Virus record (IMG/VR): IMGVR_UViG_3300032332_000934 | Location: 32,001 to 96,000 of that record | Strand: one strand, 5' to 3' | DNA length: 64,000 nucleotides | Source of the DNA: a virus | Lineage: Duplodnaviria; Caudoviricetes | In this document: piece by piece, positions 1 to 64,000 of the stretch | Layout: each line of letters starts with the position of its first letter | Numbering within the stretch: the stretch's first letter is position 1 | The notes under the pieces: generated by a model | The model's input: the letters and a program-made list of their open reading frames with translations, nothing else | Databases searched by the model: none | What the model was told of the DNA's origin: nothing | Program-made: the position numbers and the translations under genes

Positions 1-393
1 TAAATGAAGACAGTCTTCAAATTCACATTTTTTATTTGGGCACCATAAATTTTCTCGAGAAATTGTTATTTCAAACCTGTGCCACTCTTTATCAATATCT
101 ATCAGATTAAAAAATCTAGGAGCATTTAATTTAAAATCATTATAAGACAAAGATACGCTATTATTTTTAATTAATATTGATGCAAAAGATTTAGAAGTTT
201 CTTTTTCAAATGTTTCATCGCTGATATCAGTAAAAAAATCAATATCAACTACGGCAGCGTACGGCAATGGATTATCTTGAATTTTTACATCAAAAACTAA
301 ATGTGATTTTTTGTTTAACCAAATGATCTCACTTATTGGAACATCCTTAATGTTGTATCCTAATAAATAAATATCTTCATTACTTAAAGGCAT
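1..393 (-). CDS. hypothetical protein, partial (3' end runs off window)
   Basis: Hand-translated: ATG at 393, MPLSNEDIYLLGYNIKDV..., open to position 1; starts 2 nt after the stop of the upstream gene. Confidence 0.75.
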   Translation of the reverse strand, partial: MPLSNEDIYLLGYNIKDVPISEIIWLNKKSHLVFDVKIQDNPLPYAAVVDIDFFTDISDETFEKETSKSFASILIKNNSVSLSYNDFKLNAPRFFNLIDIDKEWHRFEITISRENLWCPNKKCEFEDCLHL

Positions 394-395
394 TT

Positions 396-1691
396 TTATC
401 CAGAATACTCTGTTCCGTCGTATCCAGCTATTGTAGTGTTATTTGCTTTGGCCCAACTTGAAAGTAGTGCGGGCAATGCTGGATCGTCAGAGTCGCTACC
501 AAAAAGAGTTCTTGGGTCATGAACTATTGGATTTTCTTTAAATATATCTCTATCTTGGCCTAATGATACCCAGTTTGGAAGAGTCATTCTTATACCGCTC
601 ATTATTCTAGTGACAGCATGTTGATAAGAAGATGGAAAAAAGATTGCACTATATTTTTTAGGCTTATACGTTAAATCAATATCTTTAAACTTTATGTATC
701 CGCCATCATATTCATCATTTAAATATATAACACTACTAAAATATAAATGTTGTGCAAATTTATGATCATCTGTATGCATTGGAAGAACAGTATTTGGGCC
801 GAGCCTGGTCATCCAAAATGCTGATGTGCATAAGTCTTCCTTGCCAGATATATTTTTAAATTCAGACATTGTTCTGTCCGAAATAACTTTTATCATTTCC
901 AATGCATCATCATGATTTTTTAATGGAACTAACTCTGGAATATTTGCCTCGCTTCTAATTTTTCCTCTAACCTCACCCCTTGTTAATGGAAACTTAGACT
1001 TATCATCTTTATTTTTATTTATATAATCTATAAAAAAATTAGCTTCTTCTTCAGATATAAAATTTTCAACTATTTTTATGTTGGGGTCTAATTCTTCATT
1101 GTATGTTCTAAAAGAGTATTCTGGCAAAATATCTATCAGTAGGTGAACCCTATCCTCTTCACTATCATTAGAAACGGAATGGTATTTGAGGTTATTTATC
1201 TCCCAGCATTCAGATGTTTTCATATTAATAGTTTCTTCTCCTACTGTATAAAAAACATTTGAGTTGGTAATTAAAGGTATATGAAATCTTCTAACTGTAG
1301 ACAAATAGTCACCGTTATCTTTATGAACCGCCACATTTTTTTTAGCTCCAAGCTTAATCAAAAGAACTCTGGCAGATTTACCTACAACTTTTTCTTCAAG
1401 GGCTTCTATTATGTGAGAGACACTTAAAAAAGCTTCCAAATCTTGTATTTCGGATTTAATTGGTGTTCCAAACTTCCAATCTAGAGGATGATTTTGAACT
1501 ATGTATGTATTTGTGTGCAGGTGCGGATTTACCCTGTCCCCATAGACCTCATTTTGCCTAGATGTATAAAGACTCCATTTCTCATTAAGGTCTTTGGATA
1601 GCTTTAAAATATTATCAGTGTCGTATGAGCAAACAAGATCAAAATTAAAGGACTCTAATTCTTTTTTAGGCCTATCTGGGCTCAGTATCAT
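396..1691 (-). CDS. double 2OG-Fe(II) oxygenase: Asp/Asn beta-hydroxylase-like domain fused to prolyl-4-hydroxylase-like domain
   Basis: N-domain HKD..RFHIPLITN..WEINN..HSV.N..RVHLLID; C-domain HTD..SSVIYLNDEYDGG..FFPS..HAV..R; GAGGAG SD favours ATG at 1691. Confidence 0.85.
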   Translation of the reverse strand: MILSPDRPKKELESFNFDLVCSYDTDNILKLSKDLNEKWSLYTSRQNEVYGDRVNPHLHTNTYIVQNHPLDWKFGTPIKSEIQDLEAFLSVSHIIEALEEKVVGKSARVLLIKLGAKKNVAVHKDNGDYLSTVRRFHIPLITNSNVFYTVGEETINMKTSECWEINNLKYHSVSNDSEEDRVHLLIDILPEYSFRTYNEELDPNIKIVENFISEEEANFFIDYINKNKDDKSKFPLTRGEVRGKIRSEANIPELVPLKNHDDALEMIKVISDRTMSEFKNISGKEDLCTSAFWMTRLGPNTVLPMHTDDHKFAQHLYFSSVIYLNDEYDGGYIKFKDIDLTYKPKKYSAIFFPSSYQHAVTRIMSGIRMTLPNWVSLGQDRDIFKENPIVHDPRTLFGSDSDDPALPALLSSWAKANNTTIAGYDGTEYSG

Positions 1692-2487
1692 TTTGCTCCT
1701 CAATATCTTTTACAAAATTATAAATAGCATAGTCTATGCTATTTAAATGTAAAATCTTTTCTATATCTTTTTCACTAAGCATTTCAATTAAATCTTTAGA
1801 AGAATAAGATTTTTCGTTATGGGTAGATAGGCTTTCGTTTATCCTATCACTTTTGTTAAAATTAATAACGAGGCCGTGATTGCTTAAGAACCAATCTGAA
1901 ATATCTTTTAAAAATAAATCTATCCTTGCAACTGTATTTTTTATTTTAAATTTAGAAAGATTTTCTATTGCCAACTCTAAGGAAGTTTTTTCATTTCCAA
2001 CAAACCAATCAAAAGCCAAACCATTTTGATATTTTTTTAAAATATCATTGCTTTCTTTAAAATATTGTTTCCTATCCCATGACCTTGAGTCTGATGGGTT
2101 GCACAAAAATCTACTCTGATAATTATTATGTGATAAGAAGTTGTTGTCTTCAAATAAATAATAAAAAAACTTTTCCTTCATTGTACCAAGATCCATATAT
2201 TCTTTTCTTGTATCTAAATACATGTGATATATGAAGTTAAAATAGCTTGCTCTTGCATCAACTGGGTGTCTTACTATTGTAGCTACATCAACATCGTCTA
2301 TAGTTTCAGGAATGTACGTACCAGCATGTGCAGAAATGTATATTTTATCTAATAAAAACTCTTTATTGTTTGGGAAGTGAGTGCTAATGTATAAAGAACT
2401 CGAATGTTCTGGGATAGAATCTAATATACATTTAGATATAAACTTACCAGCTGTTTTTGGTATATGCAAAAAATACAACTGGCTCAC
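1672..2487 (-). CDS. sulfotransferase family protein (Sulfotransfer_2-like)
   Basis: LYFLHIPKTAG 5'-PSB motif, R-HP..R..S-YF 3'-PB motif, C-terminal N..D..IY. Confidence 0.8.
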   Translation of the reverse strand: MSQLYFLHIPKTAGKFISKCILDSIPEHSSSLYISTHFPNNKEFLLDKIYISAHAGTYIPETIDDVDVATIVRHPVDARASYFNFIYHMYLDTRKEYMDLGTMKEKFFYYLFEDNNFLSHNNYQSRFLCNPSDSRSWDRKQYFKESNDILKKYQNGLAFDWFVGNEKTSLELAIENLSKFKIKNTVARIDLFLKDISDWFLSNHGLVINFNKSDRINESLSTHNEKSYSSKDLIEMLSEKDIEKILHLNSIDYAIYNFVKDIEEQNDTEPR

Positions 2488-2492
2488 AATAT

Positions 2493-2972
2493 TTACTCTT
2501 CAATGTTTTTTAAAGTTTTAAAGCCATCATTAAACTCATTTGAAAGCAACATATTTCTTTTTTCCGCCATACCATTTTTCATTAACCATTTTACATTACC
2601 ATGCATGTCTACCAGACAAGATAGTCTCTCTGGAATATCATACTCTTCATTTAAGCTAGAAAACTTTTTAGATATAGATCTATCATGGTCTAAAAATATA
2701 TTCCAGAAATCTGGTATATTATTTTCTTTTTTCCATGATTCAGTTTCTTCTTCAGAATTGCATGTGACAACCACAAGTGCAATACCATCAACTGAGATGT
2801 AACCATCTTTTAGCTCTTTAACTTCAATTGAACATGTGTCACTTAGTATATTTGGAATAAAATGAATATTTAAATATTTATAATTATCTAACTCCATAGA
2901 AGAAATAAGGGAATAAGTTGCTTCCTTGACTAAATCTTGGCTAATCCATTCAGGATTAATTTCTTTATTCAT
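2493..2972 (-). CDS. divergent peroxiredoxin/AhpC-TSA fold protein
   Basis: FIP..SDTCSIE resembles the PxxxTxxC region; D.DRSISKKF and ERLSCLVD..G.V match the Prx C-terminal half. Confidence 0.55.
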   Translation of the reverse strand: MNKEINPEWISQDLVKEATYSLISSMELDNYKYLNIHFIPNILSDTCSIEVKELKDGYISVDGIALVVVTCNSEEETESWKKENNIPDFWNIFLDHDRSISKKFSSLNEEYDIPERLSCLVDMHGNVKWLMKNGMAEKRNMLLSNEFNDGFKTLKNIEE

Positions 2973-3195
2973 GGTTAAATCTCCTTTTTATTTTTTCCCA
3001 TTGACCAATTTTACCAGAAGATACTTTAGATCGCAATAGCTCAGAAAAAATTTCATGAGAATTTTGATTTCCAATGTATTCTTGACCAGTTTCCATATCA
3101 ATAATTTTCCATTTAGCTGGGGCTTTAGTATGTATTATTAAATCTATGGGATGTAAAAATTCTTCTACTTCTGTCCCGTCTTGAAGTTTTCTAAT
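2965..3195 (-). CDS. hypothetical protein with apparent ATT start (76 aa)
   Basis: Open frame (I)RKLQDGTEVEEFLHPIDLIIHTKAPAKWKIIDMETGQEYIG...; AAGGGG SD upstream; in-frame TAA just upstream; fills an otherwise empty gap. Confidence 0.6.
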   Translation of the reverse strand: MRKLQDGTEVEEFLHPIDLIIHTKAPAKWKIIDMETGQEYIGNQNSHEIFSELLRSKVSSGKIGQWEKIKRRFNHE

Positions 3196-3335
3196 TTTAT
3201 ATCCCCTTTATGGTTTGGATGATAATCATCTACAATAGATTTAATTCTACCGTCTTTTCTAATTTTTATAATCTTTCCATCTTTTATTATAGTATCATTA
3301 AAGGGTGGGTGTTTACCAAATTTTTTTGGAGACAT
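3165..3335 (-). CDS. small basic hypothetical protein (56 aa)
   Basis: MSPKKFGKHPPFNDTIIKDGKIIKIRKDGRIK...; TAATG coupling to upstream stop. Confidence 0.65.
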   Translation of the reverse strand: MSPKKFGKHPPFNDTIIKDGKIIKIRKDGRIKSIVDDYHPNHKGDIKLENFKTGQK

Positions 3336-3511
3336 TATATTTTTTTTCTGCCCACCTTTTTGGGTGGAACTGCAGGAGTTTCTCTCCTTATGCCATGTTT
3401 ATTAACATCCACTTTCATTGGAGGTCTTTTTTCATGAATACCAGATTTAAATTTACCCTGAGAAGGATTTTTTTTAGTTGCCTCTCCAGAGTTTACAACG
3501 TTTTCTGACAC
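3335..3511 (-). CDS. small basic hypothetical protein (58 aa)
   Basis: GTG start overlapping upstream TAG; MSENVVNSGEATKKNPSQGKFKSG...KKVGRKKI. Confidence 0.65.
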   Translation of the reverse strand: MSENVVNSGEATKKNPSQGKFKSGIHEKRPPMKVDVNKHGIRRETPAVPPKKVGRKKI

Positions 3512-3618
3512 TAGTTGCCCTTAATCTGTGTGATAGTTACAACATTTCTGCTAGCTGGTGACTCAGCAGACTCATTTTGAATTTCTTGCTCTAAACCGCA
3601 TCCGCAATCTTTGCACAT
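3511..3618 (-). CDS. MCxxCGCG micropeptide (35 aa), putative metal-binding
   Basis: MCKDCGCGLEQEIQNESAESPASRNVVTITQIKGN; TAATG coupling. Confidence 0.65.
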   Translation of the reverse strand: MCKDCGCGLEQEIQNESAESPASRNVVTITQIKGN

Positions 3619-3767
3619 TATTCGCTTATAAACCTTTCTGTTTCAGATCTCGTTGATGTCATGCTTAATGTTACTCCAGCATTACCTTGAGAGGTCTTAT
3701 CTTCAATTGAAACTGGAACTATACCAGTTTCGCTTCCTACTGAACCGCATCCGCATTCAATACACAT
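3618..3767 (-). CDS. MCxxCGCG micropeptide (49 aa), putative metal-binding
   Basis: MCIECGCGSVGSETGIVPVSIEDKTSQGNAGVTLSMTSTRSETERFISE; starts 2 nt after upstream stop. Confidence 0.65.
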   Translation of the reverse strand: MCIECGCGSVGSETGIVPVSIEDKTSQGNAGVTLSMTSTRSETERFISE

Positions 3768-3769
3768 AA

Positions 3770-3985
3770 TTACTTGTATGTTCCTGGCATGTCTGATTCA
3801 TCTGCACCTGTAATTGGAAGCGCTGATGAAGATCCTTCTCCATTTAGCCCTGCATTGCCTTGTGAAGACATGTCTGATGATGCAAAAGCTTTTCCTGGTG
3901 CATCTGAAAGGTGCAAGTTAAGGTTGTTTGATCCTGACTGCTCGCCTGTCTCGTTAAATCCTGTTAAATTCAATCCATCTGTCAT
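3770..3985 (-). CDS. small acidic Gly/Ser-rich hypothetical protein
   Basis: 71 aa ORF, AGGAG SD, promoter and hairpin upstream. Confidence 0.75.
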   Translation of the reverse strand: MTDGLNLTGFNETGEQSGSNNLNLHLSDAPGKAFASSDMSSQGNAGLNGEGSSSALPITGADESDMPGTYK

Positions 3986-4011
3986 TTTATTACTCCTATA
4001 GGTTATTAATT

Positions 4012-4051
4012 TAAGCGGGACTAGTATTCCGCTTATGAGTATATTATAGCA
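4012..4051 (-). promoter_or_regulatory. extended -10 promoter followed by 5'-UTR hairpin
   Basis: TGCTATAAT at 4051-4043; inverted repeat TAAGCGGAA/TCCCGCTTA at 4012-4035. Confidence 0.6.
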
Positions 4052-4060
4052 TTTAGTTGA

Positions 4061-4180
4061 TTAGGATCGATATTGTTCATGCCAGCAATCATCACATATA
4101 TCTATAATCTCACCGACTTTACCAGAAAGCCTCGTGGCTTTGTTGCCACAGTCTTTTATTTCACAAAATCCACTAAACAT
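4061..4180 (-). CDS. small zinc-finger-like protein (39 aa)
   Basis: MFSGFCEIKDCGNKATRLSGKVGEIIDICDDCWHEQYRS; CxxxxC...CxxC. Confidence 0.6.
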   Translation of the reverse strand: MFSGFCEIKDCGNKATRLSGKVGEIIDICDDCWHEQYRS

Positions 4181-4198
4181 TTTTACCCATTTTATCCC

Positions 4199-4879
4199 TT
4201 AATTTCTTATTTTTTCTAAGATTCTATCTGAATCAAATCCTTCAAATGCATACTCTTTTGATAAAGTAGACCAGAACACTATTGCATCCCTGGTACCCTC
4301 CGTAACTACTTTGCCACCGTGAGGTTTATTAGAAGGGAATATTACCATGTCACCAGCCTTGGGCTTGTAAACAATCCCGCCCATAGAATCATCGTAGAGA
4401 GGAAAAGAAACCATTGCTGATTTAGAATGGTCCATCCTTAAATCATTTTCTGTTGCAACATATTTATCTACAAAAGCTATCTCTCCGCCTTCATAATTGT
4501 CGTTTAAATACATTACTCCAGAGTAAACTAAATCACTAAATTCTTCGTGAACGTCAGAATGTAGTCTAATCTGTATGTCTTTACTTAGCCTTGTAATAGA
4601 TACTCCATAGAAATATATTTCCCTGCCATCTGAAAATTCATTTTTTGAAGAATCAATAAACATTTTAGAATACTTATCGATAACAGGCTGAAGATCTTTA
4701 AAAAGTGATGCTGGCTTTTCATCTGGGAATATTGCTCTAACTGCAATACCTTTATTATTTGCTAAACCAACCCTATGTCTAAATTTTGTTTGGTCTTCCC
4801 AGTTTTCGTCTATGTATTTTATTAAAAAATTAATATCTTCTTTAGAAGCAAAGTTACTTATAAATTTAACATCATGCAT
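4199..4879 (-). CDS. 2OG-Fe(II) oxygenase (prolyl-4-hydroxylase-like)
   Basis: HSD..YSGVMYLNDNYEGGE..YKPKAGDMVIFPS..HG..GTR. Confidence 0.88.
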   Translation of the reverse strand: MHDVKFISNFASKEDINFLIKYIDENWEDQTKFRHRVGLANNKGIAVRAIFPDEKPASLFKDLQPVIDKYSKMFIDSSKNEFSDGREIYFYGVSITRLSKDIQIRLHSDVHEEFSDLVYSGVMYLNDNYEGGEIAFVDKYVATENDLRMDHSKSAMVSFPLYDDSMGGIVYKPKAGDMVIFPSNKPHGGKVVTEGTRDAIVFWSTLSKEYAFEGFDSDRILEKIRN

Positions 4880-5666
4880 TAAGTACCTCCAAATTTTTTT
4901 TTATAAATTCGTGAACCCTGTAAACTTCAGGATCAAACGGTAGGCCAGTAACCATTATATCAGTTACTCCATTTTTTTTAAGATCCATAAGTTTTTCCAA
5001 TAAAGTATTTTCTGAATAAAAATAGCACCACTTTAGCTTATCTCCATCGTAATTTGCATGCTTTACTTCATCAGCTTCTTCATCTGTATCCCTAATACAT
5101 ATCTGTAGGCTTACGCACCTGGTATCAAATTGAGATAAAAACTCTTTATTTTCCATATAATAATCAACCATTACCATTATGCCGCCGTTAAATTTTTTAC
5201 AATTATCAAAGGTTGCTTTTGAAGTACCACTCATAAACATTTTTGGTAGGTTACTCTTCAGTATTTCTAAGTTTTTAAATTTTTCTAGCCATAACCCAGT
5301 GTACTTAACCCTATCTTGCGAAGTCAATAATATAGATGAATCAACTAAATCTTCAACACTAGTCTCATTTGCATGCAAATCACCAGCAACAATATTAAAC
5401 ATAATCTTATCTCTTGCAATTTCTTCAAAGCCTTTTACCATAAGCCCAAGATACTCTGGGCTAATGGCATAAGTTCTCATTGCTATAATATATTTTAACG
5501 CTATGCTTGGGTCTATTGCCCTAGCAAGCTTAATAAACATGTCATTCTCTCTTGAATGGTAAGTTAACATGCATGAGGTATACCCAAAGCTATTAATATA
5601 ATTAAAAGCTTTTCTTAAACCATCTGGGCTTGTATCTTCATGCCTGATCATCCAATGAAATTTCAT
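4872..5666 (-). CDS. LLM-class flavin-dependent monooxygenase (luciferase-like)
   Basis: MKFHW start, GYTSCMLTY, KYIIAMRTYAISPEY, FNIVAG, SGTS motifs resemble SsuD/LLM family. Confidence 0.7.
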   Translation of the reverse strand: MKFHWMIRHEDTSPDGLRKAFNYINSFGYTSCMLTYHSRENDMFIKLARAIDPSIALKYIIAMRTYAISPEYLGLMVKGFEEIARDKIMFNIVAGDLHANETSVEDLVDSSILLTSQDRVKYTGLWLEKFKNLEILKSNLPKMFMSGTSKATFDNCKKFNGGIMVMVDYYMENKEFLSQFDTRCVSLQICIRDTDEEADEVKHANYDGDKLKWCYFYSENTLLEKLMDLKKNGVTDIMVTGLPFDPEVYRVHEFIKKNLEVLNA

Positions 5667-5673
5667 TTTTTAA

Positions 5674-5904
5674 TTACTTGATCTTCCTAAACCAGCGATT
5701 ATTCCAAATTCTTTCAAATATAAAGTATCCAACAATTTCCCAAGCAACGTATAATAAAAAACCTACAGTTATGGGCTCCAGGTATTCGTTTTCCCATTTA
5801 CCAGTAATAACATATATTAAATATGAGAATAGCAGGCTAGCAACGCCTACATGAAATGCAGTATAGCTTATTGCCTTAATAGAGCTTCTCTTTTTAGATT
5901 CCAT
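5674..5904 (-). CDS. DUF2061-like membrane protein
   Basis: ESKKRSSIKAISY...YFIFERIWN, two hydrophobic segments. Confidence 0.7.
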   Translation of the reverse strand: MESKKRSSIKAISYTAFHVGVASLLFSYLIYVITGKWENEYLEPITVGFLLYVAWEIVGYFIFERIWNNRWFRKIK

Positions 5905-6167
5905 TATAGGACTGCAGATCCTTTTCCTCCGCCTGAAGACTTCTTGACTGGTGCTTTCTTGGCTGGTGCCTTCTTGACTGGTGCCTTCTTGGCTGGTGCT
6001 TTCTTGGCTGGTGCTTTCTTGGCTGGTGCCTTCTTGACTGGTGCCTTCTTGGCTGGTGCCTTCTTGGCAGCTTTCTTAATAACAATAGTGTCCATTTTTT
6101 CAAACACAACTTCTTTTGGTGTGACACGAAGCCAACCAAGAATATTTATTTTTAATTTAGTTAACAT
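5904..6167 (-). CDS. histone H1-like Lys/Ala/Pro-rich basic protein
   Basis: About 8 tandem KKAP(A/V) pentapeptides. Confidence 0.75.
   Translation of the reverse strand: MLTKLKINILGWLRVTPKEVVFEKMDTIVIKKAAKKAPAKKAPVKKAPAKKAPAKKAPAKKAPVKKAPAKKAPVKKSSGGGKGSAVL
5941..6075. repeat. 15-bp coding tandem repeat (KKAP[AV])
   Basis: Repeated ttcttg[ga]ctggtgc[ct] units. Confidence 0.85.
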
Positions 6168-6313
6168 GATTCCTCTTTTTCTTTTAATTTTCTAAGTACG
6201 AGAGCTAAAACGTCTTTAGGTCTCCAGTGTGGCGGAAATTCTAAATTTTCTATTTCATTAATTAATTCGGTTAAAATTTTTTTTTGAACTACGTGAAAGT
6301 GATCCCATTCCAT
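6161..6313 (-). CDS. small hypothetical protein (50 aa), probably leaderless
   Basis: MEWDHFHVVQKKILTELINEIENLEFPPHWRPKDVL...; TGATAGAAT 7 nt upstream of ATG. Confidence 0.65.
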   Translation of the reverse strand: MEWDHFHVVQKKILTELINEIENLEFPPHWRPKDVLALVLRKLKEKEESC

Positions 6314-6340
6314 AATATCTATTCTATCATAATAGTAATA

Positions 6341-6368
6341 GTGGGGCAGGCACGTGCACCTGCCCCAC
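6341..6368 (-). terminator. intrinsic terminator-like GC hairpin
   Basis: Perfect 10-bp stem GTGGGGCAGG/CCTGCCCCAC just after the 6379..7539 stop. Confidence 0.75.
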
Positions 6369-6378
6369 CTCTAAATAA

Positions 6379-7539
6379 TTACTTAACGTAAGTAACCTTA
6401 GCCTTTGGATTCTTTACATTCCACTTCTTTGCAAGTGCGTTGAAAGCATCCTTAATTGACTTAAGTGCTGTAGCATTATCTGCTGTTAACTTAGCAATAG
6501 TTGCATCCTTATCAAGGACAACCTTATCATTTGCAGCCTTTACATCAGCAGCAGCTTTATCAGCAGCAACCTTTGCATCTGCAAGTGCCTTTGCTGAAGC
6601 AGCCTTCTCTGCTGCAAGAGCAGCATCTGAAGCATTCTTAGCAGCAACAGCATCTGAAGCAGCCTTTACCACTGCAGCATCTGAAACTGCCTTAGCAGCA
6701 TTTGCTGCATCTGTTGCAGCCTTAGCAGCAGCAAGTTCTGAGATTAGATCACGAACTGCAATTTCTGCAAACGGTGCAAGTGCACGAGCAGGAAGTCCAA
6801 CTACATCTGCAGATGTAGCATCTGATGATGTTGTAGGTGCAAATGTTATTAATGATCGTGATCCAGTTGCTGGAAGTGTTGCAACAAACTTTGCAACTCC
6901 AAAATCTGAAAGTGTAGCACCAGTTGTTGCTGTTGCTGTATCTAGTGTTGCTGTTGCAGCAAAGACTGTTGCAGTAATTGACTTACCAGATACTTTGTTA
7001 CCAAATGTGTCTGTTGCAGTTACTGTAATATCTTGCTTTGTTCCAGCAGCTCCTGCAGCTGGTGCAGATACTGTTAGAGTGTTAATCTTGCCAGCTGTTC
7101 CCTGTACGTAATACGTAAGTGTTGTTCCGCCATTTGTGATTACAACTGTACCAATTGCTGTTGTCTTTGTGTAGACATAGAATGTTGCTGTTGTTCCTGT
7201 ACCAGTTGCAATTGTCAAGGATGATGATCCTGATGTTGCTCCTACTGGTGCAGCAGTTGTGTGTAGTGCAGACACGATTGTTGCGTTTGTTGCTACGACT
7301 GAAACACTTGTTCCAACATCAACTGTTGCAATAAACTTTAGTGCGTCAGCTGCATCAACTGAGTTGTCTGCAGGTACTGGCAATGATGCAGGTGTTGCGA
7401 TTGCTGAATTTGTAGTATTTGCTACAGTGTCAAGCGATACAGCGACTGTCATTACAGCAGCACTTGCAGGTGTTGCTACCATTGTGCCCAAAGTCATGGC
7501 TGCAACCATGGCTAGTGCGATTTTCTTAAATGAGTTCAT
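6379..7539 (-). CDS. secreted Ala/Thr-rich surface protein (signal peptide, Ig-like beta region, Ala-rich coiled coil)
   Basis: MNSFKKIALAMVAAMTLG...ASA signal peptide; V.ATDTFGN.V Ig-like motif; basic C-terminal tail. Confidence 0.7.
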   Translation of the reverse strand: MNSFKKIALAMVAAMTLGTMVATPASAAVMTVAVSLDTVANTTNSAIATPASLPVPADNSVDAADALKFIATVDVGTSVSVVATNATIVSALHTTAAPVGATSGSSSLTIATGTGTTATFYVYTKTTAIGTVVITNGGTTLTYYVQGTAGKINTLTVSAPAAGAAGTKQDITVTATDTFGNKVSGKSITATVFAATATLDTATATTGATLSDFGVAKFVATLPATGSRSLITFAPTTSSDATSADVVGLPARALAPFAEIAVRDLISELAAAKAATDAANAAKAVSDAAVVKAASDAVAAKNASDAALAAEKAASAKALADAKVAADKAAADVKAANDKVVLDKDATIAKLTADNATALKSIKDAFNALAKKWNVKNPKAKVTYVK

Positions 7540-7561
7540 TTAATTTATTCTCCTTATTTCC

Positions 7562-7600
7562 TCTGCCTCTATTATTGAGTGCAGAAATTTAGTTTAGTAT
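7562..7600 (-). promoter_or_regulatory. -10 element with 5'-UTR hairpin
   Basis: TATACT at 7600-7595; TCTGC-ACTC/GAG-GCAGA stem at 7562-7584; AAGGAG SD follows. Confidence 0.5.
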
Positions 7601-7762
7601 ATTTACTTTTACATGGAAAGAACACGGATCTCCGCCTTCTTCCCATTCTTGCATTTCTTCATCGCTTAATGGAGGGCCTTCATGTGTATCGCAAAATACA
7701 TCTGAAACCCAACCCTTACGATATCCAAATTTAATCCAGAAATTAAATAATTTCATTTTCAT
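7589..7762 (-). CDS. hypothetical protein
   Basis: ORF with C.TH.G.P...E...W..G.DPC motif; ATGA overlap with thioredoxin stop. Confidence 0.65.
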   Translation of the reverse strand: MKMKLFNFWIKFGYRKGWVSDVFCDTHEGPPLSDEEMQEWEEGGDPCSFHVKVNILN

Positions 7763-8067
7763 TCTGAGATCCATTCTGAAAGTTCCTCTAGCAAAATATG
7801 CTTAGGCTTTGCACCAGCAATAGATTTAACTGGTTTCCCAGATCTAAATAGTACCATGTATGGGATTGAGGTTATTGAGTATTCTGCTGATTTGATAGGA
7901 TTCTCATCAACATTTAACTTTCCAACCCATAATCCACGCTCTGAAGATATCTCATCTAGTATTGGAGATACCTTTTTACATGGGCCGCACCAAGGTGCCC
8001 AAAAATCGATAAGTATAGTTTTATGACTAGATACTACGCTATCAAAATTCTCATCAGTTACTATCAT
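7759..8067 (-). CDS. trxA: thioredoxin
   Basis: DFWAPWCGPC active site, SIP cis-Pro, GA.PK. Confidence 0.95.
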   Translation of the reverse strand: MIVTDENFDSVVSSHKTILIDFWAPWCGPCKKVSPILDEISSERGLWVGKLNVDENPIKSAEYSITSIPYMVLFRSGKPVKSIAGAKPKHILLEELSEWISE

Positions 8068-8079
8068 ATGAGTATAATA

Positions 8080-8307
8080 CTAAATTTCAGAGCCTTTGTC
8101 AACAGATTTTAGGTTTTCTGCTTCTGCATTAAATTTATCCATAAACTTTTGTACCACAAAGAATGTGGTCTCAGAGGCATTTTTTGCCATTGCTTTAGAA
8201 GATTCTTCTGTTCTCTGTTCGGCTGGAACTGAGTTGTACCACAACTGGTATAGCTCAGTTGCAACATCTTCAACTATTGCTTGCATTACGGTTACATTGT
8301 TATCCAT
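8080..8307 (-). CDS. hypothetical protein
   Basis: 75 aa ORF in operon context. Confidence 0.65.
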   Translation of the reverse strand: MDNNVTVMQAIVEDVATELYQLWYNSVPAEQRTEESSKAMAKNASETTFFVVQKFMDKFNAEAENLKSVDKGSEI

Positions 8308-9274
8308 TGATAGCCTTTCTTAAATCAAATAAATAAACCTTTTGTTTTGCTGAATTAACCACTATATCAGAAGATGATTTCATCAATGTAATTATTTGTG
8401 CAGAAGAAAGGTTTGGCTTTGCAGCCTTTAAAGCCACATATTTTGCAGCAATAACTTGAGTTGAAACAGAAGTTCCAAGCGAAATTCCATTTGTATTACC
8501 AGGGTAAATAGACTTACTATTCCATTCTCCCCAGATATCAACAAGATTTTTATCATAATTACTTTGTATATTAAACTTTGGCTTACTTAATTTTCCTATT
8601 TCATCATTAACAGAAACTCCACCAACTGCAATAGACTGGGCTATGCACGATGGCCATTCAATTTTGTTTTTCATTCTAGGATCTGCACCACTGTTTCCAG
8701 ATGGAAAGAATACTGGAATACCAGAGTTGCTCAAATCAGTAACCACTTTATCTAAAGGTGTTACTACACAATAGCTTGAGTTTGATGGCTTATTGATAAC
8801 AGGCCCAGTCGCTCCCTGCGATGCAGATACCGCAACTATGTTATATTTTTCTCTATTAACGCTAACCCAATTTAATGCATTTACTAAAGTGCTAATACCA
8901 GTTCTTTCTCTTTCCCCTGATGATGTATTCCCAAAGATTCTAACAAAAACTATATTTAGATCTGGGTTGCTTTGCAATGCTATTGAAGCCATTTGAGTAC
9001 CATGGCTAAAGTTTATATTAGAAAGAATATTCATTGGAAGAGTGGTAGATCCTTCGCCTTCCATAAAAGAACTACCATTAGGGCAAGATGGCCAATCAAG
9101 TATACAAACTTCTCCAGCCAACCGTGATTTAATTAAAGGTATTGATGTATCTAAAGCAGTATCCAATATGGCTAAAGTTGGAACTAGAGATCTTGTATTC
9201 AGGTTTGCCTGAGCAGGAGTTGCCATAATTGAAATTGAAACGTAAATAATACTAACTGCAATTAGTTTTTTCAT
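8300..9274 (-). CDS. S8 subtilisin-like serine peptidase, secreted
   Basis: AILDT (Asp), HGT (His), SGN (oxyanion), GTS (Ser); signal peptide from MKKLIA at 9274. Confidence 0.88.
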   Translation of the reverse strand: MKKLIAVSIIYVSISIMATPAQANLNTRSLVPTLAILDTALDTSIPLIKSRLAGEVCILDWPSCPNGSSFMEGEGSTTLPMNILSNINFSHGTQMASIALQSNPDLNIVFVRIFGNTSSGERERTGISTLVNALNWVSVNREKYNIVAVSASQGATGPVINKPSNSSYCVVTPLDKVVTDLSNSGIPVFFPSGNSGADPRMKNKIEWPSCIAQSIAVGGVSVNDEIGKLSKPKFNIQSNYDKNLVDIWGEWNSKSIYPGNTNGISLGTSVSTQVIAAKYVALKAAKPNLSSAQIITLMKSSSDIVVNSAKQKVYLFDLRKAING

Positions 9275-9281
9275 AAGACTA

Positions 9282-9310
9282 ATCTTACTAAATACAGTGC
9301 TGTTTGTCAA
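9282..9310 (-). promoter_or_regulatory. sigma70-type promoter, leaderless
   Basis: TTGACA-17 nt-TAAGAT, 7 nt before ATG 9274, no SD. Confidence 0.7.
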
Positions 9311-9315
9311 TAGTT

Positions 9316-9492
9316 TTAGTTTTGTGTTGGGTTCTTGCGTGGATACCATTTACCAGAATCCATATTTTTAAGCTCAGCTGCCTGAGTTTGTGTGTTAATA
9401 ATATTACTCATGATTTCGTGCATTATATCTAATTCAATTCTAAGCTTATATAGTTCAAGCTCTAACAAATCTATTCTTCTTTGTGATCTCAT
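9316..9492 (-). CDS. small coiled-coil hypothetical protein (58 aa)
   Basis: MRSQRRIDLLELELYKLRIELDIMHE...; ATGA overlap with upstream stop. Confidence 0.65.
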   Translation of the reverse strand: MRSQRRIDLLELELYKLRIELDIMHEIMSNIINTQTQAAELKNMDSGKWYPRKNPTQN

Positions 9493-9701
9493 TCTTCTTC
9501 TTCTCTATCAAGTGGCGTTGGTGCAGTTGCCAGTGTGCCACAATTAGCACACTCCATATCTAAAAAATAAGTTGCAATTTCGCAATTATCAAAAATAACT
9601 TTAAGGTTCCATATTTCACAACCACATGGGCATACATGTGTTGGTACACCTCTTACGTCCATTGACTGAGAGTAATCTGGTCTTAAGTCGTTGATGTCCA
9701 T
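9489..9701 (-). CDS. small zinc-binding protein
   Basis: CPCG...CANCG; TATACT 6 nt before ATG. Confidence 0.7.
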   Translation of the reverse strand: MDINDLRPDYSQSMDVRGVPTHVCPCGCEIWNLKVIFDNCEIATYFLDMECANCGTLATAPTPLDREEEE

Positions 9702-9715
9702 TCTCTAAGTATACA

Positions 9716-10273
9716 CTAAACTTGAATGTATGTATAGGGGGCTGCTACGCTCATATTAAACTCAGTTGCTGCTTCTAAGGCTGCCTTTAATCTAAGCTTG
9801 GGGTTTTGTTGTTTTTTTGTTGCGTGAAGGGCTCCAAGCGCTATCTGTCCGCCGCTTCCTTCCGCCATGTAGTTAACTATATTTTCTCCAACATGAAAGT
9901 CTTCATCTATGGTAAATAATCTGCCACAAACTCCAACTATAAAAATTCCACCAGTGTCTTCTTCTGATGCTGAACCAATACTTCCGTAGCCATGATCTTT
10001 AAATGCAGCCTTAACAGAATCAACAAACTTAGTTCGCATAAACTTGTCTAAACCTGAATTGGTTTTAGTTGGTGTATATTTTGGAGGAGTCCACATGTAC
10101 TGAAGGATTTGTCCCATACGAAATGAATCTGTAAAAGCAATTCCGTACTGACCATTTTTAAAAACTTTAGGTTCTTTTCTTGACAAGATCCATCCAGTTT
10201 TATCATCTGAGGCGGCGTGGTCGGAGCCCATATACACAACACCATTTTGGGCAATAGCAACAATACAAGTCAT
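9716..10273 (-). CDS. HslV/proteasome-beta-like Ntn-hydrolase peptidase
   Basis: N-terminal M-T-C-I-V, GSD, K-V-F, AEGSGGQIALGAL, ALEAA. Confidence 0.8.
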   Translation of the reverse strand: MTCIVAIAQNGVVYMGSDHAASDDKTGWILSRKEPKVFKNGQYGIAFTDSFRMGQILQYMWTPPKYTPTKTNSGLDKFMRTKFVDSVKAAFKDHGYGSIGSASEEDTGGIFIVGVCGRLFTIDEDFHVGENIVNYMAEGSGGQIALGALHATKKQQNPKLRLKAALEAATEFNMSVAAPYTYIQV

Positions 10274-10294
10274 ACCTTCATTGTACTATTTTAA

Positions 10295-10609
10295 TTATTC
10301 TGTGTCCAGCATCTCATGATACTCTAAGTGATTTAATTGGCTGATTACATTATCTAATTCAGATTTCATTTCAATTAAATCCTGGATGGCTTTATAATAT
10401 TTATCTTTCCATTCAGTTAATTCTTTTTCTAACTGGTATAACTCTATTTTAAGGTCTTTTATATCTAATCTAAGCTGGTCTTTTTCTTTCTCTTCCCGCC
10501 TATTTCTTTCCCTTTTGGCGTCTCTAACTCCAGCAACTATTGCAGTTCCAAAACCGCTAAGGGTAGCTGCCAATATTGATATTAATATTGTTATATATGA
10601 TATTTCCAT
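10295..10609 (-). CDS. membrane-anchored coiled-coil protein
   Basis: N-terminal hydrophobic helix followed by heptad-rich region. Confidence 0.7.
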   Translation of the reverse strand: MEISYITILISILAATLSGFGTAIVAGVRDAKRERNRREEKEKDQLRLDIKDLKIELYQLEKELTEWKDKYYKAIQDLIEMKSELDNVISQLNHLEYHEMLDTE

Positions 10610-10638
10610 TATATATCATATTATACCTTATAATCAGT

Positions 10639-10878
10639 TTAAACTAATAGCTCTGAAGCTGTTATTTCTGTTCCAACATACTTTCTTTTTTGAATAAAAT
10701 CTTTAACATGTTCATGCCCATTTTGCCTTCCAGCAATTAAAATAACCCATCTAGGCTCAAATTTTTCATCTATGCATGTTTGGCATAAGAATAAATTTAT
10801 ATTCAAAAGAGATGATTTTTTTAAATTTAACTTATTTTTTGTTTTGTTGCATGAGTAGCAAAATATTTTTTCGTTCAT
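10639..10878 (-). CDS. zinc-finger hypothetical protein
   Basis: CYSC...CQTC..EPRW. Confidence 0.7.
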   Translation of the reverse strand: MNEKIFCYSCNKTKNKLNLKKSSLLNINLFLCQTCIDEKFEPRWVILIAGRQNGHEHVKDFIQKRKYVGTEITASELLV

Positions 10879-11387
10879 TCAAAAACCTCTTCACATTCAG
10901 TTTCTTTAAAGAAACGACTAACATCAAATCTGATGTTGTCTCTTGAAAATAGACCAGCAAAATCTTTAACAATCTGCTGGTATTTATCATACTCCATTGT
11001 ATCCTTATATTTTAGCATAATCTTTGCAGCTTGGATATAGTCTTCTTTAAGAAAAGTACAGTCTCCGCTAGATCCTCCAATATGAACTCTTCTTAATACC
11101 TTTTCTGAGATAAATCCACCTGGTTGGTATAAGCGAACGGTAAGGTAGTCCTTTGCAAATCCCCAATCTGTGTATGAGTTATAAACGCTTACAGCGTCAA
11201 CCGCATTGTTAAACTCACGGATCGATCTAACTGGCTGTTCCCCGTCTCTTGCAATTGTCAACATGTACTTATCAAACTGGTTTTTACTAGCCTCTACAAA
11301 TTCATCTACAACTTGAAAATGTGTTTTATTAAGCTGCTGCTCGCTGGCCGTCCGATAATCCTCTAGATATTGTTTTTGGTTACCCAT
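10875..11387 (-). CDS. hypothetical protein
   Basis: 170 aa ORF, ends with DN.RFD..RF motif. Confidence 0.75.
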   Translation of the reverse strand: MGNQKQYLEDYRTASEQQLNKTHFQVVDEFVEASKNQFDKYMLTIARDGEQPVRSIREFNNAVDAVSVYNSYTDWGFAKDYLTVRLYQPGGFISEKVLRRVHIGGSSGDCTFLKEDYIQAAKIMLKYKDTMEYDKYQQIVKDFAGLFSRDNIRFDVSRFFKETECEEVFE

Positions 11388-11685
11388 ATGGTTTTCCTTC
11401 TAACTCGACTCTAACTCCGTAAGATTCAAGAAGCTTCTTTGCCCTTGAAACATAATCAATAACTTTTTCTTTTTCAATTCCATCAAATTGTATAAAGTTA
11501 TCTTCATACAATCTTAATGCTAAAAACTCTGGGTACTGAACAACATCCATAAGTAGGAACATTGGCTTATTCAGCTCTCTTAGTTTATTTTTCATCTCTA
11601 AGTTATAAAAAACTGGTTTGTTTGGCTCACCAGTCCACTGATTCATTCCATATTTAAAATGCTTGTCATCATAAACATTAGACAT
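11380..11685 (-). CDS. hypothetical protein
   Basis: ORF; likely start MSNVYDD overlapping whiB stop. Confidence 0.7.
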   Translation of the reverse strand: MSNVYDDKHFKYGMNQWTGEPNKPVFYNLEMKNKLRELNKPMFLLMDVVQYPEFLALRLYEDNFIQFDGIEKEKVIDYVSRAKKLLESYGVRVELEGKPYG

Positions 11686-11989
11686 TTTGTTTTGCTCTAA
11701 TCTGTTTCCATATGTCTTTTGTCTTATGAACATTTTTCATTTTATCAATTAATCCTGAAGATAAATATACTCCGCCCCAAACACCATATTCATTATTTTC
11801 AATCCCAGATTGGTGGCATATCTTCATAACTGGGCAAGACAGGCAGCATTGATCTATAGCCTTGGCCATATTTATATCAGATTCATATTTGTCAAAAAAT
11901 AGATTGGTGTCCATTCCGCTACATGCAGCAAGGTGCCACCATCTAATTGACTGTTCATCTGAATCTAATTCATTTAAAATATTTGACAT
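11678..11989 (-). CDS. whiB: WhiB family Fe-S transcription factor
   Basis: W..AAC...D.NLFF...C..CPV...C......E.GVWGG. Confidence 0.92.
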   Translation of the reverse strand: MSNILNELDSDEQSIRWWHLAACSGMDTNLFFDKYESDINMAKAIDQCCLSCPVMKICHQSGIENNEYGVWGGVYLSSGLIDKMKNVHKTKDIWKQIRAKQNV

Positions 11990-12203
11990 ACTTTGTTGGC
12001 AATACCCAAACTCCATCTTTATTAACAGCAAATTTGCTACTAATGCCCCAATTATTTTTTCTATATTCTCCGTTTACATTAAAAAACCCAGAAGAATTTT
12101 TTTTCCATAGGATAACGTCATAGTTATTCCATCTAATCTCTAAACTATTTGAATTTGCTCTTTTCTTTAAAAGCTCAACACCTGATTCATAAAGACATAT
12201 CAC
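11970..12203 (-). CDS. hypothetical protein
   Basis: 77 aa ORF, ATGA overlap with upstream stop. Confidence 0.7.
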   Translation of the reverse strand: MICLYESGVELLKKRANSNSLEIRWNNYDVILWKKNSSGFFNVNGEYRKNNWGISSKFAVNKDGVWVLPTKYVKYFK

Positions 12204-12895
12204 TGTATGGCTCCTCCAGAATTTATATGCCTTAAATGTATCTTATCTACAGTTAAGTACTTAGGTGATTCTGATATAAATTTAATTACATCAAAGATAT
12301 CTTCTGGCGTCATAGAGCAATCTTCCATATCTTCTTTTCTAAAGCTATTTACTGTAGAAATTATTAAATCTGTACTTCTTATAGGATAGATGTCTTTAAC
12401 TAAAAAGTCAAGCATTTTACTCTCTGAATTTTTTGCCAGATGGTATGGCAATCCAACATTATTTGTGTTTATTTGTCCTGCTACTGATGACAATGTAAAT
12501 ATTATAGGGTTTTCTTGCTTATTCATTTTTGTCATAATTGATTTTATTACTTCAAAGGTTCCAAATACATTTAAATTAAATGCCTCATTAAATTCTTTTG
12601 TTGTATATTCTTTTAGTCCGCCGTCTTTAGGTCCAGTCATGTCACCACCTGCAGAATTTACTAATATATCCACCTGGGTATCCCCTATAACACTTAATAG
12701 ATTTTTTATGCTATCTTCTAATGTAATATCTAATACAACTGGTATTATATTTTCCCCACCAGGACGTCTAGTTAAATCGTCTAGGTATGGCATTCTTCTA
12801 GAGCAAGCAAATACCTTGTATCCAAGACTTGAGAATCCTAATGCTACAGCTTTTCCAATTCCAAAGCTTGCGCCTGTTACAACAACAACTTTAAT
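12200..12895 (-). CDS. short-chain dehydrogenase/reductase (SDR), apparent ATT start
   Basis: Frame extends upstream of the called Met through (I)KVVVVTGASFGIGKAVA; LVNSAG, NVFG, SSVAG, YHLAK motifs; in-frame TAA two codons before the ATT. Confidence 0.8.
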   Translation of the reverse strand: MKVVVVTGASFGIGKAVALGFSSLGYKVFACSRRMPYLDDLTRRPGGENIIPVVLDITLEDSIKNLLSVIGDTQVDILVNSAGGDMTGPKDGGLKEYTTKEFNEAFNLNVFGTFEVIKSIMTKMNKQENPIIFTLSSVAGQINTNNVGLPYHLAKNSESKMLDFLVKDIYPIRSTDLIISTVNSFRKEDMEDCSMTPEDIFDVIKFISESPKYLTVDKIHLRHINSGGAIQ

Positions 12896-12903
12896 TTTTT
12901 AGC

Positions 12904-13050
12904 CTAACTCTTTTGTTTTACAGTCAATATCTTGACAGATTTGACTTCGTCATCAACACCAAATATGTCTGATACATATTCCTTTGCATCCTCTTCATCA
13001 AAAGCTTCAACCTCTACTGAGATTTCTAACTTGATAGAGTATTTTTTCAT
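12904..13050 (-). CDS. small acidic hypothetical protein (48 aa)
   Basis: MKKYSIKLEISVEVEAFDEEDAKEYVSDIFG... Confidence 0.7.
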   Translation of the reverse strand: MKKYSIKLEISVEVEAFDEEDAKEYVSDIFGVDDEVKSVKILTVKQKS

Positions 13051-13656
13051 TTATTTAACTGACAATGTCTTTCCGCCACCAGAAGATTTTTTTGTAGTAG
13101 TTTTAATTTCTTTTGTGGCTGTTTTATTTAACAATACTGCATTTTCTTCACCAGCATAAATTGGACGTCCCCAACCAACTACAGCATTAACTAACTTCTT
13201 TTTATTGTTTTTTACATAGCCACGTGTTTTTTCGACGCACATTCCTCCGTTACGCTGATCTCCCTTTGCTGTTCCTGAAGTGTTTCCTTCAATAACTTGA
13301 ATTGTTCCGTCCCCATTGTTCTTAATGCAAAGGCCAACATGTGAGATACGATTTACGCCATCTTCTGGAAAATCAAAAAAGATCCAGTCTCCAGCAGTTG
13401 GATCATCATTACGGGCATCTGACCAACGTCCTTCCTTCTTAAATTGATCTGATGCTGCTACGGTTGAAGCGCTCTTAGGAAACTTTGAAACGCCTGCAGT
13501 AAATGCACACCAAGAAACGAACGACTGACACCATGGTTGAAAGTTAGCCTTCATCCATGCGCCGTACTTTGTTTCATTATCTTTAGGGCCTTCAATTGTG
13601 CCCACTTCCTTTTTTGCAACCTCAATGATTGCTTCTAAAGATCCTTTTGCTGCCAT
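13051..13656 (-). CDS. CHAP-domain peptidoglycan hydrolase (endolysin candidate)
   Basis: N.TKYG.W...PWC..FVSW, GD..FF, HVG, IEGNT. Confidence 0.88.
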   Translation of the reverse strand: MAAKGSLEAIIEVAKKEVGTIEGPKDNETKYGAWMKANFQPWCQSFVSWCAFTAGVSKFPKSASTVAASDQFKKEGRWSDARNDDPTAGDWIFFDFPEDGVNRISHVGLCIKNNGDGTIQVIEGNTSGTAKGDQRNGGMCVEKTRGYVKNNKKKLVNAVVGWGRPIYAGEENAVLLNKTATKEIKTTTKKSSGGGKTLSVK

Positions 13657-13728
13657 GATATTCTCCTAATCAATTAAAGACATTGTGTCATAAGAATAGT
13701 ATACCATTTTTATTATTTTTTATCAGAT

Positions 13729-14022
13729 CTAGGCTTTATTAGATTTTTTGTCTACTGCTAAAAATGCAGCATTTATCTCTGCTACGGTAAGTTTTCCATC
13801 ATCCAGGAAACCCCTTGCAAGCCTTTCAATTACGGTTGCAACTCCAAGGGTACCTGCTAATACAACTGCCTTATAGGTTTCAATCCCTACAATTGCTCCT
13901 GCTCCAATTACTGATAACCCAGATGCTGCAAACACTGCAACTATTCTCATTACAATATTATTAATATTTGCAATTGCTCCTGACCCTACCTGCTTTGGTT
14001 CTTCTATATACGCTTTAGCCAT
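13729..14022 (-). CDS. small membrane protein (holin candidate)
   Basis: Two hydrophobic helices; immediately upstream of the CHAP gene. Confidence 0.55.
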   Translation of the reverse strand: MAKAYIEEPKQVGSGAIANINNIVMRIVAVFAASGLSVIGAGAIVGIETYKAVVLAGTLGVATVIERLARGFLDDGKLTVAEINAAFLAVDKKSNKA

Positions 14023-14252
14023 TATTTATCCTCTTTTCTTAGTGGTATTGTAATTAACCACACTATTGTTACTGCTAATACTGCAATGCCAACAATATCT
14101 CTTGCTGATCCCGTCAAAGTTAGCCATGCTATAAAGAAGCCAAGGAGGGTGAATGCTTGTGCAATTAATTCCATTCCTGCGTCTTTAAACCATTTGATTA
14201 ATCCTTTAAGCATTTTTCCTATAAGATTGATGGCTTTTTTGATTATTTTCAT
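14022..14252 (-). CDS. small two-TM membrane protein
   Basis: FTLLGFFIAWLTL and IVGIAVLAVTIVWLI helices. Confidence 0.7.
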   Translation of the reverse strand: MKIIKKAINLIGKMLKGLIKWFKDAGMELIAQAFTLLGFFIAWLTLTGSARDIVGIAVLAVTIVWLITIPLRKEDK

Positions 14253-16348
14253 TTGTTCCTCCTTATTACTGCCCCTGCAATTTGTGATACTATGATCACT
14301 GGGACAATTACTTCTTGCGCTTTTTCTCTCTGATCGTCTGTCATGTCCATACCTAACTCAGAGAAATTAGATAAAAGTTCTATTGGGTCCACCGCAAATA
14401 CAGCTCCAAGTGGGTCTGATAAAAATGCCTCTGTTTGTACTTCTGTTACTGCATCTGCTAATGTAAATGGCATTGCTGTCTCCCCTGCAGAATCTGCTCT
14501 GTCATTAAACTCAACAAATGCTGAAGCAAGTGCTGGGTTAGACTTCATCTGCTCAGCAATCTGTGCAATTTCTGAAGCCTTGATACCAAGATTACCTGCA
14601 ACCTCTTGCTTTGCTTCTTGTGTCAATGCTCTAAGAGTTTGGCTAACTGCTGTGATTTGCTCTGCAGAAAGTTTAACTAATTTATTATCCTTGCTTGTAA
14701 GGTTTGCAATAACTCCAGACAAATCTTCTGAAGTTCCCATTCCTTTTTCAGGAATCAGTGCTGCTAAAACTGCATCTTTAATTTCTACATCTGGGGTAGT
14801 CCAAGGGTTCTCTTCTGGCTTTGGCTCAGGTTCTGGAGATGGTTCAGGAGCAGGCTCTTCAGTTGCTTCTGGGGTAGGTTCAGGAGTTGGTGGTTCTTCT
14901 GCTGTAGGCTCAGGTGTAGGCTGGTCTGTAGGGTCCACTGTAGGCTCTGGAGAAGGCTCTGGTGTAGGAGGCTCTTCTGCTGTAGGTTCTGGGCTTGGTT
15001 CTGGGGTAGGTGGTTCCTCAGCAGTTGGTTCTGGCGAAGGCTCTGGTGTGGGGGCAACAGTTGGTTCTGGATCTGGGCTGGCCTCTGGGGTAGGCTGATT
15101 GGCTGCAGCATTGGCTGCTGCTTGAGCAATAGCAGCATTAAGTTCTCTTTGTGATTGCTCGTCATAGTAACGCCATGCGTTATCAATTGCACTGTTAACA
15201 TTATTAATTGCTTGTTCATATGCGTCAATTGCATTATTTTTATTTTGTAATGCTGTTGCAACATTTAAAATTGAATTATTATATTCAGTTGTTTTATTAG
15301 TTAGGGTTTGATTGTAACCATTTAATGTTGAAACTGATTGGTTATAAACATTTAGTTTATCATTGTATACATCTTGGGCTGCGTTCTTTGCAGCGAGTGC
15401 ATTGTTGTAGTCGTTGGTCTGTTCTTGAGTTGCTCCAGATCCAGAAGAAAATGTGTTTAAATTACAACTAAAGTTTTGTCCCCATACTCTTGGATTTCCA
15501 GCATAGTCACAACCTGCTCCAGTCCATCCTCCAGGAATTCCCCATCCAAGATGATAGGATCCTGGCCCCCCACCGTTGTACCACCAGATCTCTACATCAA
15601 AAACTTTATCGCTTGTTACATCATATACAGGAGAATAAGCACTCCAAGTTGTTCCTTGCTCCCGCCAATTATTAATGGCAAGTTCTCCATCAATGTACAT
15701 TCTAAAACCATCATCTGTATATCCTGCAAAGTATGCCTGTGTAAACCATGAAGGAACTGTTATTTTTCCAGTAAATTTAACTATAAAGTTTTCATATCTA
15801 TTACCACAAACTGGACGAGTCATGTAGTTTCCATTTAGTGTTCCACTACATAAGAATTGATCTGTGGCTGCAAGGCCATCAACCCTGATTAAACTATAAA
15901 CATTGTATGATAAACCAGCACCACCAGCATTATTTAATGCTTGCTGAGCAGTTGATAAATTAATATTTGCTACACCAAGAGCATCGTAGGCATTGTTCTT
16001 ATTAGTTAGTGCAGTTGCTACTGTGACTGTTTGCCTATCTACTGCTGTTTGGGCTAATGCTTTTTGTTCCCCTGCCGTGGTTTTTAGGACAAGGGAGTTG
16101 TCATATAGGGTAGAGTTTTGAGTTTGCGCTTCTTTTGCAGATACTGCAAGGGCATATTTATCTTCTGCCTCTTGAATTAAAGATATGAATTCATCTTGGT
16201 ATCCAAGGTCATCTACGCTGTCATTAAGGTTTTGTATTTCTTGAGCTGCTAAGCTTAGTGGATCATCACTATAGGCGGGAGACATAAAAAGCCATCCAAA
16301 TGCAAGCATTATGGACGCTGTTATTCTAAATAACTTTTCCCTTTTCAA
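14249..16348 (-). CDS. surface protein: signal peptide, coiled coil, PA14 domain, Pro/Thr/Glu linker, C-terminal membrane anchor
   Basis: F.G.I..P....F....DDGFR.YIDG...I.NW..QG and WWY..GG PA14 motifs; PTPEPSPE repeats; hydrophobic end followed by RR. Confidence 0.82.
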   Translation of the reverse strand: MKREKLFRITASIMLAFGWLFMSPAYSDDPLSLAAQEIQNLNDSVDDLGYQDEFISLIQEAEDKYALAVSAKEAQTQNSTLYDNSLVLKTTAGEQKALAQTAVDRQTVTVATALTNKNNAYDALGVANINLSTAQQALNNAGGAGLSYNVYSLIRVDGLAATDQFLCSGTLNGNYMTRPVCGNRYENFIVKFTGKITVPSWFTQAYFAGYTDDGFRMYIDGELAINNWREQGTTWSAYSPVYDVTSDKVFDVEIWWYNGGGPGSYHLGWGIPGGWTGAGCDYAGNPRVWGQNFSCNLNTFSSGSGATQEQTNDYNNALAAKNAAQDVYNDKLNVYNQSVSTLNGYNQTLTNKTTEYNNSILNVATALQNKNNAIDAYEQAINNVNSAIDNAWRYYDEQSQRELNAAIAQAAANAAANQPTPEASPDPEPTVAPTPEPSPEPTAEEPPTPEPSPEPTAEEPPTPEPSPEPTVDPTDQPTPEPTAEEPPTPEPTPEATEEPAPEPSPEPEPKPEENPWTTPDVEIKDAVLAALIPEKGMGTSEDLSGVIANLTSKDNKLVKLSAEQITAVSQTLRALTQEAKQEVAGNLGIKASEIAQIAEQMKSNPALASAFVEFNDRADSAGETAMPFTLADAVTEVQTEAFLSDPLGAVFAVDPIELLSNFSELGMDMTDDQREKAQEVIVPVIIVSQIAGAVIRRNK
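14815..15095. repeat. coding PTAEEPPTPEPSPE-type linker repeats
   Basis: Three near-identical PTAEEPPTPEP units plus degenerate copies; boundaries approximate. Confidence 0.75.
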
Positions 16349-16357
16349 CTATGGCTC

Positions 16358-16393
16358 CTAAGTAAGCAAAATGCTTACCTAGTAATTATACCA
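16358..16393 (-). promoter_or_regulatory. extended -10 promoter plus hairpin
   Basis: TGGTATAAT at 16393-16385; stem CTAGGTAAGCA/TGCTTACTTAG. Confidence 0.6.
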
Positions 16394-16398
16394 CTTAG

Positions 16399-16587
16399 CT
16401 ATTTAGGATTATCTGTTTTATAAAATCCATTACCTTTAAACTGTACCCCAACTGTAGTAAAAAACCTTGTCATATTAGATTCACATTCAACACATGTATA
16501 ACCTGGATCACTATCTGTAATTGATCTGTTAATTGACATTAGTGGATGTGCTTCATCATATGAGCACTTGTATTCATATACTGGCAT
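16399..16587 (-). CDS. FmdB family zinc-ribbon protein
   Basis: MPVYEYKC...CVEC...FKGNGFYKTD. Confidence 0.88.
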   Translation of the reverse strand: MPVYEYKCSYDEAHPLMSINRSITDSDPGYTCVECESNMTRFFTTVGVQFKGNGFYKTDNPK

Positions 16588-17179
16588 CTAAATCCAAAAT
16601 AAAATCAAATATTAGTGAAGCTCTAGGCTCATAAACTATTACCTCATGATTCATTCCAGCGGGAATAAAAACTAAATCTCCAGGTTCAATATTTAATGTA
16701 TAACGTTTATTATCCTTATCGTAAACATTCCATTCTATTTTTCCAATACAATGCCAGTTTATTACATCTGTTTGATCAGAATGAATTTCATACTTTTTGT
16801 CATGTTTAATAAAATTAGTTATTGCAGTTACATGAATAGATGAATTACCTTCCATCAATGAGTTGTTTAAAATTTCAGCTACATCATTACATCCATCGAA
16901 GTAACCACTTTTAAAAATATCTTTACCATCTTTAAATACATAAGAGTAATGAGAAAAGGTATCCATAAGGTTATGTTGTGATAAAATTTCTGTTTTAACA
17001 TTTTCATTCATTAAAAACTGACTAGACTTTTTTTCTTTATTATCATAATTATTATTATATTTATAATTTAGATTATTTATAAAATTATCCCACGATGGAA
17101 CATCGCTATTAAAATTTTTTATATGCAAAAATGTATTATTTTTTTTAGCAGATTTTATTTGATCTAATAGAGAAGTCAT
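16574..17179 (-). CDS. JmjC/cupin-type 2OG-Fe(II) hydroxylase
   Basis: HSD.TDV....G...W.V, PGDLVFIPAG..HEV. Confidence 0.8.
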   Translation of the reverse strand: MTSLLDQIKSAKKNNTFLHIKNFNSDVPSWDNFINNLNYKYNNNYDNKEKKSSQFLMNENVKTEILSQHNLMDTFSHYSYVFKDGKDIFKSGYFDGCNDVAEILNNSLMEGNSSIHVTAITNFIKHDKKYEIHSDQTDVINWHCIGKIEWNVYDKDNKRYTLNIEPGDLVFIPAGMNHEVIVYEPRASLIFDFILDLDASI

Positions 17180-17586
17180 TATTTACCGCTTTTCTTCCTA
17201 GCTTTTGCTAATACATCAAAGTCTTTAATCTTTGTTTCTCCCATATATCCCCAAGCGTAACCATCTGCAATCATCTTTTCATTTAATGATACTGATGCAC
17301 CATCAAGGAACACCCAGCCTAAAATGCGACCATATTTTTCAGATGAGTCCATTTTTTCTGTTTTAATAACAACAGACTTTGCGGCCTCAATCTCATGCTT
17401 TAAATAAGCTTTTGCTTCTAAGCCTAGAGATTTTTCCATTTTATCTGTTGTTCTTGACTCTGGCGTATCAATGCCAGCTAGTCTTACTCGTGAGCTAAAT
17501 GATATATCAAACCCTAGATCAATATCAACATCAATTGTATCTCCATCAACTACCTTTGTTACTTTCTTTACATAATATTCAAACAT
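17179..17586 (-). CDS. thermonuclease (SNase-like)
   Basis: KVVDGDTI, RVRL.GIDTPE, KYGRILG, N..MI..GYA. Confidence 0.9.
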   Translation of the reverse strand: MFEYYVKKVTKVVDGDTIDVDIDLGFDISFSSRVRLAGIDTPESRTTDKMEKSLGLEAKAYLKHEIEAAKSVVIKTEKMDSSEKYGRILGWVFLDGASVSLNEKMIADGYAWGYMGETKIKDFDVLAKARKKSGK

Positions 17587-17789
17587 TATTTTCTCCCCCA
17601 TTTAACTTTATTCCAACCACGCTCATGGAAGTAATAAAGTATTGTTTTTGTTAGTACTTCAAACCCTGCAATTGATGCAGCTGTTATTGCCTTATGTGTT
17701 ATAAAGTATGACAACACAAAAGTATCTGCCGTTCCAATTATTCGCCAAGTGATTGCCTTTAGTGCTGATCTTTGTTTAGTTACATTCAT
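17586..17789 (-). CDS. DUF2061 membrane protein
   Basis: RSALKAITWRIIGT.DT...YYFHERGW..V.WG; AGGAG SD. Confidence 0.88.
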   Translation of the reverse strand: MNVTKQRSALKAITWRIIGTADTFVLSYFITHKAITAASIAGFEVLTKTILYYFHERGWNKVKWGRK

Positions 17790-17831
17790 TGCCCTGCTCC
17801 TAAAGCCAGCCATGACAAAACTTCTTTTAGT

Positions 17832-18593
17832 TTAGATACCCATCTCTTTACGTTTTTGCGTAGCGCTAATAGCATGAATGTCTGCCCCCAAATCTACTTG
17901 TTCAATCTTATATCCTACATCACGACCATACACAATGTTAGTAATGTTAGGTAGTCTTAGTACTAATGCGCCATCCATAAATTCATCCTTGGCAATATAT
18001 TCTTTTACCTGGTCAAACTTAAGTGGATCTTTCTCACTTGTATTATATGTATTGCGGACTCCAAGTAGTACCTGATCTGTTCTTTTCCCCGCCTCTTTGT
18101 AAAGGGCGTGGTGGCCTTCGTGCCAAGGCTGGTACCTACCAAGCATAAGTGTTGTAGGTGCAGACCAATCATGTAGATTAAACTTATCAATTATATGAGA
18201 TGCCTTTGCTTCTGCATCTAGGTTATGGCTAATAAATGATACATCAAACTCTGTTGGTCTTTCAAACATTTTATTTGTGTCTTCAAAACGGCCTTCTGCA
18301 AGAGTATCCATAAACACAAGTACGTCTGGCTTACCAAAAGCTGATCGTGTTAGTTCCGTTGGGCATACGAAGTCAACAACTACTGGAGCAACACCTTGTT
18401 TAGATATTAACCTTGCCATCTCTCCCATGCGTCGAGCCTGCTCAAGCCTGTCGTCTAGACTAAACCCTAAATCAGAATTTACTGTTGCACGAACTTCGTC
18501 AGCATTAAGGTGAATAGCATTAATGCGCTCTTTCAAGGCTTTTGCAAGTTCTGTCTTCCCAGAACCTGGTAATCCAATAATTTGTATAATCAT
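17832..18593 (-). CDS. cysC: adenylylsulfate kinase-like P-loop domain fused to HxGH nucleotidyltransferase domain
   Basis: GLPGSGKT, NADEVR, DLGFS..DR, FE.P (APS kinase); GRYQPWHEGH and ISAT (cytidylyltransferase-like). Confidence 0.8.
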   Translation of the reverse strand: MIIQIIGLPGSGKTELAKALKERINAIHLNADEVRATVNSDLGFSLDDRLEQARRMGEMARLISKQGVAPVVVDFVCPTELTRSAFGKPDVLVFMDTLAEGRFEDTNKMFERPTEFDVSFISHNLDAEAKASHIIDKFNLHDWSAPTTLMLGRYQPWHEGHHALYKEAGKRTDQVLLGVRNTYNTSEKDPLKFDQVKEYIAKDEFMDGALVLRLPNITNIVYGRDVGYKIEQVDLGADIHAISATQKRKEMGI

Positions 18594-18612
18594 TTTAATC
18601 TTTCTGTTAGAA

Positions 18613-18638
18613 GGGCAGTTTTTGGACATACCCAGGTC
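18613..18638 (-). ncRNA. candidate small H-type pseudoknot RNA, copy 1
   Basis: GAC-CTGGGTAT-GTC-C-AAAAACTGCCC; P1 GAC/GTC, P2 GGGTA/TGCCC; covaries with the copy at 19288. Confidence 0.5.
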
Positions 18639-18644
18639 TCAATT

Positions 18645-19061
18645 TTATTTAATTTTTAGAATTTTTGGTTGTTTTTCTTTTGGTAGATTTCTAACTACAA
18701 GGATATTTAGCATACCGTCCTTTAGCTCTACACTAGAAACTTCCATGTATTCACTTAGCTCGAAGATTCTTGTAAACTTACGTGCAGCGATTCCCTTATG
18801 TACAACCTTTGCATCTGTTATTTCAGTAATTTCACCTGTAATCCAAAGACTTCCGTCTTCAATAGATACAGTTAAATCTTCTCTCGTGAATCCAGCAACT
18901 GCCAGTGTTAGCTGGTAATTGTCTTCGTCTAGCTTTAGCAAATCATACGGCGGAAACGCTGTGTTGTTTACCTTACTAAGACTATTAAAACGCTCCAACT
19001 CTCTGTTGAAGCCAATAAAAAATGGATCCTTAAAAAGATCCATCGCAAACTGTGTTACCAT
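18645..19061 (-). CDS. hsp20: small heat shock protein Hsp20 (IbpA-like)
   Basis: FPPYD, LAVAGF, HKGIA.R.F.R.F.L, L.DGML.I. Confidence 0.95.
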   Translation of the reverse strand: MVTQFAMDLFKDPFFIGFNRELERFNSLSKVNNTAFPPYDLLKLDEDNYQLTLAVAGFTREDLTVSIEDGSLWITGEITEITDAKVVHKGIAARKFTRIFELSEYMEVSSVELKDGMLNILVVRNLPKEKQPKILKIK

Positions 19062-19063
19062 AA

Positions 19064-19084
19064 TATTCCCCTTTCAAGCGAATA
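19064..19084 (-). promoter_or_regulatory. ROSE-like RNA thermometer hairpin over the hsp20 SD
   Basis: UAUUC(G)CUU-GAAA-GGGGAAUA: UCGCU with bulged G paired to the SD. Confidence 0.5.
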
Positions 19085-19092
19085 GTTTAATT

Positions 19093-19127
19093 TAGGCCCC
19101 TTTTGGCGACCTATTTTAATTATATCA
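19093..19127 (-). promoter_or_regulatory. extended -10 promoter plus 5' hairpin for hsp20
   Basis: TGATATAAT at 19127-19119; TAGGTCGCC-AAAA-GGGGCCTA stem. Confidence 0.6.
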
Positions 19128-19132
19128 TATTG

Positions 19133-19205
19133 CTGGGGATATAGGGCTCGAACCTATGACCTAGAAATTAACAGTTTCCCGCTCTGCCAGCTGAGCTAAT
19201 CCCCA
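19133..19205 (-). tRNA. tRNA-Asn(GTT)
   Basis: Acceptor TGGGGAT/ATCCCCA, D arm, loop CTGTTAA, T loop TTCGAGC; no encoded CCA. Confidence 0.92.
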
Positions 19206-19209
19206 ATCG

Positions 19210-19282
19210 TGTCCCCAGATGGTATCGAACCATCGACCCGCAGATTAAAAGTCTGCTGCTCTACCAGCTGAGCTATAGGAAC
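19210..19282 (-). tRNA. tRNA-Lys(TTT)
   Basis: Acceptor GTTCCTA/TGGGGAC, anticodon arm GCAGA-CTTTTAA-TCTGC, GGTTCGA. Confidence 0.93.
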
Positions 19283-19287
19283 AATGC

Positions 19288-19313
19288 TGGCAGTTTTAAT
19301 TCATACCAAGGAA
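19288..19313 (-). ncRNA. candidate small H-type pseudoknot RNA, copy 2
   Basis: TTC-CTTGGTAT-GAA-TT-AAAACTGCCA; P1 TTC/GAA, P2 TGGTA/TGCCA. Confidence 0.5.
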
Positions 19314-19319
19314 ATCAAT

Positions 19320-19832
19320 CTAGGCTGACAAGATTTTAGACAACGCATTAATTGTTGCTGCAATTCTTCCGATATCACGCAACTGTTCAACACTATATCC
19401 TTCTTCTTTTAATGTATCATAATGTGCTTTAACACAAAAATGACATTTGCCAACTATTGATGATGCCAATGAGTATGCTTCAAACTTACCTTTTGTTGTA
19501 CCTCCGTGAGATGATATAGCATTCATTCTAAGTTGTGCTGGTAATCCTTTAAGATTAGCATCGTCAGCCATTTCAATAAAAGGATACCATGTATTATTTT
19601 GTGCCATTATGGCACCAGCTGTAAGGGCTGCATTTTTTTCAACTTCATCTGTTGCACTTGCAACTATAAATGCAAGCAACTTGGCGTTTCCAGTTGCAAA
19701 TGCTGATGAAATTGAAATGTATGTAGCATGCTCTGGATCAATAGTAGACCTATTAATAACGGCATCCAGGTTTAATTTTATATCTTTAGCATACTCTGGA
19801 AGAGATTCTTTAAGTTGGTCTACCCATGTCAT
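19320..19832 (-). CDS. ahpD: alkyl hydroperoxide reductase AhpD
   Basis: LPEYAKDIKLNL, MAQNN.WY, A.LRMN, CHFC..AH motif. Confidence 0.93.
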   Translation of the reverse strand: MTWVDQLKESLPEYAKDIKLNLDAVINRSTIDPEHATYISISSAFATGNAKLLAFIVASATDEVEKNAALTAGAIMAQNNTWYPFIEMADDANLKGLPAQLRMNAISSHGGTTKGKFEAYSLASSIVGKCHFCVKAHYDTLKEEGYSVEQLRDIGRIAATINALSKILSA

Positions 19833-20368
19833 TAAAGAGTTTCTCCACCTAATGACCTATTGCATGCACACAGCTCTCCTGTTTGCAATGCATCTAGTAT
19901 GCGAAGTGTTTCGTCTGGGTTTCTTCCTACATCTAGATTATTTACAGTTACATGCTGAATAATATTTTCTGGATCAACAATAAATGTAGCACGATATGTA
20001 ACTCCAGAAGAGTGGTGAACCCCAAGGTCGCTAGCTAGTTGATGCGCTGTATCTGCAAATGACCATGAGTTTGTCTTCTTAAGATCATCATGTGCATTTC
20101 TCCATGCAATTTTACAAAATTCATTATCAACAGAACCAGTCATAAGAACTGTATCTCTATCATTAAAATCATTCACTAAAGCATCGTATGCAACAATTTC
20201 AGTTGGGCATACAAATGTAAAGTCCTTGGGATAAAAAGCAATAACTTTCCATTTTCCTGGAAAAGATTCTTGCGTAATTATTTCAAAAGAGGATTCATCG
20301 TACGACAAAGCCCCTGGCTTAACTCCAGTAACAGCAAAGTTACCAATCTTATCTCCTACGGTTTTCAT
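19832..20368 (-). CDS. ahpC: peroxiredoxin AhpC
   Basis: FYPKDFTFVCPTE, RATFIVDP, GRN.DE.LR, ELCACN. Confidence 0.95.
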   Translation of the reverse strand: MKTVGDKIGNFAVTGVKPGALSYDESSFEIITQESFPGKWKVIAFYPKDFTFVCPTEIVAYDALVNDFNDRDTVLMTGSVDNEFCKIAWRNAHDDLKKTNSWSFADTAHQLASDLGVHHSSGVTYRATFIVDPENIIQHVTVNNLDVGRNPDETLRILDALQTGELCACNRSLGGETL

Positions 20369-20405
20369 TTTTCTCCTTATGTATAAGTGATGATACTGTG
20401 TATCG

Positions 20406-20477
20406 CACCCCTGGCTGGATTCGAACCAGCGGCCAACAGATTAGAAGTCTGTTGCTCTTCCTCTGAGCTACAGAGGT
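20406..20477 (-). tRNA. tRNA-Arg(TCT)
   Basis: Acceptor ACCTCTG/CAGGGGT, anticodon arm ACAGA-CTTCTAA-TCTGT, GGTTCGAATCC. Confidence 0.93.
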
Positions 20478-20485
20478 ATAAGAAC

Positions 20486-20514
20486 ATTATACTATTTATT
20501 CAAAATATTATCAA
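20486..20514 (-). promoter_or_regulatory. sigma70-type promoter for tRNA-Arg/ahpCD
   Basis: TTGATA-17 nt-TATAAT. Confidence 0.6.
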
Positions 20515-21541
20515 TAGGTACTGTCTTTAAATATTCAGAATAACATCTCTCAGCCATATGAATATTCCAATGTATTCCCTTGTGTCCATTTTTACGACCA
20601 TCAGACTCGATAGTCATGTCTGCTGCATAATCAAAAAGCGGGTGTTCTAAATACTCAACATGGCATTCAGGATTATCTTTTACAAAATTGAAATCGTTCA
20701 TTGTGCTATCAAAAAAGAATCCAGATGTATTTTCATTTAAAATATTCTCCACCCTATTGGATGCAAACATTGTTTCCCATCCAGTCCAAATAAATTTAAT
20801 ACCAGCTTCTTTACAATATGTAGAAAATATATTAATAAAAGAAAATGTCTCTAAAATATGATCCTCCATTGGAATTACTTCATCATATTTATATGGAGCT
20901 TTAGAAATTTGCTTAAAATTATTTTTTACATGCATGCAATTAAATGGCCCAGCTAAATTATTTTTAGAGCTTATTATCTTTCCTGGAACTGCAAATTTTT
21001 CAGATCGATACAATGGGAAGCATGCAAAAATAGCATCTGGTTTACCAAATTGATTTATAAAGGAAATAGCTTTCATTATTGAGCCTCTAGCGCTATCACC
21101 AGGAGCTCCTAAGTTCACAACTCTACAATTAAATATTTTTTCAAGCTGTGCTGGCCAAGTAAACTCTTCTTCTAAAGAAGTGCCGAAGGTCTGAGAGCAC
21201 CCTATAGCAATAAATTTTTCTGAGCCATCAATATATTCGCCCCTGTATCCAATATTATTAAACCTATACTGTATTTCTTTTTCTTCTTCATTAAAAATAT
21301 ATTTATGTTTTTTCCTATAGTCAGGATGCACATCAAAATTTTCTTTAAACATCTTCATTTGATCTATCATATCACTATCCGATAGAGTTAAATTATAATC
21401 AGGGGATTGCATGTGTCTTGAATTAGTTGCTGCATTTATATCAGATAACACACTTCTACGAAGTGGGCTTCTGAAAGCCGACATTATCGCAAATATTATA
21501 GGGTCTGAGTCATAATCAACTTTAATAACATTTTTATTCAT
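20492..21541 (-). CDS. SGNH/GDSL-like hydrolase or acyltransferase
   Basis: FNNIGYRG, IAIGCSQTFG, VNLGAPGDS, C-terminal D....H.G...H. Confidence 0.6.
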   Translation of the reverse strand: MNKNVIKVDYDSDPIIFAIMSAFRSPLRRSVLSDINAATNSRHMQSPDYNLTLSDSDMIDQMKMFKENFDVHPDYRKKHKYIFNEEEKEIQYRFNNIGYRGEYIDGSEKFIAIGCSQTFGTSLEEEFTWPAQLEKIFNCRVVNLGAPGDSARGSIMKAISFINQFGKPDAIFACFPLYRSEKFAVPGKIISSKNNLAGPFNCMHVKNNFKQISKAPYKYDEVIPMEDHILETFSFINIFSTYCKEAGIKFIWTGWETMFASNRVENILNENTSGFFFDSTMNDFNFVKDNPECHVEYLEHPLFDYAADMTIESDGRKNGHKGIHWNIHMAERCYSEYLKTVPIDNILNK

Positions 21542-22969
21542 CTATTGCCCCCTAATAATTTTAAAATTATATTCATTTTCCCATGCAACAACATCTAACT
21601 CATCATTTAATAATGGCTGGCCCTTGATATTTAGGCTAGTATTAAGGAGTACTGGTACTCCAGTTTCTAGGTAAAATTTACTTAAAACCCTATATAGTCC
21701 TCTATGCTGGTCCCTGTTTACCGTTTGTACTCTAGAAGTTCCATCTGCATGAACAACAGATGGAATTATTTCTGGCTTTAAACACTTTACTGTGTACTGC
21801 ATATAAGGACTTGCAAAATCCATATCAAACCATTGAGATGCACATTCTTCCATTATAACTGGGGCAAATGGTCTAAATAGTTCTCTCTGTTTAATTAAAT
21901 TAACTTTGTCTTTAATGTTTGGATTTCTTGGATCTGCAAGTATACTTCTATTTCCCAAGGCTCTTGGACCATACTCTGCTCTACCTGATGCTACTGCTAC
22001 AATTCCATCTTTTAATATACCATCGACAATTTGCTGAACAGGATACTCTCCTCCAAGGTCGTAGCCAAGATAAGGGGTATTCCAATTGATATGCTTACCG
22101 TATAGTGCTGCTGCTGCACCCAGAGAGCTACCAGCGTCTCCTGGGTTTGGCATAATCCAAACTTTATCAAATATATTCCAAAGGAGTGTATTTGCTGATG
22201 AGTTAAGTGCACACCCTCCCATAAAAACTAAATTCTTTTTGCCAGTAATTGAATATGCCATATGCATAAAATCATTTAGTCTTTGCTCGTATACAAATTG
22301 AACTGATGCAGCAATGTCGAACTTATCCTGTTCGGATATATCCAGGTTCCAATCATTAATGCCTTTATGAAAATTGTATTTTTGTTTATTGTATTCTGGG
22401 AAGTAATTGTTTACTTCTTTGTAATAACGTTTCCAATCACCATAGGCAGCCATGCCCATCATTATGTACTCTTCTTGGTTTGGCATAAAACCAATTAATT
22501 TTGTAAAAGCTGAATAAAATAATCCAAAGCTAACTGGGTAGTTTTGCTTATACTTAAATCTAATCTTATCCCCTTCTCCAACCCAGATTGTAGAAGTGTT
22601 GTATTCCCCTATTGCATCCAAAACAACAATAGCGGACTCATTAAATGAACTTGTATAATATCCAGCTGCAGCATGAGAGTAATGGTGCTTAAAATAATGC
22701 ACTGGAAGGTCTAATGGAAAATTTGGTCTCCAGTCACTAGAACCACCATACAGCATCATTCTAGATTTTTTAAGCAGAGGCTTTTCATAATATGCAATTG
22801 CATTTGGTGTTCCGTAATTTAATGCATCAAGAATAATGTCATTGTTGTTATACCAATCATTTTTCTTTTTGCTATATCTTTCTGCATGACCAGCAAACAA
22901 AATCTCACCGTCTTTAATTAAAGACACTGATGCATCATGAGATGTCTCATTTATTCCAAGTATGATCAT
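21542..22969 (-). CDS. carbamoyltransferase (NodU/CmcH family)
   Basis: HDAS, HHYSHAA, DAIGE, GGCALN, GDAG, E.GPRALGNRS, RE.FRPFAP, H.DGTSR.Q, LNTSLN. Confidence 0.95.
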   Translation of the reverse strand: MIILGINETSHDASVSLIKDGEILFAGHAERYSKKKNDWYNNNDIILDALNYGTPNAIAYYEKPLLKKSRMMLYGGSSDWRPNFPLDLPVHYFKHHYSHAAAGYYTSSFNESAIVVLDAIGEYNTSTIWVGEGDKIRFKYKQNYPVSFGLFYSAFTKLIGFMPNQEEYIMMGMAAYGDWKRYYKEVNNYFPEYNKQKYNFHKGINDWNLDISEQDKFDIAASVQFVYEQRLNDFMHMAYSITGKKNLVFMGGCALNSSANTLLWNIFDKVWIMPNPGDAGSSLGAAAALYGKHINWNTPYLGYDLGGEYPVQQIVDGILKDGIVAVASGRAEYGPRALGNRSILADPRNPNIKDKVNLIKQRELFRPFAPVIMEECASQWFDMDFASPYMQYTVKCLKPEIIPSVVHADGTSRVQTVNRDQHRGLYRVLSKFYLETGVPVLLNTSLNIKGQPLLNDELDVVAWENEYNFKIIRGQ

Positions 22970-23067
22970 TAGTAAATAAAGTCTTCGCTGTCTCTTTTAG
23001 GCTTTACTATTTTTTTTCTTACATACAAATAAATTTTATATAAGTAATACTCTATTTTAATTTTCAT
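22969..23067 (-). CDS. micropeptide (32 aa) coupled to carbamoyltransferase
   Basis: MKIKIEYYLYKIYLYVRKKIVKPKRDSEDFIY; TAATG overlap with carbamoyltransferase start. Confidence 0.55.
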   Translation of the reverse strand: MKIKIEYYLYKIYLYVRKKIVKPKRDSEDFIY

Positions 23068-23398
23068 ATGGGTTAAACCTTTCAATATCTTCTACTGGTA
23101 TGATACCTTTAGACTCTGCAATTTTAAATCCCTCTTCGGTAAAATTAAAGGTAGCATTTAGCTCTTCATCATATTCAACTTCCATAAGGCCATTATTCAT
23201 TAAATCAATAAGTTCTGAGTCCACATACTCTTCGTGAGCCTGCCAAAGATCTGGAGCTAGTAGTGATGTAGTTTCTTCATTTAGTTCAAATATAGCTTCT
23301 CCGTCTTCGGTAAATCCAGCTATCCTTATTGCACCAATTTCTAAATAGTGCTGGATCCTAAGCATCATCTCATCTTCATCATCATACTCATCAAACAT
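23057..23398 (-). CDS. acidic hypothetical protein
   Basis: 113 aa ORF with GGAGG SD. Confidence 0.75.
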   Translation of the reverse strand: MFDEYDDEDEMMLRIQHYLEIGAIRIAGFTEDGEAIFELNEETTSLLAPDLWQAHEEYVDSELIDLMNNGLMEVEYDEELNATFNFTEEGFKIAESKGIIPVEDIERFNPYEN

Positions 23399-23409
23399 TA
23401 TTCCTCCTG

Positions 23410-23483
23410 TGCAACAAGTAGGACTTGAACCTACGATTACCGAATTATGAGTTCGGGGCTTTAACCGACTAAGCTATTGTTGC
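23410..23483 (-). tRNA. tRNA with CAT anticodon (Ile2 or elongator Met)
   Basis: Acceptor GCAACAA/TTGTTGC, CCGAA-CTCATAA-TTCGG arm, GGTTCAAGTCC; paired 1-72 and no 3GC stem, so not initiator. Confidence 0.88.
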
Positions 23484-23492
23484 CTAGCCTAA

Positions 23493-23741
23493 TTATATTA
23501 TTTTATCATCATTATTGTCAATGGACTGCTCTACTACCTTTTGAACATACTCAGAAAAATGTTTTCTTATACTTCCTGGTGGCCTCTTGCCTATTTCCGT
23601 CCAAACTCTTTTATATTCATGTATGTTATCAAAAGTTGTTGGGCAAAGTAGTACCCCGTTGTATTCTTTTAATCTGGTTGGCAGGGGAACATGCTTGCTA
23701 CAGCAAACACACGCCTTTGCTTTTTCTTGATATATACTCAT
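23493..23741 (-). CDS. hypothetical protein
   Basis: 82 aa ORF, CxxC..LCPTT; ATGA overlap with terminase stop. Confidence 0.7.
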   Translation of the reverse strand: MSIYQEKAKACVCCSKHVPLPTRLKEYNGVLLCPTTFDNIHEYKRVWTEIGKRPPGSIRKHFSEYVQKVVEQSIDNNDDKII

Positions 23742-25528
23742 ACTATTTCCATTCCGCTCAGTGCATCAGAAAGATCTCTTGGCATTGAAGATGGTGCTCT
23801 AATTAAATTAGGACTATCTACAACTAGAGATTCTCTATATTGTTTTTTAACAGATGAATAATCGTGCACCTCAATATCACCAAATGCCGCTCTAGTTAAA
23901 CTAATTGCGTTATAAATAGATCCGCAGACTGCGTCAGCTAAGTCCTTAGAACCTTTTCTTGGGTGGTCAACCTTGTCTCTCATAATTCTTAACTCTAACA
24001 ATTCATCAACAAGGAGTGGTATGTGGGGGCCATTCAATCTTTCTTCCAAGACAACCATAGCCATATCATCATAATGTTTTTTAGCTACAGATAAAGTTTC
24101 TGTATTGATTCCATATTGTTTTAGCTGCTGCATCATATCGTGAGAGTTCCATCGATCAAAAGTACATATTCTAATATTAAATCCTCTAGATCTTAATGAC
24201 AATATGTAATCTCTTACCTCTCCGAAGTCGACAGACTTGTCTGATGTAGGAGTCCAATACATTACGGCATCTACTTTAACAATTGGTGCTGGCTGAGAAT
24301 ATGTATCAGTTACTTTTACGCTAACAAACTTTTCAATGTGAGCCATGGACACGGCGCAGTGGTCATGCTTTTGAGCCAAGTCAACATGAATGTAGTAGTC
24401 TTTATCTTCTTCTGGGATAAACCATTCTTCAAATCTTCCAAAGCCGTCTACAGCTAAAGATAGGTCGTTAAAAGCCATTTCAATTTTTTCACGTGACTTA
24501 AAAAAAGCATCAATTGCTTCTGGTGGCATGCAAGCAAATCTTCCTAGAGCATCGGTAACATCTCTATAAAATGCAATTTTAAAGTCTTCTATGGTTCTAG
24601 TAGGATTAACTTCCCAGGTTGGCCTTTTGATTGCATACACTTTAGGATACTTGTAAGATATTATTTCATCTTGGTCCCAGAAGATTTCAAATTCATTCCC
24701 TACAGTATTGTTAGGAAGTTCTGGATCAAGCTTGAACTTGTGAGACATGGATATGGTTTCTTTTTCAGAAATAATATCGTCATACCTCTGCTGTATGTAA
24801 TCATTTTTAAATCTAGGGAAAGAAAGCAATATGACTTTACCATAGTCGGGGAAGCGTGAATCAACAGATGCCCTGTACATGTCGTAAATTCCACTGGATG
24901 TTTTTGCTTGGTCATGCCCACTTGTGTTGTCAAGCGCAAATCCAGAAATTTCATCAAGTACTGCTACAAGAACGTTGTAGCCCTCAAACGCTTCTCTTTC
25001 TGAGTGCCCAGAATAAACTGTAACATTCTTATCAAACTTTATTTCTGAAGCTTTTTCAAAGTATCTGCCAGCAAACCAAGGTGAGTGAGTTACTCTATTT
25101 TTAAATCCTTTAAAAAATACGTTGTTAGCTTGCTGTGCGTTAATAGCAATATTAATAATATCTATTGAGTCACCAGGTGGCTTACCGTAGTACGCAGCTG
25201 GGTCTCTTAAACATAAAAGCAAATATACTATATAGGCAACAGATATTGTCGAGCAATAATCTTTACCGCTTCCTTTTCCTAACTGAGCAACAACTTCATT
25301 GCATGTTTGCCTATATCTTAATGATCCTTCTTCTTCACCAAAAAGTTTTATAAGAGTTGATTCTTTATATATCTGAGATGATTTTTCTATCAATGTGTAC
25401 TGGTGCTTAGATAGTTCTGGCAATCCTAAATAGTTTTTATCAGTTACAAATGTTTCTAGATCGACTGGTCTTTCATCAAACTCTTCGCCATCTAGAATAT
25501 CAATAATGTCATTAAAATCAATGTCCAT
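23738..25528 (-). CDS. terL: terminase large subunit
   Basis: GKGSGKD Walker A, VLDE Walker B, nuclease HVDLA..D, TFDRWNS, DHP..GSKDLADA. Confidence 0.9.
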   Translation of the reverse strand: MDIDFNDIIDILDGEEFDERPVDLETFVTDKNYLGLPELSKHQYTLIEKSSQIYKESTLIKLFGEEEGSLRYRQTCNEVVAQLGKGSGKDYCSTISVAYIVYLLLCLRDPAAYYGKPPGDSIDIINIAINAQQANNVFFKGFKNRVTHSPWFAGRYFEKASEIKFDKNVTVYSGHSEREAFEGYNVLVAVLDEISGFALDNTSGHDQAKTSSGIYDMYRASVDSRFPDYGKVILLSFPRFKNDYIQQRYDDIISEKETISMSHKFKLDPELPNNTVGNEFEIFWDQDEIISYKYPKVYAIKRPTWEVNPTRTIEDFKIAFYRDVTDALGRFACMPPEAIDAFFKSREKIEMAFNDLSLAVDGFGRFEEWFIPEEDKDYYIHVDLAQKHDHCAVSMAHIEKFVSVKVTDTYSQPAPIVKVDAVMYWTPTSDKSVDFGEVRDYILSLRSRGFNIRICTFDRWNSHDMMQQLKQYGINTETLSVAKKHYDDMAMVVLEERLNGPHIPLLVDELLELRIMRDKVDHPRKGSKDLADAVCGSIYNAISLTRAAFGDIEVHDYSSVKKQYRESLVVDSPNLIRAPSSMPRDLSDALSGMEIV

Positions 25529-26105
25529 TTTTAATCTTTACATTCTTATATATATAGCCAGAAGTAGCGTATCTTTCTCCATCTAAAACTTCTTCAACGC
25601 CATGCTCACAGTAATCATCTGATCCATGAATAACAAGGTCTCCTGGGGAAGGCTTGTATTTTAATTTTTGTTTGCTATAAAAAAGCCCGCCGCCATTGAT
25701 TGGCAATTGATAATATACAATCGTTCCAAAAACTGAGAGCTGCTTGTCAATAAAGTCGTCTCCTTCTTTATACTCTTTAGCTAGCTCTTCAATTTCTTCA
25801 AAGTCGTGTACGTCTGAGTGGGCTCCCCACATATTTCCTTTAACCATTCTAACAACATGTGATGAATCTGAAGCATAGTGTTTGTCGTCTAATAAATTTT
25901 GAATTCTTTCCTTAAGGTAATCAACTGTTCTTGTGTTGTATGTACCCATTGTATTTGTAAAGTATTCACCAACATGCCAATCTTCTACATTTTTTACTTC
26001 CAAAAGAACCTTATCAATTTCATCCTGTGATATAAAATTTTTATATACATAGATTCTTTCACCAAGTATCTCGAAGTTAGTCAGATCAATTGGGCTATTA
26101 CTCAT
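25518..26105 (-). CDS. 2OG-Fe(II) oxygenase (P4H-like)
   Basis: HSD..FGTIVY..GGGL..YKPSPGDLVIH..HGVEEV..GERY. Confidence 0.85.
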   Translation of the reverse strand: MSNSPIDLTNFEILGERIYVYKNFISQDEIDKVLLEVKNVEDWHVGEYFTNTMGTYNTRTVDYLKERIQNLLDDKHYASDSSHVVRMVKGNMWGAHSDVHDFEEIEELAKEYKEGDDFIDKQLSVFGTIVYYQLPINGGGLFYSKQKLKYKPSPGDLVIHGSDDYCEHGVEEVLDGERYATSGYIYKNVKIKNGH

Positions 26106-26634
26106 TTGATGCCACCTCTATGATTTCTATCGGCTCTACTATTCCATTTATTTGTGATAGTCTCTTTGATACTTCAAGTTTACATTTTGGACATGTCGCA
26201 GAAACCTCTTTTAATATTTTTACAAGTATCTCTTGCTTTCTTTCTGTATCTGATATCTGTGACGCTAACTCATTATTTTCAAGCAAGCCCACATCTTGAA
26301 GCATGGTAACTTTTTTGCCTTGAATGTCCAAAGCTAATTTAATAGCTGTTGCTTGTACACTAAGCTGGCCCTGCATCTTGGCTTCTTTTGCCAGGTCGTG
26401 AGCTTCTCTTATAAGCATTGCATAGTGTTGGTCAGCTGCAGATATAGCTTCTTTTGCTTTGTCACGAGCACCAGAGTCGTTTCTTACAACTTCTTTCCAT
26501 TCATCAATATGCTCTAAAACCTCTGATCTTTTAAGTCCAGTAGTTGTAGCAATTTGAGTTGGAGTGCTTCCCTTAAGAAGTTCTTCAACTACCCTATTCA
26601 TGCGATCAAAATGATCAGCTAATTCAATTTCCAT
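26098..26634 (-). CDS. HTH/helical protein, putative terminase small subunit
   Basis: N-terminal HTH (G.TPTQIA..TGL.RSEV), helical middle, CPKC; lies upstream of terL. Confidence 0.55.
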   Translation of the reverse strand: MEIELADHFDRMNRVVEELLKGSTPTQIATTTGLKRSEVLEHIDEWKEVVRNDSGARDKAKEAISAADQHYAMLIREAHDLAKEAKMQGQLSVQATAIKLALDIQGKKVTMLQDVGLLENNELASQISDTERKQEILVKILKEVSATCPKCKLEVSKRLSQINGIVEPIEIIEVASNE

Positions 26635-26651
26635 ATAGTTATATTATACTT

Positions 26652-26993
26652 CTAGTCGACTGAAATAGCAAATTCCTTAGCTACCTTTAGTAATATTAGG
26701 TATCCAATTAGATCATCAATATCATTATCTCCTGGGTATTCTTCACCCTTAATAAGTCTATTTAGTTTATCATCAATTCTAACGTATAGTTGCTCTTTTG
26801 GTCCCGCCTTTGAAAATATACGAACTGGATCTAGGGCTGAATTTCCATATGATATATTTTTTTTAATTAGCATGTGAGCTATATCAAGGCAGGTTGTTAA
26901 AATTTCATGCCCTGCTTCAGTTCCAACTGTAAGCATGTATAGGTCATCGTATCTAAATTCTTTTGAATCTTCAAAAACTGGATTTAGCTTCAT
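26652..26993 (-). CDS. nucleotide-modification-associated all-alpha protein (DUF1599-like)
   Basis: KKN..YG.S, RI.DKL.R, D..DLIGYL. Confidence 0.6.
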   Translation of the reverse strand: MKLNPVFEDSKEFRYDDLYMLTVGTEAGHEILTTCLDIAHMLIKKNISYGNSALDPVRIFSKAGPKEQLYVRIDDKLNRLIKGEEYPGDNDIDDLIGYLILLKVAKEFAISVD

Positions 26994-27130
26994 TTAATTA
27001 AACCTTTTTCTTTTAGGGCTCTATGTATGGTCATAATGCTTACGCCACATTCTTCTGCAATCTCCGACATTGTTTTTCTTTGGATAACATATCTTCTATG
27101 TAGCCAATCTTTATTTTTATACAATTTCAC
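26990..27130 (-). CDS. small HTH DNA-binding protein (46 aa)
   Basis: GTG start; MKLYKNKDWLHRRYVIQRKTMSEIAEECGVSIMTIHRAL. Confidence 0.75.
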   Translation of the reverse strand: MKLYKNKDWLHRRYVIQRKTMSEIAEECGVSIMTIHRALKEKGLIK

Positions 27131-27693
27131 CTCTTTGTTAACACTTCATTAGCATAGTAAGCAATTCCAAAAGAATCTGCAACATCATAATCTTCAACAT
27201 TTAAATTATATTTTTTGTTAAAATAATCTGCAGTTCTTTGCTTTCTTATATTACGCAACTTATTTTTGTACCAAGAATCTGCATAACCTGGATTTAATAA
27301 TCTAATAGCAGACTTTTCATCTTTAGTTGGGTTCTTATTTCCAATGTGTGACTGCCAAGCAGATGGGCTTATTGTAATCACTTTTGCGCCAGTTGACATA
27401 AGCTCGGCAATAACAACTCCATACACATAAGATAATTTTATCACAGCATCGGGTGATCTGACAAGTACTGCTCCTTCAACTGCAATGTAGTCTGATTTTA
27501 TTTCATTTAGAATAGAGTGTGTTTTTATCTTAGCATCATGAATTTTTTCATAAATATCATTACCAACTAAATTAATCTTACCCCATTTAACTGGCTTATT
27601 ATCTTCAATTAAACAAAACGCAACAGACGCTGTGGACGCATCTATTCCTAAAACTCTAGAGGCTTTTGTTTTAGACAGTTTAGCAAGCGTCAT
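27127..27693 (-). CDS. ruvC: RuvC-like Holliday junction resolvase
   Basis: VLGIDAS, IAVEG, P..W, D.ADSFGIA. Confidence 0.85.
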   Translation of the reverse strand: MTLAKLSKTKASRVLGIDASTASVAFCLIEDNKPVKWGKINLVGNDIYEKIHDAKIKTHSILNEIKSDYIAVEGAVLVRSPDAVIKLSYVYGVVIAELMSTGAKVITISPSAWQSHIGNKNPTKDEKSAIRLLNPGYADSWYKNKLRNIRKQRTADYFNKKYNLNVEDYDVADSFGIAYYANEVLTKR

Positions 27694-27964
27694 TTATCAT
27701 ACCAATTATCTTATCTCTATCTGAAGTAGAGTTATTCTTTTCACATTTTGCACAAATATTTAGAGTGTTATACCTACTTAAAGGTGATTTGCATGACTTG
27801 CAGTATCTTTTTTGGCCAGACCTAATTGCTTTTTTCTCATAATACTTTTCCATAATCTTTTTATTAGTTGCAATTCTGCAACACTCATCACAACAATACT
27901 TCTGATTGTGTGTTTTTGGCTCAAAATTTTTTTCATTAATACAGTCTGAATTTGCACAGATCAT
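27680..27964 (-). CDS. Cys-rich zinc-finger protein
   Basis: C....C, KYCC.EC, CKSC, CAKC. Confidence 0.75.
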   Translation of the reverse strand: MICANSDCINEKNFEPKTHNQKYCCDECCRIATNKKIMEKYYEKKAIRSGQKRYCKSCKSPLSRYNTLNICAKCEKNNSTSDRDKIIGMINDAC

Positions 27965-28752
27965 TACAGAGCAACCTTAAATCTTTCTATCTGTACCGTT
28001 CCAGTAGGTGTATCCTTTGAATAACATTCTTTTTTAATTGGGCAGTACGTACAAGGCATCTTAGTTTTTGTTGCACCTTCTGGCTTCATTGGAAGGTCCC
28101 CATCTTTAAAGTTATCCCATACCTCCCTCATCCAAAGAAATGTGTCCTCTATAATCTTTGTGTTCTTCTCATTCATGGATACTGGAATAATTAATATTTC
28201 CTGAGTGTTTTTATTCTCATAAAGAAAAAATCCCTCTTTAGCATTCTTAAGCTTCATGTATGTTAACAACTGTAGCAAGTGGTTCGGTGACGGGCTCATC
28301 TCTGCCTGCCTTGTATCCCATACCTCTTGTTTTGCAGTTTTTATTTCACCAATAACTGTTTCGTTGTCATATTCCATAATTAGATCGATAAACCCACGAA
28401 TTGGTGGATATTCGTTAACAATCTCTTCTTCTTCTGCAATCCACTGCGGCATAGTTTTAATTAAGTTTTGGAGTCTTTCATGAGCTTGAGTTCCCTGAGC
28501 CATGTTTGCAACTGCAACTGCATCATTATTATCAATGAATACAGCACCCGAAAAGGCCATATACCAATACCTTGGGCATGTTCCATGACCATAACCTAAA
28601 GAGCTTGGGCTAAAAGACTTCTTAGTCATTTCCCCATCTGCTCTTTTAGTATTCTTATATGACTCATCAAGCATTGATGCAAAAAGCTCTGGATCAAAGA
28701 ACTTACCCGTGTGCTTCTTAAACTTTAAATTTTTAACTATGTTTCTACCCAT
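27964..28752 (-). CDS. Cas4-like PD-(D/E)xK exonuclease
   Basis: CPR.W, GT..H, G.ID, EIKT, Q...Y, C.YCP...C Fe-S ligands. Confidence 0.88.
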   Translation of the reverse strand: MGRNIVKNLKFKKHTGKFFDPELFASMLDESYKNTKRADGEMTKKSFSPSSLGYGHGTCPRYWYMAFSGAVFIDNNDAVAVANMAQGTQAHERLQNLIKTMPQWIAEEEEIVNEYPPIRGFIDLIMEYDNETVIGEIKTAKQEVWDTRQAEMSPSPNHLLQLLTYMKLKNAKEGFFLYENKNTQEILIIPVSMNEKNTKIIEDTFLWMREVWDNFKDGDLPMKPEGATKTKMPCTYCPIKKECYSKDTPTGTVQIERFKVAL

Positions 28753-29090
28753 TACAAATTATACCTAACGACATACTTAAGTGCATCTACAAGTTTGTCT
28801 ATAGACTCCTTTGCTGAATAATATATATTCTTTTTATTATTATTCATGGTTCCAGCTTTATCTTTTGCTATTGTTGAATAGTAAGAAGCCATCATGGCAA
28901 ACTTAGTTGACATTGCCTGCAGCTCAATAATAAGCTGTGGTGCTTTAGCGGCAGGAACATCTGGGTTCAACAAAAGCTTTACAATAACAGCCAAGGCTCT
29001 ATCTAGCTGAGCATCATTCATATACTCATGCAGATCATTGAACTCAGTTATAGAACTAATTAACTCTAGAGTATTTTTATCCTCTGTCAT
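28752..29090 (-). CDS. hypothetical helical protein
   Basis: ORF; likely start MTEDKN. Confidence 0.75.
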   Translation of the reverse strand: MTEDKNTLELISSITEFNDLHEYMNDAQLDRALAVIVKLLLNPDVPAAKAPQLIIELQAMSTKFAMMASYYSTIAKDKAGTMNNNKKNIYYSAKESIDKLVDALKYVVRYNL

Positions 29091-29181
29091 TTTTAATCTT
29101 CCTGTCCCATTTGTCTGCAAATAGGCCCATGCCGTAACCAAATACAATACCTACCAGCAAACCCATTAAAAAAAATGTCAT
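29077..29181 (-). CDS. small membrane peptide (34 aa)
   Basis: MTFFLMGLLVGIVFGYGMGLFADKWDRKIKNDRG; TAATG coupling. Confidence 0.6.
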   Translation of the reverse strand: MTFFLMGLLVGIVFGYGMGLFADKWDRKIKNDRG

Positions 29182-29336
29182 TAGATAATCCTTTGAACTA
29201 TTCCATACCCTAGCCATAGGCCAAAGATACCCATCAATCCAGAAAATACTGGGGGGGCAGGAATAGGTAATTTAAATAAACTAAATATCCCACCTACGCC
29301 AAGACCCACCAGTGTTGTAAGAAATATCTCTTTCAT
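29181..29336 (-). CDS. XapX/DUF1427-like small membrane protein (51 aa)
   Basis: G..VG.IF...KLPIPAPP...G..GI.G..LGY motif; TAATG coupling to ssb. Confidence 0.75.
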   Translation of the reverse strand: MKEIFLTTLVGLGVGGIFSLFKLPIPAPPVFSGLMGIFGLWLGYGIVQRII

Positions 29337-29728
29337 TAAAATGGGACCTCTGCATATGTCTTGTAAGATGGAAATTGTTCATTGCTTGGTGCTTTATCTT
29401 TAGACAGAGTGTAGGTAGTTACAGAAATAGAATCGGCATTAATTTCATAAGAACTTTTCTTAACTCCATCTTTATCCGTCCAAGTGTCTTCATAGATTTT
29501 GCCAACAATTGTAACTTCCATGCCCTTGCGAATTACCGACTTTGATTGATCAGCTAATGTGCGCCATGCTTTTACTGTCCACCATGAAGTGTTTTTGTCT
29601 TCCCATGCACCAGTTGTATCATTTTTAACACGGTCATTTGTAGCAACTCTAAAACGAAGCCCATTTGATCCTACTGACTCTGGGTCGCTACCAACTCTTC
29701 CTACAATTGTAATTATTGGATTAGCCAT
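29336..29728 (-). CDS. ssb: single-stranded DNA-binding protein
   Basis: ITIVGRVG.DP, FRVA.N.R, W..V.AWR.LA, KG..V...G; C-terminal EVPF. Confidence 0.92.
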   Translation of the reverse strand: MANPIITIVGRVGSDPESVGSNGLRFRVATNDRVKNDTTGAWEDKNTSWWTVKAWRTLADQSKSVIRKGMEVTIVGKIYEDTWTDKDGVKKSSYEINADSISVTTYTLSKDKAPSNEQFPSYKTYAEVPF

Positions 29729-29746
29729 TGTTACTCCTTATAAAGG

Positions 29747-29783
29747 TGAGAAATTTATTTTAAATTCCTCATTGCTAAGTATA
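29747..29783 (-). promoter_or_regulatory. -10 element plus 5' hairpin upstream of ssb
   Basis: TATACT at 29783-29778; stem TGAGGAATTTA/TAAATTTCTCA; AAGGAG SD. Confidence 0.55.
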
Positions 29784-29793
29784 GTAAATTTTT

Positions 29794-30870
29794 TTATTTT
29801 TGTAAAGAGTTTCCATCCATGTATATAACTTCTTCTATATAATAGTCTTCACCATTTATTTGTGACTCTACATAAAAAGGTTCGGGCATAGACCTTTTAT
29901 CAAAATCATTTTTTGCTCCAGGCATAACAACATGCTTTCTTCCTTTTCCAGAAATTGTTTCCGCATGTATTCTTTCGTGTTCCATCTGAATCCATTCATC
30001 TATACCAAATTTTTCTGCAGATGAATTCCAATTTTTGCTACCAGGGTAAGACCAAGTTAAAAAATGTCTAACAAAGTATTTTGGAACATCTGATTTTATT
30101 GGCATGGCTGCATGCTGAAAAGGATTTGAAGATGGAAATATTACTATGTCTCCAGCCTTTGGCTTATAAACAATAACCTTGTCTTCTCCATGTTTTAAGA
30201 ATGCTATTTCTCCACCTTCGTAGTCGTCATTTAAATATATTGTTACTGATAATATTGATTTAGGACCAGGCGCTTCATCTAAACTCTCATTTCTATCTGT
30301 GTGCCATCCTATTGCATACTCTCTATCTGTTGCAGGATCATGCTTTAGCAAGTCATAGGAGCTTGCAGACCAACCGCTAGATGGATTTCTGAAAACTGGA
30401 TCTCCCGTGTCATCACATGTTACAATTTTAAGTCCAACCATGTTGTCAACGCTTTCACCTTTTTCAAGTTCATAAAAGTCTACAAAGTCTGAGTAATCTT
30501 TTTTCCTATCGACACCCTTTTCTAAATTAGAAAAATCAACATACTCTGGCCAAGATCGCTGTCCCTCATCTAAGTATTTAGATATGTAATCTTTTACACA
30601 TTTGTCAATTACTGATTTAACTTTAATGTGTGCATCGGTATAAATATTGTCTAGGTCTTCAGTTACAGAATTTATTTCTTTTCTTGGATCAATAAATTTT
30701 GTTTTTTTACCAAACGTATACCAGTCTTCCCACTCATTAATTAGGTATCCTTCTTTTATGCTTTCTGAAGATTTTACAACTTCAAGTATTTCTTTAGCAT
30801 CAAAGTCTTCAACCTGATAAACAATGCACTGATTAAAAATTTTATAACTATTCAAAATCTTTTCTCCCAT
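29794..30870 (-). CDS. 2OG-Fe(II) oxygenase (P4H-like), tandem paralog 3
   Basis: WHTD..PGPK..TIYLNDDYEGGE..YKPKAGD..FPS..HAA..KY. Confidence 0.88.
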   Translation of the reverse strand: MGEKILNSYKIFNQCIVYQVEDFDAKEILEVVKSSESIKEGYLINEWEDWYTFGKKTKFIDPRKEINSVTEDLDNIYTDAHIKVKSVIDKCVKDYISKYLDEGQRSWPEYVDFSNLEKGVDRKKDYSDFVDFYELEKGESVDNMVGLKIVTCDDTGDPVFRNPSSGWSASSYDLLKHDPATDREYAIGWHTDRNESLDEAPGPKSILSVTIYLNDDYEGGEIAFLKHGEDKVIVYKPKAGDIVIFPSSNPFQHAAMPIKSDVPKYFVRHFLTWSYPGSKNWNSSAEKFGIDEWIQMEHERIHAETISGKGRKHVVMPGAKNDFDKRSMPEPFYVESQINGEDYYIEEVIYMDGNSLQK

Positions 30871-31936
30871 CTATATATTTTAAATTTTCTGCAAAAAACG
30901 GTTGTCTATTTATACTAGATTGTTTTCTATAAATTTTTGACCAATTTTTAAATGTTTCTTGCGGATTATCTCCTGGTAAAAGCACGTGTCTTTCATGCAT
31001 TCCAGAGTTATCTTCAGCTATAATCCTGTACTGCTGCATTTTTTTCCATACATCTTCTCCATACTCCTGAAGACCATCTAAATAATCTTGTGTTCCTTCA
31101 TAATAATAGCACAAAAAGTATCTAATTAAGTATTTTTTTCCACCGCTTACTGGTAGTGCGGCATGAAAAAATGGGTTGTAAGATGGGAATACAGTTATGT
31201 CACCAGCTTTTGGCTTGTATGTTATAACAGAAGAACTTCTGTCGGCAAGGAAGGAAACCTCTCCACCCTCATAATCATCATTTAAATAAATTGTTGCAGT
31301 TAGAATTGGCTTAGGACCTGGCATGGAAACCATACTGGCCTTGTTGTCTGTATGAAATCCAATTGCATACTCACGATTATTTCTAGTATCAGTTTCAGAG
31401 TTGTGACTCAAAACATCGTAGGAGCTTTGAAGCCAACCCGTACCTATCTTGCCAGACCTTTCTCTTATATTCCAGTCTGGTAACCATTCTGGAAAAATTG
31501 ATTGCTTATACTCCCAATCATCATTAAAATAAGATTGATCAAATGGCTTATCTACCCAATGATCTAGGTAATCCTTCATTGCAGAATAAACTGCAGAATC
31601 AATTTCAAAATAAAGCTTTTCTTGCTCATAAAAAATTTTGTCTTCTTCTTCTGACAACATGTTCAAATGCTCAGAGTTTAATGTTATTAAATTTTTTGTT
31701 TCTGAGTGTGGGTAAAGCCTAGACTTTAATCCAAAATCATACCATCTCTCCCATTTACTCAAGTATGGTCCAACTTTTTCAAGTGACTCTGATTTTTTTA
31801 TTACTGAAAGTGCTTGCTCTGGATTTTTAATACCGCCAGAATAAACAGAGATGTAAGGGAAAAGGTCATGTCTTTTTGAAAGGTCATGGTTTTCTTCGTA
31901 CCCAGGAGCAAATTCTGGTTGTCCTTCCCACATCAT
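30848..31936 (-). CDS. 2OG-Fe(II) oxygenase (P4H-like), tandem paralog 2
   Basis: FHTD..PGPK..TIYLNDDYEGGE..YKPKAGD..FPS..HAA..KY. Confidence 0.88.
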   Translation of the reverse strand: MMWEGQPEFAPGYEENHDLSKRHDLFPYISVYSGGIKNPEQALSVIKKSESLEKVGPYLSKWERWYDFGLKSRLYPHSETKNLITLNSEHLNMLSEEEDKIFYEQEKLYFEIDSAVYSAMKDYLDHWVDKPFDQSYFNDDWEYKQSIFPEWLPDWNIRERSGKIGTGWLQSSYDVLSHNSETDTRNNREYAIGFHTDNKASMVSMPGPKPILTATIYLNDDYEGGEVSFLADRSSSVITYKPKAGDITVFPSYNPFFHAALPVSGGKKYLIRYFLCYYYEGTQDYLDGLQEYGEDVWKKMQQYRIIAEDNSGMHERHVLLPGDNPQETFKNWSKIYRKQSSINRQPFFAENLKYIDGRKDFE

Positions 31937-32925
31937 ACATCACCTTCTATTTTTTTATTAAAATCTACTATGTCTTTAACAAAGAAAGGGTCGCCGTGCT
32001 GCTCTTGTGTAGATCTATCTTCATTTTTAAGAAAAACTCTTTTGGTGTAGTATCCCATTGCAGACTCAATCTTTCTTTTTTCAGTATAAAACTTTATTGT
32101 AAAATCTTCTCCGTTTGCTCTGACATCATTTTGCCATTGATCTGATCCAGTGCTCTTCCATCTTAAAAATTTTCTAGCTAAATACTTAGGTGTATCCCCA
32201 CTTAATGGTAGAGCAGCATGAAAGAATGGCTTTGATGATGGGAATATAACAAGGTCGCCAGCGGAGGGCTTATAGTTTACTATAGTTCCATCAAACTCAT
32301 TTAGATAAGAAACTCCACCACCTTCATAGTCATCGTTTATATAAATGGTAGCAGTAAGTACTGTTTTTGGCCCAGGTGTATCAAAGCTTCCGTCTGTGTC
32401 AATATGATATCCTATTGCAAATCTATCCACGGTATTTTCTTTGTGCTTTAAAATATCTATTCCAGATCTTATCCAGCCAGGATTTCCAGTAGCAACCATT
32501 ACTGTTTCGCAAGACTCGAAGTCTTCTTTTAGGTCTACCAAATCTGTTTTGTAGTTCCAATTTTTAACAAACTCTGGGAATATGTTTTTCCAATGTTCTG
32601 GATTTGTTGTCTTATACGCACTAGCATTATCATCTAGAATCCAATATTTTATATACTCATCTAGACCAGCATTAATTAAATTATTAAATTCATCAAGTAC
32701 GTTTTTACCTGGGTGAAGGTCCTTATCTGATTGCATATATATATCATGTAAATTTGCTTTTATTCCAAAATTATCCCATGCGCTCCAAGAATACATGGAG
32801 TCATCGCTATTAATTTGTCCTTCAGAAGATTTAATTATTTCTAAAAAATCTTTAGGGTTTTTAATTGCGTTTTTATATAACGTAACAAAGGGCATTATCT
32901 GGTGCTTTTCATTTAAACTAAACAT
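31933..32925 (-). CDS. 2OG-Fe(II) oxygenase (P4H-like), tandem paralog 1
   Basis: YHID..PGPK..TIYINDDYEGG..YKPSAGD..FPS..HAA..KY. Confidence 0.88.
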   Translation of the reverse strand: MFSLNEKHQIMPFVTLYKNAIKNPKDFLEIIKSSEGQINSDDSMYSWSAWDNFGIKANLHDIYMQSDKDLHPGKNVLDEFNNLINAGLDEYIKYWILDDNASAYKTTNPEHWKNIFPEFVKNWNYKTDLVDLKEDFESCETVMVATGNPGWIRSGIDILKHKENTVDRFAIGYHIDTDGSFDTPGPKTVLTATIYINDDYEGGGVSYLNEFDGTIVNYKPSAGDLVIFPSSKPFFHAALPLSGDTPKYLARKFLRWKSTGSDQWQNDVRANGEDFTIKFYTEKRKIESAMGYYTKRVFLKNEDRSTQEQHGDPFFVKDIVDFNKKIEGDV

Positions 32926-33223
32926 GTTTTTCCTCCCAGAAATCAATCAGCTCTTCCAACACTGACCATTCTATTATACCAAGCCTTACCTTATTATCTG
33001 ATCCTATTATAATTTTAAGTGCTGGGTGCATATCTCTATCAACTTTAAAAGTATCTGTACATATTTTAGCCCACACAAGTTTATTTAAATTAAATGAAGA
33101 TTTAGATTCTTTATAGTCAACAAGAAACATTTTCCATTTAGCGTCACCTTTTTGATAATCACCTCGACCACTATTTTTTTGAGCCTTAGCACCGTCTCTT
33201 TTTACTTCCGATCTTTCCGACAT
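32918..33223 (-). CDS. PD-(D/E)xK endonuclease (Hjc-like resolvase candidate)
   Basis: E......NSG....KGD......DYK. Confidence 0.65.
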   Translation of the reverse strand: MSERSEVKRDGAKAQKNSGRGDYQKGDAKWKMFLVDYKESKSSFNLNKLVWAKICTDTFKVDRDMHPALKIIIGSDNKVRLGIIEWSVLEELIDFWEEKHV

Positions 33224-33414
33224 TATCCTACCCTATGGATTGTTTCATGCCCATCAGAACAAGTCCACTTCATTATTAAATTGTCGGGATCCCACCACCC
33301 ACCATCTACATCTATATCACATTTAGAGCATGGTCTAAAACCGCTAAGAATTTCAAATGCAGAATTGATATCCTTACGCTCTTGTTTATTTAAAAACTCA
33401 TTAAGATCTGGCAC
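33223..33414 (-). CDS. small zinc-binding protein
   Basis: CSKC...W.C..GH. Confidence 0.7.
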   Translation of the reverse strand: MPDLNEFLNKQERKDINSAFEILSGFRPCSKCDIDVDGGWWDPDNLIMKWTCSDGHETIHRVG

Positions 33415-34405
33415 TTATTTCCTTAATTAAATAGTCTACAACTTCTGGGTTTTCTTTTAGGTAGGCAACGGCTTTTGCTCTTCCTTGGAATCTTTCTTTA
33501 TTTATAGTATACCAGGCCCCACCCTTTTCAACAATACCGCACATTTCTGCAACGTCTAAGGTCTCACCAACATAATCTATGCCGAGAGTTTCTCCTTGGT
33601 AGTAAAAGTCGTATTGGCCAGAAAGGTTAGGGGGACCGAGTTTGTTGTAATCAACAATCCAGTTGACGGGCCTTCCAACTCTTTGCTCAATAATCTTGTC
33701 GCCAACCTTAACACCTGCTTTAATAGCGTTAGCCTCAGCTTCTGAAGACCAGAGCTTGATAACGGTAGATGAGAAGAACTTAACAGCCATTCCTCCTGTT
33801 GGGATGTGGCTTGCATGCATAGATCCAAATTGATTTCTTTGCTGCGATATAAGAACGAGTAACGTATTTTTGTTTGCATAGTTTAACATCTTGACTGCGT
33901 GAGTCATATCCTTTGCTTCTGCGCCGATTTGTTTGGTGTCTTGCAAATCTTTCATTTCATTTCCATCTTTTTCAAAATAGATTGCTGGTAATAAAGCTGA
34001 GATAGAGTCTACTACAATTATGTCAACACCTGCCTCCATTAGTTTTGTTGCAACATCAACCATATCGTTTACAGTTTTTGCTGAAGAGTAGATTAATTCT
34101 TTTGAGTTTACTCCTAGTTTTTCAGCCCATGCTGGATCATAAGAATGCTCTGCGTCAATCCAGGCGCAAGTCTTTCCTTCTTTTTGAGCTAATGCAATCA
34201 TCTGCAAACAGAAAGAAGACTTTCCAGCAGATTTGTTTCCCCATACAAGAATTTGTCTGCCGTAAGCAAATCCACCATTAAGGGCAAAGTTTAGACCTAT
34301 ACTAGAAGTGGGCTGTCTATCCACCTGTATATCAACAGCAGATTGTACTCTAGCTCTAGTCTTGGGATCTAGCTTTGCTAAGATGTCATCTAAGTTAATA
34401 TCCAT
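33401..34405 (-). CDS. recA: RecA-like recombinase
   Basis: GNKSAGKS Walker A, IDAEH, IVVDSI.AL, GG.A.KF, K.GAWY. Confidence 0.93.
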   Translation of the reverse strand: MDINLDDILAKLDPKTRARVQSAVDIQVDRQPTSSIGLNFALNGGFAYGRQILVWGNKSAGKSSFCLQMIALAQKEGKTCAWIDAEHSYDPAWAEKLGVNSKELIYSSAKTVNDMVDVATKLMEAGVDIIVVDSISALLPAIYFEKDGNEMKDLQDTKQIGAEAKDMTHAVKMLNYANKNTLLVLISQQRNQFGSMHASHIPTGGMAVKFFSSTVIKLWSSEAEANAIKAGVKVGDKIIEQRVGRPVNWIVDYNKLGPPNLSGQYDFYYQGETLGIDYVGETLDVAEMCGIVEKGGAWYTINKERFQGRAKAVAYLKENPEVVDYLIKEISARS

Positions 34406-34409
34406 TTAA

Positions 34410-34634
34410 TTAATTAGATATCACTTCAAGGTTAGGATCTGTGTCCTTATCCTCAATCTTAAACTCAAAAGACAATGTCTCATTGTTATAAGTTACTGAT
34501 AGCTGAGCATCCTCGCTATTTGCCGTTAAAAAATCTGCTGTTGGTATCTCAATAGATCCTATTTTGTTTAATATAGCAACTAGAACTCTAGATGAGTTCA
34601 TTGTCTTAAATACATCTTCAGTACTATCTGTCAT
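34410..34634 (-). CDS. hypothetical protein
   Basis: 74 aa ORF, ATGA overlap with dnaE stop. Confidence 0.7.
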   Translation of the reverse strand: MTDSTEDVFKTMNSSRVLVAILNKIGSIEIPTADFLTANSEDAQLSVTYNNETLSFEFKIEDKDTDPNLEVISN

Positions 34635-37600
34635 TTTACTTCCTTAACCATAAGTGTTCCATCTTCTAAAGTTTTTAGAACTGGTTCGCATATCATTCCT
34701 TCTCGCATCTTTGCCAATGAAAGTGGGTACATGCTTGAAAATACAATTGCTCTATTTAAATTTTTATCTTTATCTGACATAACTAAGTGCGCCATAGTTT
34801 TACCAGCTTTTGTTTTATATGGTGTATAGCTTATCACAAACCTCTGATTTTCGTCAATAGGATATGATTGTGCATATAGGTATTTAACAAAAGCATCATC
34901 AGAATCTTTATTAATTAAATCAACCTCTACGTACCTAGATATTCTATTATCGCCAACAAGAACAAAGTACATTTTATTTGTTTCTATTTTTGTTTGCTCG
35001 ACATCAAATAGACCTACAGATCCGCTCTCATCAACAATCTCAATTCTAGACCATCCAGTGCCACGTTTTATAGCCTTAGCCATTCCAAACATAACAAAAG
35101 ATCCCAGCTCTTCAAACTCATCAATCGGTCTAGCTTGCGCTTTAATCTTTGGGTCTAAGTTAGAAAGGTTAAATGAAGGTATTCCTAAAAATTCGTAATA
35201 AGACTCGGCTTCTTTACCGCTTCTAGGGTTATCATCAAAAGCAGCGCCCCCAATAGAGTTAAGAGAAGCAATGGCCCTAGAATTAATGCCACTACCTTTC
35301 TTGGATGCCTTGTCAACAAAGTCTTTGTAGTTTTCATACGGTCTCTTTTCTATAATTTTATTTGCAATGCTGTCTGAAATAAATTTAATCTCTGCCAATC
35401 CGAATCTAATTGAATCTTTTTGTAATGAAAAGTTTACATCGGATTCATTCACATGTGGAAGTTTTACTTTTATACCAAGTCTTTTTGCTTCAATCAAATA
35501 ACCTGTTCTGGCGTCTTTGTCTCCTTCGTTTTTGAGGATCGAGAATAAAAATTCCAAAGGATAATAGCACTTAAGCCAAGCGGTATAATAAGAAAGCATA
35601 GAATAAGCGACAGCGTGACTACGATTGAATGAGTATCCAGCGTGAGCTTCGAATGTTTTCCAGAGGTTGTCTGCTTCTTCTGCGCTGATATGCTTTTTAG
35701 CACCCTGAATAAATTTATCTTTGAATGGACTGAGTTCTTTTGCATCTTGCTTCTTACCAATAACCTTTCTAACTTTGTCAGCCTCTGACCAAGTCATTCC
35801 GCCCAGGTGTACGCATGCTTGCATAACCTGCTCTTGATATATAATAACTCCGTATGTGTTTTCGGTAAAGGGCTTCATGATTGGATGAATATAGTTAACT
35901 GCTTCATTACCGTGCTTGCGTTTAATATAAGATGCGCCAACTGTATTCATTGCGCCAGGTCTAACCAAAGCATTAGATGCAGCCAGGTCTTCAAATTTAT
36001 CAACACGCATTTTTATAAGTAAGTTTGTATACGGTGTTGCTTCTGCTTGAAATATTCCTTTTGTGTACCCATCGTTAAAAATCTTATAAACATTTTCATC
36101 ATCTAAGGCAATGTCATAAAGATTAATATCTTTGCCAGTTCTATTCTTAATTGATTTTAAAGTGTCAGAGATCACAGATAAAGTCTTAAGACCTAGGGCA
36201 TCTAGCTTAATAAGACCTATATCTGCAACCGTGTCCATATCGTATGCCACGACTGGAATTCTTCCAGAGACTTCGTCATTTGCATCAGCTCTGGACTCTA
36301 TTGGTGCATACTTTCTTAAATCATCTTTTGCAACAACCACACCTGCAGCATGCACTCCAACACTTCGAATCTTTCCACGAAGTTTTTCTGCAAGCCAAGT
36401 TACTTCTGGGTACTTTGCTCTAAACTCTTTTGTATTTGGTGAATCAATAAAATCTTCAAATGTGTCAATTGATTTCATTGCACGGTTAACATCTGACAAT
36501 GGAACCATAAATACTCTAGCAGCATCTCTAATTACACCCTTGTCTTTAAAATAAGTAAATGTAGAAATAGATGCAACATGCTTGAACTTCTTCTTTAAAT
36601 AATCTTTAACTTCTTTTCTTCGGCGGTCTTCAAAGTCTGTATCAATATCTGGAAAGTCATTACGTTCTGGATTAATAAATCTAAAGAAAAGCAAATCATA
36701 TTTAATTGGGTCTACATCTGTAATCCCAAGGGCATAGCAAACTAATGAGCCAGCTGCAGAGCCGCGTCCTGGACCAACCATAATATTATTTGACTTAGCC
36801 CATGTAATCATATCTGCTACAACTAGGAAATATGAGGCAAATGCCTTATCTTTAATTATAGATAACTCTTCTGCAATTCTATCTAAGTAGACCTGCTCTT
36901 TGTCTAGAGATAGTCTTTTAAGGCCTTCCAAGGCCATATCAGACAGTTTCTTGTCGGCATTGGTCTTTGGGATAGGTAGCAGATCTAATCCACTATAGAA
37001 GTCATACTCTTGAATCTTATCAGCAATTTCCATTGTATTATCATATATATCTGTACGAGTAATGCCTGATTTATTAAAGTCCGCCTCAATTTCAGACCTT
37101 GATTGGATAAATAGATTATAATCCTGGAATGATATTCTTCGGTCTGGATACAGGTAATTAAATCTATCCATCATATCTGGCATTTGTCTGGACATTTCGA
37201 AGTCTGCATCTTTGTCTGACTTAGGAGATGTTGATAAAATAAGCATTGCTTCTTCTAATACACGGTCTTCTTCTTTAGCAAAATGAGCATCACCTGTTGC
37301 CACCGCTTTAATTTTAAGCTTGTCTGCTAATTCTAAAAGGGCAGAGTTGATCTCCACAGGGTTATGTGATTGCACTTCCACGTAAAAATCTTGTCCGAAA
37401 GTTTGTTTAAAGCCTTCGAGAAGAAGTTCTGCTTCCTCCATGTTACCTTTATCGATAGCCTTACTAATGAGTCCATTAAGACATCCGCTGAGAACGATAA
37501 TACCTTCGCTATAATCATTTAAAACCTCTCTGTCAATTCTTGGCTTGTGATAAAATCCTTCTGTCCAAGCAAGCTCTTGGAGAGTATTAATATTTTCTAA

Positions 37601-37900
37601 TCCCTTTTTGTTTTTAGCAAGCAGGATAATATGGTTGTAGGCTTGGATTGATTTATCAGTCTTAGAAGATCTATCAAATCTATCTGTTGGTGATATGTAT
37701 GCTTCCACACCTAGTATAGGCTTTATTCCTTGTTCTTTGCATGCAATTTGCATATCACGATGTGAAGACAATGTTCCATGGTCAGTAATTGCTAAAGAAG
37801 TTTGTCCAGCATCTTTAGCAGCCTTAACAAGTTCGGCAGGAGAATTAAGCCCATCCATTAATGAATAGAAAGAATGCACATGTAGATGTGTGAAGTTCAA
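34631..37900 (-). CDS. dnaE: DNA polymerase III alpha subunit
   Basis: PHP HLHVHS.YS..DG, TDHG; GRGSAAGSL; PDIDTD; HAAG; YSFNRSHA; TTG start. Confidence 0.97.
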   Translation of the reverse strand: MNFTHLHVHSFYSLMDGLNSPAELVKAAKDAGQTSLAITDHGTLSSHRDMQIACKEQGIKPILGVEAYISPTDRFDRSSKTDKSIQAYNHIILLAKNKKGLENINTLQELAWTEGFYHKPRIDREVLNDYSEGIIVLSGCLNGLISKAIDKGNMEEAELLLEGFKQTFGQDFYVEVQSHNPVEINSALLELADKLKIKAVATGDAHFAKEEDRVLEEAMLILSTSPKSDKDADFEMSRQMPDMMDRFNYLYPDRRISFQDYNLFIQSRSEIEADFNKSGITRTDIYDNTMEIADKIQEYDFYSGLDLLPIPKTNADKKLSDMALEGLKRLSLDKEQVYLDRIAEELSIIKDKAFASYFLVVADMITWAKSNNIMVGPGRGSAAGSLVCYALGITDVDPIKYDLLFFRFINPERNDFPDIDTDFEDRRRKEVKDYLKKKFKHVASISTFTYFKDKGVIRDAARVFMVPLSDVNRAMKSIDTFEDFIDSPNTKEFRAKYPEVTWLAEKLRGKIRSVGVHAAGVVVAKDDLRKYAPIESRADANDEVSGRIPVVAYDMDTVADIGLIKLDALGLKTLSVISDTLKSIKNRTGKDINLYDIALDDENVYKIFNDGYTKGIFQAEATPYTNLLIKMRVDKFEDLAASNALVRPGAMNTVGASYIKRKHGNEAVNYIHPIMKPFTENTYGVIIYQEQVMQACVHLGGMTWSEADKVRKVIGKKQDAKELSPFKDKFIQGAKKHISAEEADNLWKTFEAHAGYSFNRSHAVAYSMLSYYTAWLKCYYPLEFLFSILKNEGDKDARTGYLIEAKRLGIKVKLPHVNESDVNFSLQKDSIRFGLAEIKFISDSIANKIIEKRPYENYKDFVDKASKKGSGINSRAIASLNSIGGAAFDDNPRSGKEAESYYEFLGIPSFNLSNLDPKIKAQARPIDEFEELGSFVMFGMAKAIKRGTGWSRIEIVDESGSVGLFDVEQTKIETNKMYFVLVGDNRISRYVEVDLINKDSDDAFVKYLYAQSYPIDENQRFVISYTPYKTKAGKTMAHLVMSDKDKNLNRAIVFSSMYPLSLAKMREGMICEPVLKTLEDGTLMVKEVK

Positions 37901-37924
37901 CTTAATTCCCCGACCTTTAACCTA

Positions 37925-38599
37925 TTACCAGTCTACGCTGCTGCTGGTTGATGATGACTCTCGTTCTTCTGAAACTGAGTTTCCAGTGTAAAAAGATTCT
38001 TGTTCTGAATAAGGAACAGTTCGTGTTGCTGTCTTATCAAGATCAAAAGTTTCAAACTTAGATAAATCAAATGGCGTTTCATCTTTAGGTAAGGCAATAA
38101 TTGTGTAGCTAGTATCCGTCTTTGTTCCAGATCTTTTTATTTGCCATGTTGTATTTGTAATGCTTCCCATAAGCTCAGCGTATTCAGCTAGTGTTGGTGT
38201 TATTGTCTTTCCACTAATTCCCTGCGAAAGGATTGCAACGTACGGCTCATTCTTTCCATCGTTTACTAATACATTAATATAAAGACGCTTTTTTGCATTC
38301 CACCCAGACTTTGGGTTTAGTCTGTTTTGTTCACATCCGTAGCATCGGCTCTCATCTTCAAATGAGCACAGTGCCTTTCGTCTGTAATCTTTTGGGCTTG
38401 TATGCTCTACACCAAAAAATCCACAGCCTACCTTATCATTATATTGTGGTGAATTTGGATCTAATTCCTGGAGAAATCTTACAATTACTTTTTCTCCATC
38501 TTCGATCTTCAACCACTTAGCTTTACTATCTTCTCCATCTGAATATGAATTTTTTTCCATTGCTTTTGACATTCCTGCTAGTCCTACGATTTTAGACAT
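37925..38599 (-). CDS. phage ssDNA-binding protein (gp32-like, zinc-binding)
   Basis: W.K..DG....VRF, H....C....C..C, I.R.G...DT.Y, acidic tail ending VDW; lies between primase and polymerase. Confidence 0.65.
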   Translation of the reverse strand: MSKIVGLAGMSKAMEKNSYSDGEDSKAKWLKIEDGEKVIVRFLQELDPNSPQYNDKVGCGFFGVEHTSPKDYRRKALCSFEDESRCYGCEQNRLNPKSGWNAKKRLYINVLVNDGKNEPYVAILSQGISGKTITPTLAEYAELMGSITNTTWQIKRSGTKTDTSYTIIALPKDETPFDLSKFETFDLDKTATRTVPYSEQESFYTGNSVSEERESSSTSSSVDW

Positions 38600-38658
38600 T
38601 TTATTCTCCTTATGTATGTAACGGTATATATCCGTTTGTGACCACAAATTTTGTGAGG

Positions 38659-39648
38659 TTATGTTTTGTATTCGAAATTAGATATGGCATTTGTTATACA
38701 AGCTTTAATATCTTCATCAGACATATCACCTGCATCTTTTACACCTTCTGGATATATTCTACCATAAGAATGCGATGCCCACAAGATGTTCTTACTGCTT
38801 AGTTTATATGCAATTGTTGAGCCTAGATCTCTTCCCGCCTTATCTGCATCAGTCATAATAATAACTGTATTAAAGTATCTATTTAATAGGCTAAGGTTTT
38901 GTCCAGATATGTGTCCACCCAATGTAGCCACAACATTTGGAAATCCAGCTTGGTGAACACGAATTGCATCAAAGCTAGACTCGACGACAATAACCCTATC
39001 TCCAATTTTTTTAGCGCGGTGTATGTTAAACATAGTTTTACTTCTTGGAAGGTCTTTGCTATTCTTAAATCGTTTGTCAGAAATGGATCTTCCAACAACT
39101 CCAACTGGGATTCCATCTGGACTATGAACTGGTACTGTTATCATATCCATGTTATCCGAATAACCTAATGAAAAATGTTTAATTGAATCTAAGTTGATAC
39201 CACGAGATTTTAAATATTCTTTTCCTTTATCGCTATTCATTAAGCCTTTGTGTAAATTAACTAATGTCTCTTCTGGGAACTCAACAAAGTCTGGCTTGTC
39301 TTCTAGCATCTCCTTAAGAGATTCGTCAAAGTTTTCTAAGGCCTCAGACTGCTTTGATTCAATATACCTTAAAGATTGAAACTCATTTTTATTTAAAATC
39401 TTTTTTACTAGATCGCTTAGAGTACCTGCTTCTCCACAAGACGGATTAAAGCAAAGGTAGGCCCCTTTTGTTTTACTTACGCTAAAGCTTGATGTATGTC
39501 TATTGGAATGAAATGGGCAGTATGCTAGGTAATCGTTAGATGTCTCGCCCACCATATCTATTCCAAGGCTCTGGATTATTGATTTGATATGGACAGGGCT
39601 GTACTCCGAGCTATCAACTTGCCTTGAGTTATACCCTCTAATTGCCAT
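38659..39648 (-). CDS. dnaG: DNA primase (CHC2 zinc finger plus TOPRIM)
   Basis: CPFH...CF..C, YL..RGI, VES.FD, D.D.AG, KD. Confidence 0.92.
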   Translation of the reverse strand: MAIRGYNSRQVDSSEYSPVHIKSIIQSLGIDMVGETSNDYLAYCPFHSNRHTSSFSVSKTKGAYLCFNPSCGEAGTLSDLVKKILNKNEFQSLRYIESKQSEALENFDESLKEMLEDKPDFVEFPEETLVNLHKGLMNSDKGKEYLKSRGINLDSIKHFSLGYSDNMDMITVPVHSPDGIPVGVVGRSISDKRFKNSKDLPRSKTMFNIHRAKKIGDRVIVVESSFDAIRVHQAGFPNVVATLGGHISGQNLSLLNRYFNTVIIMTDADKAGRDLGSTIAYKLSSKNILWASHSYGRIYPEGVKDAGDMSDEDIKACITNAISNFEYKT

Positions 39649-39875
39649 GCCTTCTTCTTTCCTACGTATACCCCATGAAGAGTCATTAAGAATCTCCATG
39701 TTTCTCCAGTAAACTCTATTGAGAAAGCTGGATCAATATCTAATACCCTAACATATCCCTTACCACGCATATCTTGAGATAACAAGTTTTCGTATTGTGG
39801 TCTTAAACTTATTAATTGTGCGTTGTCATAAAAGTTAACTTCTATTTGAAACCTTTTAATATTTTTATGGGTCAC
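39576..39875 (-). CDS. hypothetical protein
   Basis: 99 aa ORF, GTGA overlap with helicase stop. Confidence 0.7.
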   Translation of the reverse strand: MTHKNIKRFQIEVNFYDNAQLISLRPQYENLLSQDMRGKGYVRVLDIDPAFSIEFTGETWRFLMTLHGVYVGKKKAWQLEGITQGKLIARSTALSISNQ

Positions 39876-41107
39876 TTGCTCAACTCGGGTAAGTCTTCAT
39901 AGATTGGAGTAATAACTCCTCTATTGATATCCCAATCAAGAAAGAATCTGAAGTCGTGCCCATGCCTATTTTTTCTAGATACAATTTCAATAAGGTCTGT
40001 GTTTGCATGCTTATGAACTGCAATAGCCATATCAGCATCGTACTCAATAGCCTTTGACCATGCTACCTGGCTCATCATTGGCGGTTCTTTTTGATCTGAA
40101 ATATCATCTGCTGTAGCAGCTGTGATATCAATAATTGGAATTCCGTTAGTTACTGCTAGTAACTTAAAGTCTCTTGAAATATTTCTATTTCTTTCTACTT
40201 CAGAATTGCTTCGCTTGTTATCATTAAACAGCTGGTGGTAATCTAAAATAACTAGATCTGGCTTATGCTGGTCAATCTTTCCCTGAATAGTTGCAGGTGT
40301 TACTTCTCCAGCTCCCTCATTTGAAACTAGGATAAAACTATTCTTACCTTCTGTCTTCTTTTTTCCCCATGTTTTAAAATCATCAATGTTAATGTCACCC
40401 TTTGACAAATCGCTTGCTCTAAATAAACCAGAACCAAGCATAGTATAAATTCTATCTCTCATATTTTCTGGAGCCATCTCAAGAGAAACAATCATTGGCT
40501 TAAACCCTTGCTCCCAGGCTTTGCATGCTAGATAAGATGTAAACCAAGTCTTACCACGCCCTGGCCAACCAATAGCAACGATAAGGTGGCCTGGTGCCAT
40601 TCCAGTTGGATAAGCTTTATCAATTGCATCGAAGCCTGTTAAAATTCCTGGGCTTCCTCCCATTGCTAGCGATCTAGTTCTTACTGACTCGTAGTGTCTT
40701 TCAGCCGAGTCTAAATCTGTAATGTCTAAATCTTTAACATTGTTTGTGTAGCGACTTAGTGTTGCGAGTTGTGACTGCATTGTGCCTAGAACTCTTGAAG
40801 GTGCGTCTTCTTTTAGAGATGAGCCTGCTTGCATGAGGATAGTCTTTAACTTATTTCCTACAAATTCATTCTTTAATTTATCCAGATAGTAACCAGTCTC
40901 ACCTTTTGTTTCAACTGGCTCAAAGTCTTTAAACTTATCCTGTAGAATTGTAGCTTCTGGCACTGCCCTAAATTTGTAATAGTATGACTTAAGACCTTCC
41001 CAAATATCTTTATGCGAAACAAATAGTTCGTCTGAATTGTCGGCAAGGATTGTGCTTATATCTTTATTTTTACAAACCGCTGAAATCAGTTCTGCTTCTG
41101 TATTCAT
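39872..41107 (-). CDS. dnaB: replicative DNA helicase (DnaB-like)
   Basis: GWPGRGKT, SLEM, LDY.QL, IEYDAD, K.RHG. Confidence 0.93.
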   Translation of the reverse strand: MNTEAELISAVCKNKDISTILADNSDELFVSHKDIWEGLKSYYYKFRAVPEATILQDKFKDFEPVETKGETGYYLDKLKNEFVGNKLKTILMQAGSSLKEDAPSRVLGTMQSQLATLSRYTNNVKDLDITDLDSAERHYESVRTRSLAMGGSPGILTGFDAIDKAYPTGMAPGHLIVAIGWPGRGKTWFTSYLACKAWEQGFKPMIVSLEMAPENMRDRIYTMLGSGLFRASDLSKGDINIDDFKTWGKKKTEGKNSFILVSNEGAGEVTPATIQGKIDQHKPDLVILDYHQLFNDNKRSNSEVERNRNISRDFKLLAVTNGIPIIDITAATADDISDQKEPPMMSQVAWSKAIEYDADMAIAVHKHANTDLIEIVSRKNRHGHDFRFFLDWDINRGVITPIYEDLPELSK

Positions 41108-41421
41108 TAATTATCCTCAACCATTCTTTTAGTCTCTTGCAACAGACGTCTTCTGTTAATCTTATCTTCTTTAATCTGAATCATCATTCCCTCTATTCGA
41201 TCAAAGTTATTATAAAAGAAATTAAGTGGATGCCTATTCTTTCCAGTTTTAAAGTAATACTCTAGCACCTCTTTAGATCTATCAAACCCTATGCTATCTA
41301 TAACATCTTGCATAGCCCATTTTTCTTTATATCTATTAATAGTGGGCTTTGATTTATAAGCCTCCTCATATAAAATAGAGTACAGAGAAAGAAGAATGTA
41401 GGGTTCTTTATTTACTGCCAC
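41107..41421 (-). CDS. hypothetical protein (helicase-adjacent)
   Basis: 104 aa ORF coupled to dnaB. Confidence 0.7.
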   Translation of the reverse strand: MAVNKEPYILLSLYSILYEEAYKSKPTINRYKEKWAMQDVIDSIGFDRSKEVLEYYFKTGKNRHPLNFFYNNFDRIEGMMIQIKEDKINRRRLLQETKRMVEDN

Positions 41422-41617
41422 GCAATTCCTCTTCTACTTCTTGTGTCTTTTGGATTAGCTTATCTTCAACAAACTTATATACTCGATCTGCTGCGGCATC
41501 TACTGTCTCTCCGTCTCGCACAAAATCATCTACTCCAATACCAATCTTGATACTTTCAAAGTTACCAAGGTTGCGTGTGAAAGATAAGTCTACTCTAACT
41601 TGAGTTCTTTTTTCCAT
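41408..41617 (-). CDS. hypothetical protein
   Basis: T.NLGNFES.KI motif. Confidence 0.75.
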   Translation of the reverse strand: MEKRTQVRVDLSFTRNLGNFESIKIGIGVDDFVRDGETVDAAADRVYKFVEDKLIQKTQEVEEELRGSK

Positions 41618-41721
41618 TAGTGCTCAGCCTTTCTATGTCTACTTAAACTGTCATGAGCAAAAATGCCCCAACGTAATTCTATTTCTTTCTTACATATATC
41701 GCAGACTACTACCCTAGACAT
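41617..41721 (-). CDS. C2H2 zinc-finger micropeptide (34 aa)
   Basis: MSRVVVCDICKKEIELRWGIFAHDSLSRHRKAEH; TAATG coupling at both ends. Confidence 0.7.
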   Translation of the reverse strand: MSRVVVCDICKKEIELRWGIFAHDSLSRHRKAEH

Positions 41722-42203
41722 TACTCTGCTTTCCATACTGGTACAAATTTTCCTTCAGTGGTCTTAGTATACAATATAGTGTTGTGTTTGAGAAGAGCTT
41801 TCATTTCATTTCTTGAAGGCATATTACTAGAGTACCCTGATTCTAATATAAACTCATGAATGTCCATAATGTCCGATTCACTGTACATAAACTTATACCA
41901 TGTGCTATCTGGATTACCTATAGGATATACTTTTTGAGGATATTTTATCTTCCCGTCCAAAATATAATCTTCAATAGTTACCTTATGTTTTCCCAGCATT
42001 TGAGCTACCTGTTTAGTTGAATATGCATTCTCCATAGTTTTTAAAACTTGTGAATAGGAGTAAAGCAATCTTTTTTTATCTGGGTAGCACCAGGCAACCA
42101 TTTGGTCTTTAGATCTTGAAGAACTTAATACTTTATGTATCTTGTTATTTAAGAAGAAATACCGAATGCTTTTAGCTGACTGTTTTCTCTTTTTTCTATC
42201 CAT
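41721..42203 (-). CDS. HTH DNA-binding protein (MerR/excisionase-like)
   Basis: YSTKQVAQMLGKH..TI..Y...G.I..P ... YS..DI. Confidence 0.75.
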   Translation of the reverse strand: MDRKKRKQSAKSIRYFFLNNKIHKVLSSSRSKDQMVAWCYPDKKRLLYSYSQVLKTMENAYSTKQVAQMLGKHKVTIEDYILDGKIKYPQKVYPIGNPDSTWYKFMYSESDIMDIHEFILESGYSSNMPSRNEMKALLKHNTILYTKTTEGKFVPVWKAE

Positions 42204-42337
42204 TTACCTAGTGCACTCGTATCCTTATTAATCATCCATCTTTTACCGCACATCATGCAGAAAAGCTCTACGTGTAATTTTTGCGAAAATACTCTATCAA
42301 CAAAAACTCTCCCCTGACACTTGTTACATTTCATCAT
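42149..42337 (-). CDS. zinc-ribbon protein
   Basis: CNKC.G...C..CG.R. Confidence 0.7.
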   Translation of the reverse strand: MMKCNKCQGRVFVDRVFSQKLHVELFCMMCGKRWMINKDTSALGKWIEKRENSQLKAFGISS

Positions 42338-43134
42338 AGCGTAAATAGCTTCCCATCAACAACACATGAGTAATCTGGTGCCACATGAATCATTTGAATA
42401 TGTGGATAATCATTTACAATATGTGCAATCGCAAAACCTTTTTGCCAATCGTGATGTTGCATATACTTCATTCCTGGGCCCTTTTCATCACACATGTGGC
42501 CAAGCTCGTACCCACGAAGAGTTTCTCCTTCTCCGCCGTTTCTTAGTTCGTATGTGACAAGGTGAGAGGCAATTCTATGAGAGTGGCCTCTAATTAAAGA
42601 TACCTGCAGATCTTCCATGTCTTTACGCACAGAACCAGTTGAAGCAATTGAAAGTCCATGATGTACGTGTATGTCTCCGAATCTGCGCTTTGGAAGTTCA
42701 TTGTAATGAATATACTCATAGCCTAGCGAGTCTAATCCCCATAGTGCTTCTGGAGTAACTTCATTAATATAGTCTGGAAGCTTTGCATCTACATAGTTAA
42801 AAATTCTAACATCATGGTTTCCTAGAGCTGAAAAAAGCTGAGCTTCTGGAAGCATCTCTCTTGTTTTTGTATAAAAATCTCTTGCGCCTTTTGCTTCATG
42901 ACGCATCATAGGGACAATTAGATCTCTACTGTCTGTCTTATGAAGATTCAAAAACTCTGCTGAACGGCCTTCTGTATATTTGCTGTAGCAAGCTTGATCA
43001 TCTGTATCGCCAAGGTAATCTACCACATCTGGCTTAAACCACTTCATGACCTTGAACCAAAGTGCGATCATCTTATCATCCTGATATGGGAATTGCTGGT
43101 CGGATGAAATCATCCACTTTAAATCGTTGCTCAT
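42334..43134 (-). CDS. calcineurin-like metallophosphoesterase
   Basis: SD.Q.P, LGD..D, GNHD, HHG, GHSHR. Confidence 0.88.
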   Translation of the reverse strand: MSNDLKWMISSDQQFPYQDDKMIALWFKVMKWFKPDVVDYLGDTDDQACYSKYTEGRSAEFLNLHKTDSRDLIVPMMRHEAKGARDFYTKTREMLPEAQLFSALGNHDVRIFNYVDAKLPDYINEVTPEALWGLDSLGYEYIHYNELPKRRFGDIHVHHGLSIASTGSVRKDMEDLQVSLIRGHSHRIASHLVTYELRNGGEGETLRGYELGHMCDEKGPGMKYMQHHDWQKGFAIAHIVNDYPHIQMIHVAPDYSCVVDGKLFTL

Positions 43135-43155
43135 AAAAACCCTTAATATATATAA

Positions 43156-43217
43156 AAGCCACGATGTCGTGGCTTATTGTTATAGTAATTGTAACATATT
43201 GACACTGGGTGTCAATA
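43156..43217 (-). promoter_or_regulatory. promoter for the replication block with overlapping palindrome and downstream hairpin
   Basis: TTGACA-16 nt-TACAAT with TGn; inverted repeat TATTGACAC-N3-GTGTCAATA; hairpin AAGCCACGA/TCGTGGCTT. Confidence 0.65.
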
Positions 43218-43226
43218 ACAACCCTA

Positions 43227-43646
43227 TTAAGAAGTTACTATCTTTTTGCCTGCACTGATCCAATGAAAATTAATTGCACCAGTTACGTTCTTTTCAGCAT
43301 AAACATTTAATTTAGTAGATGCAGCATTCCCAGATAAAGACCATCTAATGTTGTTTGTTTTTGGATCTTGCAGTCTTGGAGTTGCAGTGACATAAGCTGT
43401 TTCATAGTCTGCGCCCCAGCCTAGATCTATCTCAATAGTATTGACCTTGCCACCTGTAAGTCCATTTTCAAATGTTACAACACCAGCCTTCAAATGCATT
43501 ACTGAAAGCTGGCTGACGCTATTTGCTGTAGTTGTACTTAAATTATATGATTCGTTTGTTTTGAGGGTAATGGCATCAATTTGTGTCTGCAAGTCCTGTA
43601 GTTTTTTTGGATCTACTGGCTCACCGTCTTGAAATACAACAGTCAT
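43227..43646 (-). CDS. small tail-associated protein (lectin-like beta domain)
   Basis: F.DGEP N-terminus, short coil, beta-rich C-terminus ending FHWISAG; end of tail module. Confidence 0.55.
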   Translation of the reverse strand: MTVVFQDGEPVDPKKLQDLQTQIDAITLKTNESYNLSTTTANSVSQLSVMHLKAGVVTFENGLTGGKVNTIEIDLGWGADYETAYVTATPRLQDPKTNNIRWSLSGNAASTKLNVYAEKNVTGAINFHWISAGKKIVTS

Positions 43647-43834
43647 TATTCCTCCGTAATTTTACTTTCTATAGCATTAGCGTACTCTTCAATTGCTTTT
43701 TCTTTTTGTTTTTGAGACTCAGACATTATTGTTAGGTCTGCTCTTAAAACTGAGATCATCAATTCATATTCCGCAACAAGCTCTGCAATTCTTTGCTGCA
43801 TCGCCGTGATAATTAATTCTTCTTTAGAAGACAT
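43646..43834 (-). CDS. small coiled-coil protein
   Basis: 62 aa heptad-rich ORF. Confidence 0.7.
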   Translation of the reverse strand: MSSKEELIITAMQQRIAELVAEYELMISVLRADLTIMSESQKQKEKAIEEYANAIESKITEE

Positions 43835-43845
43835 TGTTTCCTAAC

Positions 43846-44070
43846 TTATTCTGATAGAGAAGCTAGTTCTTCGACAAGAGCTGCTATTTTTTTATTAACT
43901 GAAGCTATCTGTGCGTTGACAGCTGCAATTGCATCTGCTGCTGGAGCAGTTGCTGACTCTTCTTCCATTAGGTTTACCTCAAGATTGTACTTAGAGTATC
44001 CAAGCGTTCTCAGGTGAGACTCAACTATAGAGCTTTTTTCTTCATTTGATAGTGTGTATTCTGACATCAT
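43846..44070 (-). CDS. small coiled-coil protein
   Basis: AGGAGG SD and TGGTATAAT promoter upstream. Confidence 0.75.
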   Translation of the reverse strand: MMSEYTLSNEEKSSIVESHLRTLGYSKYNLEVNLMEEESATAPAADAIAAVNAQIASVNKKIAALVEELASLSE

Positions 44071-44093
44071 TACCTCCTATTTATATTATACCA

Positions 44094-44330
44094 TTACCAT
44101 TTACCTACAGGGCAAGTGGCTCCTTTAAGCTTTGTCTTTGCTGGCATAAAACATCCGCATTCCTGGCATGTCTTGACGCCGTTATTAAATTTTGGGCAGG
44201 CTTGGCATAATGAATATCTTGAGATTGCATCTTCTTCTGAGACATATTCTGTATTTGGATTTAAAAAATCCCACGGTTTTACATCATCGGAATTTACAAG
44301 TTTTTTAACCTGCTCCCACTTACTCACCAT
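44094..44330 (-). CDS. Cys-rich small protein (DUF6171-like)
   Basis: R...C..CP......C..CGC.M..K......CP.GKW. Confidence 0.75.
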   Translation of the reverse strand: MVSKWEQVKKLVNSDDVKPWDFLNPNTEYVSEEDAISRYSLCQACPKFNNGVKTCQECGCFMPAKTKLKGATCPVGKW

Positions 44331-44556
44331 CTGTTTGCCTCAATTCAAAAGACACGCCATTCCAAAAATAATTTGCCCCTGCTTTTGGGAAATCTGGTAT
44401 ATCAATATCAACATCTTCCAGATCTACCAATATTGGTGTGCTTGAAAGCCCAGCCCTTAAAAGATCAGTCCCAGGCCCAGCAATATTAAACCATCCTGCG
44501 TATTCGCCATTCACAAGAACCATATATGTGCTTCCTTGCATATCTGATTTATTCAT
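44320..44556 (-). CDS. hypothetical protein (possible fibre chaperone)
   Basis: L.S.P.LVD ... G..YFWNG..F; lies downstream of the fibre-like gene. Confidence 0.6.
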   Translation of the reverse strand: MNKSDMQGSTYMVLVNGEYAGWFNIAGPGTDLLRAGLSSTPILVDLEDVDIDIPDFPKAGANYFWNGVSFELRQTDGE

Positions 44557-44618
44557 AATCTCTCCATAACATTACAGTATTCTATCATTTCTATAAAATT
44601 TTGTCTAGCAACTTATTA

Positions 44619-45197
44619 CTATTTGCCAAAAGATATCACAGAATATTTTGTTCCCTCTAGTACAGGAAGTACTCTATGAATATACTCTATAGATGAAGGG
44701 AAAATAATAAGACTATCCTTAGATGGTTTGATTGGCATAGTATAGGCTTTATTCTTAAATTGAATCTCTCCACCCTCATAATCATCATTTATATAGTACA
44801 CAAAAGATATCTTAGACGGGTGAGGAATTCCGTCATCTGAATGCCATGTAACGCTTTGTCCTTTTTCATACCTAAGAAGCTCCCACGGCTCTCTTTCTTT
44901 AATCTTTATTCCGCTTTTTTTTACAAAGTCTACTAGGCAATCTGAAACTGCTGTATCTATTTTTTTATTCAATATCTTTTTTGCATTATTATAATTAATC
45001 CCATCCTGCTCATTTGCGTATAAAGAAAAAACAGTGCATGATCTTAGGGATAAGTCATAATCCCTATTATTCATTGTTGATTGGCTAAAATCTTTTTTGT
45101 ACAGATTAAATATACTATATACTTCTTTAAGGATATCTAAATCTGAGCCAATCACATCTTTATAAATCAATATGTTGTTTCCTAAGTCTTGTATCAT
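44619..45197 (-). CDS. 2OG-Fe(II) oxygenase (P4H-like)
   Basis: LLRY..G....WHSD...ISFVYYINDDYEGGE.F..FPS..Y.HRV.PV..GTKY; TAATG-coupled to the fibre gene. Confidence 0.92.
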   Translation of the reverse strand: MIQDLGNNILIYKDVIGSDLDILKEVYSIFNLYKKDFSQSTMNNRDYDLSLRSCTVFSLYANEQDGINYNNAKKILNKKIDTAVSDCLVDFVKKSGIKIKEREPWELLRYEKGQSVTWHSDDGIPHPSKISFVYYINDDYEGGEIQFKNKAYTMPIKPSKDSLIIFPSSIEYIHRVLPVLEGTKYSVISFGK

Positions 45198-48100
45198 TAG
45201 TCTGGTATCTGCTTATCTGAATAATTGTGAGCCATTATACCTTCGGCAAAGTATATGTCCTTACTTTCAATATTAATAGAAACTGTGTCCACTTCCTCAT
45301 TAATTAAAATTTTTGAATAGATTTCCACTATTTGGAGATCTTCGTTCATTATCTTGTTACCTAACTCAAGATCCCTGATGGATACAAATTTCCAAACCCC
45401 GTCTTTTTGTGCTGGAACCATATGCTCATAAGTTATTTTAATTGTATCATTAATAATATAGTATTGTCCATAAGATCTTATAACAACATTTGTAACTACA
45501 GCAGTAGTTTTTGTTGTTTCAGATATGTCATCCGATGACCATAGGTGCATATTAGTTATATCAAACTCGTTATCCTGAAGTCCTGGGATTTCAGCAGCCA
45601 TGACCTCATCTCCAATATAAAGATCTTCTATGTTTTTCCAGGTTCCGTCTGACATTTGAATTTGTGTTCCTACTACGTGGCAGCCTCCGCCTCCGCCAGT
45701 ATTGACCGTATTTACAGTGTTAACAGTGTTAACATTATTGACAGTATTTACAGTATTGACGGTATTCACATTGTTTACAGTATTTACGTTGTTTACAGTA
45801 TTGACTGTATTTACAGTATTAACTGTGTTAATAGTATTAATTGTATTAATAGTATTAATTGTATTGATAGTATTAATTGTATTAATTGAATTACATGCTC
45901 GATATTCAAATTCATAACCATTTACTTCTCTAGTAGATAGTGTTGCACAGCTTGAATTTATACATGTTTCAATTGCTGTATAGGAACGTGATCTTGCTTC
46001 TTCTCCCTGATAGCATGAACCCCAAGCTGTCCAGGCTCCATATGATTTTGTTCCTACAGTACAGCCTGCGGTGCAGCAAGCAATGTACTCATATTCTGTT
46101 CCATTGACTTCTGTTGTAGTGCTGTTACAACTAGTATCAATATTAGTTTGTATTGCAGTCCAACTTCTTGATCTAGCACGTTCACCTTGGATACAGGATC
46201 CGTAGGCTGTCCATGCACCATAAGTTTTAGTGCCAGTTGTACTACTTGCCGTGCAGCAGCCAGTGTACTCAAAATCTGTACCGCTAACTGTTTCAGTTGT
46301 ATTAGTACAACTTGTTGTAAAGCATGATTGTGTAGCAGTCCAACTCCTCGATCTAGCACGTTCGCCCTGAATACAGCTACCAAATGCAGTCCATGCGCCA
46401 TAGGTTTTTGCTCCAGTTGTACAGGACTGAACACAGCATGCTGTATATTCATATTCAGTTCCACTAACTTCACTTGCAGAAACTAAATTGCAACTAGTGT
46501 CTATACATGTATTTATTGCCGTCCAAGATCTTGATCTTGCACGTTCTCCCTGAATACAGGATCCATAGCCTGTCCAGGCTCCGTATGATTTTGCACCTAG
46601 CGTACAACCTGCAGTGCAACATGAGGTATATTCATACTCTGTGCCATTTACCTCTTTAGTTGTTGTTGTGCAGTTAATTGTATTGCTTGTTTCAATAGCA
46701 GTCCATGAGCGTGATCTAGCACGTTCACCTTGGATACAAGAACCAAATGCTGTCCAAGCTCCGTAAGTTTTGATTCCAATTGATGTACTTGCAGAGCAAC
46801 AATTTTTATACTCAGTATCGTAACCAGTTGTTGTAACATATATAGTTGTGCAGTCCCTTGTTGTTTGTGTATCAGTTGCTGTCCATGGAATAGTTCTTCC
46901 AATTTGTCCAGTATTTAAATTACATGTCCCCCAAGCATTTGGAGTTCCATAAGTTTTAGGTCCAAGTGAGGAGGTGGGGACACAACAATTTACTTGCTCT
47001 GTTTCGCTTCCAGATAACTCAACAGTAGTTATTACACAATTTTTAGAAGTTGTTTTTTGATTTTGAGTCCATGTTCTTGTTCTATTTCTTTGTGGGTCTG
47101 CTGGATATGCTGTACACAGTCCGTATGTCCAATCTGAATAAACTTTAGGTTCTAAAACAACTAATGGGCAACATAGATTATCAATTTGAGAACATTCTAT
47201 TGCATAATAAGATCCATTTATAGTTTTATCATATGTTTCTGTAGATTTGGAGCAAAGGCCACCAGTAACTGTTGATAAACAATACCAAGTTCCTCCAATA
47301 ATTATACATACTGCACTTGATGTTACATAATCATATGAAACTGCAGTTAAATTTATATTATCTATTTTAGAAGTTATTGCCGTTAAGCATGAATTAGCTC
47401 CAGCAGTTACTCCTGTTACGGTTATCACATCTAAAGACCGAGTTGCCGTTCCGCTTGTTGCAGAAACTGTTATATCAAACGTGCTTACTGTACTCCAATT
47501 GGTTATATTAACTTTATAACCAGATGAAGTTATATCATATGGCGCTCCTAAAGTTGCAGCAATTCCATTTGAAAGTGTTCTAAAGCTCTTGGATATCTTA
47601 TCGCTTTTATACTTATCATCTTGTCCAGCCAGCGCCGTTACTGAGACAGTATATAATCTATTTTCGCTTAAACCATAGGGACTAGATGAAGTAGTTGATG
47701 TTGAATTTAGCGGGTAACCTCCCAAAGAGTTTGCTGTAATAGAATCAATTAACTCAACCTTATACCTTTCAGCATTTGTTGAATACCAAGATATATCTGC
47801 GGAGCTTTTTGTTCTATTTGATATGGTTATTGTTGGATTTTCTATTTTTCTTGGCGGGGTAAATACATAAGATGCAACTCTTTGAGTTTCAGACATATCC
47901 AATAAATGTCCATCCAGCGATAACCCGCTATTATAATAATAATCATTTGCAATGGCATAAACATTAATAATATAATCTTCTCCAGAATCAAGCATTGCTT
48001 GTGTATAAGTAATTGATGCTGAATATTGATGTGTTGTTGATAAAGATATACTTTGCAGATCCCCAATTCTGGTTCCATAAAAATCAGTAAGTTCAACTAT

Positions 48101-48877
48101 TTGCTTTCCAATAAATTCATTTGTCCGAGAAGATGGGAAATATTGACCAGTTGGATAAGTTGATAATGCAGATGTAAGATATTGCCATTTAAGTCCAAAT
48201 ATTTTATTATCTTTATTACTTAATGTTTCATCTTCAACTATTTGATCGCCTGTGCTATATGTATAAAATTCAAAGTTAAGTTTTGGAAATATACCTGTAG
48301 CACTTGGGTACCATGTTGTTGCCAACAAGTAATCTGCCTCAGTTGGGTTTGCATCTATAGCTGCTTGAACCTGTGCCCTAAATCCTCTTTTGCTTTTAAT
48401 GTCATCGAGTGTTATTACTGGTCTATTTGCAGGTAGCTTAGGAACCTCATCTAAATAATCTGAATCCTGATAGGTTGTATACTGGAGCTCTTCACTAATT
48501 AATGTTGTTGGAGCATCCCAATTTGTAATTATAGACTTTTGTATTTTAATTAAAAATGATAGCGGATCTTCATACCACTTACCTCTTGTAACATACATTT
48601 TATCTTGCTGACTACATTCATATTTTGATTCGATTGAGCTTGTAGATACAAAAATTAATTGTGGATTTATTTTTGGATAAGGAAAAGCTGCGCCAAAAAT
48701 TCTTTCCCATATTCCGCTTGGGTTAAGTCGCCACATGCTTTTAATTTTAATCCAGCCGCCAACTGCGCCGCTAGTTTGTGTTGGTGAAGCTTTTCTCCAG
48801 ATGCTTTTCATTTTAATCCAGCCGCCAACATTATGAGCGCCAGTATCTCCTGGTGAAGCTTTTCTCCAAACAGACAT
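45197..48877 (-). CDS. tail fibre/receptor-binding-like protein with FN3, thrombospondin-like Cys repeats, (I/V)NT repeats and C-terminal Hint domain
   Basis: Duplicated WRKASP..VGGWIK.KS N-terminus; FN3-like W..Y.V..GL....Y.VSVTA; 7 Cys repeats; GGGGG-C..GT.I.M.DG..K.IEDL..GD.V ... GIMAHN. Confidence 0.8.
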   Translation of the reverse strand: MSVWRKASPGDTGAHNVGGWIKMKSIWRKASPTQTSGAVGGWIKIKSMWRLNPSGIWERIFGAAFPYPKINPQLIFVSTSSIESKYECSQQDKMYVTRGKWYEDPLSFLIKIQKSIITNWDAPTTLISEELQYTTYQDSDYLDEVPKLPANRPVITLDDIKSKRGFRAQVQAAIDANPTEADYLLATTWYPSATGIFPKLNFEFYTYSTGDQIVEDETLSNKDNKIFGLKWQYLTSALSTYPTGQYFPSSRTNEFIGKQIVELTDFYGTRIGDLQSISLSTTHQYSASITYTQAMLDSGEDYIINVYAIANDYYYNSGLSLDGHLLDMSETQRVASYVFTPPRKIENPTITISNRTKSSADISWYSTNAERYKVELIDSITANSLGGYPLNSTSTTSSSPYGLSENRLYTVSVTALAGQDDKYKSDKISKSFRTLSNGIAATLGAPYDITSSGYKVNITNWSTVSTFDITVSATSGTATRSLDVITVTGVTAGANSCLTAITSKIDNINLTAVSYDYVTSSAVCIIIGGTWYCLSTVTGGLCSKSTETYDKTINGSYYAIECSQIDNLCCPLVVLEPKVYSDWTYGLCTAYPADPQRNRTRTWTQNQKTTSKNCVITTVELSGSETEQVNCCVPTSSLGPKTYGTPNAWGTCNLNTGQIGRTIPWTATDTQTTRDCTTIYVTTTGYDTEYKNCCSASTSIGIKTYGAWTAFGSCIQGERARSRSWTAIETSNTINCTTTTKEVNGTEYEYTSCCTAGCTLGAKSYGAWTGYGSCIQGERARSRSWTAINTCIDTSCNLVSASEVSGTEYEYTACCVQSCTTGAKTYGAWTAFGSCIQGERARSRSWTATQSCFTTSCTNTTETVSGTDFEYTGCCTASSTTGTKTYGAWTAYGSCIQGERARSRSWTAIQTNIDTSCNSTTTEVNGTEYEYIACCTAGCTVGTKSYGAWTAWGSCYQGEEARSRSYTAIETCINSSCATLSTREVNGYEFEYRACNSINTINTINTINTINTINTINTVNTVNTVNTVNNVNTVNNVNTVNTVNTVNNVNTVNTVNTVNTGGGGGCHVVGTQIQMSDGTWKNIEDLYIGDEVMAAEIPGLQDNEFDITNMHLWSSDDISETTKTTAVVTNVVIRSYGQYYIINDTIKITYEHMVPAQKDGVWKFVSIRDLELGNKIMNEDLQIVEIYSKILINEEVDTVSINIESKDIYFAEGIMAHNYSDKQIPD
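45698..45886. repeat. 21 x 9-bp coding tandem repeat, (I/V)-N-(T/N)
   Basis: Counted from DNA: 7 INT followed by 14 VN(T/N); synonymous positions vary. Confidence 0.92.
45893..47150. repeat. seven ~180-bp coding repeats (TSP1-like Cys-rich units)
   Basis: K[TS]YGAWT..GSC.QGE.ARSRS[WY]TA...C...G.E.EY..CC; five close and two divergent copies. Confidence 0.9.
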
Positions 48878-51360
48878 TATGCTTTCCTACTTAAATAAAT
48901 ATCTCCGCCTAAAGCATAGGAATCTAAAAAATCAAGTTGCGATGCAAGTCTGTCTTGTGGGTGATAATTTCCACCATAATAAAAAACTCTTCCACCATTT
49001 AAATATCCAGTGGATCTTGAAACAGTCACAGTCTGATCTCCCCAAACGCTATCTCCATCGGTTGGTAGTCTACTACCAGGGGATACCAATTGCAAGCCAC
49101 CAGTTACTGCATTTGCACCAATAAGGTTAATATTAAATGTTGATCCGTCAAATGTAAGTTTGCCATCTGCAAGGCTAAAGCTTCCATATGGCTTTGTTGT
49201 ATTGCCAATTGTTGTGCTTTTACCTAACAAGTAATCATTTGAAAAGCTTTTGCCTGATCCTAAAAATACATTGGATGCAATTAAATCTGTTTTAACTTTA
49301 AAATCAGTTCCATCGTATGTTAAATCTCCATTAGCTAGCCTGAAGTTTCCAGATGAAGATATATAATCAACATTACCTGGATTTCCGCTTCCTTCTCCAG
49401 GATAGGCTGTTGTCCAATCAGATGGGCTCATAAAATAATGATTTGAGCCAACAATGTTTCCGCCTATTATTGAGCCTTGTAAGCCATCTAGTGTGACTTG
49501 TGATGTTAAATTTGTAGATACTATTTTTGCAGAATCAATTGTCCATCCATCTGAAACCTTATATCCAGTTGCAGTAGTTGCATCTGATACAAGTATTCCA
49601 AAGCCACCTTCTCCAGCTTGAACCATTCCTTTAAGAACGGCGTCCTTGGCAATCATCTTTCCTGCGTATGTAACTGAGAAATTAGGACTTACTGTTCTAG
49701 ATCCTCCAGCCCAAATTGCAACATCTGAGGGAGTTGTTGTGGCAAAGAAACCTACGTTGCCAGCCTTGTTAATTGATGTATCGTCAATTGTCCATCCCGC
49801 TATTGTTCCTTTATTAGCAATAATTCCATTTACTGTATCTAACTGAAATAGTTTTCCAACTGAGTCCGTACCCTGGATTCCAACACCAATTTTTGCTCCA
49901 GCAGTATTAGTTAGTTTTCCTATTTCAAATTTTCCAGAAGATGTTGTGACTCTGAGTTGTCCGTCTACTAGTGCTGTTCCTATGTCAACAGATCCAGTAA
50001 ATGCTCCAGCGTTAGCATTTATTTTTCCAGTTATTTCTAAATTAGTTCCATTCCAATAAAGCCAATCGCTAACTCCGCCAACTTTAAATCTAGCTGCAGA
50101 AGAAACGCTTGTGTTTCCAGTAACATACCAATAATTTTCTGGCGCTATATACAGACCTTTATTTGAGTTGTCTCCACCAATTCCATATCCAAGCTTCATG
50201 TCTCCTGCAGATATTGCAACATCTGTCTTTAATGATGTGTTGGATGGAATTACTATGTTTGGATATTGTTTATATACAGAGTTATCGTTCCCATAAACAT
50301 CATATGTTGTTACGGCTATTTGATAAGTTTGACCAGCTTTTAATCCATACAAATATGTTGATACTGTAGCTCTTCCTGGAACAGACATGTATGTGTAATT
50401 AGAATCAGAAGCAGTCTTGTATCTTATTCTGTACCCAGAGGTTGAAGTATCTGTATTTTGCGTCCAGGTAAATAAAATCTTTTTGTCAAAGTTAAAGAGT
50501 CCGTTAGAGTCATCTTCAACGGTTGTAGATCCTAAATCAAAATTATTTTCTGGTGGTAGATCGTCAAAAACAATAGGGTCATAAGCTTTACCCTCTTTAA
50601 TGTCTGAGTTTAGAGATTCGCATTCAGAATAGGATAGGTGATTAAGCTTTACATAAACCGTAGCTAATGTATCTAATATTATTGACGCTGGGCCAATTCC
50701 TGTATATCTAAGCTCCCAATTATAAGGACTAGGTGTTTCTGAAACATATACCCTGGTTTCTCTATAAGTTCCGTATCCAGTTGCGCTATCCTGCCAAGAA
50801 ACAAGTATGCCGTTGCTTTGGCTAACAACATTCCATGAGGCTGCTAGTGTTGTATGAGAACATACTGGGTCTACATATTCTGCAACTGTTACTGGACATT
50901 CATCTGAGCTTCCATCTCCATAAACGCTTTGGATAGAAAAAGATGTAAATGATTTTCTAAACACTCCTCCAAATTGAAATATGTTGTTTTCTCTTGTTAA
51001 TACCCACGAGTAGTTTAAAGAAGATCCAGAAGCTGAAACAAGGTGGGACCTTCTGTACCCACCAGCTGTAAGAGTAATTACATAATTTTTTACACGATTA
51101 TCATTTTTTTGCCAGCTTACATTTAATCCAGCTTTTGCATCCCATGAAGCAACAACATTTATTGGGCATACTCTTGATGGGCCAACCGTTCTGAAATTAA
51201 ATCTATCTGAGAATTCGCTAGAACCTAATGACTTGTCACTGTATATCCAAGCAACCTGAAGTGCGTAATCAGTATCACAGTCTAAATCTGGGATTACGAC
51301 ATCCCAGTAATCACCATCTTGTTTTTGTGTGATACCTAGATCTGGATACTGTTCAGACAT
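48877..51360 (-). CDS. minor tail protein with fibronectin-III-like domains
   Basis: W.....SGYRIRYK...LYGLKAGQTYQIAV..YD.YGN FN3; G.IAGWTI fibre-like repeats. Confidence 0.8.
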   Translation of the reverse strand: MSEQYPDLGITQKQDGDYWDVVIPDLDCDTDYALQVAWIYSDKSLGSSEFSDRFNFRTVGPSRVCPINVVASWDAKAGLNVSWQKNDNRVKNYVITLTAGGYRRSHLVSASGSSLNYSWVLTRENNIFQFGGVFRKSFTSFSIQSVYGDGSSDECPVTVAEYVDPVCSHTTLAASWNVVSQSNGILVSWQDSATGYGTYRETRVYVSETPSPYNWELRYTGIGPASIILDTLATVYVKLNHLSYSECESLNSDIKEGKAYDPIVFDDLPPENNFDLGSTTVEDDSNGLFNFDKKILFTWTQNTDTSTSGYRIRYKTASDSNYTYMSVPGRATVSTYLYGLKAGQTYQIAVTTYDVYGNDNSVYKQYPNIVIPSNTSLKTDVAISAGDMKLGYGIGGDNSNKGLYIAPENYWYVTGNTSVSSAARFKVGGVSDWLYWNGTNLEITGKINANAGAFTGSVDIGTALVDGQLRVTTSSGKFEIGKLTNTAGAKIGVGIQGTDSVGKLFQLDTVNGIIANKGTIAGWTIDDTSINKAGNVGFFATTTPSDVAIWAGGSRTVSPNFSVTYAGKMIAKDAVLKGMVQAGEGGFGILVSDATTATGYKVSDGWTIDSAKIVSTNLTSQVTLDGLQGSIIGGNIVGSNHYFMSPSDWTTAYPGEGSGNPGNVDYISSSGNFRLANGDLTYDGTDFKVKTDLIASNVFLGSGKSFSNDYLLGKSTTIGNTTKPYGSFSLADGKLTFDGSTFNINLIGANAVTGGLQLVSPGSRLPTDGDSVWGDQTVTVSRSTGYLNGGRVFYYGGNYHPQDRLASQLDFLDSYALGGDIYLSRKA

Positions 51361-51361
51361 G

Positions 51362-52222
51362 CTACTCGCCAAACGATAGGTCTAGTTTAAATTCTATTGC
51401 TGATTCTCTTCCAATTACTTTGACCATTGTTGAGTCTAGTAAAGACCTAGCTATTAAACCGTACTCTGGATCAAATGTGTCTTCATCATTAATTCTCAAT
51501 CCATCCATAGATACAGATGTTTGAGAAGATGTGGGTGTGACAACAATACCTAGCTTTGTAACGCTTTGAGCGTTAAATGTTCCTGTTGAAACTCCAGCAG
51601 ACATTGGCAAGGACTTTACATTATATCCTACAGCATGTCCAGTAAATGTAAATTGTAGATAATCAGAATCAGAACTATATAATCTAACTTTTAATGATGC
51701 TAAATTTGCATCATTTGCTTTGTATGAAAAACATATTGTGTCTGAAGGATTGTAACCAGATATATCTAGATTTCCTAATTGGTATGTGTATTCTTTTAAG
51801 GATGCTCCGTTTGATGTGAATATTAAAGAGCTATCTCCAACTCTATAGTTAGCTTGATCTAATGTTGGTTCTGGACTCCATTCATATGGAAGCTCAAAAT
51901 TAGATATGAACTTACTCTGGTACAAGTTTCTTGAATAAGATTCTCCAGAGTATATTCCAATTTCATTAATCTTTCCAGCTATGTTTGTTGGTAATGTAGC
52001 TGAGAATATAACTGTATATGTTGTAGGTGAAGATGTAGCATCTATATCTATCCCGCCCTGCCTAATTGGAACTCTATAAAACTCAAATCCCAATCTTGAA
52101 TTAGTATTTGCTAAAGCGTACTCTGTGCCTGTTGCAATTCCCAAAGCCATCTCTTTTGAAGAGAATGAGGAGTTGCCTGCAATAAAATTAGCTAGGAATC
52201 TTTTTCCAAACTTAGTTATCAT
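51362..52222 (-). CDS. tail/baseplate protein
   Basis: MIT..G, MALG.......L.FEF.R.P, I.EIGIYS motifs typical of fibre-attachment domains. Confidence 0.7.
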   Translation of the reverse strand: MITKFGKRFLANFIAGNSSFSSKEMALGIATGTEYALANTNSRLGFEFYRVPIRQGGIDIDATSSPTTYTVIFSATLPTNIAGKINEIGIYSGESYSRNLYQSKFISNFELPYEWSPEPTLDQANYRVGDSSLIFTSNGASLKEYTYQLGNLDISGYNPSDTICFSYKANDANLASLKVRLYSSDSDYLQFTFTGHAVGYNVKSLPMSAGVSTGTFNAQSVTKLGIVVTPTSSQTSVSMDGLRINDEDTFDPEYGLIARSLLDSTMVKVIGRESAIEFKLDLSFGE

Positions 52223-52557
52223 GCTCTTCCCCCTTGTGAATCAGATATTGTTACTGCATATAAGAACCCATCAATTTGCTCTTCGCTTGAGTTATAGATT
52301 CTAAACTTTGCTTTTGCTCTTTGCATTCCAGAAGCATCTTCATAAAGCTCAAACCCTTTTAATACAATATCGCTAAGCTGTGGTCTTTTGCCTTTCTTAT
52401 CGTCACCGTCATCTCCACCACCACCATTATTTGTTGTTGATGTAAAAGGAAAAGATCCAGCAATAGTTTTTGTGGCTCCAGTTTCACCCTTCCATACTGC
52501 GGCAAGGCGTGGGTCATCGTCAAGTATTACGGCTACTTTTCCTGCTTCAATTCCCAT
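52219..52557 (-). CDS. hypothetical tail-module protein
   Basis: 112 aa ORF; TGGTATAAT 6 nt before ATG. Confidence 0.7.
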   Translation of the reverse strand: MGIEAGKVAVILDDDPRLAAVWKGETGATKTIAGSFPFTSTTNNGGGGDDGDDKKGKRPQLSDIVLKGFELYEDASGMQRAKAKFRIYNSSEEQIDGFLYAVTISDSQGGRA

Positions 52558-52580
52558 TTATTTATTATACCATTACGTTA

Positions 52581-55500
52581 TTAGATAGCTCTACACGAAA
52601 TTTCGGTACGTACCCCTTCCGCATAGTCAAGGGTGCACCTTGTGACTATATATTTATTTGAGCTTTCTGTTAATCCCAATATTGGGTAGTTTATCTTAAC
52701 AATGTCCCCAGCTGATATTAAAGGGTTTCCAAAGACAGACATACTTATAGACTTTCCCTTATTAAGAATATTGGACTTTATCCATTCAGCTAAAAGTTTA
52801 GCATCCTCTTCTGACTGTATCCATGAAGATTCAAATATGACAGATTCTTTATTTTCTGAATCTGTTGATTGATCTGTATCGTAATCTATTACACCAGATC
52901 TTTGGATTGAATTTCCTAATACATAAAAGCTTGTATTATTGCTATCATCTAAAATAATAGTTGTAGAAGTATTATTTAAAACATAGCTTTCTGCTCCAAA
53001 TGGTTGGAGTCTTTGATCTAATATTGTTGCATATTTATTTAATGATGTTCTAAATTGAATAGGTATGGCTGGCCTATCATCATATTGAATTTTTGTTTTT
53101 CTAATTTCTCTTGCAGTGGTTCCAAACTCAAATAGGGCTCCACTTTGATCTGCTGTGGTTCCTCCATCATTATAAATTAAATCTCCATAAAGCATAGATA
53201 GGGTATCATCTGCATATACTCCACTATGCTGATAAGATTGAGTTAAATTATTTGTATTGTATACTGCTTCATTAATGCTTTTTGCATATAAATACTCAAA
53301 ATATGCTATTCCCTGCCCGCAATGCAATCCTACATTTTTTGTTATTGCAGTTGGTGGAATATATGTATTTGTGGAATCATCACCTGCATCAACTGCAGTT
53401 ATTTTAAATCCATTAATAAAAACAGTGATTGTATTTTTAAATATATTTCCAGATAACGATTCTCTTTTTACAAGCACATCTACATTATATGAGCTTCCAG
53501 CATAAATTCCAGATAATGTTTTTGTAGAAGTTTGCTGGCTGTCTTTTAATACCTTAAGCTTATTGTCTTTAACTTTTATAACCATTATATCTTTTTGAAG
53601 TCCAGAAAATGCTGTTGTTCTTATTAGAACATAGTATCCATTTTTACCAGTTGAATCTAAGCAAAATCCAATTCCTCCAACTTGTTCTGGACTATTAACT
53701 TGACTATCAAAAAACATTCTAGTTCCATAGGCTACATAGGGGTTATCTATTTCAATAGAATTAAATGATTTTAAAGCAATATCAAATGTTTTTTTGTCAG
53801 TATCTAAATTTGAAACAGCTAAATAACTTTTTGATATTGTTTCTCCTGTTGCGCTTGCTGGGGTACTTAATTTTCCAACTCCAGGTTTTAATTTAGCAGT
53901 ATCTGGTGTTGCAAGAATAATGTTGTACAAATTAAATTTATTTGAATCAGATTCTCCAGATTGATTAACATAAGAATCTAAAGTTTTTTTATGATCTGTT
54001 TTAGATGTACTTAGGGCACCCCTAGTTTTAATATTATATTCTCCAGTTGGATAAAAATTTTTATAGCCAGTCTTTGCTAAGGCTGAGTATTTCCATATAT
54101 CTGATTGATTTTTAATAAGGACTCTAGTTGGAACACCAGTTGAAGATGGAACATATTGGTACCATAATCCCTCATACTCAATAATTTCACCATTGACTAA
54201 AACATATCCGCTAAATTCACCTAAAACTTTATCAGTTCTTGCAGAGTTTATTGTATTTGGATTTAGCTGAAATATTGTGCTTGAATCCGATATGTCAGTT
54301 GCAAGCGATCCAGCCCCTAAAAATGATTCGCTTGATTTCCATAATGGAGAAGAAGACTGTTGATTTGTTGATACAAAAGCTGTCGAATATCTTACTCTTA
54401 CTTGATTTGCAGAAAATAACTCTTCTGCATCTAAACTTATAATATTTGGAGAATATGATATTACTGATCCAGTTTTTATTTCTTCACTAGTAAATGTCCA
54501 TGCAGCATCAATAGTATTATCATAAATGTAATTTCTAGTATAAAAATTTAATACATTATATTCATCTACAAAAGCATTCATTTGAATATCTCTGCATAAC
54601 TCCTGAAGAACATCCCAAACTGTTTTATCTCCATCAGACCACCAATAAGTAAGTGAAGGTATAGAGTTATCATCTACTATCCCATTAGTCTTTTTAACAT
54701 TAATTCGATAATTAGAAAATCCAATTGAGTCTAATATTCTTTTAATAGTTGCAGTTACTGGTGAATCTTGTATTAATAATTGTGGGCATAGGGTATCCTG
54801 CAAAATTTTTGCTGCGTCTGTTGCCTCAATATTAGCTTCTCCAAATTCAGACAAAGTCCAGGAATTTACATAGAATGTTCCCTGTATTGCTTTTTCTGAA
54901 GTTATTCCATCTCCAATATTTATATATGGTTTAACCATAACATTTTTAAACAGATATATCTTTGTATTATCAATAACGGATTTGCGGTCATACTCAATAA
55001 TAGATTTGGAAGTTGTATGTGGTTTCATAATAGACATACTTAAATAGTTTGCTGTAATTATTCCTACTGGAACAATAGATGTGCTATCAGAAGTAGTTTC
55101 TTTATTAACACGAAAACTTATTATATCTGAATCAATTGGAAGAACCCATCTTGGGCTAAATTCAATAACTCCAATTAGCTTTCCTGTATTTGAATTAACT
55201 GCCTGCAAGGATACCTTTTTAAAGTATTGAGTTGTTGTGTATGTACTAGGTTCTGTTGTTGACCATGTAGTACCATTATAATGTATTATTGCTTCCCCAC
55301 TTGAATTGAGCGTAGTGCCAGATGCAGATACAGTAGTGTTGTCTTCTTTGACTGCAGTGATAGTCCATGAAGTTGGTGTGTCGTGGCTAGTCTCAAATCT
55401 TGCTAATATTTTATTTGCTGGGATTAACTTGTTTATAGTCTTAGCCTCATCAGAAAAATACTCTAGAGAAATGTCAATATTGGTATTTTTTGGAGCGAGC

Positions 55501-55844
55501 CAATATTTATAAACCATATCTGGGCCAGGATAATAAAGTCTTGGTTTTGTTCCAGGATCAATATCCTTTGGTCTTGCAAAAGAGTCTGTAGGTGTATCAG
55601 TATTGCCAGTTGTATAAACCATATATTTAATTCCTGGAGATAGAGGTCTAAATGGTTTATATATTGCATCTATTGGAAATAGCTTCTTAAAAGCTTTCTC
55701 ATATGTATTTGTTAGGGCTGAAGATTCCGCTTTGATATATTCAACCATTGAGTTTAGGTTATATTCTAGGGTACCGCCTGCTGAAGTTGAAATTGCAGAA
55801 CTTTTTTTAAGAAGATCTTTTGTAATATTTGAAACAGCTATCAT
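52581..55844 (-). CDS. large minor tail protein (hub-like)
   Basis: Position after TMP and distal tail gene; TVWD.LQELC.D.....F.DE...L.F and FGNP.I..GD.V.I hub motifs. Confidence 0.75.
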   Translation of the reverse strand: MIAVSNITKDLLKKSSAISTSAGGTLEYNLNSMVEYIKAESSALTNTYEKAFKKLFPIDAIYKPFRPLSPGIKYMVYTTGNTDTPTDSFARPKDIDPGTKPRLYYPGPDMVYKYWLAPKNTNIDISLEYFSDEAKTINKLIPANKILARFETSHDTPTSWTITAVKEDNTTVSASGTTLNSSGEAIIHYNGTTWSTTEPSTYTTTQYFKKVSLQAVNSNTGKLIGVIEFSPRWVLPIDSDIISFRVNKETTSDSTSIVPVGIITANYLSMSIMKPHTTSKSIIEYDRKSVIDNTKIYLFKNVMVKPYINIGDGITSEKAIQGTFYVNSWTLSEFGEANIEATDAAKILQDTLCPQLLIQDSPVTATIKRILDSIGFSNYRINVKKTNGIVDDNSIPSLTYWWSDGDKTVWDVLQELCRDIQMNAFVDEYNVLNFYTRNYIYDNTIDAAWTFTSEEIKTGSVISYSPNIISLDAEELFSANQVRVRYSTAFVSTNQQSSSPLWKSSESFLGAGSLATDISDSSTIFQLNPNTINSARTDKVLGEFSGYVLVNGEIIEYEGLWYQYVPSSTGVPTRVLIKNQSDIWKYSALAKTGYKNFYPTGEYNIKTRGALSTSKTDHKKTLDSYVNQSGESDSNKFNLYNIILATPDTAKLKPGVGKLSTPASATGETISKSYLAVSNLDTDKKTFDIALKSFNSIEIDNPYVAYGTRMFFDSQVNSPEQVGGIGFCLDSTGKNGYYVLIRTTAFSGLQKDIMVIKVKDNKLKVLKDSQQTSTKTLSGIYAGSSYNVDVLVKRESLSGNIFKNTITVFINGFKITAVDAGDDSTNTYIPPTAITKNVGLHCGQGIAYFEYLYAKSINEAVYNTNNLTQSYQHSGVYADDTLSMLYGDLIYNDGGTTADQSGALFEFGTTAREIRKTKIQYDDRPAIPIQFRTSLNKYATILDQRLQPFGAESYVLNNTSTTIILDDSNNTSFYVLGNSIQRSGVIDYDTDQSTDSENKESVIFESSWIQSEEDAKLLAEWIKSNILNKGKSISMSVFGNPLISAGDIVKINYPILGLTESSNKYIVTRCTLDYAEGVRTEISCRAI

Positions 55845-56431
55845 ACCTGCTCCAGGGATAAGTTAACACTCCAAAATGGTTGTAGTCCTCTTTTTATAAT
55901 TGTAAAATCGCATGAGCTGAACATCATTGTATAAGTATAATCATCTGCTAATGCTCCGTCAGACTGTTCAACTAAATCTATAGAAAAAACTGTTGGATTC
56001 AATTTGATTCTAAATGGAAGACGCCCTGCAGTGCTTTCATAAAAATTCTTTAAATCTTCTGCTCCCCAGGCACCGTCTACCGTTTCGTTTCTAAAAGATG
56101 GCAACATTTCCCAGGATACATTTACTGATAACTTATCTGCAATAAAATATTTCCTCATTATTCCATTTGCCATTCTCTGTCCAGTTTCAATTCTATTAAT
56201 ATTAAGAGATAATGGTGATCGATTATGCTCAGTAACTCTTCTAAATTTTAATTGATTTTTAGAACTAAGAGATAAATTATTTACAGTTGCAGTTGCAGAA
56301 TTATATGTAGATCCTGGAGCGGTAACTGTAGCACCCTTATAATCAAATGAATTTGTTGCTGGATCAATTGCAAATGGATCAATTGCCTCAATATAAAGTA
56401 TTGAGCCTTTGCTTAAATTTTGAAAACTCAT
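55841..56431 (-). CDS. distal tail protein-like
   Basis: Directly after TMP; R.ANG.MR.Y...K....VSW..LP, ends L.LEQV. Confidence 0.65.
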   Translation of the reverse strand: MSFQNLSKGSILYIEAIDPFAIDPATNSFDYKGATVTAPGSTYNSATATVNNLSLSSKNQLKFRRVTEHNRSPLSLNINRIETGQRMANGIMRKYFIADKLSVNVSWEMLPSFRNETVDGAWGAEDLKNFYESTAGRLPFRIKLNPTVFSIDLVEQSDGALADDYTYTMMFSSCDFTIIKRGLQPFWSVNLSLEQV

Positions 56432-59400
56432 TATGGACCAACCCTTCTATTTACTCCAGCAGCCATTTCTCTAATTCTCATTTCTTTATGTATTGAAGCG
56501 GCAACTTCATCTGCTGTAAGATTAGTTCCATTTAACTCGACATTAATATTATACAATGAGTTTGAAGAGGAAGCAAGGCCGCCGTCTGCATATCTTACAC
56601 GGCCACCACTTGACATCTTAGGAACATTATAACTAACCATTCCTCCAGATGCCATTCTATTAATACTATCTAGCATTGGAACTCCAGCTGCTTGAACAGC
56701 TTTTGCATTTATTACATATTCACCATTTGAAAGCATTGCTGGAATAGAATCAGATGTTGGTGTTCCTGCTCCAGATATATATCCACCAGTAGCGGCTTTG
56801 ATTCTAGATCCCTTGGTTTTTGTTTTATCATCCCAAGCGTAAACTTCTGTTCCGCTTTCATTGCTTACATAGTCTTTACCGTTCCAACTAAATCTATACC
56901 ATACAGTATCATTAATAGAAACCATTTTTGATGATCCTGCAGATCTAGCTTTTTTAGCTGCTTCCAAAGCTGTTTTCCCAGAACCAGATTGAATTTTATC
57001 TGGCCCAAATTCTACAGTTCCTTTTGGTGCTGGTCCCTTATATCCACCAAGAGCTCTTACAACTTCATCCTTTAACTCTTTAAGAGTTGTTCCGCCAGTA
57101 ATTGCTAATGCTAATTTTTCAACAGCTGCTAAGTCTTTATTAAATTGATTTAATACACTTGAATTTGTTGTTATATTTGATGAAAGTATTGGTTTACCAT
57201 TTTTATCAAATCCAGTAGGTGATCCAGTTGTTGTTGTAGTTGGTGATTTAGGACTTCCATCTGCATTAAAATATGCTGCAAAAGCATCTCTTGTTGTTTT
57301 AGCAGATGCGCTTGACCCAGTGCCAGATTTTTGAATTTCTTTAATTAATGCAATAAGCTCTGATGTTACTTTTGCTTCTGCGTCAGCTTTTTCTTTTGCT
57401 GGAAGAAGCTTTGCATCAATTGCTCTTGTAGTAAGGTCACTATATCTTGTTTGAAAGCCAGTTAGCTTTGTAACAATTTCAGCAGCAGATGCTGAATTAT
57501 CTTGAGCATTTTGAAATGCTACTGTTGTTTTATCAGATGCATTTTGAATTCCCTCTGCTTGTTTTTCTAATGGAGCTTTAGCTTTTATTGCAGCATCTTC
57601 AATTGCTTTAGATGCTAACTCACTTTGTCTATTTGATGTAAGTTGATCAATATCTAGCTGTGCTCTTGTAGCAGTAGCCATATCTCCACGAGAAACTGCA
57701 TCTGCATATTCTATTTGAAGTTTTTGTAATTCTATTGCATAATTTGATGCATCTTGAGTTGCTTTTAAAGCTTCTAATTTTTTATTTTTCTCATCTTCAA
57801 TAAGCTTAATTTTTTTAGCAATTAACTTAAGTTCTTCTTGTGCACTTCTTTGTGCAGCTGCTGCAGATCTTTGAGATGCAGCTGATGTTAACTTTATGCT
57901 ATTTTGTAATTTTGTTAATGCTGCGCCGAGGGTACCAAACGTTGTTTCTGATCCAGCTGCTTTTGTTAAATCAGAGATTCCTGTTCCAATAGCTGATGTA
58001 AATCCAGCTAGTTTAATTGCTAATGTAGAATCAATTTTGCTTAAATCAATATTAATATTAGCTGTAAACAATTTCCATTTTGCTAATATTCCCTTTATGC
58101 TATCTGCCTCATTTGCAATTGATGCCAGCAGAGGTTGGGTTTTTTGAAGATTTGAATAAACATCTGACCCAATTGCATTATTAATTCCTGGATTATTTTT
58201 TTCTGCATTAGACATAATTATTTGATAGGCTTTATACTCGTCAATAACATTTCCTAATTCATCTTTAGTTCCCACCAAGGAGGTTGTGGCATTTGTAAAT
58301 ACATTTATTAATCCCTCAAAACCATTTCCAACTTCTTTATACCAATCAGCTGTACCAGATCCTTTGTTCAAAGTATTTACTAGGTTACCAACTGAAAATT
58401 CTGCAGCTGAAGCTTTATCAATAATAGCTCCAAATTCTGTATCCGCAAGAACTTTATATGACTGAGATGCTTTATTACTATTAGACAAAGCTCCCCAAAT
58501 TTTTCTATTTGCCTCTTCAACACTTAAGCCAGCAGCAATCATTTGAGCTTTTTGATTTGATACTAGTCTATTTGTTTCTGATGAGCTTGAAGACCTATTA
58601 ATAGATTCAATTAAATCTTTTAACCCTTTGCCTTCTTCTTTAGCTTTTTTCATATCTTCTATTGATTGTGGCAATCCTGGCATTCCAATTCCACTATAAG
58701 AAGAACCTTTTGCTGCTGCAGTTACTGTTTTTTGCTTATCAATATACATTTGCATTGTTTCTTGAAGATTAAAATATTTTATTCCTGCTTGCTCGGCAGC
58801 TTTTGCAGTCATGGAAAGACCCATACGGGCATCTTGCCAATCATCTTGAACTCTTTTATAAATTTTAAATCCTTCAAATACTGCAGTTATTGCAAGTCCT
58901 ACTGGGCCAAAGCCTTTTAAAACATTTAATGCTTTAGATGAAATTTCAGTAAGCGAAAGTGCTCCGCCTCTTAAAGATGTTAGTGCACCACTAACTGAAG
59001 CAATTCCAGCCTTTGCTTTATCTGCCATGGCAACCCATGGAATCATTGGAAGAATGCTTGAGCCAATCATCAATCCCATACCAGCTTGCATTCCAGTTAG
59101 TCCGCCAACTTTTTCTTGCTGCATCATTGCCATTCCAGCCATTGATCCAGCCATACCAATTCCCATTTGAGCTCCCATACCCATTCCGTTTGATCTTGGA
59201 ATTGCATGTCCTGCTGCTGCAGCTTGTTTTGCACTCATTGCTTGGCCATTAACCATGTATTCAGTTTTTCTAAAACCTAAGCTTCCAACTTTTCTTTTTT
59301 CAATTCCTTCTTGGCCAGTTGGTTTCCATGAACCAATAATTCCTGGGCCAGTCATCATACCAACCTGCTTGCCAGTTGAAAGATTTATTGGCATTCCAGT

Positions 59401-62400
59401 TACTGGATGAAGTCCATATGCTCCAGGATATGCTTGTCCAAGTCTTCCAGCATTTTCTGCACGAACTCCAGAAGCAAAAATACTTCCAGTTGCTTGCATC
59501 ATTGTTGCTTTCATTCTCATTGTTGCAAGTGCTGATCTACCTGAGTTAACCATATTTTTTGTAAACTCTTGATAAGCCTGCTTAACGTGAGTTCCAGATG
59601 TCATCAATCCATATCTTAATGTAACTGCACCCTTAGTAGCTGAGTTTGCAAGCAATGTAAATCCTGCTTCTAAATATCTTGCCTTCATAATTGCAGAGTT
59701 TCTAAATGGATCAACTATATTGTTAACCATTACTTGGCCAGGATTATAAAAACTTGTTGTTCCAGTTCTAACCGCTTCTCTTCCAAGTCCAGATGTTAGA
59801 GCTTGCTGTCCAGACATCTGATGAGAGGCTGCTCTAGAGGCTGCGGCTCTTGCATCTCTTTCTCTTTGTGCACGTTGCTCAGATTCCCATGCAGCTCTAG
59901 CAGCTGGGTTTCCAGGTCTTCCGTAAGCATGTCGGCCTCTTTGGATTGATCCTCCTATTGGGCCTCCGCTATTTCTTTTTGCCTGAACATGAACTGCGTG
60001 TAATGGTGTAAAGTCTGTCTCCATTCCAGCTTCAAATCTTTGTAGTAATTTAATGTATGGGGCTCTATCTGCTTTTGGCATACTAGCAATAAACTTAACA
60101 AGCTTTGGATGCATTTTTTTCATAGCAGATTTCATTTTTCTGTCATACTGCTTTGCTGTCATTCCACCAGCAATTGGTGCTGTGTTTACTGCAAAATCTT
60201 TTCTTGCCCCTCCTTTAACTCCAAGGAGATTTATCATTGCCTGCTCTCTCATTGAAGGAAGTGACTTTGCAAACTCTGTGTTACCAGATGCTTTTGGAAA
60301 AACTCCAGCTGCTCCGACATCAGCTAAAACATTTCCAAATACGTTTGATGGGGAAAGGTCTTTGTTATTCATTACTAAAGAAGCAATTGTTTGTCTAATC
60401 ATTTCATCTTCTGTGAATTGAGTTCCACCGCCAGCAAATCTTTTATCAAATGGTGATTCTAAACCTAGCAACTTTGATTTTCCAGATGGGTCAAGCGGGT
60501 TCAATATTGTTTTAATTGTTTGTTCTGGTGCATCTAAGCCAAAAACTTCCCTAGCCATTCTAGTTCCATATATTTCTGCTTTTGCAGATATTTCATTTGG
60601 AACACCCTTAAAGAATTTAAGATTTCCATTAGTGTCTTTATATAAACCAGAAACTCCAGGAACTGGATAACTCATACCAGAACTTGGCTGGATCATATGA
60701 CCATATTCGGTTGGGGCCATGCTTCCATAAGGACCATCAGCTGTTTGCTTTGACATAGCTCGTGCTGACTCTAAAATCTTAAGCTGTTTTCCTGGTGATA
60801 GCAAACTTAATAATGAAGATGTGGTAGTCACTTTATTTCTATTAGCTACTGCTTCTTTAATCCAAGGATACTTTATCATATCCGCCTCGCGCTTTTTAGC
60901 ATTTGCTTCTTGCTGAGCTAGCCTTAAAGCTTCTAGTCTTGGAGATAGCGGAGGAATTCCATACGAAGATCGATTTGCAGATATTGATCCGCCTGGAATA
61001 ATTCCACCCTTATTAAGCAGAACTGGAATAGGAGGCCTTCCTCTAAATACCCATTTCTTTCTAGATGCAGCGGCTTCTAGCAACATACTTAATGAACTTC
61101 TTTGGTTCTTGGTTGATCTTACTACATTTCCAGATTGAATTTGAGCTTTGCTCTTAAATAATCCATCATCTTGTAGTGCTGTAAATATATCATTTGGCGT
61201 AGCAATTCTTGAAAGCCCAACATTTTTTAATGCTAACTCAAGATTTTTTCTTGCATCTAAACCAGTTAAACTTAAAACATCTGGAGATATTCCTATTTTT
61301 TGAAGTGTAGCCATTACACTATTTATATCATGAGGAAGAACTGCAGCAACACCCATATGACCTCTAGTTGCATATCCAACCTGCCCATGTCTTAGCAGAT
61401 GACCTCTTACATTTCTATCCAATAATGGTGAGCCGTTCGGATTAATTTTTGTTGGAGTTACATTTTCAACTAAATCCCATACATTTTCAAATGCTTTGCT
61501 ATTTAACATAGCATCTCTTACTTTATTTAAATTATTATTTAAACCCTTACTAGCAGTAGTTCGTGTTGCAGCAGAATTTGGATGCTTTAATGCTGGGTAT
61601 CTTCTTTCAAGGCCCTTGACCTGCTTAATTCTTTGTTCAATAAATTTTTCTAGAGATCCACCAGAAGATGCTTTTGCTAAATCAAAATTGCTTGAAGCAG
61701 CTCTAATAGCTCTTTCTGGAGACATTTTAGCATACTCAACTAGTTCAGATGCATCAAGCATAATCATTCTTAGTCTAACATCATCTTCATATCTTGGATT
61801 ATTAATAAATCTTAAATATTCCTTCATCTGTTTTTTAAATTCAGTTTTATTAATGCCATTTGGAGTATTGACTGTTTCTCTTCCATAACCAGATACACCA
61901 CTCATTATTTGCCCGCCAAAATTATATCCATTATTTGCTGCATCAATTGCAGCATAAAGCTCTGGCATTTTTTGAATCTTTGGACCAAACACAGTTTCCC
62001 GTGGAGTAAGTGCTGCTGTTATTTCTCCGCCATTTTCATAAGTAGCTGATGCCATTGCAATAAGTGGTGCGTTTGCTGGATCCATTGAAGCACCTTGGTT
62101 TAACACATATCCACCTATTGGTACACTGCCAAGTCGATCATCATAATTTATTGATGATGGGCCAGATACTGTTGTTCTATTAGGACCAAATGATTCTACA
62201 TCTCCACCAGTATTAAATTTTGGAAGTCTTGTTGTTTGAATACTATATGGTGCTCCAAAGGTTCTAACCCCACGTAATCTTCCAAACTCTTCCATTACAG
62301 AAGCATTTGCTTTTTTCTTATATAAATCTCTTAATGTAAATTGTCCATTAGTATCAACAACAGGTTGATTCATCATTGGAGCTTTTGTTGGATCTAATAC

Positions 62401-64000
62401 TCTTCCTCTAGAAATAGCAAGCATCTGTATTTCACCTGACATTTGAGATTCAATGCTGGCATTAAGGGCTAATATTTTAGCTTTTGCTTCTTCTACTGTA
62501 ATTTCAGCATTTCTCATTTGTTGTACAATCAATGCTGATTGATCTGCTGCAGAGATTGCAAATTTTTGAGTTATTGGCAATATGTCATCAAATGTATTTA
62601 ATAATTCTGCACTAACAGTTCCGCCCATTGCAATTGTTTTCTTTAGTGCGGCAACCTCTTGCTCTGTTTGCATACCAAGCGTAGCCATAAGAGCATGGAA
62701 TTTTGCAGCTTCTGCTGGTACAATTCCAGTTGAAATTCCTTTTACACTAGTAAGACCTTCAATATTTGGAAGCCTTTCATGCATATACATTTGAGGAGTT
62801 CTTGATATCCCTCTGTTAACTGGAACTGCTCCTGGAACTCCACCAAATATAGTTGCAGGATTATTAGCATCTCTAGGATTAATATGAGACATAGATCTAG
62901 TATTAGGATCTCCAACATAAGGATCATTAGGATCAACTACTCTTCTGCCTGCTGCCATAACTGGATTGCCAGCAACTGTACTAATTGCTCCATTGACTGG
63001 CACAGCATTTTTCATTGATGCTGATTGAAGATTTTGATAATCTAAAACAAGCTTTTGTAATGCATTGTGTAAAACTTGAGCTGCTGCAGCATCTGAATAA
63101 AATGCATTTTCAACCATAAGTGCTGCTTTTTCAGCGGCAATAATTTCTGGAGTAAGCATTTTCCATCCATGAGCTTTTTGAAAAAATGCTCTAAGTTGCA
63201 CAACGCCTTTAGTTATATAACCAAAGAAGTTTGCAAGTACACCAGTTAACATAATAAGTGGTCCAACTAAAGCAGTAAATCCTGCCATAAAAGTAAGAGC
63301 TTTTTTAATTGGCGTTGGAAGCCCAGTAAAGAAATCTAGAATTTTTGAAGCTGCATTAATAAATTTAGTAGCCACACCAAGAAATTCTTCACCTACAGAT
63401 GCAAGCTCTGCTCTTAATCCTTCCATTGCTCTTTTATATTTACCTGATGCAGACTCTGTAACCATTCCTAATTCTCGACTAGCAACTGCTGCTAGATCTG
63501 ATGTACTGGCTTTCATTAATTCCATAACCTGAACTGTTTGACTACCCTGTTTGCCTAAATTATTAAGTAAAGCACTCATTCTTGCAAACTGAAATTTGCC
63601 AAACATTTGTTCTAACGCTCTGGCTTTACTTAATGGGTCAAGCTTATCTAATGCTGATTGAAGATCAAGCAATAAACCTGTTGTATTACCAGTATTTTTT
63701 GCAACCATTCCCATAACATCAATACCAAACCCCGCCATCATTCCTGTTGTTTGTTTTGTTGGATTTATTAGAGAAGCTAAACCAGACTTTAGTGCATTTG
63801 CGCCTTCAGCAGCACTAATTCCACCTTCACGCATAGCAGTTAAATAAAGAGCTAAATCTTTTACGCTACCTCCTAATTGATTAATAACTGGACCAGCTTT
63901 TGGAATTGCTTCTACCAGATCGTTAAGAGTTGTTGAAGTTTGGTTTTCTACTGCGTTTAAAAAGTTAATTGATTCCGTAAGCTCTTTTGTGTTTTGTTTA
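56431..64000 (-). CDS. tape measure protein, partial (5' end beyond window), with embedded kinase-like domain
   Basis: Frame stays open upstream of the called Met to the window edge; TP901-like core (A...ANALKS.L..L..PT), hydrophobic segments, C-terminal GG.ISG.GT.TSDSIPAMLSNGEYV. Confidence 0.92.
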   Translation of the reverse strand, partial: KQNTKELTESINFLNAVENQTSTTLNDLVEAIPKAGPVINQLGGSVKDLALYLTAMREGGISAAEGANALKSGLASLINPTKQTTGMMAGFGIDVMGMVAKNTGNTTGLLLDLQSALDKLDPLSKARALEQMFGKFQFARMSALLNNLGKQGSQTVQVMELMKASTSDLAAVASRELGMVTESASGKYKRAMEGLRAELASVGEEFLGVATKFINAASKILDFFTGLPTPIKKALTFMAGFTALVGPLIMLTGVLANFFGYITKGVVQLRAFFQKAHGWKMLTPEIIAAEKAALMVENAFYSDAAAAQVLHNALQKLVLDYQNLQSASMKNAVPVNGAISTVAGNPVMAAGRRVVDPNDPYVGDPNTRSMSHINPRDANNPATIFGGVPGAVPVNRGISRTPQMYMHERLPNIEGLTSVKGISTGIVPAEAAKFHALMATLGMQTEQEVAALKKTIAMGGTVSAELLNTFDDILPITQKFAISAADQSALIVQQMRNAEITVEEAKAKILALNASIESQMSGEIQMLAISRGRVLDPTKAPMMNQPVVDTNGQFTLRDLYKKKANASVMEEFGRLRGVRTFGAPYSIQTTRLPKFNTGGDVESFGPNRTTVSGPSSINYDDRLGSVPIGGYVLNQGASMDPANAPLIAMASATYENGGEITAALTPRETVFGPKIQKMPELYAAIDAANNGYNFGGQIMSGVSGYGRETVNTPNGINKTEFKKQMKEYLRFINNPRYEDDVRLRMIMLDASELVEYAKMSPERAIRAASSNFDLAKASSGGSLEKFIEQRIKQVKGLERRYPALKHPNSAATRTTASKGLNNNLNKVRDAMLNSKAFENVWDLVENVTPTKINPNGSPLLDRNVRGHLLRHGQVGYATRGHMGVAAVLPHDINSVMATLQKIGISPDVLSLTGLDARKNLELALKNVGLSRIATPNDIFTALQDDGLFKSKAQIQSGNVVRSTKNQRSSLSMLLEAAASRKKWVFRGRPPIPVLLNKGGIIPGGSISANRSSYGIPPLSPRLEALRLAQQEANAKKREADMIKYPWIKEAVANRNKVTTTSSLLSLLSPGKQLKILESARAMSKQTADGPYGSMAPTEYGHMIQPSSGMSYPVPGVSGLYKDTNGNLKFFKGVPNEISAKAEIYGTRMAREVFGLDAPEQTIKTILNPLDPSGKSKLLGLESPFDKRFAGGGTQFTEDEMIRQTIASLVMNNKDLSPSNVFGNVLADVGAAGVFPKASGNTEFAKSLPSMREQAMINLLGVKGGARKDFAVNTAPIAGGMTAKQYDRKMKSAMKKMHPKLVKFIASMPKADRAPYIKLLQRFEAGMETDFTPLHAVHVQAKRNSGGPIGGSIQRGRHAYGRPGNPAARAAWESEQRAQRERDARAAASRAASHQMSGQQALTSGLGREAVRTGTTSFYNPGQVMVNNIVDPFRNSAIMKARYLEAGFTLLANSATKGAVTLRYGLMTSGTHVKQAYQEFTKNMVNSGRSALATMRMKATMMQATGSIFASGVRAENAGRLGQAYPGAYGLHPVTGMPINLSTGKQVGMMTGPGIIGSWKPTGQEGIEKRKVGSLGFRKTEYMVNGQAMSAKQAAAAGHAIPRSNGMGMGAQMGIGMAGSMAGMAMMQQEKVGGLTGMQAGMGLMIGSSILPMIPWVAMADKAKAGIASVSGALTSLRGGALSLTEISSKALNVLKGFGPVGLAITAVFEGFKIYKRVQDDWQDARMGLSMTAKAAEQAGIKYFNLQETMQMYIDKQKTVTAAAKGSSYSGIGMPGLPQSIEDMKKAKEEGKGLKDLIESINRSSSSSETNRLVSNQKAQMIAAGLSVEEANRKIWGALSNSNKASQSYKVLADTEFGAIIDKASAAEFSVGNLVNTLNKGSGTADWYKEVGNGFEGLINVFTNATTSLVGTKDELGNVIDEYKAYQIIMSNAEKNNPGINNAIGSDVYSNLQKTQPLLASIANEADSIKGILAKWKLFTANINIDLSKIDSTLAIKLAGFTSAIGTGISDLTKAAGSETTFGTLGAALTKLQNSIKLTSAASQRSAAAAQRSAQEELKLIAKKIKLIEDEKNKKLEALKATQDASNYAIELQKLQIEYADAVSRGDMATATRAQLDIDQLTSNRQSELASKAIEDAAIKAKAPLEKQAEGIQNASDKTTVAFQNAQDNSASAAEIVTKLTGFQTRYSDLTTRAIDAKLLPAKEKADAEAKVTSELIALIKEIQKSGTGSSASAKTTRDAFAAYFNADGSPKSPTTTTTGSPTGFDKNGKPILSSNITTNSSVLNQFNKDLAAVEKLALAITGGTTLKELKDEVVRALGGYKGPAPKGTVEFGPDKIQSGSGKTALEAAKKARSAGSSKMVSINDTVWYRFSWNGKDYVSNESGTEVYAWDDKTKTKGSRIKAATGGYISGAGTPTSDSIPAMLSNGEYVINAKAVQAAGVPMLDSINRMASGGMVSYNVPKMSSGGRVRYADGGLASSSNSLYNINVELNGTNLTADEVAASIHKEMRIREMAAGVNRRVGP

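Follow-up and report, generated by a model that had tools for sequence, protein, structure and literature searches.

A previously uncatalogued 26-nt pseudoknot RNA family found past stop codons and next to tRNA genes in unrelated phages

Introduction

Why would a phage place two nearly alike 26-nt segments directly behind the stop codons of an hsp20 gene and an ahpD-like gene? The question is raised by the window analyzed here, a 64,000-nt stretch of viral DNA, in which an earlier note, made from the sequence alone, described two covarying copies of a small pseudoknot. Structures a few nt past stop codons have precedents: REP hairpins, the RNase III-processed hairpins of T7 and the intercistronic hairpins of phiX174 are 3' stabilisers of this kind, which stop 3' exonucleases and in that way give the cistrons of one transcript different stabilities. 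Here, we ask whether the two segments are a genuine structured RNA, how widely that RNA occurs, where it is placed and which function best fits its structure and placement.

Results

Two copies in the window and four in the genome

Both 26-nt copies exist on the minus strand as originally written, each beginning 6 nt past a stop codon when the sequence is read directly. The surrounding features are as follows.

17832..18593, minus strand: APS-kinase/cytidylyltransferase-like gene, downstream of copy 1 (Pfam PF01583, E 2e-14)
18613..18638, minus strand: pseudoknot copy 1 (sequence read; covariance model R1, 34.2 bits, E 3e-5)
18645..19061, minus strand: hsp20 gene (Pfam PF00011, E 9e-17)
19132-19205, minus strand: tRNA-Asn(GUU) (ARAGORN and Rfam tRNA model)
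19209-19282, minus strand: tRNA-Lys(UUU) (ARAGORN and Rfam tRNA model)
19288..19313, minus strand: pseudoknot copy 2 (sequence read; covariance model R1, 27.6 bits)
19320..19832, minus strand: CMD/AhpD-family gene (Pfam PF02627, E 1e-7)
19832-20368: AhpC/TSA gene, before the CMD/AhpD-family gene (Pfam PF00578, E 2e-22)

Copy 1, read from 18638 to 18613, is GAC CT GGGTA T GTC CAAAAAC TGCCC and follows the hsp20 stop codon TAA (18647-18645); all 8 of its pairs are formed, one of them as a U-G wobble. Copy 2, read from 19313 to 19288, is TTC CT TGGTA T GAA TTAAAAC TGCCA and follows the stop codon TAG (19322-19320) of the CMD/AhpD-family ORF, again with 8 of 8 pairs formed. The parts of the two copies are laid out below.

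Copy 1, stem P1 and loop L1: P1 5' strand 18638-18636; L1 CU 18635-18634; P1 3' strand 18627-18625
Copy 1, stem P2 and the rest: P2 5' strand 18633-18629; bridge U 18628; L3 CAAAAAC 18624-18618; P2 3' strand 18617-18613
Copy 2, stem P1 and loop L1: P1 19313-19311 with 19302-19300; L1 CU 19310-19309
Copy 2, stem P2 and the rest: P2 19308-19304 with 19292-19288; bridge U 19303; L3 UUAAAAC 19299-19293

The compensatory changes reported between the copies, in P1 (GAC/GTC versus TTC/GAA) and in P2 (GGGTA/TGCCC versus TGGTA/TGCCA), are confirmed, and coordinates together with ARAGORN place the end of copy 2 at 5 nt before the start of tRNA-Lys (19282..19209), as had been claimed. On the other side, the APS-kinase/cytidylyltransferase-like gene has its ATG 19 nt 3' of copy 1, and its protein carries a Walker A motif at residues 2-15. 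The longer listed ORF (17832-18629), which starts at the ATG inside copy 1, is probably an artefact, an example of the false N-terminal extensions that this ATG lends to downstream genes in annotation. In a relative (L031), the pseudoknot is kept before the same APS-kinase-like gene while the sequences of P1 and P2 differ.

The core common to both copies, GGTATG-N(2-8)-AAAACTGCC, occurs twice in the window and in none of 100 shuffles. The count of two copies is correct for the window but not for the genome: in its 114,966 bp, a structure-descriptor scan finds exactly four copies, and the covariance model finds the same four, which score 27.6-40 bits, with the next best match at 10.8 bits. Dinucleotide shuffles lead one to expect 0.26 copies. 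The other two lie outside the window.

L003:5429-5454, plus strand: third copy, AAC CT GAGTA A GTT GCTAAAC TGCTC
L003:6959-6984, plus strand: fourth copy, TTC CT GAGCA T GAA TAAAAAC TGCTC

The fourth copy lies 8 nt 3' of a DUF932 gene and 12 nt 5' of a tRNA-Asp gene.

The family is absent from the catalogues and papers searched

The scan against Rfam that the earlier note had proposed left the element without a family. At the gathering score, only four tRNAs of the window match Rfam 15; between 18400 and 19500, at E≤10, nothing convincing falls on either copy, and the pan match that overlaps has a chance-level E of 4.3. The motif is likewise unmatched at E≤10 in nine loci with canonical copies, so that none of 13 copies in total has an Rfam 15 match. 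BLAST of the locus against cultured phages returned tRNA matches only. Literature searches with sequence strings led to unrelated primer sequences, searches on xrRNA and bacteriophage returned nothing about phage elements, and the passages on tRNA-Asp and pseudoknots in a large screen of viral structured RNAs (PMC10690425) do not describe the motif. By these searches of Rfam and the literature, the 26-nt pseudoknot family is previously uncatalogued.

Both stems covary across the family

The search of phage genomes, also proposed at the outset, found further covarying instances widely in IMG/VR. The family consensus is NNC-CU-GAGCA-U-GNN-NNAAAAC-UGCUC, a 26-nt H-type pseudoknot in which stem 1 has 3 bp and stem 2 has 5 bp. 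Its single-stranded parts are the loop CU, one bridge nucleotide and a final loop with AAAC at its end; their lengths, 2, 1 and 7 nt, are constant in all descriptor matches. C4, U5, A18-A20 and C21 are more than 98% invariant in phages of at least five host phyla, U22 is invariant or nearly so, and the closing pair of stem 1, C3-G12, is 98% conserved; N15-N16 vary. The statement that the loop residues are fixed therefore stands family-wide for C4, U5, A18-A20 and C21 but not for bridge residue 11, where U is merely preferred (88%) and A, C and G also occur. A conserved tetraloop hairpin lies 3' of the pseudoknot in some lineages only, including one copy of the present genome.

Several lines of evidence bear on the pairing itself. 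First, when matches are retrieved by a pattern that does not require pairing, all 8 base pairs are formed in 105 of the 129 IMG/VR matches listed, as opposed to 6 of the 119 listed from cellular genomes. Second, in 96 distinct sequences retrieved by a pattern imposing no pairing, 93% of cells pair, compared to 76% in shuffles (0 of 500 shuffles reach 93%) and to 27-44% when the partners are slid. Third, P1 pairs 1-14 and 2-13 each occur as four or five pair types, and the otherwise invariant G8-C24 pair is replaced by A-U in four loci. With both stems covarying over ~100 independent sequences, the original proposal of a structured cis RNA pseudoknot at gene 3' ends is strongly supported.

The covariation also has a strand. 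G-U pairs outnumber A-C pairs 24 to 4, and internal pair 9-23 is U-G in 17 cases and A-C in none. Because G-U is tolerated where A-C is not, the pseudoknot is an RNA of the sense strand. In agreement with this, a same-strand ORF of at least 80 aa ends within 150 nt upstream of 92 of the 136 copies, while an opposite-strand ORF is found there for 13 of the 136. The pseudoknot is part of the sense-strand transcript. Its nested folding energies, between -2.5 and -5.4 kcal/mol (z-scores between -0.65 and -2.6), are weak.

Hundreds of unrelated phages carry the pseudoknot

The family is carried by hundreds of unrelated phages, among them cultured phages of Mycobacterium, Lactobacillus, Synechococcus, Paracoccus and Vibrio, and by a 5,035-nt microvirus with 8 annotated features. 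Individual carriers are Mycobacterium phage Labelle, Paracoccus phage ParMal1, Vibrio phage D456, Lactobacillus phage AQ113 and Synechococcus phage S-CRM01, the last with several copies in its tRNA array. T4, T5, T7, lambda and Syn9 lack it; a weak T4 match (15 bits) lies in coding sequence without pairing and was rejected. In Lactobacillus phage AQ113, TTTTT stands immediately 3' of the knot. Between phages Labelle and Patience, homology ends at the stop codon just 5' of the knot.

Placement behind genes and beside tRNAs

Among 125 stop-to-pseudoknot distances, the commonest is 6 nt (23 cases), which is also the minimum: none of the 125 is 0-5 nt, and 7 nt (15 cases), 8 (7), 9 (7), 10 (13), 11 (3) and 12 (7) follow, and for ~40% of copies the nearest stop codon is more than 12 nt away. 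At 6 nt or more past the stop codon, the knot can stay folded while the ribosome terminates. Spacing to the following start codon varies widely, from 5 to 150 nt. Pairs of loci that share only the upstream gene number 252, as against 34 that share only the downstream gene; the pseudoknot travels with its upstream gene and not with the differing downstream gene.

The link to stress genes drawn from the two window copies was too narrow. An hsp20 gene precedes the pseudoknot in 10 retrieved loci, with four different downstream gene families, and the hsp20 link is real but lineage-specific; the family as a whole follows many unrelated genes and some tRNAs. In retrieved loci, 14 of 18 tRNA-Asp genes have a pseudoknot in front, and the spacing from pseudoknot to downstream tRNA is 3-14 nt. 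In S-CRM01, one copy lies 4 nt after tRNA-Tyr and another 5 nt before tRNA-Asp, and the copies behind tRNAs have no ORF upstream. From these tRNA-flanking copies and from the microvirus carrier it follows that the pseudoknot is independent of translation and of a phage-encoded partner.

In 66% of copies, the knot is directly followed by an A, and the 12 nt downstream are A/U-rich, with only 9.6% G. Sigma-70-like promoters lie downstream of 9 of 136 pseudoknot gene ends and of 44 of 701 other gene ends in the same loci; given this lack of enrichment, we rejected the pseudoknot as a specific marker of transcription-unit ends.

Discussion

A candidate roadblock that caps RNA ends

The genomic context favours a gene-end cap or roadblock and disfavours a riboswitch of the downstream gene. 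We tentatively suggest, at a little short of an even chance, that the element is a self-contained pseudoknot of the triplex type, which stands in the way of nucleases or other translocating enzymes and so caps RNA ends at gene boundaries. The fold would be a compact triplex-like knot comparable to luteovirus frameshift pseudoknots and coremin xrRNAs, and such a knot could act as a mechanical roadblock to exonucleases and possibly to other translocating machines. From the 3' side, it might halt PNPase or RNase II/R after nearby cuts by RNase P, RNase E or RNase Z; upstream of a tRNA, at 3-14 nt, RNase P cleavage would leave a short tail 3' of the knot. From the 5' side, it might halt RNase J or scanning RNase E. 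In this way, the adjoining message or tRNA precursor would acquire stable and insulated ends at the borders of genes.

Three observations count against a cap or roadblock: the weak nested folding energies, the general absence of hp2, the second hairpin directly behind the coremin spacer on which Xrn1 resistance depends, and the lack of promoter enrichment 3' of the knots. Moreover, no 5'-3' exonuclease is known from Vibrio, the hosts of some carriers, and a block of RNase J alone can therefore not be universal. A conserved partner or ligand would account just as well for loop residues that are almost wholly invariant from one host phylum to another. The REP, T7 and phiX174 stabilisers resemble the phage knots in being intercistronic, sense-strand structures shortly after a stop codon; they are, however, long, simple, lineage-specific hairpins and not a 26-nt pseudoknot with near-invariant loops across many phyla.

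Likeness to coremin and luteovirid pseudoknots

The coremin motif (xrRNA-C) and its Watson-Crick variant, xrRNA-WCC, which Dilweg, Olsthoorn and colleagues described in RNA viruses of plants and fungi and in picorna-like viruses, are similar in several respects. Coremin requires a C-G loop-closing pair, and in its spacer G12 U13 U14 A15 A16 A17 C18 U19, residues A15-A17 and C18-U19 are essential while the 5' part is tolerant (PMC6546385). The phage knots share the short first stem of 3-4 bp (hp1) with this C-G closing pair, a loop that starts with a pyrimidine and a 3' segment tolerant at its start and essential in AAAC-U (coremin GUUAAACU, commonest phage form GUAAAACU); in parallel to the coremin spacer, phage N15-N16 vary while AAAC-U and C3-G12 are invariant. 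In the WCC form, the loop GAG pairs with a downstream CUC as in the phage knot, and natural coremin loops reach 8 nt. Coremin, too, is located in 3' UTRs, between genes and near stop codons, with tandem or multiple copies per genome.

There are differences. Phage stem 2 is a clear Watson-Crick helix of 5 bp, the phage knot has an extra bridge nucleotide and an unpaired C21, and its 8-nt loop, CUGAGCAU, starts with a pyrimidine but fits neither YGAD nor YGNNAD. An hp2-like hairpin (-4 kcal/mol or better, starting within 3 nt) follows 15 of 120 copies compared to 11.8 in shuffles, and the mean downstream folding energy of the copies equals that of shuffles. The hosts, finally, are bacteria infected by DNA phages and have no Xrn1. 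With the required hp2 missing from most copies and the loop consensus not matched, we rejected membership in the coremin class.

The frameshift pseudoknot of PLRV likewise comprises 26 nt: its loop 1 has 2 nt, a single U serves as the bridge, and the A-rich loop A19-A25 forms minor-groove triples with stem 1 (PMC5416846). The phage knots share its length, the 2-nt loop 1 starting with C, the single U bridge and the 7-nt A-rich loop, which faces stem 1 and may form a similar triplex; both also lie ~6 nt downstream of the A-site codon. They differ from the luteovirid knots (BWYV; PLRV, PDB 2A43) in that the stems are 3 and 5 bp and not 4-5 and 3 bp, in that a stop codon and not a slippery heptamer stands 6 nt upstream, with no -1 ORF, and in that many phage copies are distant from any ORF end or stand behind tRNAs.

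From these parallels, a broader proposal can be drawn, which we regard as possible but doubtful: the knot may be the bacterial-virus counterpart of the xrRNAs of eukaryotic viruses, a universal, partner-independent mechanical roadblock of 26 nt, placed behind genes and next to tRNAs by phages of all major host phyla and by microviruses. It would block exonucleases of the host or RNase E as it scans, and perhaps also ribosomes or Rho, setting the stability and insulation of cistrons, and would share its three-dimensional motif with coremin by convergence or ancient descent. If the fold is indeed a roadblock to nucleases or translocases, it would be the first RNA of the exoribonuclease-resistant type described in bacterial viruses and among the smallest autonomous RNA modules known, common to tailed phages of Actinobacteria, Firmicutes, Cyanobacteria and Proteobacteria and to a microvirus. 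Phages could then set the stability of single cistrons and protect tRNA precursors without encoding a dedicated protein, and the 26 nt would offer a portable part to stabilise or insulate RNAs in many bacteria. Its absence from T4, T5, T7, lambda and Syn9 may partly explain why it has not been studied.

Alternative functions

An action on ribosomes is a first, unlikely alternative. With the stop codon in the A site, the knot would sit at the mouth of the mRNA channel and act on terminating or post-termination ribosomes, by halting read-through, by blocking 70S scanning and re-initiation or by pausing termination; translation of the downstream gene would be uncoupled, or ribosomes would be kept off a downstream tRNA. 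The hard floor and mode of 6 nt fit this idea, and the spacers of -1 frameshift stimulators fall in this range. In loop architecture the knot is equal to the PLRV frameshift pseudoknot, and coremin-type knots stall scanning ribosomes as well as Xrn1 and stimulate frameshifting, with frameshift-stimulating coremin variants having been selected in an E. coli screen (PMC10321173, PMC10520033). However, the floor is also expected if the knot merely must stay folded beside a terminating ribosome, and neither the ~40% of copies far from a stop codon nor the S-CRM01 copies behind tRNAs are placed for such an action. We rejected programmed frameshifting and read-through in particular: a slippery heptamer precedes only 6 of 133 copies (1 of 133 control positions), no frame is extended, the -1 and +1 frames closing after a median of 8 and 6 codons, and at copy 1 a second in-frame stop follows one codon later.

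The loop invariance over at least five host phyla is what a binding site would show, and the knot might bind a protein or small ligand conserved across bacteria, as a riboswitch-like sensor or decoy; we consider this improbable. A ligand such as a purine or 7-deazapurine could occupy a pocket at the helix junction of C4, U11 and C21, as in preQ1-I (RF00522), likewise a very small H-type pseudoknot with an A-rich 3' loop ending in AC followed by U. Some copies also adjoin queuosine-family tRNAs: tRNA-Asp-GUC among the tRNAs that follow, and Asn-GUU in the same operon. Against this stand the bridge, which can be any of the four nucleotides, the missing expression platform (P2 shares no residues with a Shine-Dalgarno sequence, and G is scarce in the 12 nt downstream) and the fact that the element tracks its upstream gene while the downstream genes are functionally unrelated. 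For preQ1-I itself, neither RF00522 nor any other riboswitch model matches the 13 copies at E≤10, stem 1 has 3 bp and not 5, a single variable bridge residue stands where preQ1-I has the loop-2 C that pairs with the ligand, and the knots are not in 5' UTRs of queuosine genes; we rejected a preQ1-I riboswitch on model score, stem length, bridge and context.

The tight fit against tRNAs, 3-14 nt before them and 4 nt after one in S-CRM01, could instead mean that the knot is endonucleolytic punctuation, which RNase P, RNase Z, RNase E or RNase III would recognize, or which would position their cut, to separate cistrons and tRNAs. The A after the knot and the G-poor, A/U-rich stretch that follows resemble RNase E sites, and RNase P is known to accept pseudoknotted, tRNA-like acceptor mimics as substrates. 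We nevertheless hold such a signal to be quite improbable: the stacked helices comprise just 8 bp, less than a minimal acceptor/T-arm substrate has, only 5 of 136 copies have an ACCA tail behind them, and RNase P and RNase Z already cut at the adjacent tRNA, making a second signal redundant.

Least probable, in our view, is a weak transcription terminator or pause, or a DNA-level element, such as a scar of recombination or of a mobile cassette, without function as RNA. TTTT occurs within 12 nt downstream in 21% of copies compared to 5% of control windows, and AQ113 has its T-tract directly after the knot, but most copies lack a U-tract, the first residue after the knot is A, and copies 3-14 nt before tRNAs require co-transcription; an intrinsic terminator, a G+C-rich hairpin with a U-tract, does not fit. 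The homology break between Labelle and Patience and the company of genes whose neighbours change would suit a scar, but pairing that covaries with G-U and not A-C is strand-specific and unexplained by duplex DNA; this wobble asymmetry, the bias towards the sense strand and the stop codons that the motif has in two frames argue against a DNA repeat or a protein-coding segment. An NtcA-type site (GTA-N8-AAC), seen by eye in both window copies, was dropped because the constraint across the family is base pairing and not a palindrome.

Results

The source genome, an IMG/VR virus record of 114,966 bp bounded by direct terminal repeats, carries a 26-nt RNA pseudoknot, here called the knot. An earlier note described the two window copies and placed each 6 nt after a stop codon; reading of the sequence bears it out in every detail, sequences and positions alike. 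Copy 1 lies 6 nt 3′ of the TAA of an Hsp20-family gene. Copy 2 lies 6 nt 3′ of the TAG of a CMD/AhpD-family gene and 5 nt 5′ of tRNA-Lys, which tRNA-Asn follows.

Knot copies in the source genome (L003, a locus of this genome outside the window) and genes near the window copies
Window 18638..18613, minus: knot copy 1, GAC-CT-GGGTA-T-GTC-CAAAAAC-TGCCC
Window 19313..19288, minus: knot copy 2, TTC-CT-TGGTA-T-GAA-TTAAAAC-TGCCA
L003:5429-5454, plus: genome copy A, outside the window, AAC-CT-GAGTA-A-GTT-GCTAAAC-TGCTC
L003:6959-6984, plus: fourth genome copy, outside the window, TTC-CT-GAGCA-T-GAA-TAAAAAC-TGCTC
19832-20368, minus: AhpC/TSA peroxiredoxin gene
19320-19832, minus: CMD/AhpD-family gene (PF02627)
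18645-19061, minus: Hsp20-family gene (PF00011, E 9e-17)
17832-18593, minus: APS-kinase plus cytidylyltransferase-like fusion gene
17586-17813, minus: DUF2061 gene
17179-17601, minus: staphylococcal-nuclease homologue gene
16574-17179, minus: cupin/JmjC-like protein gene

The window genes, from AhpC/TSA through cupin/JmjC-like (16574-20368, minus), form a host-like auxiliary run in a phage.

The window has two instances of the core GGTATG-N(2-8)-AAAACTGCC, and 100 shuffles gave none. A whole-genome scan with a structure descriptor (3-bp P1, CT, 5-bp P2, a single-base bridge and a 7-nt loop with AAAC at its end) gave four matches, against 0.26 expected from dinucleotide shuffles, and a covariance model scored the same four at 27.6-40 bits, the next best match in the genome reaching 10.8 bits. 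Among them P1 is of three kinds and P2 of four, all paired, and their flanks have no similarity to one another. Genome copy A lies 35 nt after a 140-aa ORF; the fourth copy lies 8 nt 3′ of a DUF932 gene (E 6e-56) and 12 nt 5′ of tRNA-Asp(GUC).

In IMG/VR, the pattern CCTNNGNATNNNNNAAAACTGC, in which at least one partner is unconstrained in five of the eight pairs, matched at least 120 DNA stretches. Among the matches listed, all 3+5 pairs are formed in 105 of 129. In the 96 distinct sequences from these, 93% of cells are base-paired, versus 76% in shuffles (0/500 reach 93%) and 27-44% with the partners offset by 1-3 columns. In the same listed matches, pair 1-14 occurs as AU, GC, UA, CG and UG, pair 2-13 as UA, AU and CG, pair 6-26 as GC, AU, GU and UA, and pair 7-25 as AU and GC; the otherwise invariant G8-C24 becomes A-U in extra descriptor copies from the same loci (GGACA/TGTCC, GAACA/TGTTC). 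Well-paired sequences hold 24 G-U pairs versus 4 A-C pairs, and internal pair 9-23 is U-G 17 times and never A-C. This asymmetry makes the structure sense-strand-specific and, therefore, RNA. The consensus is NNC-CU-GAGCA-U-GNN-NNAAAAC-UGCUC, with C3, C4, U5, G8, A10, G12, A18-A20, C21, U22, G23 and C24 at least 96% conserved; the bridge is U in 88% of copies, and A, C and G also occur. In sum, the RNA pseudoknot lies on the sense strand, its loops have constant lengths of 2, 1 and 7 nt, and their residues are nearly invariant.

The placement of the knot was analyzed in 145 descriptor instances from the fetched loci and the source genome. In 125, an ORF of 50 aa or more on the same strand ends no more than 150 nt upstream, with stop-to-knot distances of 6 nt (23 cases), 7 (15), 8 (7), 9 (7), 10 (13), 11 (3) and 12 (7), and a tail beyond. 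None of the 125 distances is 0-5 nt; the single distance of −1 probably reflects a spurious ORF, and merging near-identical contexts leaves this picture unchanged. The knot is held just beyond reach of the terminating ribosome. The distance to the next start is broad (5-150 nt). The abutting upstream ORF of at least 80 aa is on the same strand in 92 of 136 copies and on the opposite strand in only 13. Among instance pairs from different contigs, 252 have only the upstream gene in common and 34 only the downstream gene, counts that a few large upstream families dominate. The order Hsp20-then-knot was found in 10 instances with 4 different downstream families, and DUF932-then-knot in 22 with 9. 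One locus (L031) retains the hsp20-knot-kinase order of the window with different P1 (CAC/GTG) and P2 (GAGCA/TGCTC), while in two others (L093, L095) the knot stays with hsp20 and the downstream gene has changed. Altogether, the knot belongs to the 3′ edge of genes or sits beside tRNAs.

A tRNA starts 3-14 nt 3′ of the knot in 17 cases, 14 of them tRNA-Asp(GUC). Among the tRNAs of the fetched loci (L004-L123) and the genome, the knot precedes 14 of 18 tRNA-Asp(GUC) genes at this distance, mostly in the lineage of the source genome, in which a solitary tRNA-Asp follows DUF932 far from the remaining tRNAs. The only others preceded are Lys (2/4) and Asn (1/5); in these loci, no tRNA for Gly, Glu, Ile, Met, Arg, Leu or Thr has the knot in front of it. 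Synechococcus phage S-CRM01 is an independent case: one copy lies 5 nt 5′ of tRNA-Asp and another 4 nt 3′ of tRNA-Tyr, so that an upstream ORF is not required. Its tRNA array (L245, 129326-132435) holds several copies, the genome up to 9 at 16-31 bits with the model; one, with a 2-nt bridge, lies 3′ of a T-arm-like segment at which ARAGORN calls no tRNA.

The same pattern, searched in one genome per species for 185,579 prokaryote species, gave at least 120 rows of matches. Among those listed, only 6 of 119 are fully paired, and most of the few cellular cases come from metagenome-assembled genomes; thus, the knot is essentially viral. Cultured carriers were confirmed both by sequence and by the model.

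Carriers of the knot
Mycobacterium phage Labelle (Patiencevirus): 7 nt after gene 85
Synechococcus phages S-CRM01 and S-RIM4: carriers
Vibrio phage D456: carrier
Paracoccus phage ParMal1 (Autographiviridae): 7 nt 3′ of a stop codon
Lactobacillus phage AQ113: between a small gene and the scaffold gene
Microviridae genome, 5,035 nt: 16 nt 3′ of the vP5 gene

The genomes that carry the knot are too diverse, and too small, for a partner dedicated to it to be encoded in them. The model found no credible copy in T4, T5, T7, lambda or Syn9 (top score 15 bits); the T4 match is unpaired coding sequence.

Discussion

The knot is best classed as a compact H-type pseudoknot cis-element, one that makes up a new family in DNA phages. 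Against Rfam 15, the window copies have no match at the gathering score, and at E ≤ 10 there is no convincing one around either window copy and none on the knot in nine canonical-copy loci. Full-text literature searches with motif strings returned unrelated primers only, and no paper on xrRNA-like elements in phages was found. As a preQ1-I candidate, the knot failed all tests.

The knot may be likened, in look and supposed action, to two known systems. The frameshift pseudoknot of the luteovirid PLRV, also 26 nt long, has C7-A8 as loop 1 and a looped-out bridge, U12, while A19-A25 form minor-groove triples with stem 1 (PMC5416846). However, the phage knot is without the slippery site and −1 ORF of luteovirid knots, and no frameshift signal was found at its copies. 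In coremin, an Xrn1-resistant motif, a hairpin of 3-4 bp needs a C-G closing pair and has a pyrimidine-first loop; the spacer, G12-U13-U14-A15-A16-A17-C18-U19, tolerates changes at U13-U14 but not at A15-A17 or C18-U19 (PMC6546385). In the Watson-Crick variant of coremin, GAG of the loop pairs with CUC further downstream (PMC10321173). Knots of the coremin type bring Xrn1 and scanning ribosomes to a stall, and frameshift-stimulating variants were selected by an E. coli screen (PMC10321173, PMC10520033). The commonest phage loop 3 with the next base reads GUAAAACU, and stem 2 starts GAG.../...CUC; nevertheless, the phage knot does not fit the coremin loop consensus and generally lacks the second hairpin of coremin, hp2.

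By these parallels, the fold would be a compact triplex-type knot, and from them we take as the likeliest mechanism, at somewhat less than even confidence, a roadblock that would cap RNA ends at gene borders and insulate them. Cutting by RNase P, RNase E or RNase Z, together with trimming by exonucleases, would produce the 3′ end of the upstream message; in some contexts, it would be the downstream RNA that the knot caps, at its 5′ end. This reading has its weak points, namely low nested folding energies (−2.5 to −5.4 kcal/mol), the absence of the hp2 hairpin, and a degree of loop invariance that suggests a partner. An insulator directed at ribosomes, which coremin-type knots also stall, is unlikely. 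Rather less probable is that a conserved partner or a ligand binds the knot, for which loop invariance speaks. That the knot is an endonuclease punctuation signal seems doubtful. A weak terminator or DNA-level scar is very improbable; TTTT occurs within 12 nt after the knot in 21% of copies versus 5% of control windows, but the structure is sense-strand-specific.

In 66% of copies, A directly follows the knot. The 12 nt 3′ of the knot contain 9.6% G versus 21% further downstream, sigma-70-like promoters are not enriched downstream, and folding of the sequence 3′ of the copies found no general downstream hairpin. Genome copy A has a UUCG-tetraloop hairpin directly 3′ (UCCC-UUCG-GGGA, L003:5455-5466; genome 19455-19466, plus), conserved in relatives with compensatory changes (TCCCTTTAGGGA, ACACCTTCGGGTGT), a lineage-specific counterpart of hp2. 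In relatives (L086, L051, L109, L083, L005), a GNRA-tetraloop hairpin (CCC-GUAA-GGG or CCC-GCAA-GGG) follows some knots and is itself followed by a perfect or near-perfect TTGACA-N18-TATAAT promoter; other knots there have one or two exact DnaA boxes (TTATCCACA) 3′ of them. In L042, the knot (1589-1614) lies 1 nt 5′ of a DUF2800 RNA (RF02960, 135 bits, 1616-1771), which is a separate element. In Labelle (L244:1350-1800), homology to phages Patience and Madruga ends at the gene 85 stop codon, and the knot and tRNA-Gln beyond are missing from the aligned part of Patience, which places a mosaic boundary at the knot.

An AUG (A10-U11-G12) lies within ∼88% of family members, so that the family can give false N-terminal extensions in annotation; about half of the copies open a mini-ORF, AUG-NNN-UAA. 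The ATG at 18629-18627 in copy 1 is in frame with the APS-kinase-like gene, and the longest ORF (listed as 17832-18629, minus) therefore starts within the knot; translation probably starts at ATG 18593, and the Walker A motif then falls at residues 2-15.

What the first reader, a model, noticed from the sequence alone, without database searches (positions are those of the whole stretch)
44094..45886. Fibre C-terminus: (I/V)NT x21 - Gly5 - Hint domain, coupled to a hydroxylase
Seen: a 63-aa Asn repeat with synonymous variation (consistent with protein-level selection), GGGGG|C at the Hint N-terminus, and HN followed by Tyr and 7 more residues. Next come a TAATG-coupled 2OG oxygenase and two small genes. 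Known: Hint domains lacking a +1 Cys/Ser/Thr cleave rather than splice, and Hedgehog Hint transfers the N-terminal protein to a nucleophile. Inference: an autoprocessing system that exposes the repeat as the mature fibre tip or ligates it to a small molecule or partner, with the neighbouring oxygenase modifying the repeat.
Basis: partly seen in the sequence, partly recalled or inferred. Interest (0 to 1): 0.8.

Follow-up and report, generated by a model that had tools for sequence, protein, structure and literature searches.

The report
Self-excising Hint cap on phage fibre
A freshwater phage makes a tail-fibre-like protein that ends in a 21-unit tripeptide repeat, five glycines and an intein-like (Hint) domain; the Hint domain almost certainly cuts itself off, a conserved lysine in its short tail may resolve that reaction, and the overlapping hydroxylase gene travels with this repeat type in related phages.

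Summary
It lies on the minus strand. A 1226-aa fibre-like protein ends in 21 (I/V)N(T/N) units, then Gly5, then Cys1 of a 153-aa Hint domain, then His-Asn and an 8-residue tail (YSDKQIPD). Its TAA stop overlaps the ATG of a 2OG oxygenase gene.

The Hint domain is real. It is closest to bacterial intein-like (BIL) domains, and all catalytic residues are conserved. At least 1,557 protein clusters share it, almost always at the extreme C-terminus without a +1 Cys/Ser/Thr.

- The short tail holds a lysine in 130 of 132 relatives, against about 50% in control C-termini. The closest solved relative (Tetrahymena BIL2) splices through a lysine isopeptide. Lys-resolved self-excision is therefore my favoured mechanism, but it is untested.
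- Thr at every third residue is the invariant of the repeat, not Asn.

All 18 distinct relatives with this repeat type have the oxygenase adjacent. A syntenic sister phage with a different repeat carries a GlcNAc-transferase in that slot. These amount to only 2–3 independent evolutionary events. The enzyme also looks like a prolyl hydroxylase, yet the repeat has no proline, and the genome holds 14 such oxygenases.

This scan has found the same kind of cassette on at least five other genomes. I rate it a new variant of a known kind.

The parts
45197..48877 (-). Tail-fibre-like precursor protein, 1226 aa (P0001). It is the last large gene of the tail module.
   Evidence: ORF. Upstream genes on the same strand match PHROG tail families: phrog_10359 minor tail protein (2e-83) and phrog_9983 tail protein (2e-46). 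P0001 itself matches no PHROG family and gives only a weak fn3 hit. 'Fibre' is therefore inferred from position and architecture.
45698..45886 (-). Tripeptide repeat, 21 units (7 INT, 11 VNT, 3 VNN), residues 998-1060. It would lie just before the Gly5 at the mature C-terminus after Hint excision.
   Evidence: In 16 relatives (376 units) position 3 is Thr in 371, position 1 is Ile/Val in 361, and position 2 is N 278 / D 54 / A 44. Copy number ranges from 6 to 41.
45683..45697 (-). Gly5 linker, residues 1061-1065. Gly1065 is the -1 residue of the scissile Gly|Cys bond.
   Evidence: In the family Gly is at -1 in 73 of 113 junctions, with Gly runs of up to 11.
45224..45682 (-). BIL-type Hint domain, Cys1066 to Asn1218 (153 aa). 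Catalytic set: Cys1066, Thr1149-x-x-His1152, Asp1207, His1217-Asn1218.
   Evidence: The family profile hits BIL2 of Tetrahymena (6tmm/6y75, 4e-14) and the C. thermocellum BIL (2lwy, 1e-12). The AF2 model has pLDDT 90.5, and the Foldseek top hits are the same BILs. Pfam Hint models score only below threshold.
45200..45223 (-). Post-Asn tail YSDKQIPD (residues 1219-1226) with Lys1222 (45212..45214). Lys1222 is the candidate nucleophile or acceptor.
   Evidence: Lys occurs in the tail of 130 of 132 relatives and in every viral-locus tail. Control C-termini show 47-53%. Arg occurs in only 15%.
44619..45197 (-). 2OG/Fe(II) oxygenase, 192 aa (P0002), PHD/P4H-like. Its start overlaps the fibre stop (TAATG). 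His119-x-Asp121, His174 and Lys184 are present.
   Evidence: Pfam PF13640 1.5e-14; phrog_61 4.5e-24; alignment. The AF2 model has pLDDT 93.5. Foldseek top hits are PHD2, Dictyostelium PHD, algal P4H and Pseudomonas P4H.
44320..44556 (-). Small protein P0003, 78 aa, with no family match and a WNGxxF motif near its C-terminus.
   Evidence: Conserved only in the closest clade (L001, L005, L010, L013, L015), so it is not a core part of the cassette.
44094..44330 (-). Small Cys-rich protein P0004, 78 aa (DUF6171 / phrog_13558).
   Evidence: Found downstream of the oxygenase(s) in more relatives (also L022, L023, L027, L030). Role unknown.

Best explanation
The fibre-like protein is made as a precursor with a disposable C-terminal BIL-type Hint domain.

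Proposed steps:
1. After folding, Cys1066 attacks the carbonyl of Gly1065 (N-to-S acyl shift), giving a thioester.
2. Asn1218 cyclises and cuts the domain from its 8-residue tail.
3. The thioester is resolved, most likely by the epsilon-amine of the tail lysine (Lys1222), otherwise by water.

The Hint domain is thereby released. The mature fibre ends in the X-X-Thr tract plus Gly5, possibly capped by an isopeptide-linked octapeptide. The overlapping PHD/P4H-like oxygenase probably modifies this precursor, with the repeat as the best candidate substrate.

Shown here:
- the Hint fold, the catalytic residues and the absence of a +1 nucleophile;
- the family-wide C-terminal position;
- the near-invariant tail Lys;
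- the conserved adjacency of the oxygenase.

Inferred: every chemical step, the role of the Lys, the enzyme's substrate and the virion location.

My odds: self-excision at Gly|Cys about 0.8; Lys as the resolving nucleophile about 0.45; the oxygenase acting on this protein about 0.5.
For: Hint identity:
- The profile of 41 relatives hits BIL2 (6tmm/6y75) at 4e-14 and the C. thermocellum BIL (2lwy) at 1e-12.
- The AF2 model has pLDDT 90.5, and Foldseek ranks the same BILs first, ahead of mini-inteins and Hedgehog.
- Cys1, TxxH, Asp and HN are invariant or nearly so.

Family:
- 1,557 representative clusters at E<=1e-3.
- The tail after HN is 25 residues or fewer in 132 of the 140 members where an HN motif was found (median 7).
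- The +1 residue is never Cys and rarely Ser or Thr.
- Gly is at -1 in 65% of junctions.

Lysine:
- 130 of 132 tails hold at least one Lys. No other residue exceeds 47%, and Arg is at 15%.
- Re-dealing the tail residues gives at most 93 of 132.
- Control C-termini of the same phages show 47-53%.
- In cellular relatives, where the domain is mostly internal, Lys is at +1 or +2 in 57% of 89 flanks. Twelve of the 21 Lys-less flanks have Ser, Thr or Cys at +1, one more has Cys at +2, and several others hold a Cys further in.
- BIL2 forms a K(epsilon-NH2)-C-terminus isopeptide (PMC8616854, section 2.4).

Oxygenase:
- The genes overlap as TAATG.
- An orthologue is directly downstream in all 18 distinct INT-type relatives and in 3 of 23 others.
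- In syntenic sister phages, L031/L037/L040 have the INT repeat plus two oxygenases. L026 has an FSVFSFAPT repeat plus a PF11397 GlcNAc-transferase (7.6e-19) at the same slot. L028/L029 have that repeat and no enzyme.
- A second cassette in the same genome has a repeat-tailed FN3 protein followed by five oxygenases.
Against: - No experiment bears on any step.
- Pfam Hint models score below threshold on the single sequence.
- The tail is modelled with low confidence (pLDDT 54), so the reach of Lys1222 to the active site is not shown.
- The position of the Lys varies from +1 to +13.
- Type A BILs are proposed to splice through the alpha-amine without any Lys (PMC4031507).
- Charged tails are common at protein C-termini.
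- The oxygenase resembles prolyl hydroxylases, but the tract has no Pro.
- The genome has 14 oxygenase-like ORFs, so adjacency is less surprising.
- On the Hint tree the oxygenase state changes only about 3 times, with 2 supported independent pairs and a non-significant sign test.
- One relative with a Pro/Phe repeat (L020) has no oxygenase within 4 kb.
Confidence: 0.6

Rival explanations
1. Plain hydrolytic self-cleavage. The Hint domain acts only as a removable folding or assembly aid, as the S74 intramolecular chaperone domains of other fibres do. Water resolves the thioester. The tail lysine serves solubility, Asn cyclisation or something unrelated.
For: - Cleavage products dominate for type A BILs (PMC4031507).
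- Some relatives carry the Hint domain directly in front of an S74-chaperone-like C-terminal segment (L036 and L074; P0020 and P0045). This places the Hint domain where removable fibre chaperones sit.
- The position of the Lys is variable.
Against: - Hydrolysis needs neither the conserved His-Asn nor any tail, yet both are kept in nearly all members.
- At least one Lys per tail occurs in 98.5% of members, Arg does not substitute, and Lys alternates with Ser/Thr/Cys in cellular relatives.
Confidence: 0.3
2. Ligation in trans. The Gly1065 thioester is captured by an amine of another virion protein, of a neighbouring fibre chain's tail or of the host cell wall, or by a small molecule as in Hedgehog. 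The fibre tip becomes covalently attached.
For: - BIL2 conjugates its N-terminal flank to several substrates (PMC8616854).
- Hedgehog transfers its N-terminal domain to cholesterol (established knowledge).
- The Gly run resembles the flexible Gly-Gly end of ubiquitin-like proteins.
Against: - There is no sterol-recognition-like region; only 8 residues follow Asn.
- A nucleophile built into the tail of almost every member points to a reaction in cis.
- A thioester formed in the producing cell would not survive until the next host is met (inference).
Confidence: 0.1
3. The oxygenase has nothing to do with the fibre. It is one of many phage oxygenase genes that happens to sit there and is inherited together with the fibre gene.
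For: - There are 14 oxygenase-like ORFs in a 115-kb genome.
- There are few independent changes on the tree.
- The fold is prolyl-hydroxylase-like but the tract has no proline.
Against: - The one-base gene overlap and the direct adjacency hold across fibres of 528 to about 1500 aa with unrelated N-terminal parts.
- The enzyme is replaced by a protein glycosyltransferase, or lost, exactly where the repeat type changes in otherwise syntenic phages.
- There is a second repeat-plus-oxygenase cassette in the same genome.
- Collagen-like and poly-Pro relatives also have oxygenases nearby (L036, L043, L057).
Confidence: 0.35
4. The Hint domain is an inactive relic kept as a structural or receptor-binding end domain of the fibre.
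For: Single-sequence Pfam scores are below threshold. Hint folds can be reused as binding modules (for example the AXH match).
Against: Every catalytic position is conserved through relatives down to about 25% identity. The junction is Gly|Cys and the end is His-Asn throughout.
Confidence: 0.05

Closest known systems
BIL2 domain of the Tetrahymena thermophila BUBL1 polyubiquitin-like locus (PDB 6TMM, 6Y75; Chiarini et al. 2021, as described in PMC8616854)
   Same: It is the best sequence-profile hit and the best fold hit. It shares the Cys1, the block B His and the terminal His-Asn, a Gly-Gly type N-terminal flank, and splicing resolved by a lysine epsilon-amine that gives an isopeptide.
   Different: There, both flanks are ubiquitin-like domains and the lysine lies in a folded domain. 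Here the N-terminal flank is a phage fibre with a peptide repeat and the C-terminal flank is a 1-21-residue tail. Identity is about 22%. The lysine chemistry is untested here.
Type A bacterial intein-like (BIL) domains (Amitai 2003; Dassa 2004; C. thermocellum BIL structure 2LWY, Aranko 2013; summarised in PMC4031507)
   Same: Small Hint domain without an endonuclease, Cys1, C-terminal His-Asn and no +1 nucleophile. They cause N- and C-terminal cleavage with some splicing, and occur in variable surface or secreted proteins.
   Different: The described mechanism uses the alpha-amine of the released C-terminal flank. I found no description of a conserved tail Lys, of a position at the very end of phage fibre proteins behind peptide repeats, or of linked modifying enzymes in the papers I could search.
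Hedgehog/Hog autoprocessing domains
   Same: Gly|Cys(Phe/His) junction, a thioester at the end of the N-terminal domain, and release of that domain with a modified C-terminus.
   Different: Hedgehog has a sterol-recognition region after the Hint core and no terminal Asn cyclisation. It is a weaker fold match here (rank 27).
Peptidase S74 intramolecular chaperone domains at the C-terminus of phage tail fibres and spikes (endosialidase K1F, T5 pb1)
   Same: A C-terminal domain of a phage fibre that removes itself after assembly. In some relatives both modules occur in tandem (L036, L074).
   Different: The fold and chemistry are unrelated (Ser-Lys dyad protease). P0001 gives no match to this family.
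Protein prolyl 4-hydroxylases of the PHD/P4H clade, and the Skp1 pathway of Dictyostelium (PhyA hydroxylase followed by the Gnt1 GlcNAc-transferase, Pfam PF11397)
   Same: The P0002 model matches PHD2, the Dictyostelium PHD, algal P4H and Pseudomonas P4H best. The PF11397 transferase family occupies the same genomic slot in sister phage L026. A look-alike that was not scanned follows the three oxygenases in L019.
   Different: The neighbouring repeat has no proline. The own genome has no PF11397 gene. The substrate is unknown.

Membership tests
HINT superfamily, type A BIL-like domain | Hint (horseshoe beta) fold | tested here: met
   AF2 model with pLDDT 90.5 and pTM 0.84. Foldseek hits to BIL2, the C. 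thermocellum BIL, mini-inteins and Hedgehog at E 1e-9 to 1e-5.
HINT superfamily, type A BIL-like domain | N-terminal Cys/Ser nucleophile and block B Thr-x-x-His | tested here: met
   Cys1066 and Thr1149-x-x-His1152. His is invariant and Thr is in at least 90% of 41 relatives.
HINT superfamily, type A BIL-like domain | C-terminal His-Asn with no Cys/Ser/Thr at +1 | tested here: met
   His1217-Asn1218-Tyr1219. In the family +1 is A/V/K/I/F and others, Ser 8, Thr 4, Cys 0 of about 140.
HINT superfamily, type A BIL-like domain | Significant sequence similarity to known BIL domains | tested here: met
   Profile A1 against the PDB: 6tmm/6y75 at 4e-14, 2lwy at 1.3e-12. The single sequence reaches only 0.04, and Pfam Hint models score below their cut-offs.
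HINT superfamily, type A BIL-like domain | Autocatalytic cleavage or splicing of the flanks | not testable with these tools
   Needs expression and mass spectrometry.
Canonical intein | Cys/Ser/Thr at +1, and insertion inside a conserved host protein whose two halves are rejoined | tested here: not met
   +1 is Tyr. Only 8 residues follow. There is no homing endonuclease (the domain is 153 aa).
Hedgehog/Hog autoprocessing domain | Sterol-recognition (adduct-recruiting) region after the Hint core | tested here: not met
   The protein ends 8 residues after Asn1218.
BUBL-type lysine-isopeptide splicing | Lysine in the C-terminal flank acting as nucleophile; Gly at -1 | tested here: inconclusive
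   The sequence side is met: Gly5 at -1, Lys1222, and Lys in 130 of 132 tails. The chemical role is untested. Ubiquitin-like flanks are absent.
Pfam PF13640 (2OG-FeII_Oxy_3), PHD/P4H-like protein hydroxylases | Score above the curated cut-off, the HxD...H iron triad and a basic 2OG-binding residue | tested here: met
   55.2 bits against a cut-off of 27. His119-x-Asp121, His174 and Lys184 are conserved.
Pfam PF13640 (2OG-FeII_Oxy_3), PHD/P4H-like protein hydroxylases | Double-stranded beta-helix fold closest to prolyl hydroxylases | tested here: met
   Model pLDDT 93.5. Top hits are PHD2, 6t8m, 3gze and 4iw3 at E around 1e-11 to 1e-9.
Pfam PF13640 (2OG-FeII_Oxy_3), PHD/P4H-like protein hydroxylases | Proline-containing peptide substrate | tested here: not met
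   The 63-residue tract and Gly5 hold no Pro. The only nearby Pro is in the tail. The substrate residue is unknown.
Peptidase S74 intramolecular chaperone | Match to the S74 C-terminal domain | tested here: not met
   No such Pfam or PHROG match for P0001.

The most novel reading that the evidence does not exclude
A very large clade of Hint/BIL domains uses a lysine epsilon-amine in place of the +1 Cys/Ser/Thr. The clade includes the phage fibre ends and relatives inside giant surface proteins of CPR bacteria, DPANN archaea and others. This would make lysine-isopeptide 'branch splicing' a widespread natural chemistry rather than a Tetrahymena oddity. Phages would use it to finish fibre tips whose X-X-Thr or aromatic/Pro repeats have first been tailored by dedicated hydroxylases and glycosyltransferases. 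That would give the many orphan phage 2OG oxygenases a substrate.
Probability: 0.3. Interest if true: 0.85.

Novelty: new variant of a known kind. Interest (0 to 1): 0.7.

Why it matters
- Phage receptor-binding fibres are usually thought to mature only by folding, chaperones or S74-type self-cleavage. A Hint-based end-processing module in more than 1,500 protein clusters would be a second, widespread maturation route.
- The near-invariant tail lysine gives a sharp, cheap test (one point mutant plus mass spectrometry) of whether lysine-directed protein splicing is common in nature.
- Phage genomes from aquatic samples are full of 2OG oxygenases without a known substrate. The repeat-enzyme pairing offers a defined candidate substrate.
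- Self-cleaving, self-capping Hint modules that tolerate arbitrary upstream repeats could also be useful protein-engineering tools.

Tried and rejected
- DNA-level search of the phage collection with 44000-49000 found nothing.
- The first locus search with the 41-sequence alignment failed because it had no conserved stretch. A 10-sequence alignment worked.
- The search for homologous proteins on the Hint region, restricted to fibre-sized proteins, gave only 2 hits and no useful names.
- Read laying on four metagenome runs: contigs break in or near the repeat. One 472-nt contig from a second sample of the same study is identical across it. No repeat-length variant was seen, so nothing can be said about copy-number polymorphism.
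- N-glycosylation sequon idea rejected: N-T-I and N-N-V are not N-x-S/T (read directly from the sequence).
- Pfam gives no TSP_1 match for the Cys-rich modules, so that resemblance stays untested.
- P0003 against the 134-aa WDGxxF protein of the second cassette gave only a 19-residue blastp match at E 0.026, not enough to call homology.
- Literature searches for Hint or intein-like domains on phage tail fibres returned only terminase inteins and polymorphic-toxin Hint domains. The library is limited, so this is weak evidence of novelty.
- PF11397 in the own genome: no match. The control genomes also gave none, so absence is only weakly shown.


Full report
**1. What is there**

The finding lies on the minus strand. 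ORF 45197..48877 encodes a 1226-aa protein, P0001. Its C-terminus is laid out as follows:

| Element | Residues | Window coordinates |
|---|---|---|
| 21 tripeptide units (7 INT, 11 VNT, 3 VNN), preceded by Cys-Asn-Ser | 998-1060 | 45698..45886 |
| Gly5 | 1061-1065 | 45683..45697 |
| Cys1 of the Hint domain | 1066 | 45680..45682 |
| His-Asn at the end of the 153-residue domain | 1217-1218 | 45224..45229 |
| Tail YSDKQIPD | 1219-1226 | 45200..45223 |

- Neighbouring repeat units differ by 32 synonymous and 7 non-synonymous codon changes. Tandem Repeats Finder reports period 9, 21 copies and 76% matches. The tract is therefore conserved as protein.
- The TAA stop shares its last A (base 45197) with the ATG of a 192-aa gene, P0002. 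P0002 passes Pfam 2OG-FeII_Oxy_3 (55.2 bits, cut-off 27).
- Two 78-aa genes follow. P0003 matches no family. P0004 matches DUF6171 and phrog_13558.

**2. Context**

- The window belongs to a 114,966-bp virus record with direct terminal repeats, rated complete, at 36% G+C.
- P0001 is the last large gene of a tail module. That module holds a 2720-aa protein, a phrog_10359 minor tail protein, a phrog_9983 tail protein and an 831-aa protein.
- P0001 itself has no PHROG match, so 'fibre' rests on position and architecture.
- The DnaE-like polymerase is 57% identical to those of large Streptomyces siphophages.
- Related fibres carry PASTA domains.
- The stretch occurs in freshwater and river metagenomes.
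- A Gram-positive, perhaps actinobacterial, freshwater host is a reasonable guess and no more.

**3. The Hint domain is real and BIL-like**

- Pfam Hint models score only below threshold on the single sequence.
- A whole-library phmmer search found 1,557 representative clusters at E<=1e-3 and 399 at E<=1e-10.
- A profile of 41 relatives hits the BIL2 domain of the Tetrahymena BUBL1 locus (6tmm/6y75, 4e-14) and the Clostridium thermocellum BIL (2lwy, 1.3e-12). Inteins score lower.
- The AlphaFold model is confident (pLDDT 90.5). Foldseek ranks the same two BILs first, then mini-inteins, with Hedgehog at rank 27.
- Cys1, Thr-x-x-His, a block F Asp and His-Asn are invariant or nearly so.

**4. 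Family architecture**

- In the 150 best representatives the domain is nearly always at the very C-terminus.
- The tail after His-Asn is 25 residues or fewer in 132 of the 140 members where an HN motif was found (median 7).
- The +1 residue is never Cys and seldom Ser or Thr.
- Gly is at -1 in 73 of 113 junctions, often as a run.
- The 50 residues before the junction are of low complexity (entropy below 3.0) in 13 of 92 members. About 1% of proteins reach that level on the average of their control windows. A repeat is therefore frequent but not obligatory.
- A cultured example is gp108 of Dickeya phage AD1, annotated as a virion structural protein. It has collagen-like repeats, then ...SG|C...AHN, then a 10-residue tail with three Lys.

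**5.

- 130 of 132 short tails contain at least one Lys.
- The next most frequent residue (Glu) is present in 47% of tails, and Arg in only 15%.
- Re-dealing all tail residues among the tails gives on average 80 and at most 93 tails with a Lys.
- C-termini of other ORFs of these phages hold a Lys in their last seven residues in 47-53% of cases.
- All tails of the viral loci have one.
- Relatives in cellular genomes were then examined: CPR bacteria, Elusimicrobia, DPANN and Thermoplasmatales archaea, Gammaproteobacteria and Streptomyces. There the domain is mostly internal.
  - Lys is at +1 or +2 in 57% of 89 distinct C-terminal flanks.
  - Of the 21 flanks without Lys, 12 have Ser, Thr or Cys at +1, one more has Cys at +2, and several others hold a Cys further in.
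- Lys and the classical nucleophiles thus look interchangeable.
- Type A BILs in general are thought to cleave mostly, and to splice through the alpha-amine of the released flank (PMC4031507).
- I therefore favour self-excision in which the Gly1065-Cys1066 thioester is resolved by Lys1222 and Asn1218 cyclisation frees the domain. Plain hydrolysis is the main rival. None of this chemistry has been tested.

**6. The repeat**

- I tallied 376 units from 16 distinct relatives, collected with the pattern [IVQ][NDA][TSN].
  - Position 3 is Thr in 371.
  - Position 1 is Ile or Val in 361.
  - Position 2 is Asn 278, Asp 54, Ala 44.
- Copy number runs from 6 to 41.
- The constant feature is Thr at every third residue next to a beta-branched residue, not Asn. 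The window's three VNN units are unusual.
- What structure the tract adopts is unknown.

**7. The oxygenase link**

- An HMM built from the adjacent enzymes finds an orthologue starting within about 150 bases of the Hint gene's end in 21 of 41 distinct loci. That covers all 18 with the (I/V/Q)(N/D/A)T repeat and three others, with GGSTNS, NPYSNPPPY and FGFTP repeats.
- The fibres concerned range from 528 to about 1500 aa and have unrelated N-terminal parts.
- The most telling case is a set of otherwise syntenic phages.
  - L031, L037 and L040 have the INT repeat followed by two oxygenases.
  - L026 has an FSVFSFAPT repeat followed by a PF11397 GlcNAc-transferase (7.6e-19).
  - L028 and L029 have that repeat and no enzyme.
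- L019 has 41 QNT/IAT units followed by three oxygenases. A 330-aa protein comes next. It resembles the L026 transferase but was not scanned against Pfam.
- More distant Hint proteins are followed by other enzymes:
  - GT7 glycosyltransferases;
  - a methyltransferase plus B12 radical-SAM enzymes;
  - an oxygenase plus a GT1 enzyme, after a collagen-like repeat.
- The same genome holds a second cassette outside the window. An FN3 protein ends in eight Pro/Phe decamers, has no Hint domain, and is followed by five oxygenases.

Cautions:
- The genome has 14 oxygenase-like ORFs.
- On the Hint tree the oxygenase state changes about three times. Only two well-supported independent pairs exist, so the sign test is not significant.
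- L020 has a Pro/Phe repeat and no oxygenase within 4 kb.
- P0002 is catalytically intact (HxD, H, K). Its model matches protein prolyl hydroxylases best: PHD2, Dictyostelium PHD, algal P4H and Pseudomonas P4H. The tract has no proline, so the modified residue, if any, is unknown.

**8. Verdict**

Self-processing and the linkage with a modifying enzyme stand as well-founded inferences. 'Cleaves rather than splices' should be replaced by 'probably excises itself, perhaps by lysine-directed splicing'. The emphasis on Asn should be dropped.
- The domain is a member of a known kind (type A BIL-like Hint).
- I did not find the following described in the papers I could search:
  - its use as a C-terminal cap of phage fibre proteins behind peptide repeats;
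  - the near-invariant tail lysine;
  - the co-varying enzymes.
- The same kind of cassette has been noted by this scan on at least five other genomes. Those notes agree with this reading but are not independent evidence.

Noticed in passing
window 45893-47176 (-), residues ~570-995 of P0001: About seven ~60-aa Cys-rich modules with a W..(F/Y/W)GSC..GE.ARSRSW core and paired CC. They are reminiscent of thrombospondin type-1 repeats, but Pfam gives no TSP_1 match even at E<=1.
   Followed up: partly
own genome, outside the window: G000 112898-113821 (-) and 107983-112246 (-): Second cassette. A 307-aa FN3 protein ends in eight Pro/Phe decamers (SPPFFPPGFF) and has no Hint domain. It is followed by a 134-aa protein with two WDGxxF motifs, an oxygenase, a 213-aa gene and four more oxygenases.
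   Followed up: partly
whole genome G000; in the window e.g. 399-1709, 4202-4900, 25521-26117, 29797-32946: There are 14 ORFs matching the P4H-like oxygenase HMM in a 115-kb phage genome, several of them in tandem arrays.
   Followed up: no
L036 686-4819; L074 560-4816; P0020; P0045: Here the Hint domain is not terminal. It is followed by a ~125-aa segment that looks like the S74 intramolecular chaperone of tail fibres (...SDERLK...). That gives two self-removing modules in tandem. In L036 the upstream part is collagen-like, and an oxygenase and a GT1 enzyme follow.
   Followed up: no
P0013 (8 matched stretches), L105 (12 Hint matches), P0015, P0124, P0128, P0133, P0150: Proteins made of tandem arrays of this Hint domain, joined by short linkers such as HN-K-G(n)-C.
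   Followed up: no
L076, L078-L084, L086, L092, L099-L102, L109, L127 (cellular genomes): In CPR bacteria and uncultured Gammaproteobacteria the same Hint clade is inserted inside ~1800-aa proteins, with a conserved HN-(D/E/Q)-K-G-G flank. One related protein (P0157) carries alpha-2-macroglobulin Pfam domains.
   Followed up: no
L055 3974-8467, L057 611-4153, L059 3935-8416: Reversed layout. A Hint-like domain starts about 10 residues after the start codon (MSVKNG...) and is followed by more than 1000 residues of collagen-like Gly-X-Y repeats. In L057 an oxygenase lies 33 bases downstream.
   Followed up: no
L044, L049, L051, L053, L054 downstream of the Hint genes: Hint-terminated proteins without repeats are followed by a Methyltransf_24 gene and B12-binding radical-SAM genes. 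L044, L051 and L053 each hold two Hint-terminated proteins about 1 kb apart.
   Followed up: partly
window 48700-48877 (-), first ~60 residues of P0001: The N-terminus holds three copies of a short W-(R/I)-K...GGWIK-(M/I)-K-S-(I/M)-WR motif. L002 and L003 fibres start with analogous short repeats although the rest differs. This is possibly the shared attachment module.
   Followed up: no
window 34631-37900 (-): The DnaE-like DNA polymerase III alpha is 57% identical to those of Streptomyces phages (BillNye, Circinus, Wakanda). This hints at an actinobacterial host lineage for a 36% G+C freshwater phage.
   Followed up: no

Follow-up and report, generated by a model that had tools for sequence, protein, structure and literature searches.

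A segment of the tape measure protein (TMP) of an uncultured phage is predicted to adopt a kinase fold, carries five invariant phosphotransfer residues, belongs to a family restricted to TMPs, and is arranged as an in-frame, optional cassette. On balance, we favor the reading that this domain (window 59965-60825, minus strand) is a genuine protein-kinase-like (PKL) catalytic domain whose sequence family had not been classified before, that it is carried in a fenced cargo bay midway along this giant, siphophage-type TMP, and that it is both active and delivered. The phage, IMGVR_UViG_3300032332_000934, has a genome of 114,966 bp with direct terminal repeats and is rated 100% complete; the window is the whole 64,000-nucleotide stretch that was analyzed, bases 32001-96000 of that record. 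Its host is probably actinobacterial, as the 115-kb genome contains a WhiB-family gene (PF02467, E 1.5e-13; window 11768-11941, minus strand; G000:C1:43768-43941), a family found only in Corynebacterium among 14 control genomes.

The first-pass annotation had placed a kinase domain inside the tape measure protein, and this location was confirmed. The stretch encoding the kinase module lies on the minus strand, in frame within a single ORF that extends from 56431 to 64000 and runs beyond the window end. With flanking DNA added, the whole gene spans L002:2432-10912 and encodes 2,826 residues. PF10145 (PhageMin_Tail) and several TMP PHROGs match the N-terminal third of this protein, TMP C-terminal PHROGs match its final 80 residues, and several hundred homologues, with PF10145, are annotated as TP901-family TMPs. 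Tail genes flank the TMP gene, with minor-tail and tail PHROG matches in the genes downstream. The protein therefore has the PF10145 region, the hydrophobic segments, the conserved C-terminus, and the tail-gene neighborhood of a TP901-type TMP. Near its C-terminus (about residues 2709-2790, in the region of 56431-56790, minus strand) there is a GG-Y-I-S-G-x-G-T-x-T-S-D-S-I-P-A-M-L-S-N-G-E motif, after which come further x-GG repeats. The gene and its hydrophobic segments, which bound the bay at residues 537-571 on one side and 1943-2012 on the other, are as follows.

56431..64000 (minus): tape measure protein gene, residues 360-2826 of 2,826 in the window, from the ORF list and translation
L002:10912: start of the TMP gene, about 910 nt past the window end
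63199..63303 (minus): hydrophobic membrane-type segment, TMP residues 537-571, N-terminal to the cargo bay (Kyte-Doolittle scan, peak 1.94)
58876..59085 (minus): two hydrophobic segments, one at TMP residues 1943-1963 and one at 1994-2012, within Gly/Met-rich sequence C-terminal to the cargo bay (hydropathy scan)

Translation of 59963-60957 (minus strand) gave 331 residues containing, in the order originally described, GVSGLYKDTNGNLKFFK, AKAE, AREVFGLDAP, NKDLSPSN, and LADVG. The folded core corresponds to residues 45-331 of this stretch. An HMM was built from the core and 248 near-full-length homologues, ranging from 27 to 100% identity to the query, were aligned. Nine columns were fully conserved in all 248 sequences (G50, S52, G60, K73, E84, P100, Q145, N161, and D169), while D156 was retained in 247 of the 248 and G171 in 98%. 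The lysine of FFK, the glutamate of AKAE, the aspartate of KD, the asparagine of SN, and the aspartate of DVG are thus among the dozen or so most conserved columns of the domain, and conservation of this kind indicates that the kinase motifs do not occur by chance. The module and its active-site elements were assigned as follows.

60826..60957 (minus): kinase-module linker or N-terminal extension of 44 aa, kept in the alignment only in close relatives
59965..60825 (minus): kinase-fold core, TMP residues 1363-1649, 287 aa (AF2 pLDDT 90.6, pTM 0.88)
60646..60684 (minus): Gly-rich loop between beta1 and beta2, SSGMSYPVPGVSG, with G50, S52, and G60 invariant (model secondary structure and conservation)
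60607..60609 (minus): beta3 lysine, core K73, 248/248 (model and conservation)
60574..60576 (minus): helix-C glutamate, core E84, 248/248 (model and conservation)
60343..60360 (minus): catalytic loop D-L-S-P-S-N, spanning core D156 (kept in 247/248) to N161 (kept in 248/248) (conservation)
60313..60321 (minus): DFG-like motif DVG, with core D169 as the metal-binding Asp (248/248) and G171 in 98% (conservation)

Across the family, the catalytic-loop consensus is [DN]-K-D-L-x-x-x-N. The replacement of the usual catalytic-loop histidine by serine, which the first-pass annotation had singled out, is present in this protein, but serine occupies the position in only 68% of homologues, with Q, G, or A elsewhere; judging from the alignment, it is not a defining feature. 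Just ahead of the core, an SD-like GAGG stands 5 nt before an in-frame ATG (60877-60879, Met27 of the stretch; both within 60877-60888, minus strand). This pair could be an internal start or a chance outcome of the R-E-A-D-M coding sequence, and an internal-start product would be of limited relevance, because it would still extend to the TMP end.

For structure prediction, 40 domain sequences were excised from viral contigs and aligned, and the core (59965-60825) was modeled with a mean pLDDT of 90.6. In the N-terminal part of the model a helix is followed by strands 41-47, 60-64, and 69-74, helix 78-93, and strands 103-108 and 118-125; the C-terminal part consists of helix 139-151, a short hairpin at 162-167, and a bundle of five helices. 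The model thus has the bilobal organization of the PKL superfamily, with a beta-sheet and helix C in the N-lobe and helices making up the C-lobe. The loop joining beta1 and beta2 contains G50, S52, and G60; K73 lies at the end of beta3 and E84 in the next helix. D156 and N161 are in the loop that comes after helix 139-151, and D169-V-G follows the 162-167 hairpin. Placed in this way, by secondary-structure position, each of the five canonical residues appears to sit on the element typical of kinases, and the set comprises the beta3 Lys, the helix-C Glu, the loop Asp with an Asn five positions on, and the DxG Asp expected of PKL enzymes.

Structural neighbors of the model agreed with this assignment. 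All of the best 50 matches, in Foldseek and in both VIA-align searches, were kinase-like. In the Foldseek comparison that had been proposed as a check on the kinase claim, the best 50 PDB matches were kinases throughout (actin-fragmin kinase, PI4KIIa, Fam20C, CtkA, HipA, CotH, and Hanks kinases), with weak E-values (4.6e-3 at best) and TM values of 0.3-0.42. In a further structure search, CotH scored 11.8, CtkA 10.5, PI4KIIb 10.3, LepB-N 9.2, and HipT 8.8. Pfam-labeled ESM Atlas feature neighbors, which serve as leads only, were PI3_PI4_kinase, HipA_2, and LepB_N, and the best structural neighbors in BFVD (E down to 6.7e-6) were large phage proteins annotated as portal, ADP-ribosyltransferase, or PI3/4-kinase. 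The nearest folds are a mixture of protein kinases (CotH, CtkA, Fam20C, and HipA) and lipid kinases (PI4KII, MavQ, LepB, and VPS34).

None of these resemblances was detectable with sequence profiles. Neither the single sequence nor any of the 40 alignment members matched a Pfam domain at E<=10, the kinase domain had no match in PHROGs, NCBIfam, or PADLOC, and phmmer and profile searches of PDB sequences gave no match to it. PF08757 (CotH) matched nothing in the whole genome at E<=10 and 0 of the 40 alignment members, and PF07804 and PF20613 (HipA) and PF00454 (PI3_PI4_kinase) matched none of the 40 members at the same threshold. PF00069 (Hanks-type) gave no match in the whole genome at E<=1, although it did match the control genomes, and when the family alignment was compared with E. 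coli HipA by hhalign, the probability was 0.2%. Membership of the CotH, HipA, PI3/4K, or Hanks families was rejected at the sequence level, as no profile recognizes the domain. The original designation as a HipA/PI3K-like kinase therefore stands with respect to a kinase-like fold, which is supported by the AF2 model and Foldseek, and not with respect to the HipA/PI3-4K family profiles or the D-x-H-x-x-N signature. Because all of the sequence profiles fail, the domain appears to represent a new family of the PKL superfamily, outside CotH, HipA, PI3-4K, and Hanks kinases, and its assignment as a kinase rests on predicted structure.

The relatives of this domain are long proteins. A phmmer search of 1.84 billion cluster representatives recovered 158 relatives, nearly all of them in proteins of 2,000-4,500 aa, and a word-indexed search recovered 425 relatives within 1,554-4,946 aa, most of which carry PF10145. 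When the profile search was limited to proteins of 138-1,413 aa, 12 matches were obtained, most of them Pfam-free and from contigs of 1.3-6 kb; two of the 12 carry PF10145, and these short matches look like fragments. One seemingly short member, P0257, turned out to be part of a TMP of more than 4,342 aa. Neither tblastn with three divergent members against 50,697 deposited phage records nor a pattern scan of 185,579 GTDB representative genomes recovered the domain. Since its relatives are TMPs, with none in the deposited phages or GTDB, the domain appears to be specific to the TMPs of uncultured phages.

Within the TMP, a motif scan identified three GGxI-x6-YG peptides, starting at residues 999, 1307, and 1653 and each preceded by N-x-GG. 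These "fence" peptides delimit two modules of roughly 300 aa, module A (residues 1011-1306) and the kinase module (residues 1319-1652).

61882..61917 (minus): fence peptide 1, GGQIMSGVSGYG, TMP residues 999-1010 (motif scan)
60994..61881 (minus): module A, TMP residues 1011-1306, 296 aa, mostly helical (AF2 pLDDT 63)
60958..60993 (minus): fence peptide 2, GGSISANRSSYG, TMP residues 1307-1318 (motif scan)
59920..59955 (minus): fence peptide 3, GGSIQRGRHAYG, TMP residues 1653-1664 (motif scan)

Module A had no family match in Pfam, NCBIfam, or PADLOC; its invariant motifs include R-G-H...R...G-Y-x-T-x-G-x-M-G, among others. When 19 TMPs of similar length were compared with the 2,826-aa protein, the first 1,000 residues were 83-97% identical, the kinase core 62-71%, and module A 30-46%, indicating that the bay changes more quickly than the scaffold, with the catalytic residues staying fixed. 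In distant TMPs the kinase module is flanked on both sides by a GG-x-V-S-G-P-G-T-G-T-S-D-S-I-P-A-type peptide in place of GGxI-x6-YG; in the 2,826-aa TMP, a peptide of this type is found near the C-terminus.

The TMP has several thousand relatives (3,780 matches). Among the 120 TMPs closest over residues 1-900, the kinase module is present in 115 and absent in five (P0287, P0288, P0289, P0291, and P0292), which are 73-78% identical to the 2,826-aa TMP over the first 900 residues. These five hold other unannotated sequence in the bay, and two of them have a tail-lysozyme domain (PF18013) further downstream. In P0288, homology to the 2,826-aa TMP stops exactly at fence 1 (query 1-1010), and in P0287 it restarts at query 1647, six residues before fence 3. 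As homology breaks at or near the fences in these two module-free relatives, the fences look like recombination or module boundaries; they may possibly also be processing sites. Sister TMPs contain CHAP, LysM, lysozyme, M23, or HAD-phosphatase-like modules. Because close relatives lack or replace it, the kinase module appears to be an optional, exchangeable cassette that lies outside the tail-building machinery. In a TMP of another lineage (IMGVR_UViG_3300044972_000036, L101:4929-17954, plus strand), which is longer than 4,342 aa, a kinase-fold module at about residues 1040-1283 is followed after ~180 residues by a phosphatase-like domain of the HAD superfamily (Acid_phosphat_B, E 1.2e-6; PNKP-phosphatase matches were weak), a pairing of kinase fold and phosphatase-like domain in one tape measure.

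Given this arrangement, we considered what the module might do. It is unlikely, though worth stating, that the domain is an active PKL enzyme whose substrate is a lipid or an envelope precursor (phosphatidylinositol, a sugar, or a peptidoglycan precursor) and which aids DNA passage at the pore with no reprogramming of the host. Actinobacteria do possess phosphatidylinositol lipids, and lipid kinases are among the nearest folds; the best single match, however, is the protein kinase CotH, CtkA, Fam20C, and HipA are likewise protein kinases, and no lipid-binding feature was identified in the module. The Z gaps between the protein- and lipid-kinase classes are small, and nothing in the analysis separates protein from lipid substrates. 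We give somewhat less credence still to a module that is inert or performs other chemistry, as a pseudokinase, a nucleotide switch, or an AMPylase or glutamylase, with a role in assembling the tail, in controlling TMP exit by plugging or sensing, or simply in ruler length. PKL folds are known to perform AMPylation or glutamylation (SelO, SidJ) or to serve as pseudokinases, so that the fold by itself proves no function, even with its residues intact. Any embedded segment also lengthens the ruler, TMP segments contributing ~0.15 nm of tail per residue, and a 114-aa deletion in the TMP of mycobacteriophage TM4 gave tails ~20 nm shorter (PMC1796659); by this rule the tail here would be roughly 400 nm long if the whole protein were extended. 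Against inertness, the five phosphotransfer residues and three positions of the Gly loop show no or almost no variation in 248 sequences, down to 27% identity, while the surroundings and the neighboring module diverge quickly, a pattern typical of active enzymes. A function in tail assembly is further contradicted by the five close relatives whose TMPs are without the module, which indicates that it is dispensable for tail building.

The least probable alternative, in our estimation, is that the module acts in the producing cell, either excised at the GGxI-x6-YG fences as from a polyprotein or used late in infection on free cytoplasmic TMP, with no delivery by the virion. Three evenly built fences do bracket two modules, TMP processing occurs in other phages (lambda gpH and T5 pb2), and a folded domain of 287 aa should be too big for the lumen of a tail tube. 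Cuts at both fences, however, would split the ruler and part the PF10145 region from the C-terminus, both of which are essential for assembly, and the embedded enzymes of TM4 and P23-45 stay within their TMPs.

In the reading that we favor, delivery of an active enzyme, the domain would be an ATP- and Mg-dependent phosphotransferase. Because the kinase module is in frame between TMP parts needed for assembly, it is presumably present in the tail, and because in folded form it should not fit the tube lumen, it would travel there in a non-native state and refold after ejection. At infection, the domain would exit together with the rest of the TMP, regaining its fold at the cytoplasmic membrane or inside it, between the two hydrophobic regions; since a kinase needs ATP, its useful site of action would be the cytoplasmic face of that membrane. 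The refolded domain would then phosphorylate a host target (a protein, a lipid, or an envelope precursor) before phage gene expression. A more specific proposal, which we advance only tentatively and regard as doubtful, is that a large lineage of uncultured freshwater actinophages injects a pre-made, active kinase from an exchangeable bay into the host cytoplasm ahead of the DNA. There, in advance of all phage gene expression, the kinase would disable a defence or translation factor or remodel phosphatidylinositol lipids at the entry pore.

That TMPs can contain enzymes, and that injected phage proteins can include kinases, is already known in general; we came across no description of a TMP with a kinase-fold domain in the open-access literature (PMC, bioRxiv). 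Should the domain prove active and be delivered, the siphophage tail would serve for protein injection besides being a DNA conduit, and a kinase would be added to the very short list of enzymes borne by TMPs (cell-wall hydrolases and the P23-45 RNA polymerase). With several hundred members, the domain also defines a sequence-orphan family that is new to the PKL superfamily. The hosts are probably abundant freshwater actinobacteria, which are hard to culture. As the module is small and self-contained, its activity and substrate can be tested without the phage, and a fenced, swappable bay offers a testable model for the exchange of entry-stage effectors among phages.

Among characterized kinases, the highest fold similarity is to CotH, the atypical Ser/Thr kinase found in the spore coat of Bacillus (PDB 5jd9/5jda, PF08757), at 8-9% identity; CotH is a free spore-coat enzyme, whereas the kinase-fold module is part of a TMP. 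The histidine of the D-x-H-x-x-N catalytic loop of HipA/HipT toxin kinases and PI3K/PI4K-type lipid kinases, a combined group that includes PI4KII, MavQ, LepB-N, and CtkA, is absent from the TMP module, which also differs from HipA/HipT in having no antitoxin partner and in never standing alone. A further parallel is with the polyvalent proteins of phages and conjugative elements, in which Iyer et al. 2017 predicted kinase domains, taking T7 gp0.7 as the functional model (PMC5512222). As in the TMP, the kinase domain of these proteins lies within a large multidomain polypeptide thought to enter with the DNA and modify the host early (PMC5512222), and the architecture is analogous, with two fenced modules here and other enzymes in sister TMPs. 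That clade of kinases comes from (pro)phages of Verrucomicrobia-Chlamydia and Bacteroidetes and lacks the C-terminal subdomain entirely; tape measure proteins are not mentioned in that work (PMC5512222). The module described here, in contrast, keeps a helical C-lobe and occurs in TMPs only. T7 gp0.7 itself is made after entry and is not carried by the virion.

The nearest precedents for the arrangement are found in other tape measures. In Thermus phage P23-45, gp96 is a virion RNA polymerase fused to the TMP that has been shown experimentally to transcribe the pre-early genes, so that an enzyme fused to a TMP can act in the cytoplasm, and the authors propose that the polymerase remains associated with the TMP pore (PMC10770324). 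In TM4, the TMP has a peptidoglycan-hydrolase motif that the phage can do without and that adds to tail length (PMC1796659). The three systems are alike in that an enzyme, or a predicted one here, is built into the ruler of a long-tailed phage and serves, or here would serve, at entry. They differ in enzyme class and, in the case of P23-45, in position, the polymerase being N-terminal while the kinase-fold module is central and fenced.
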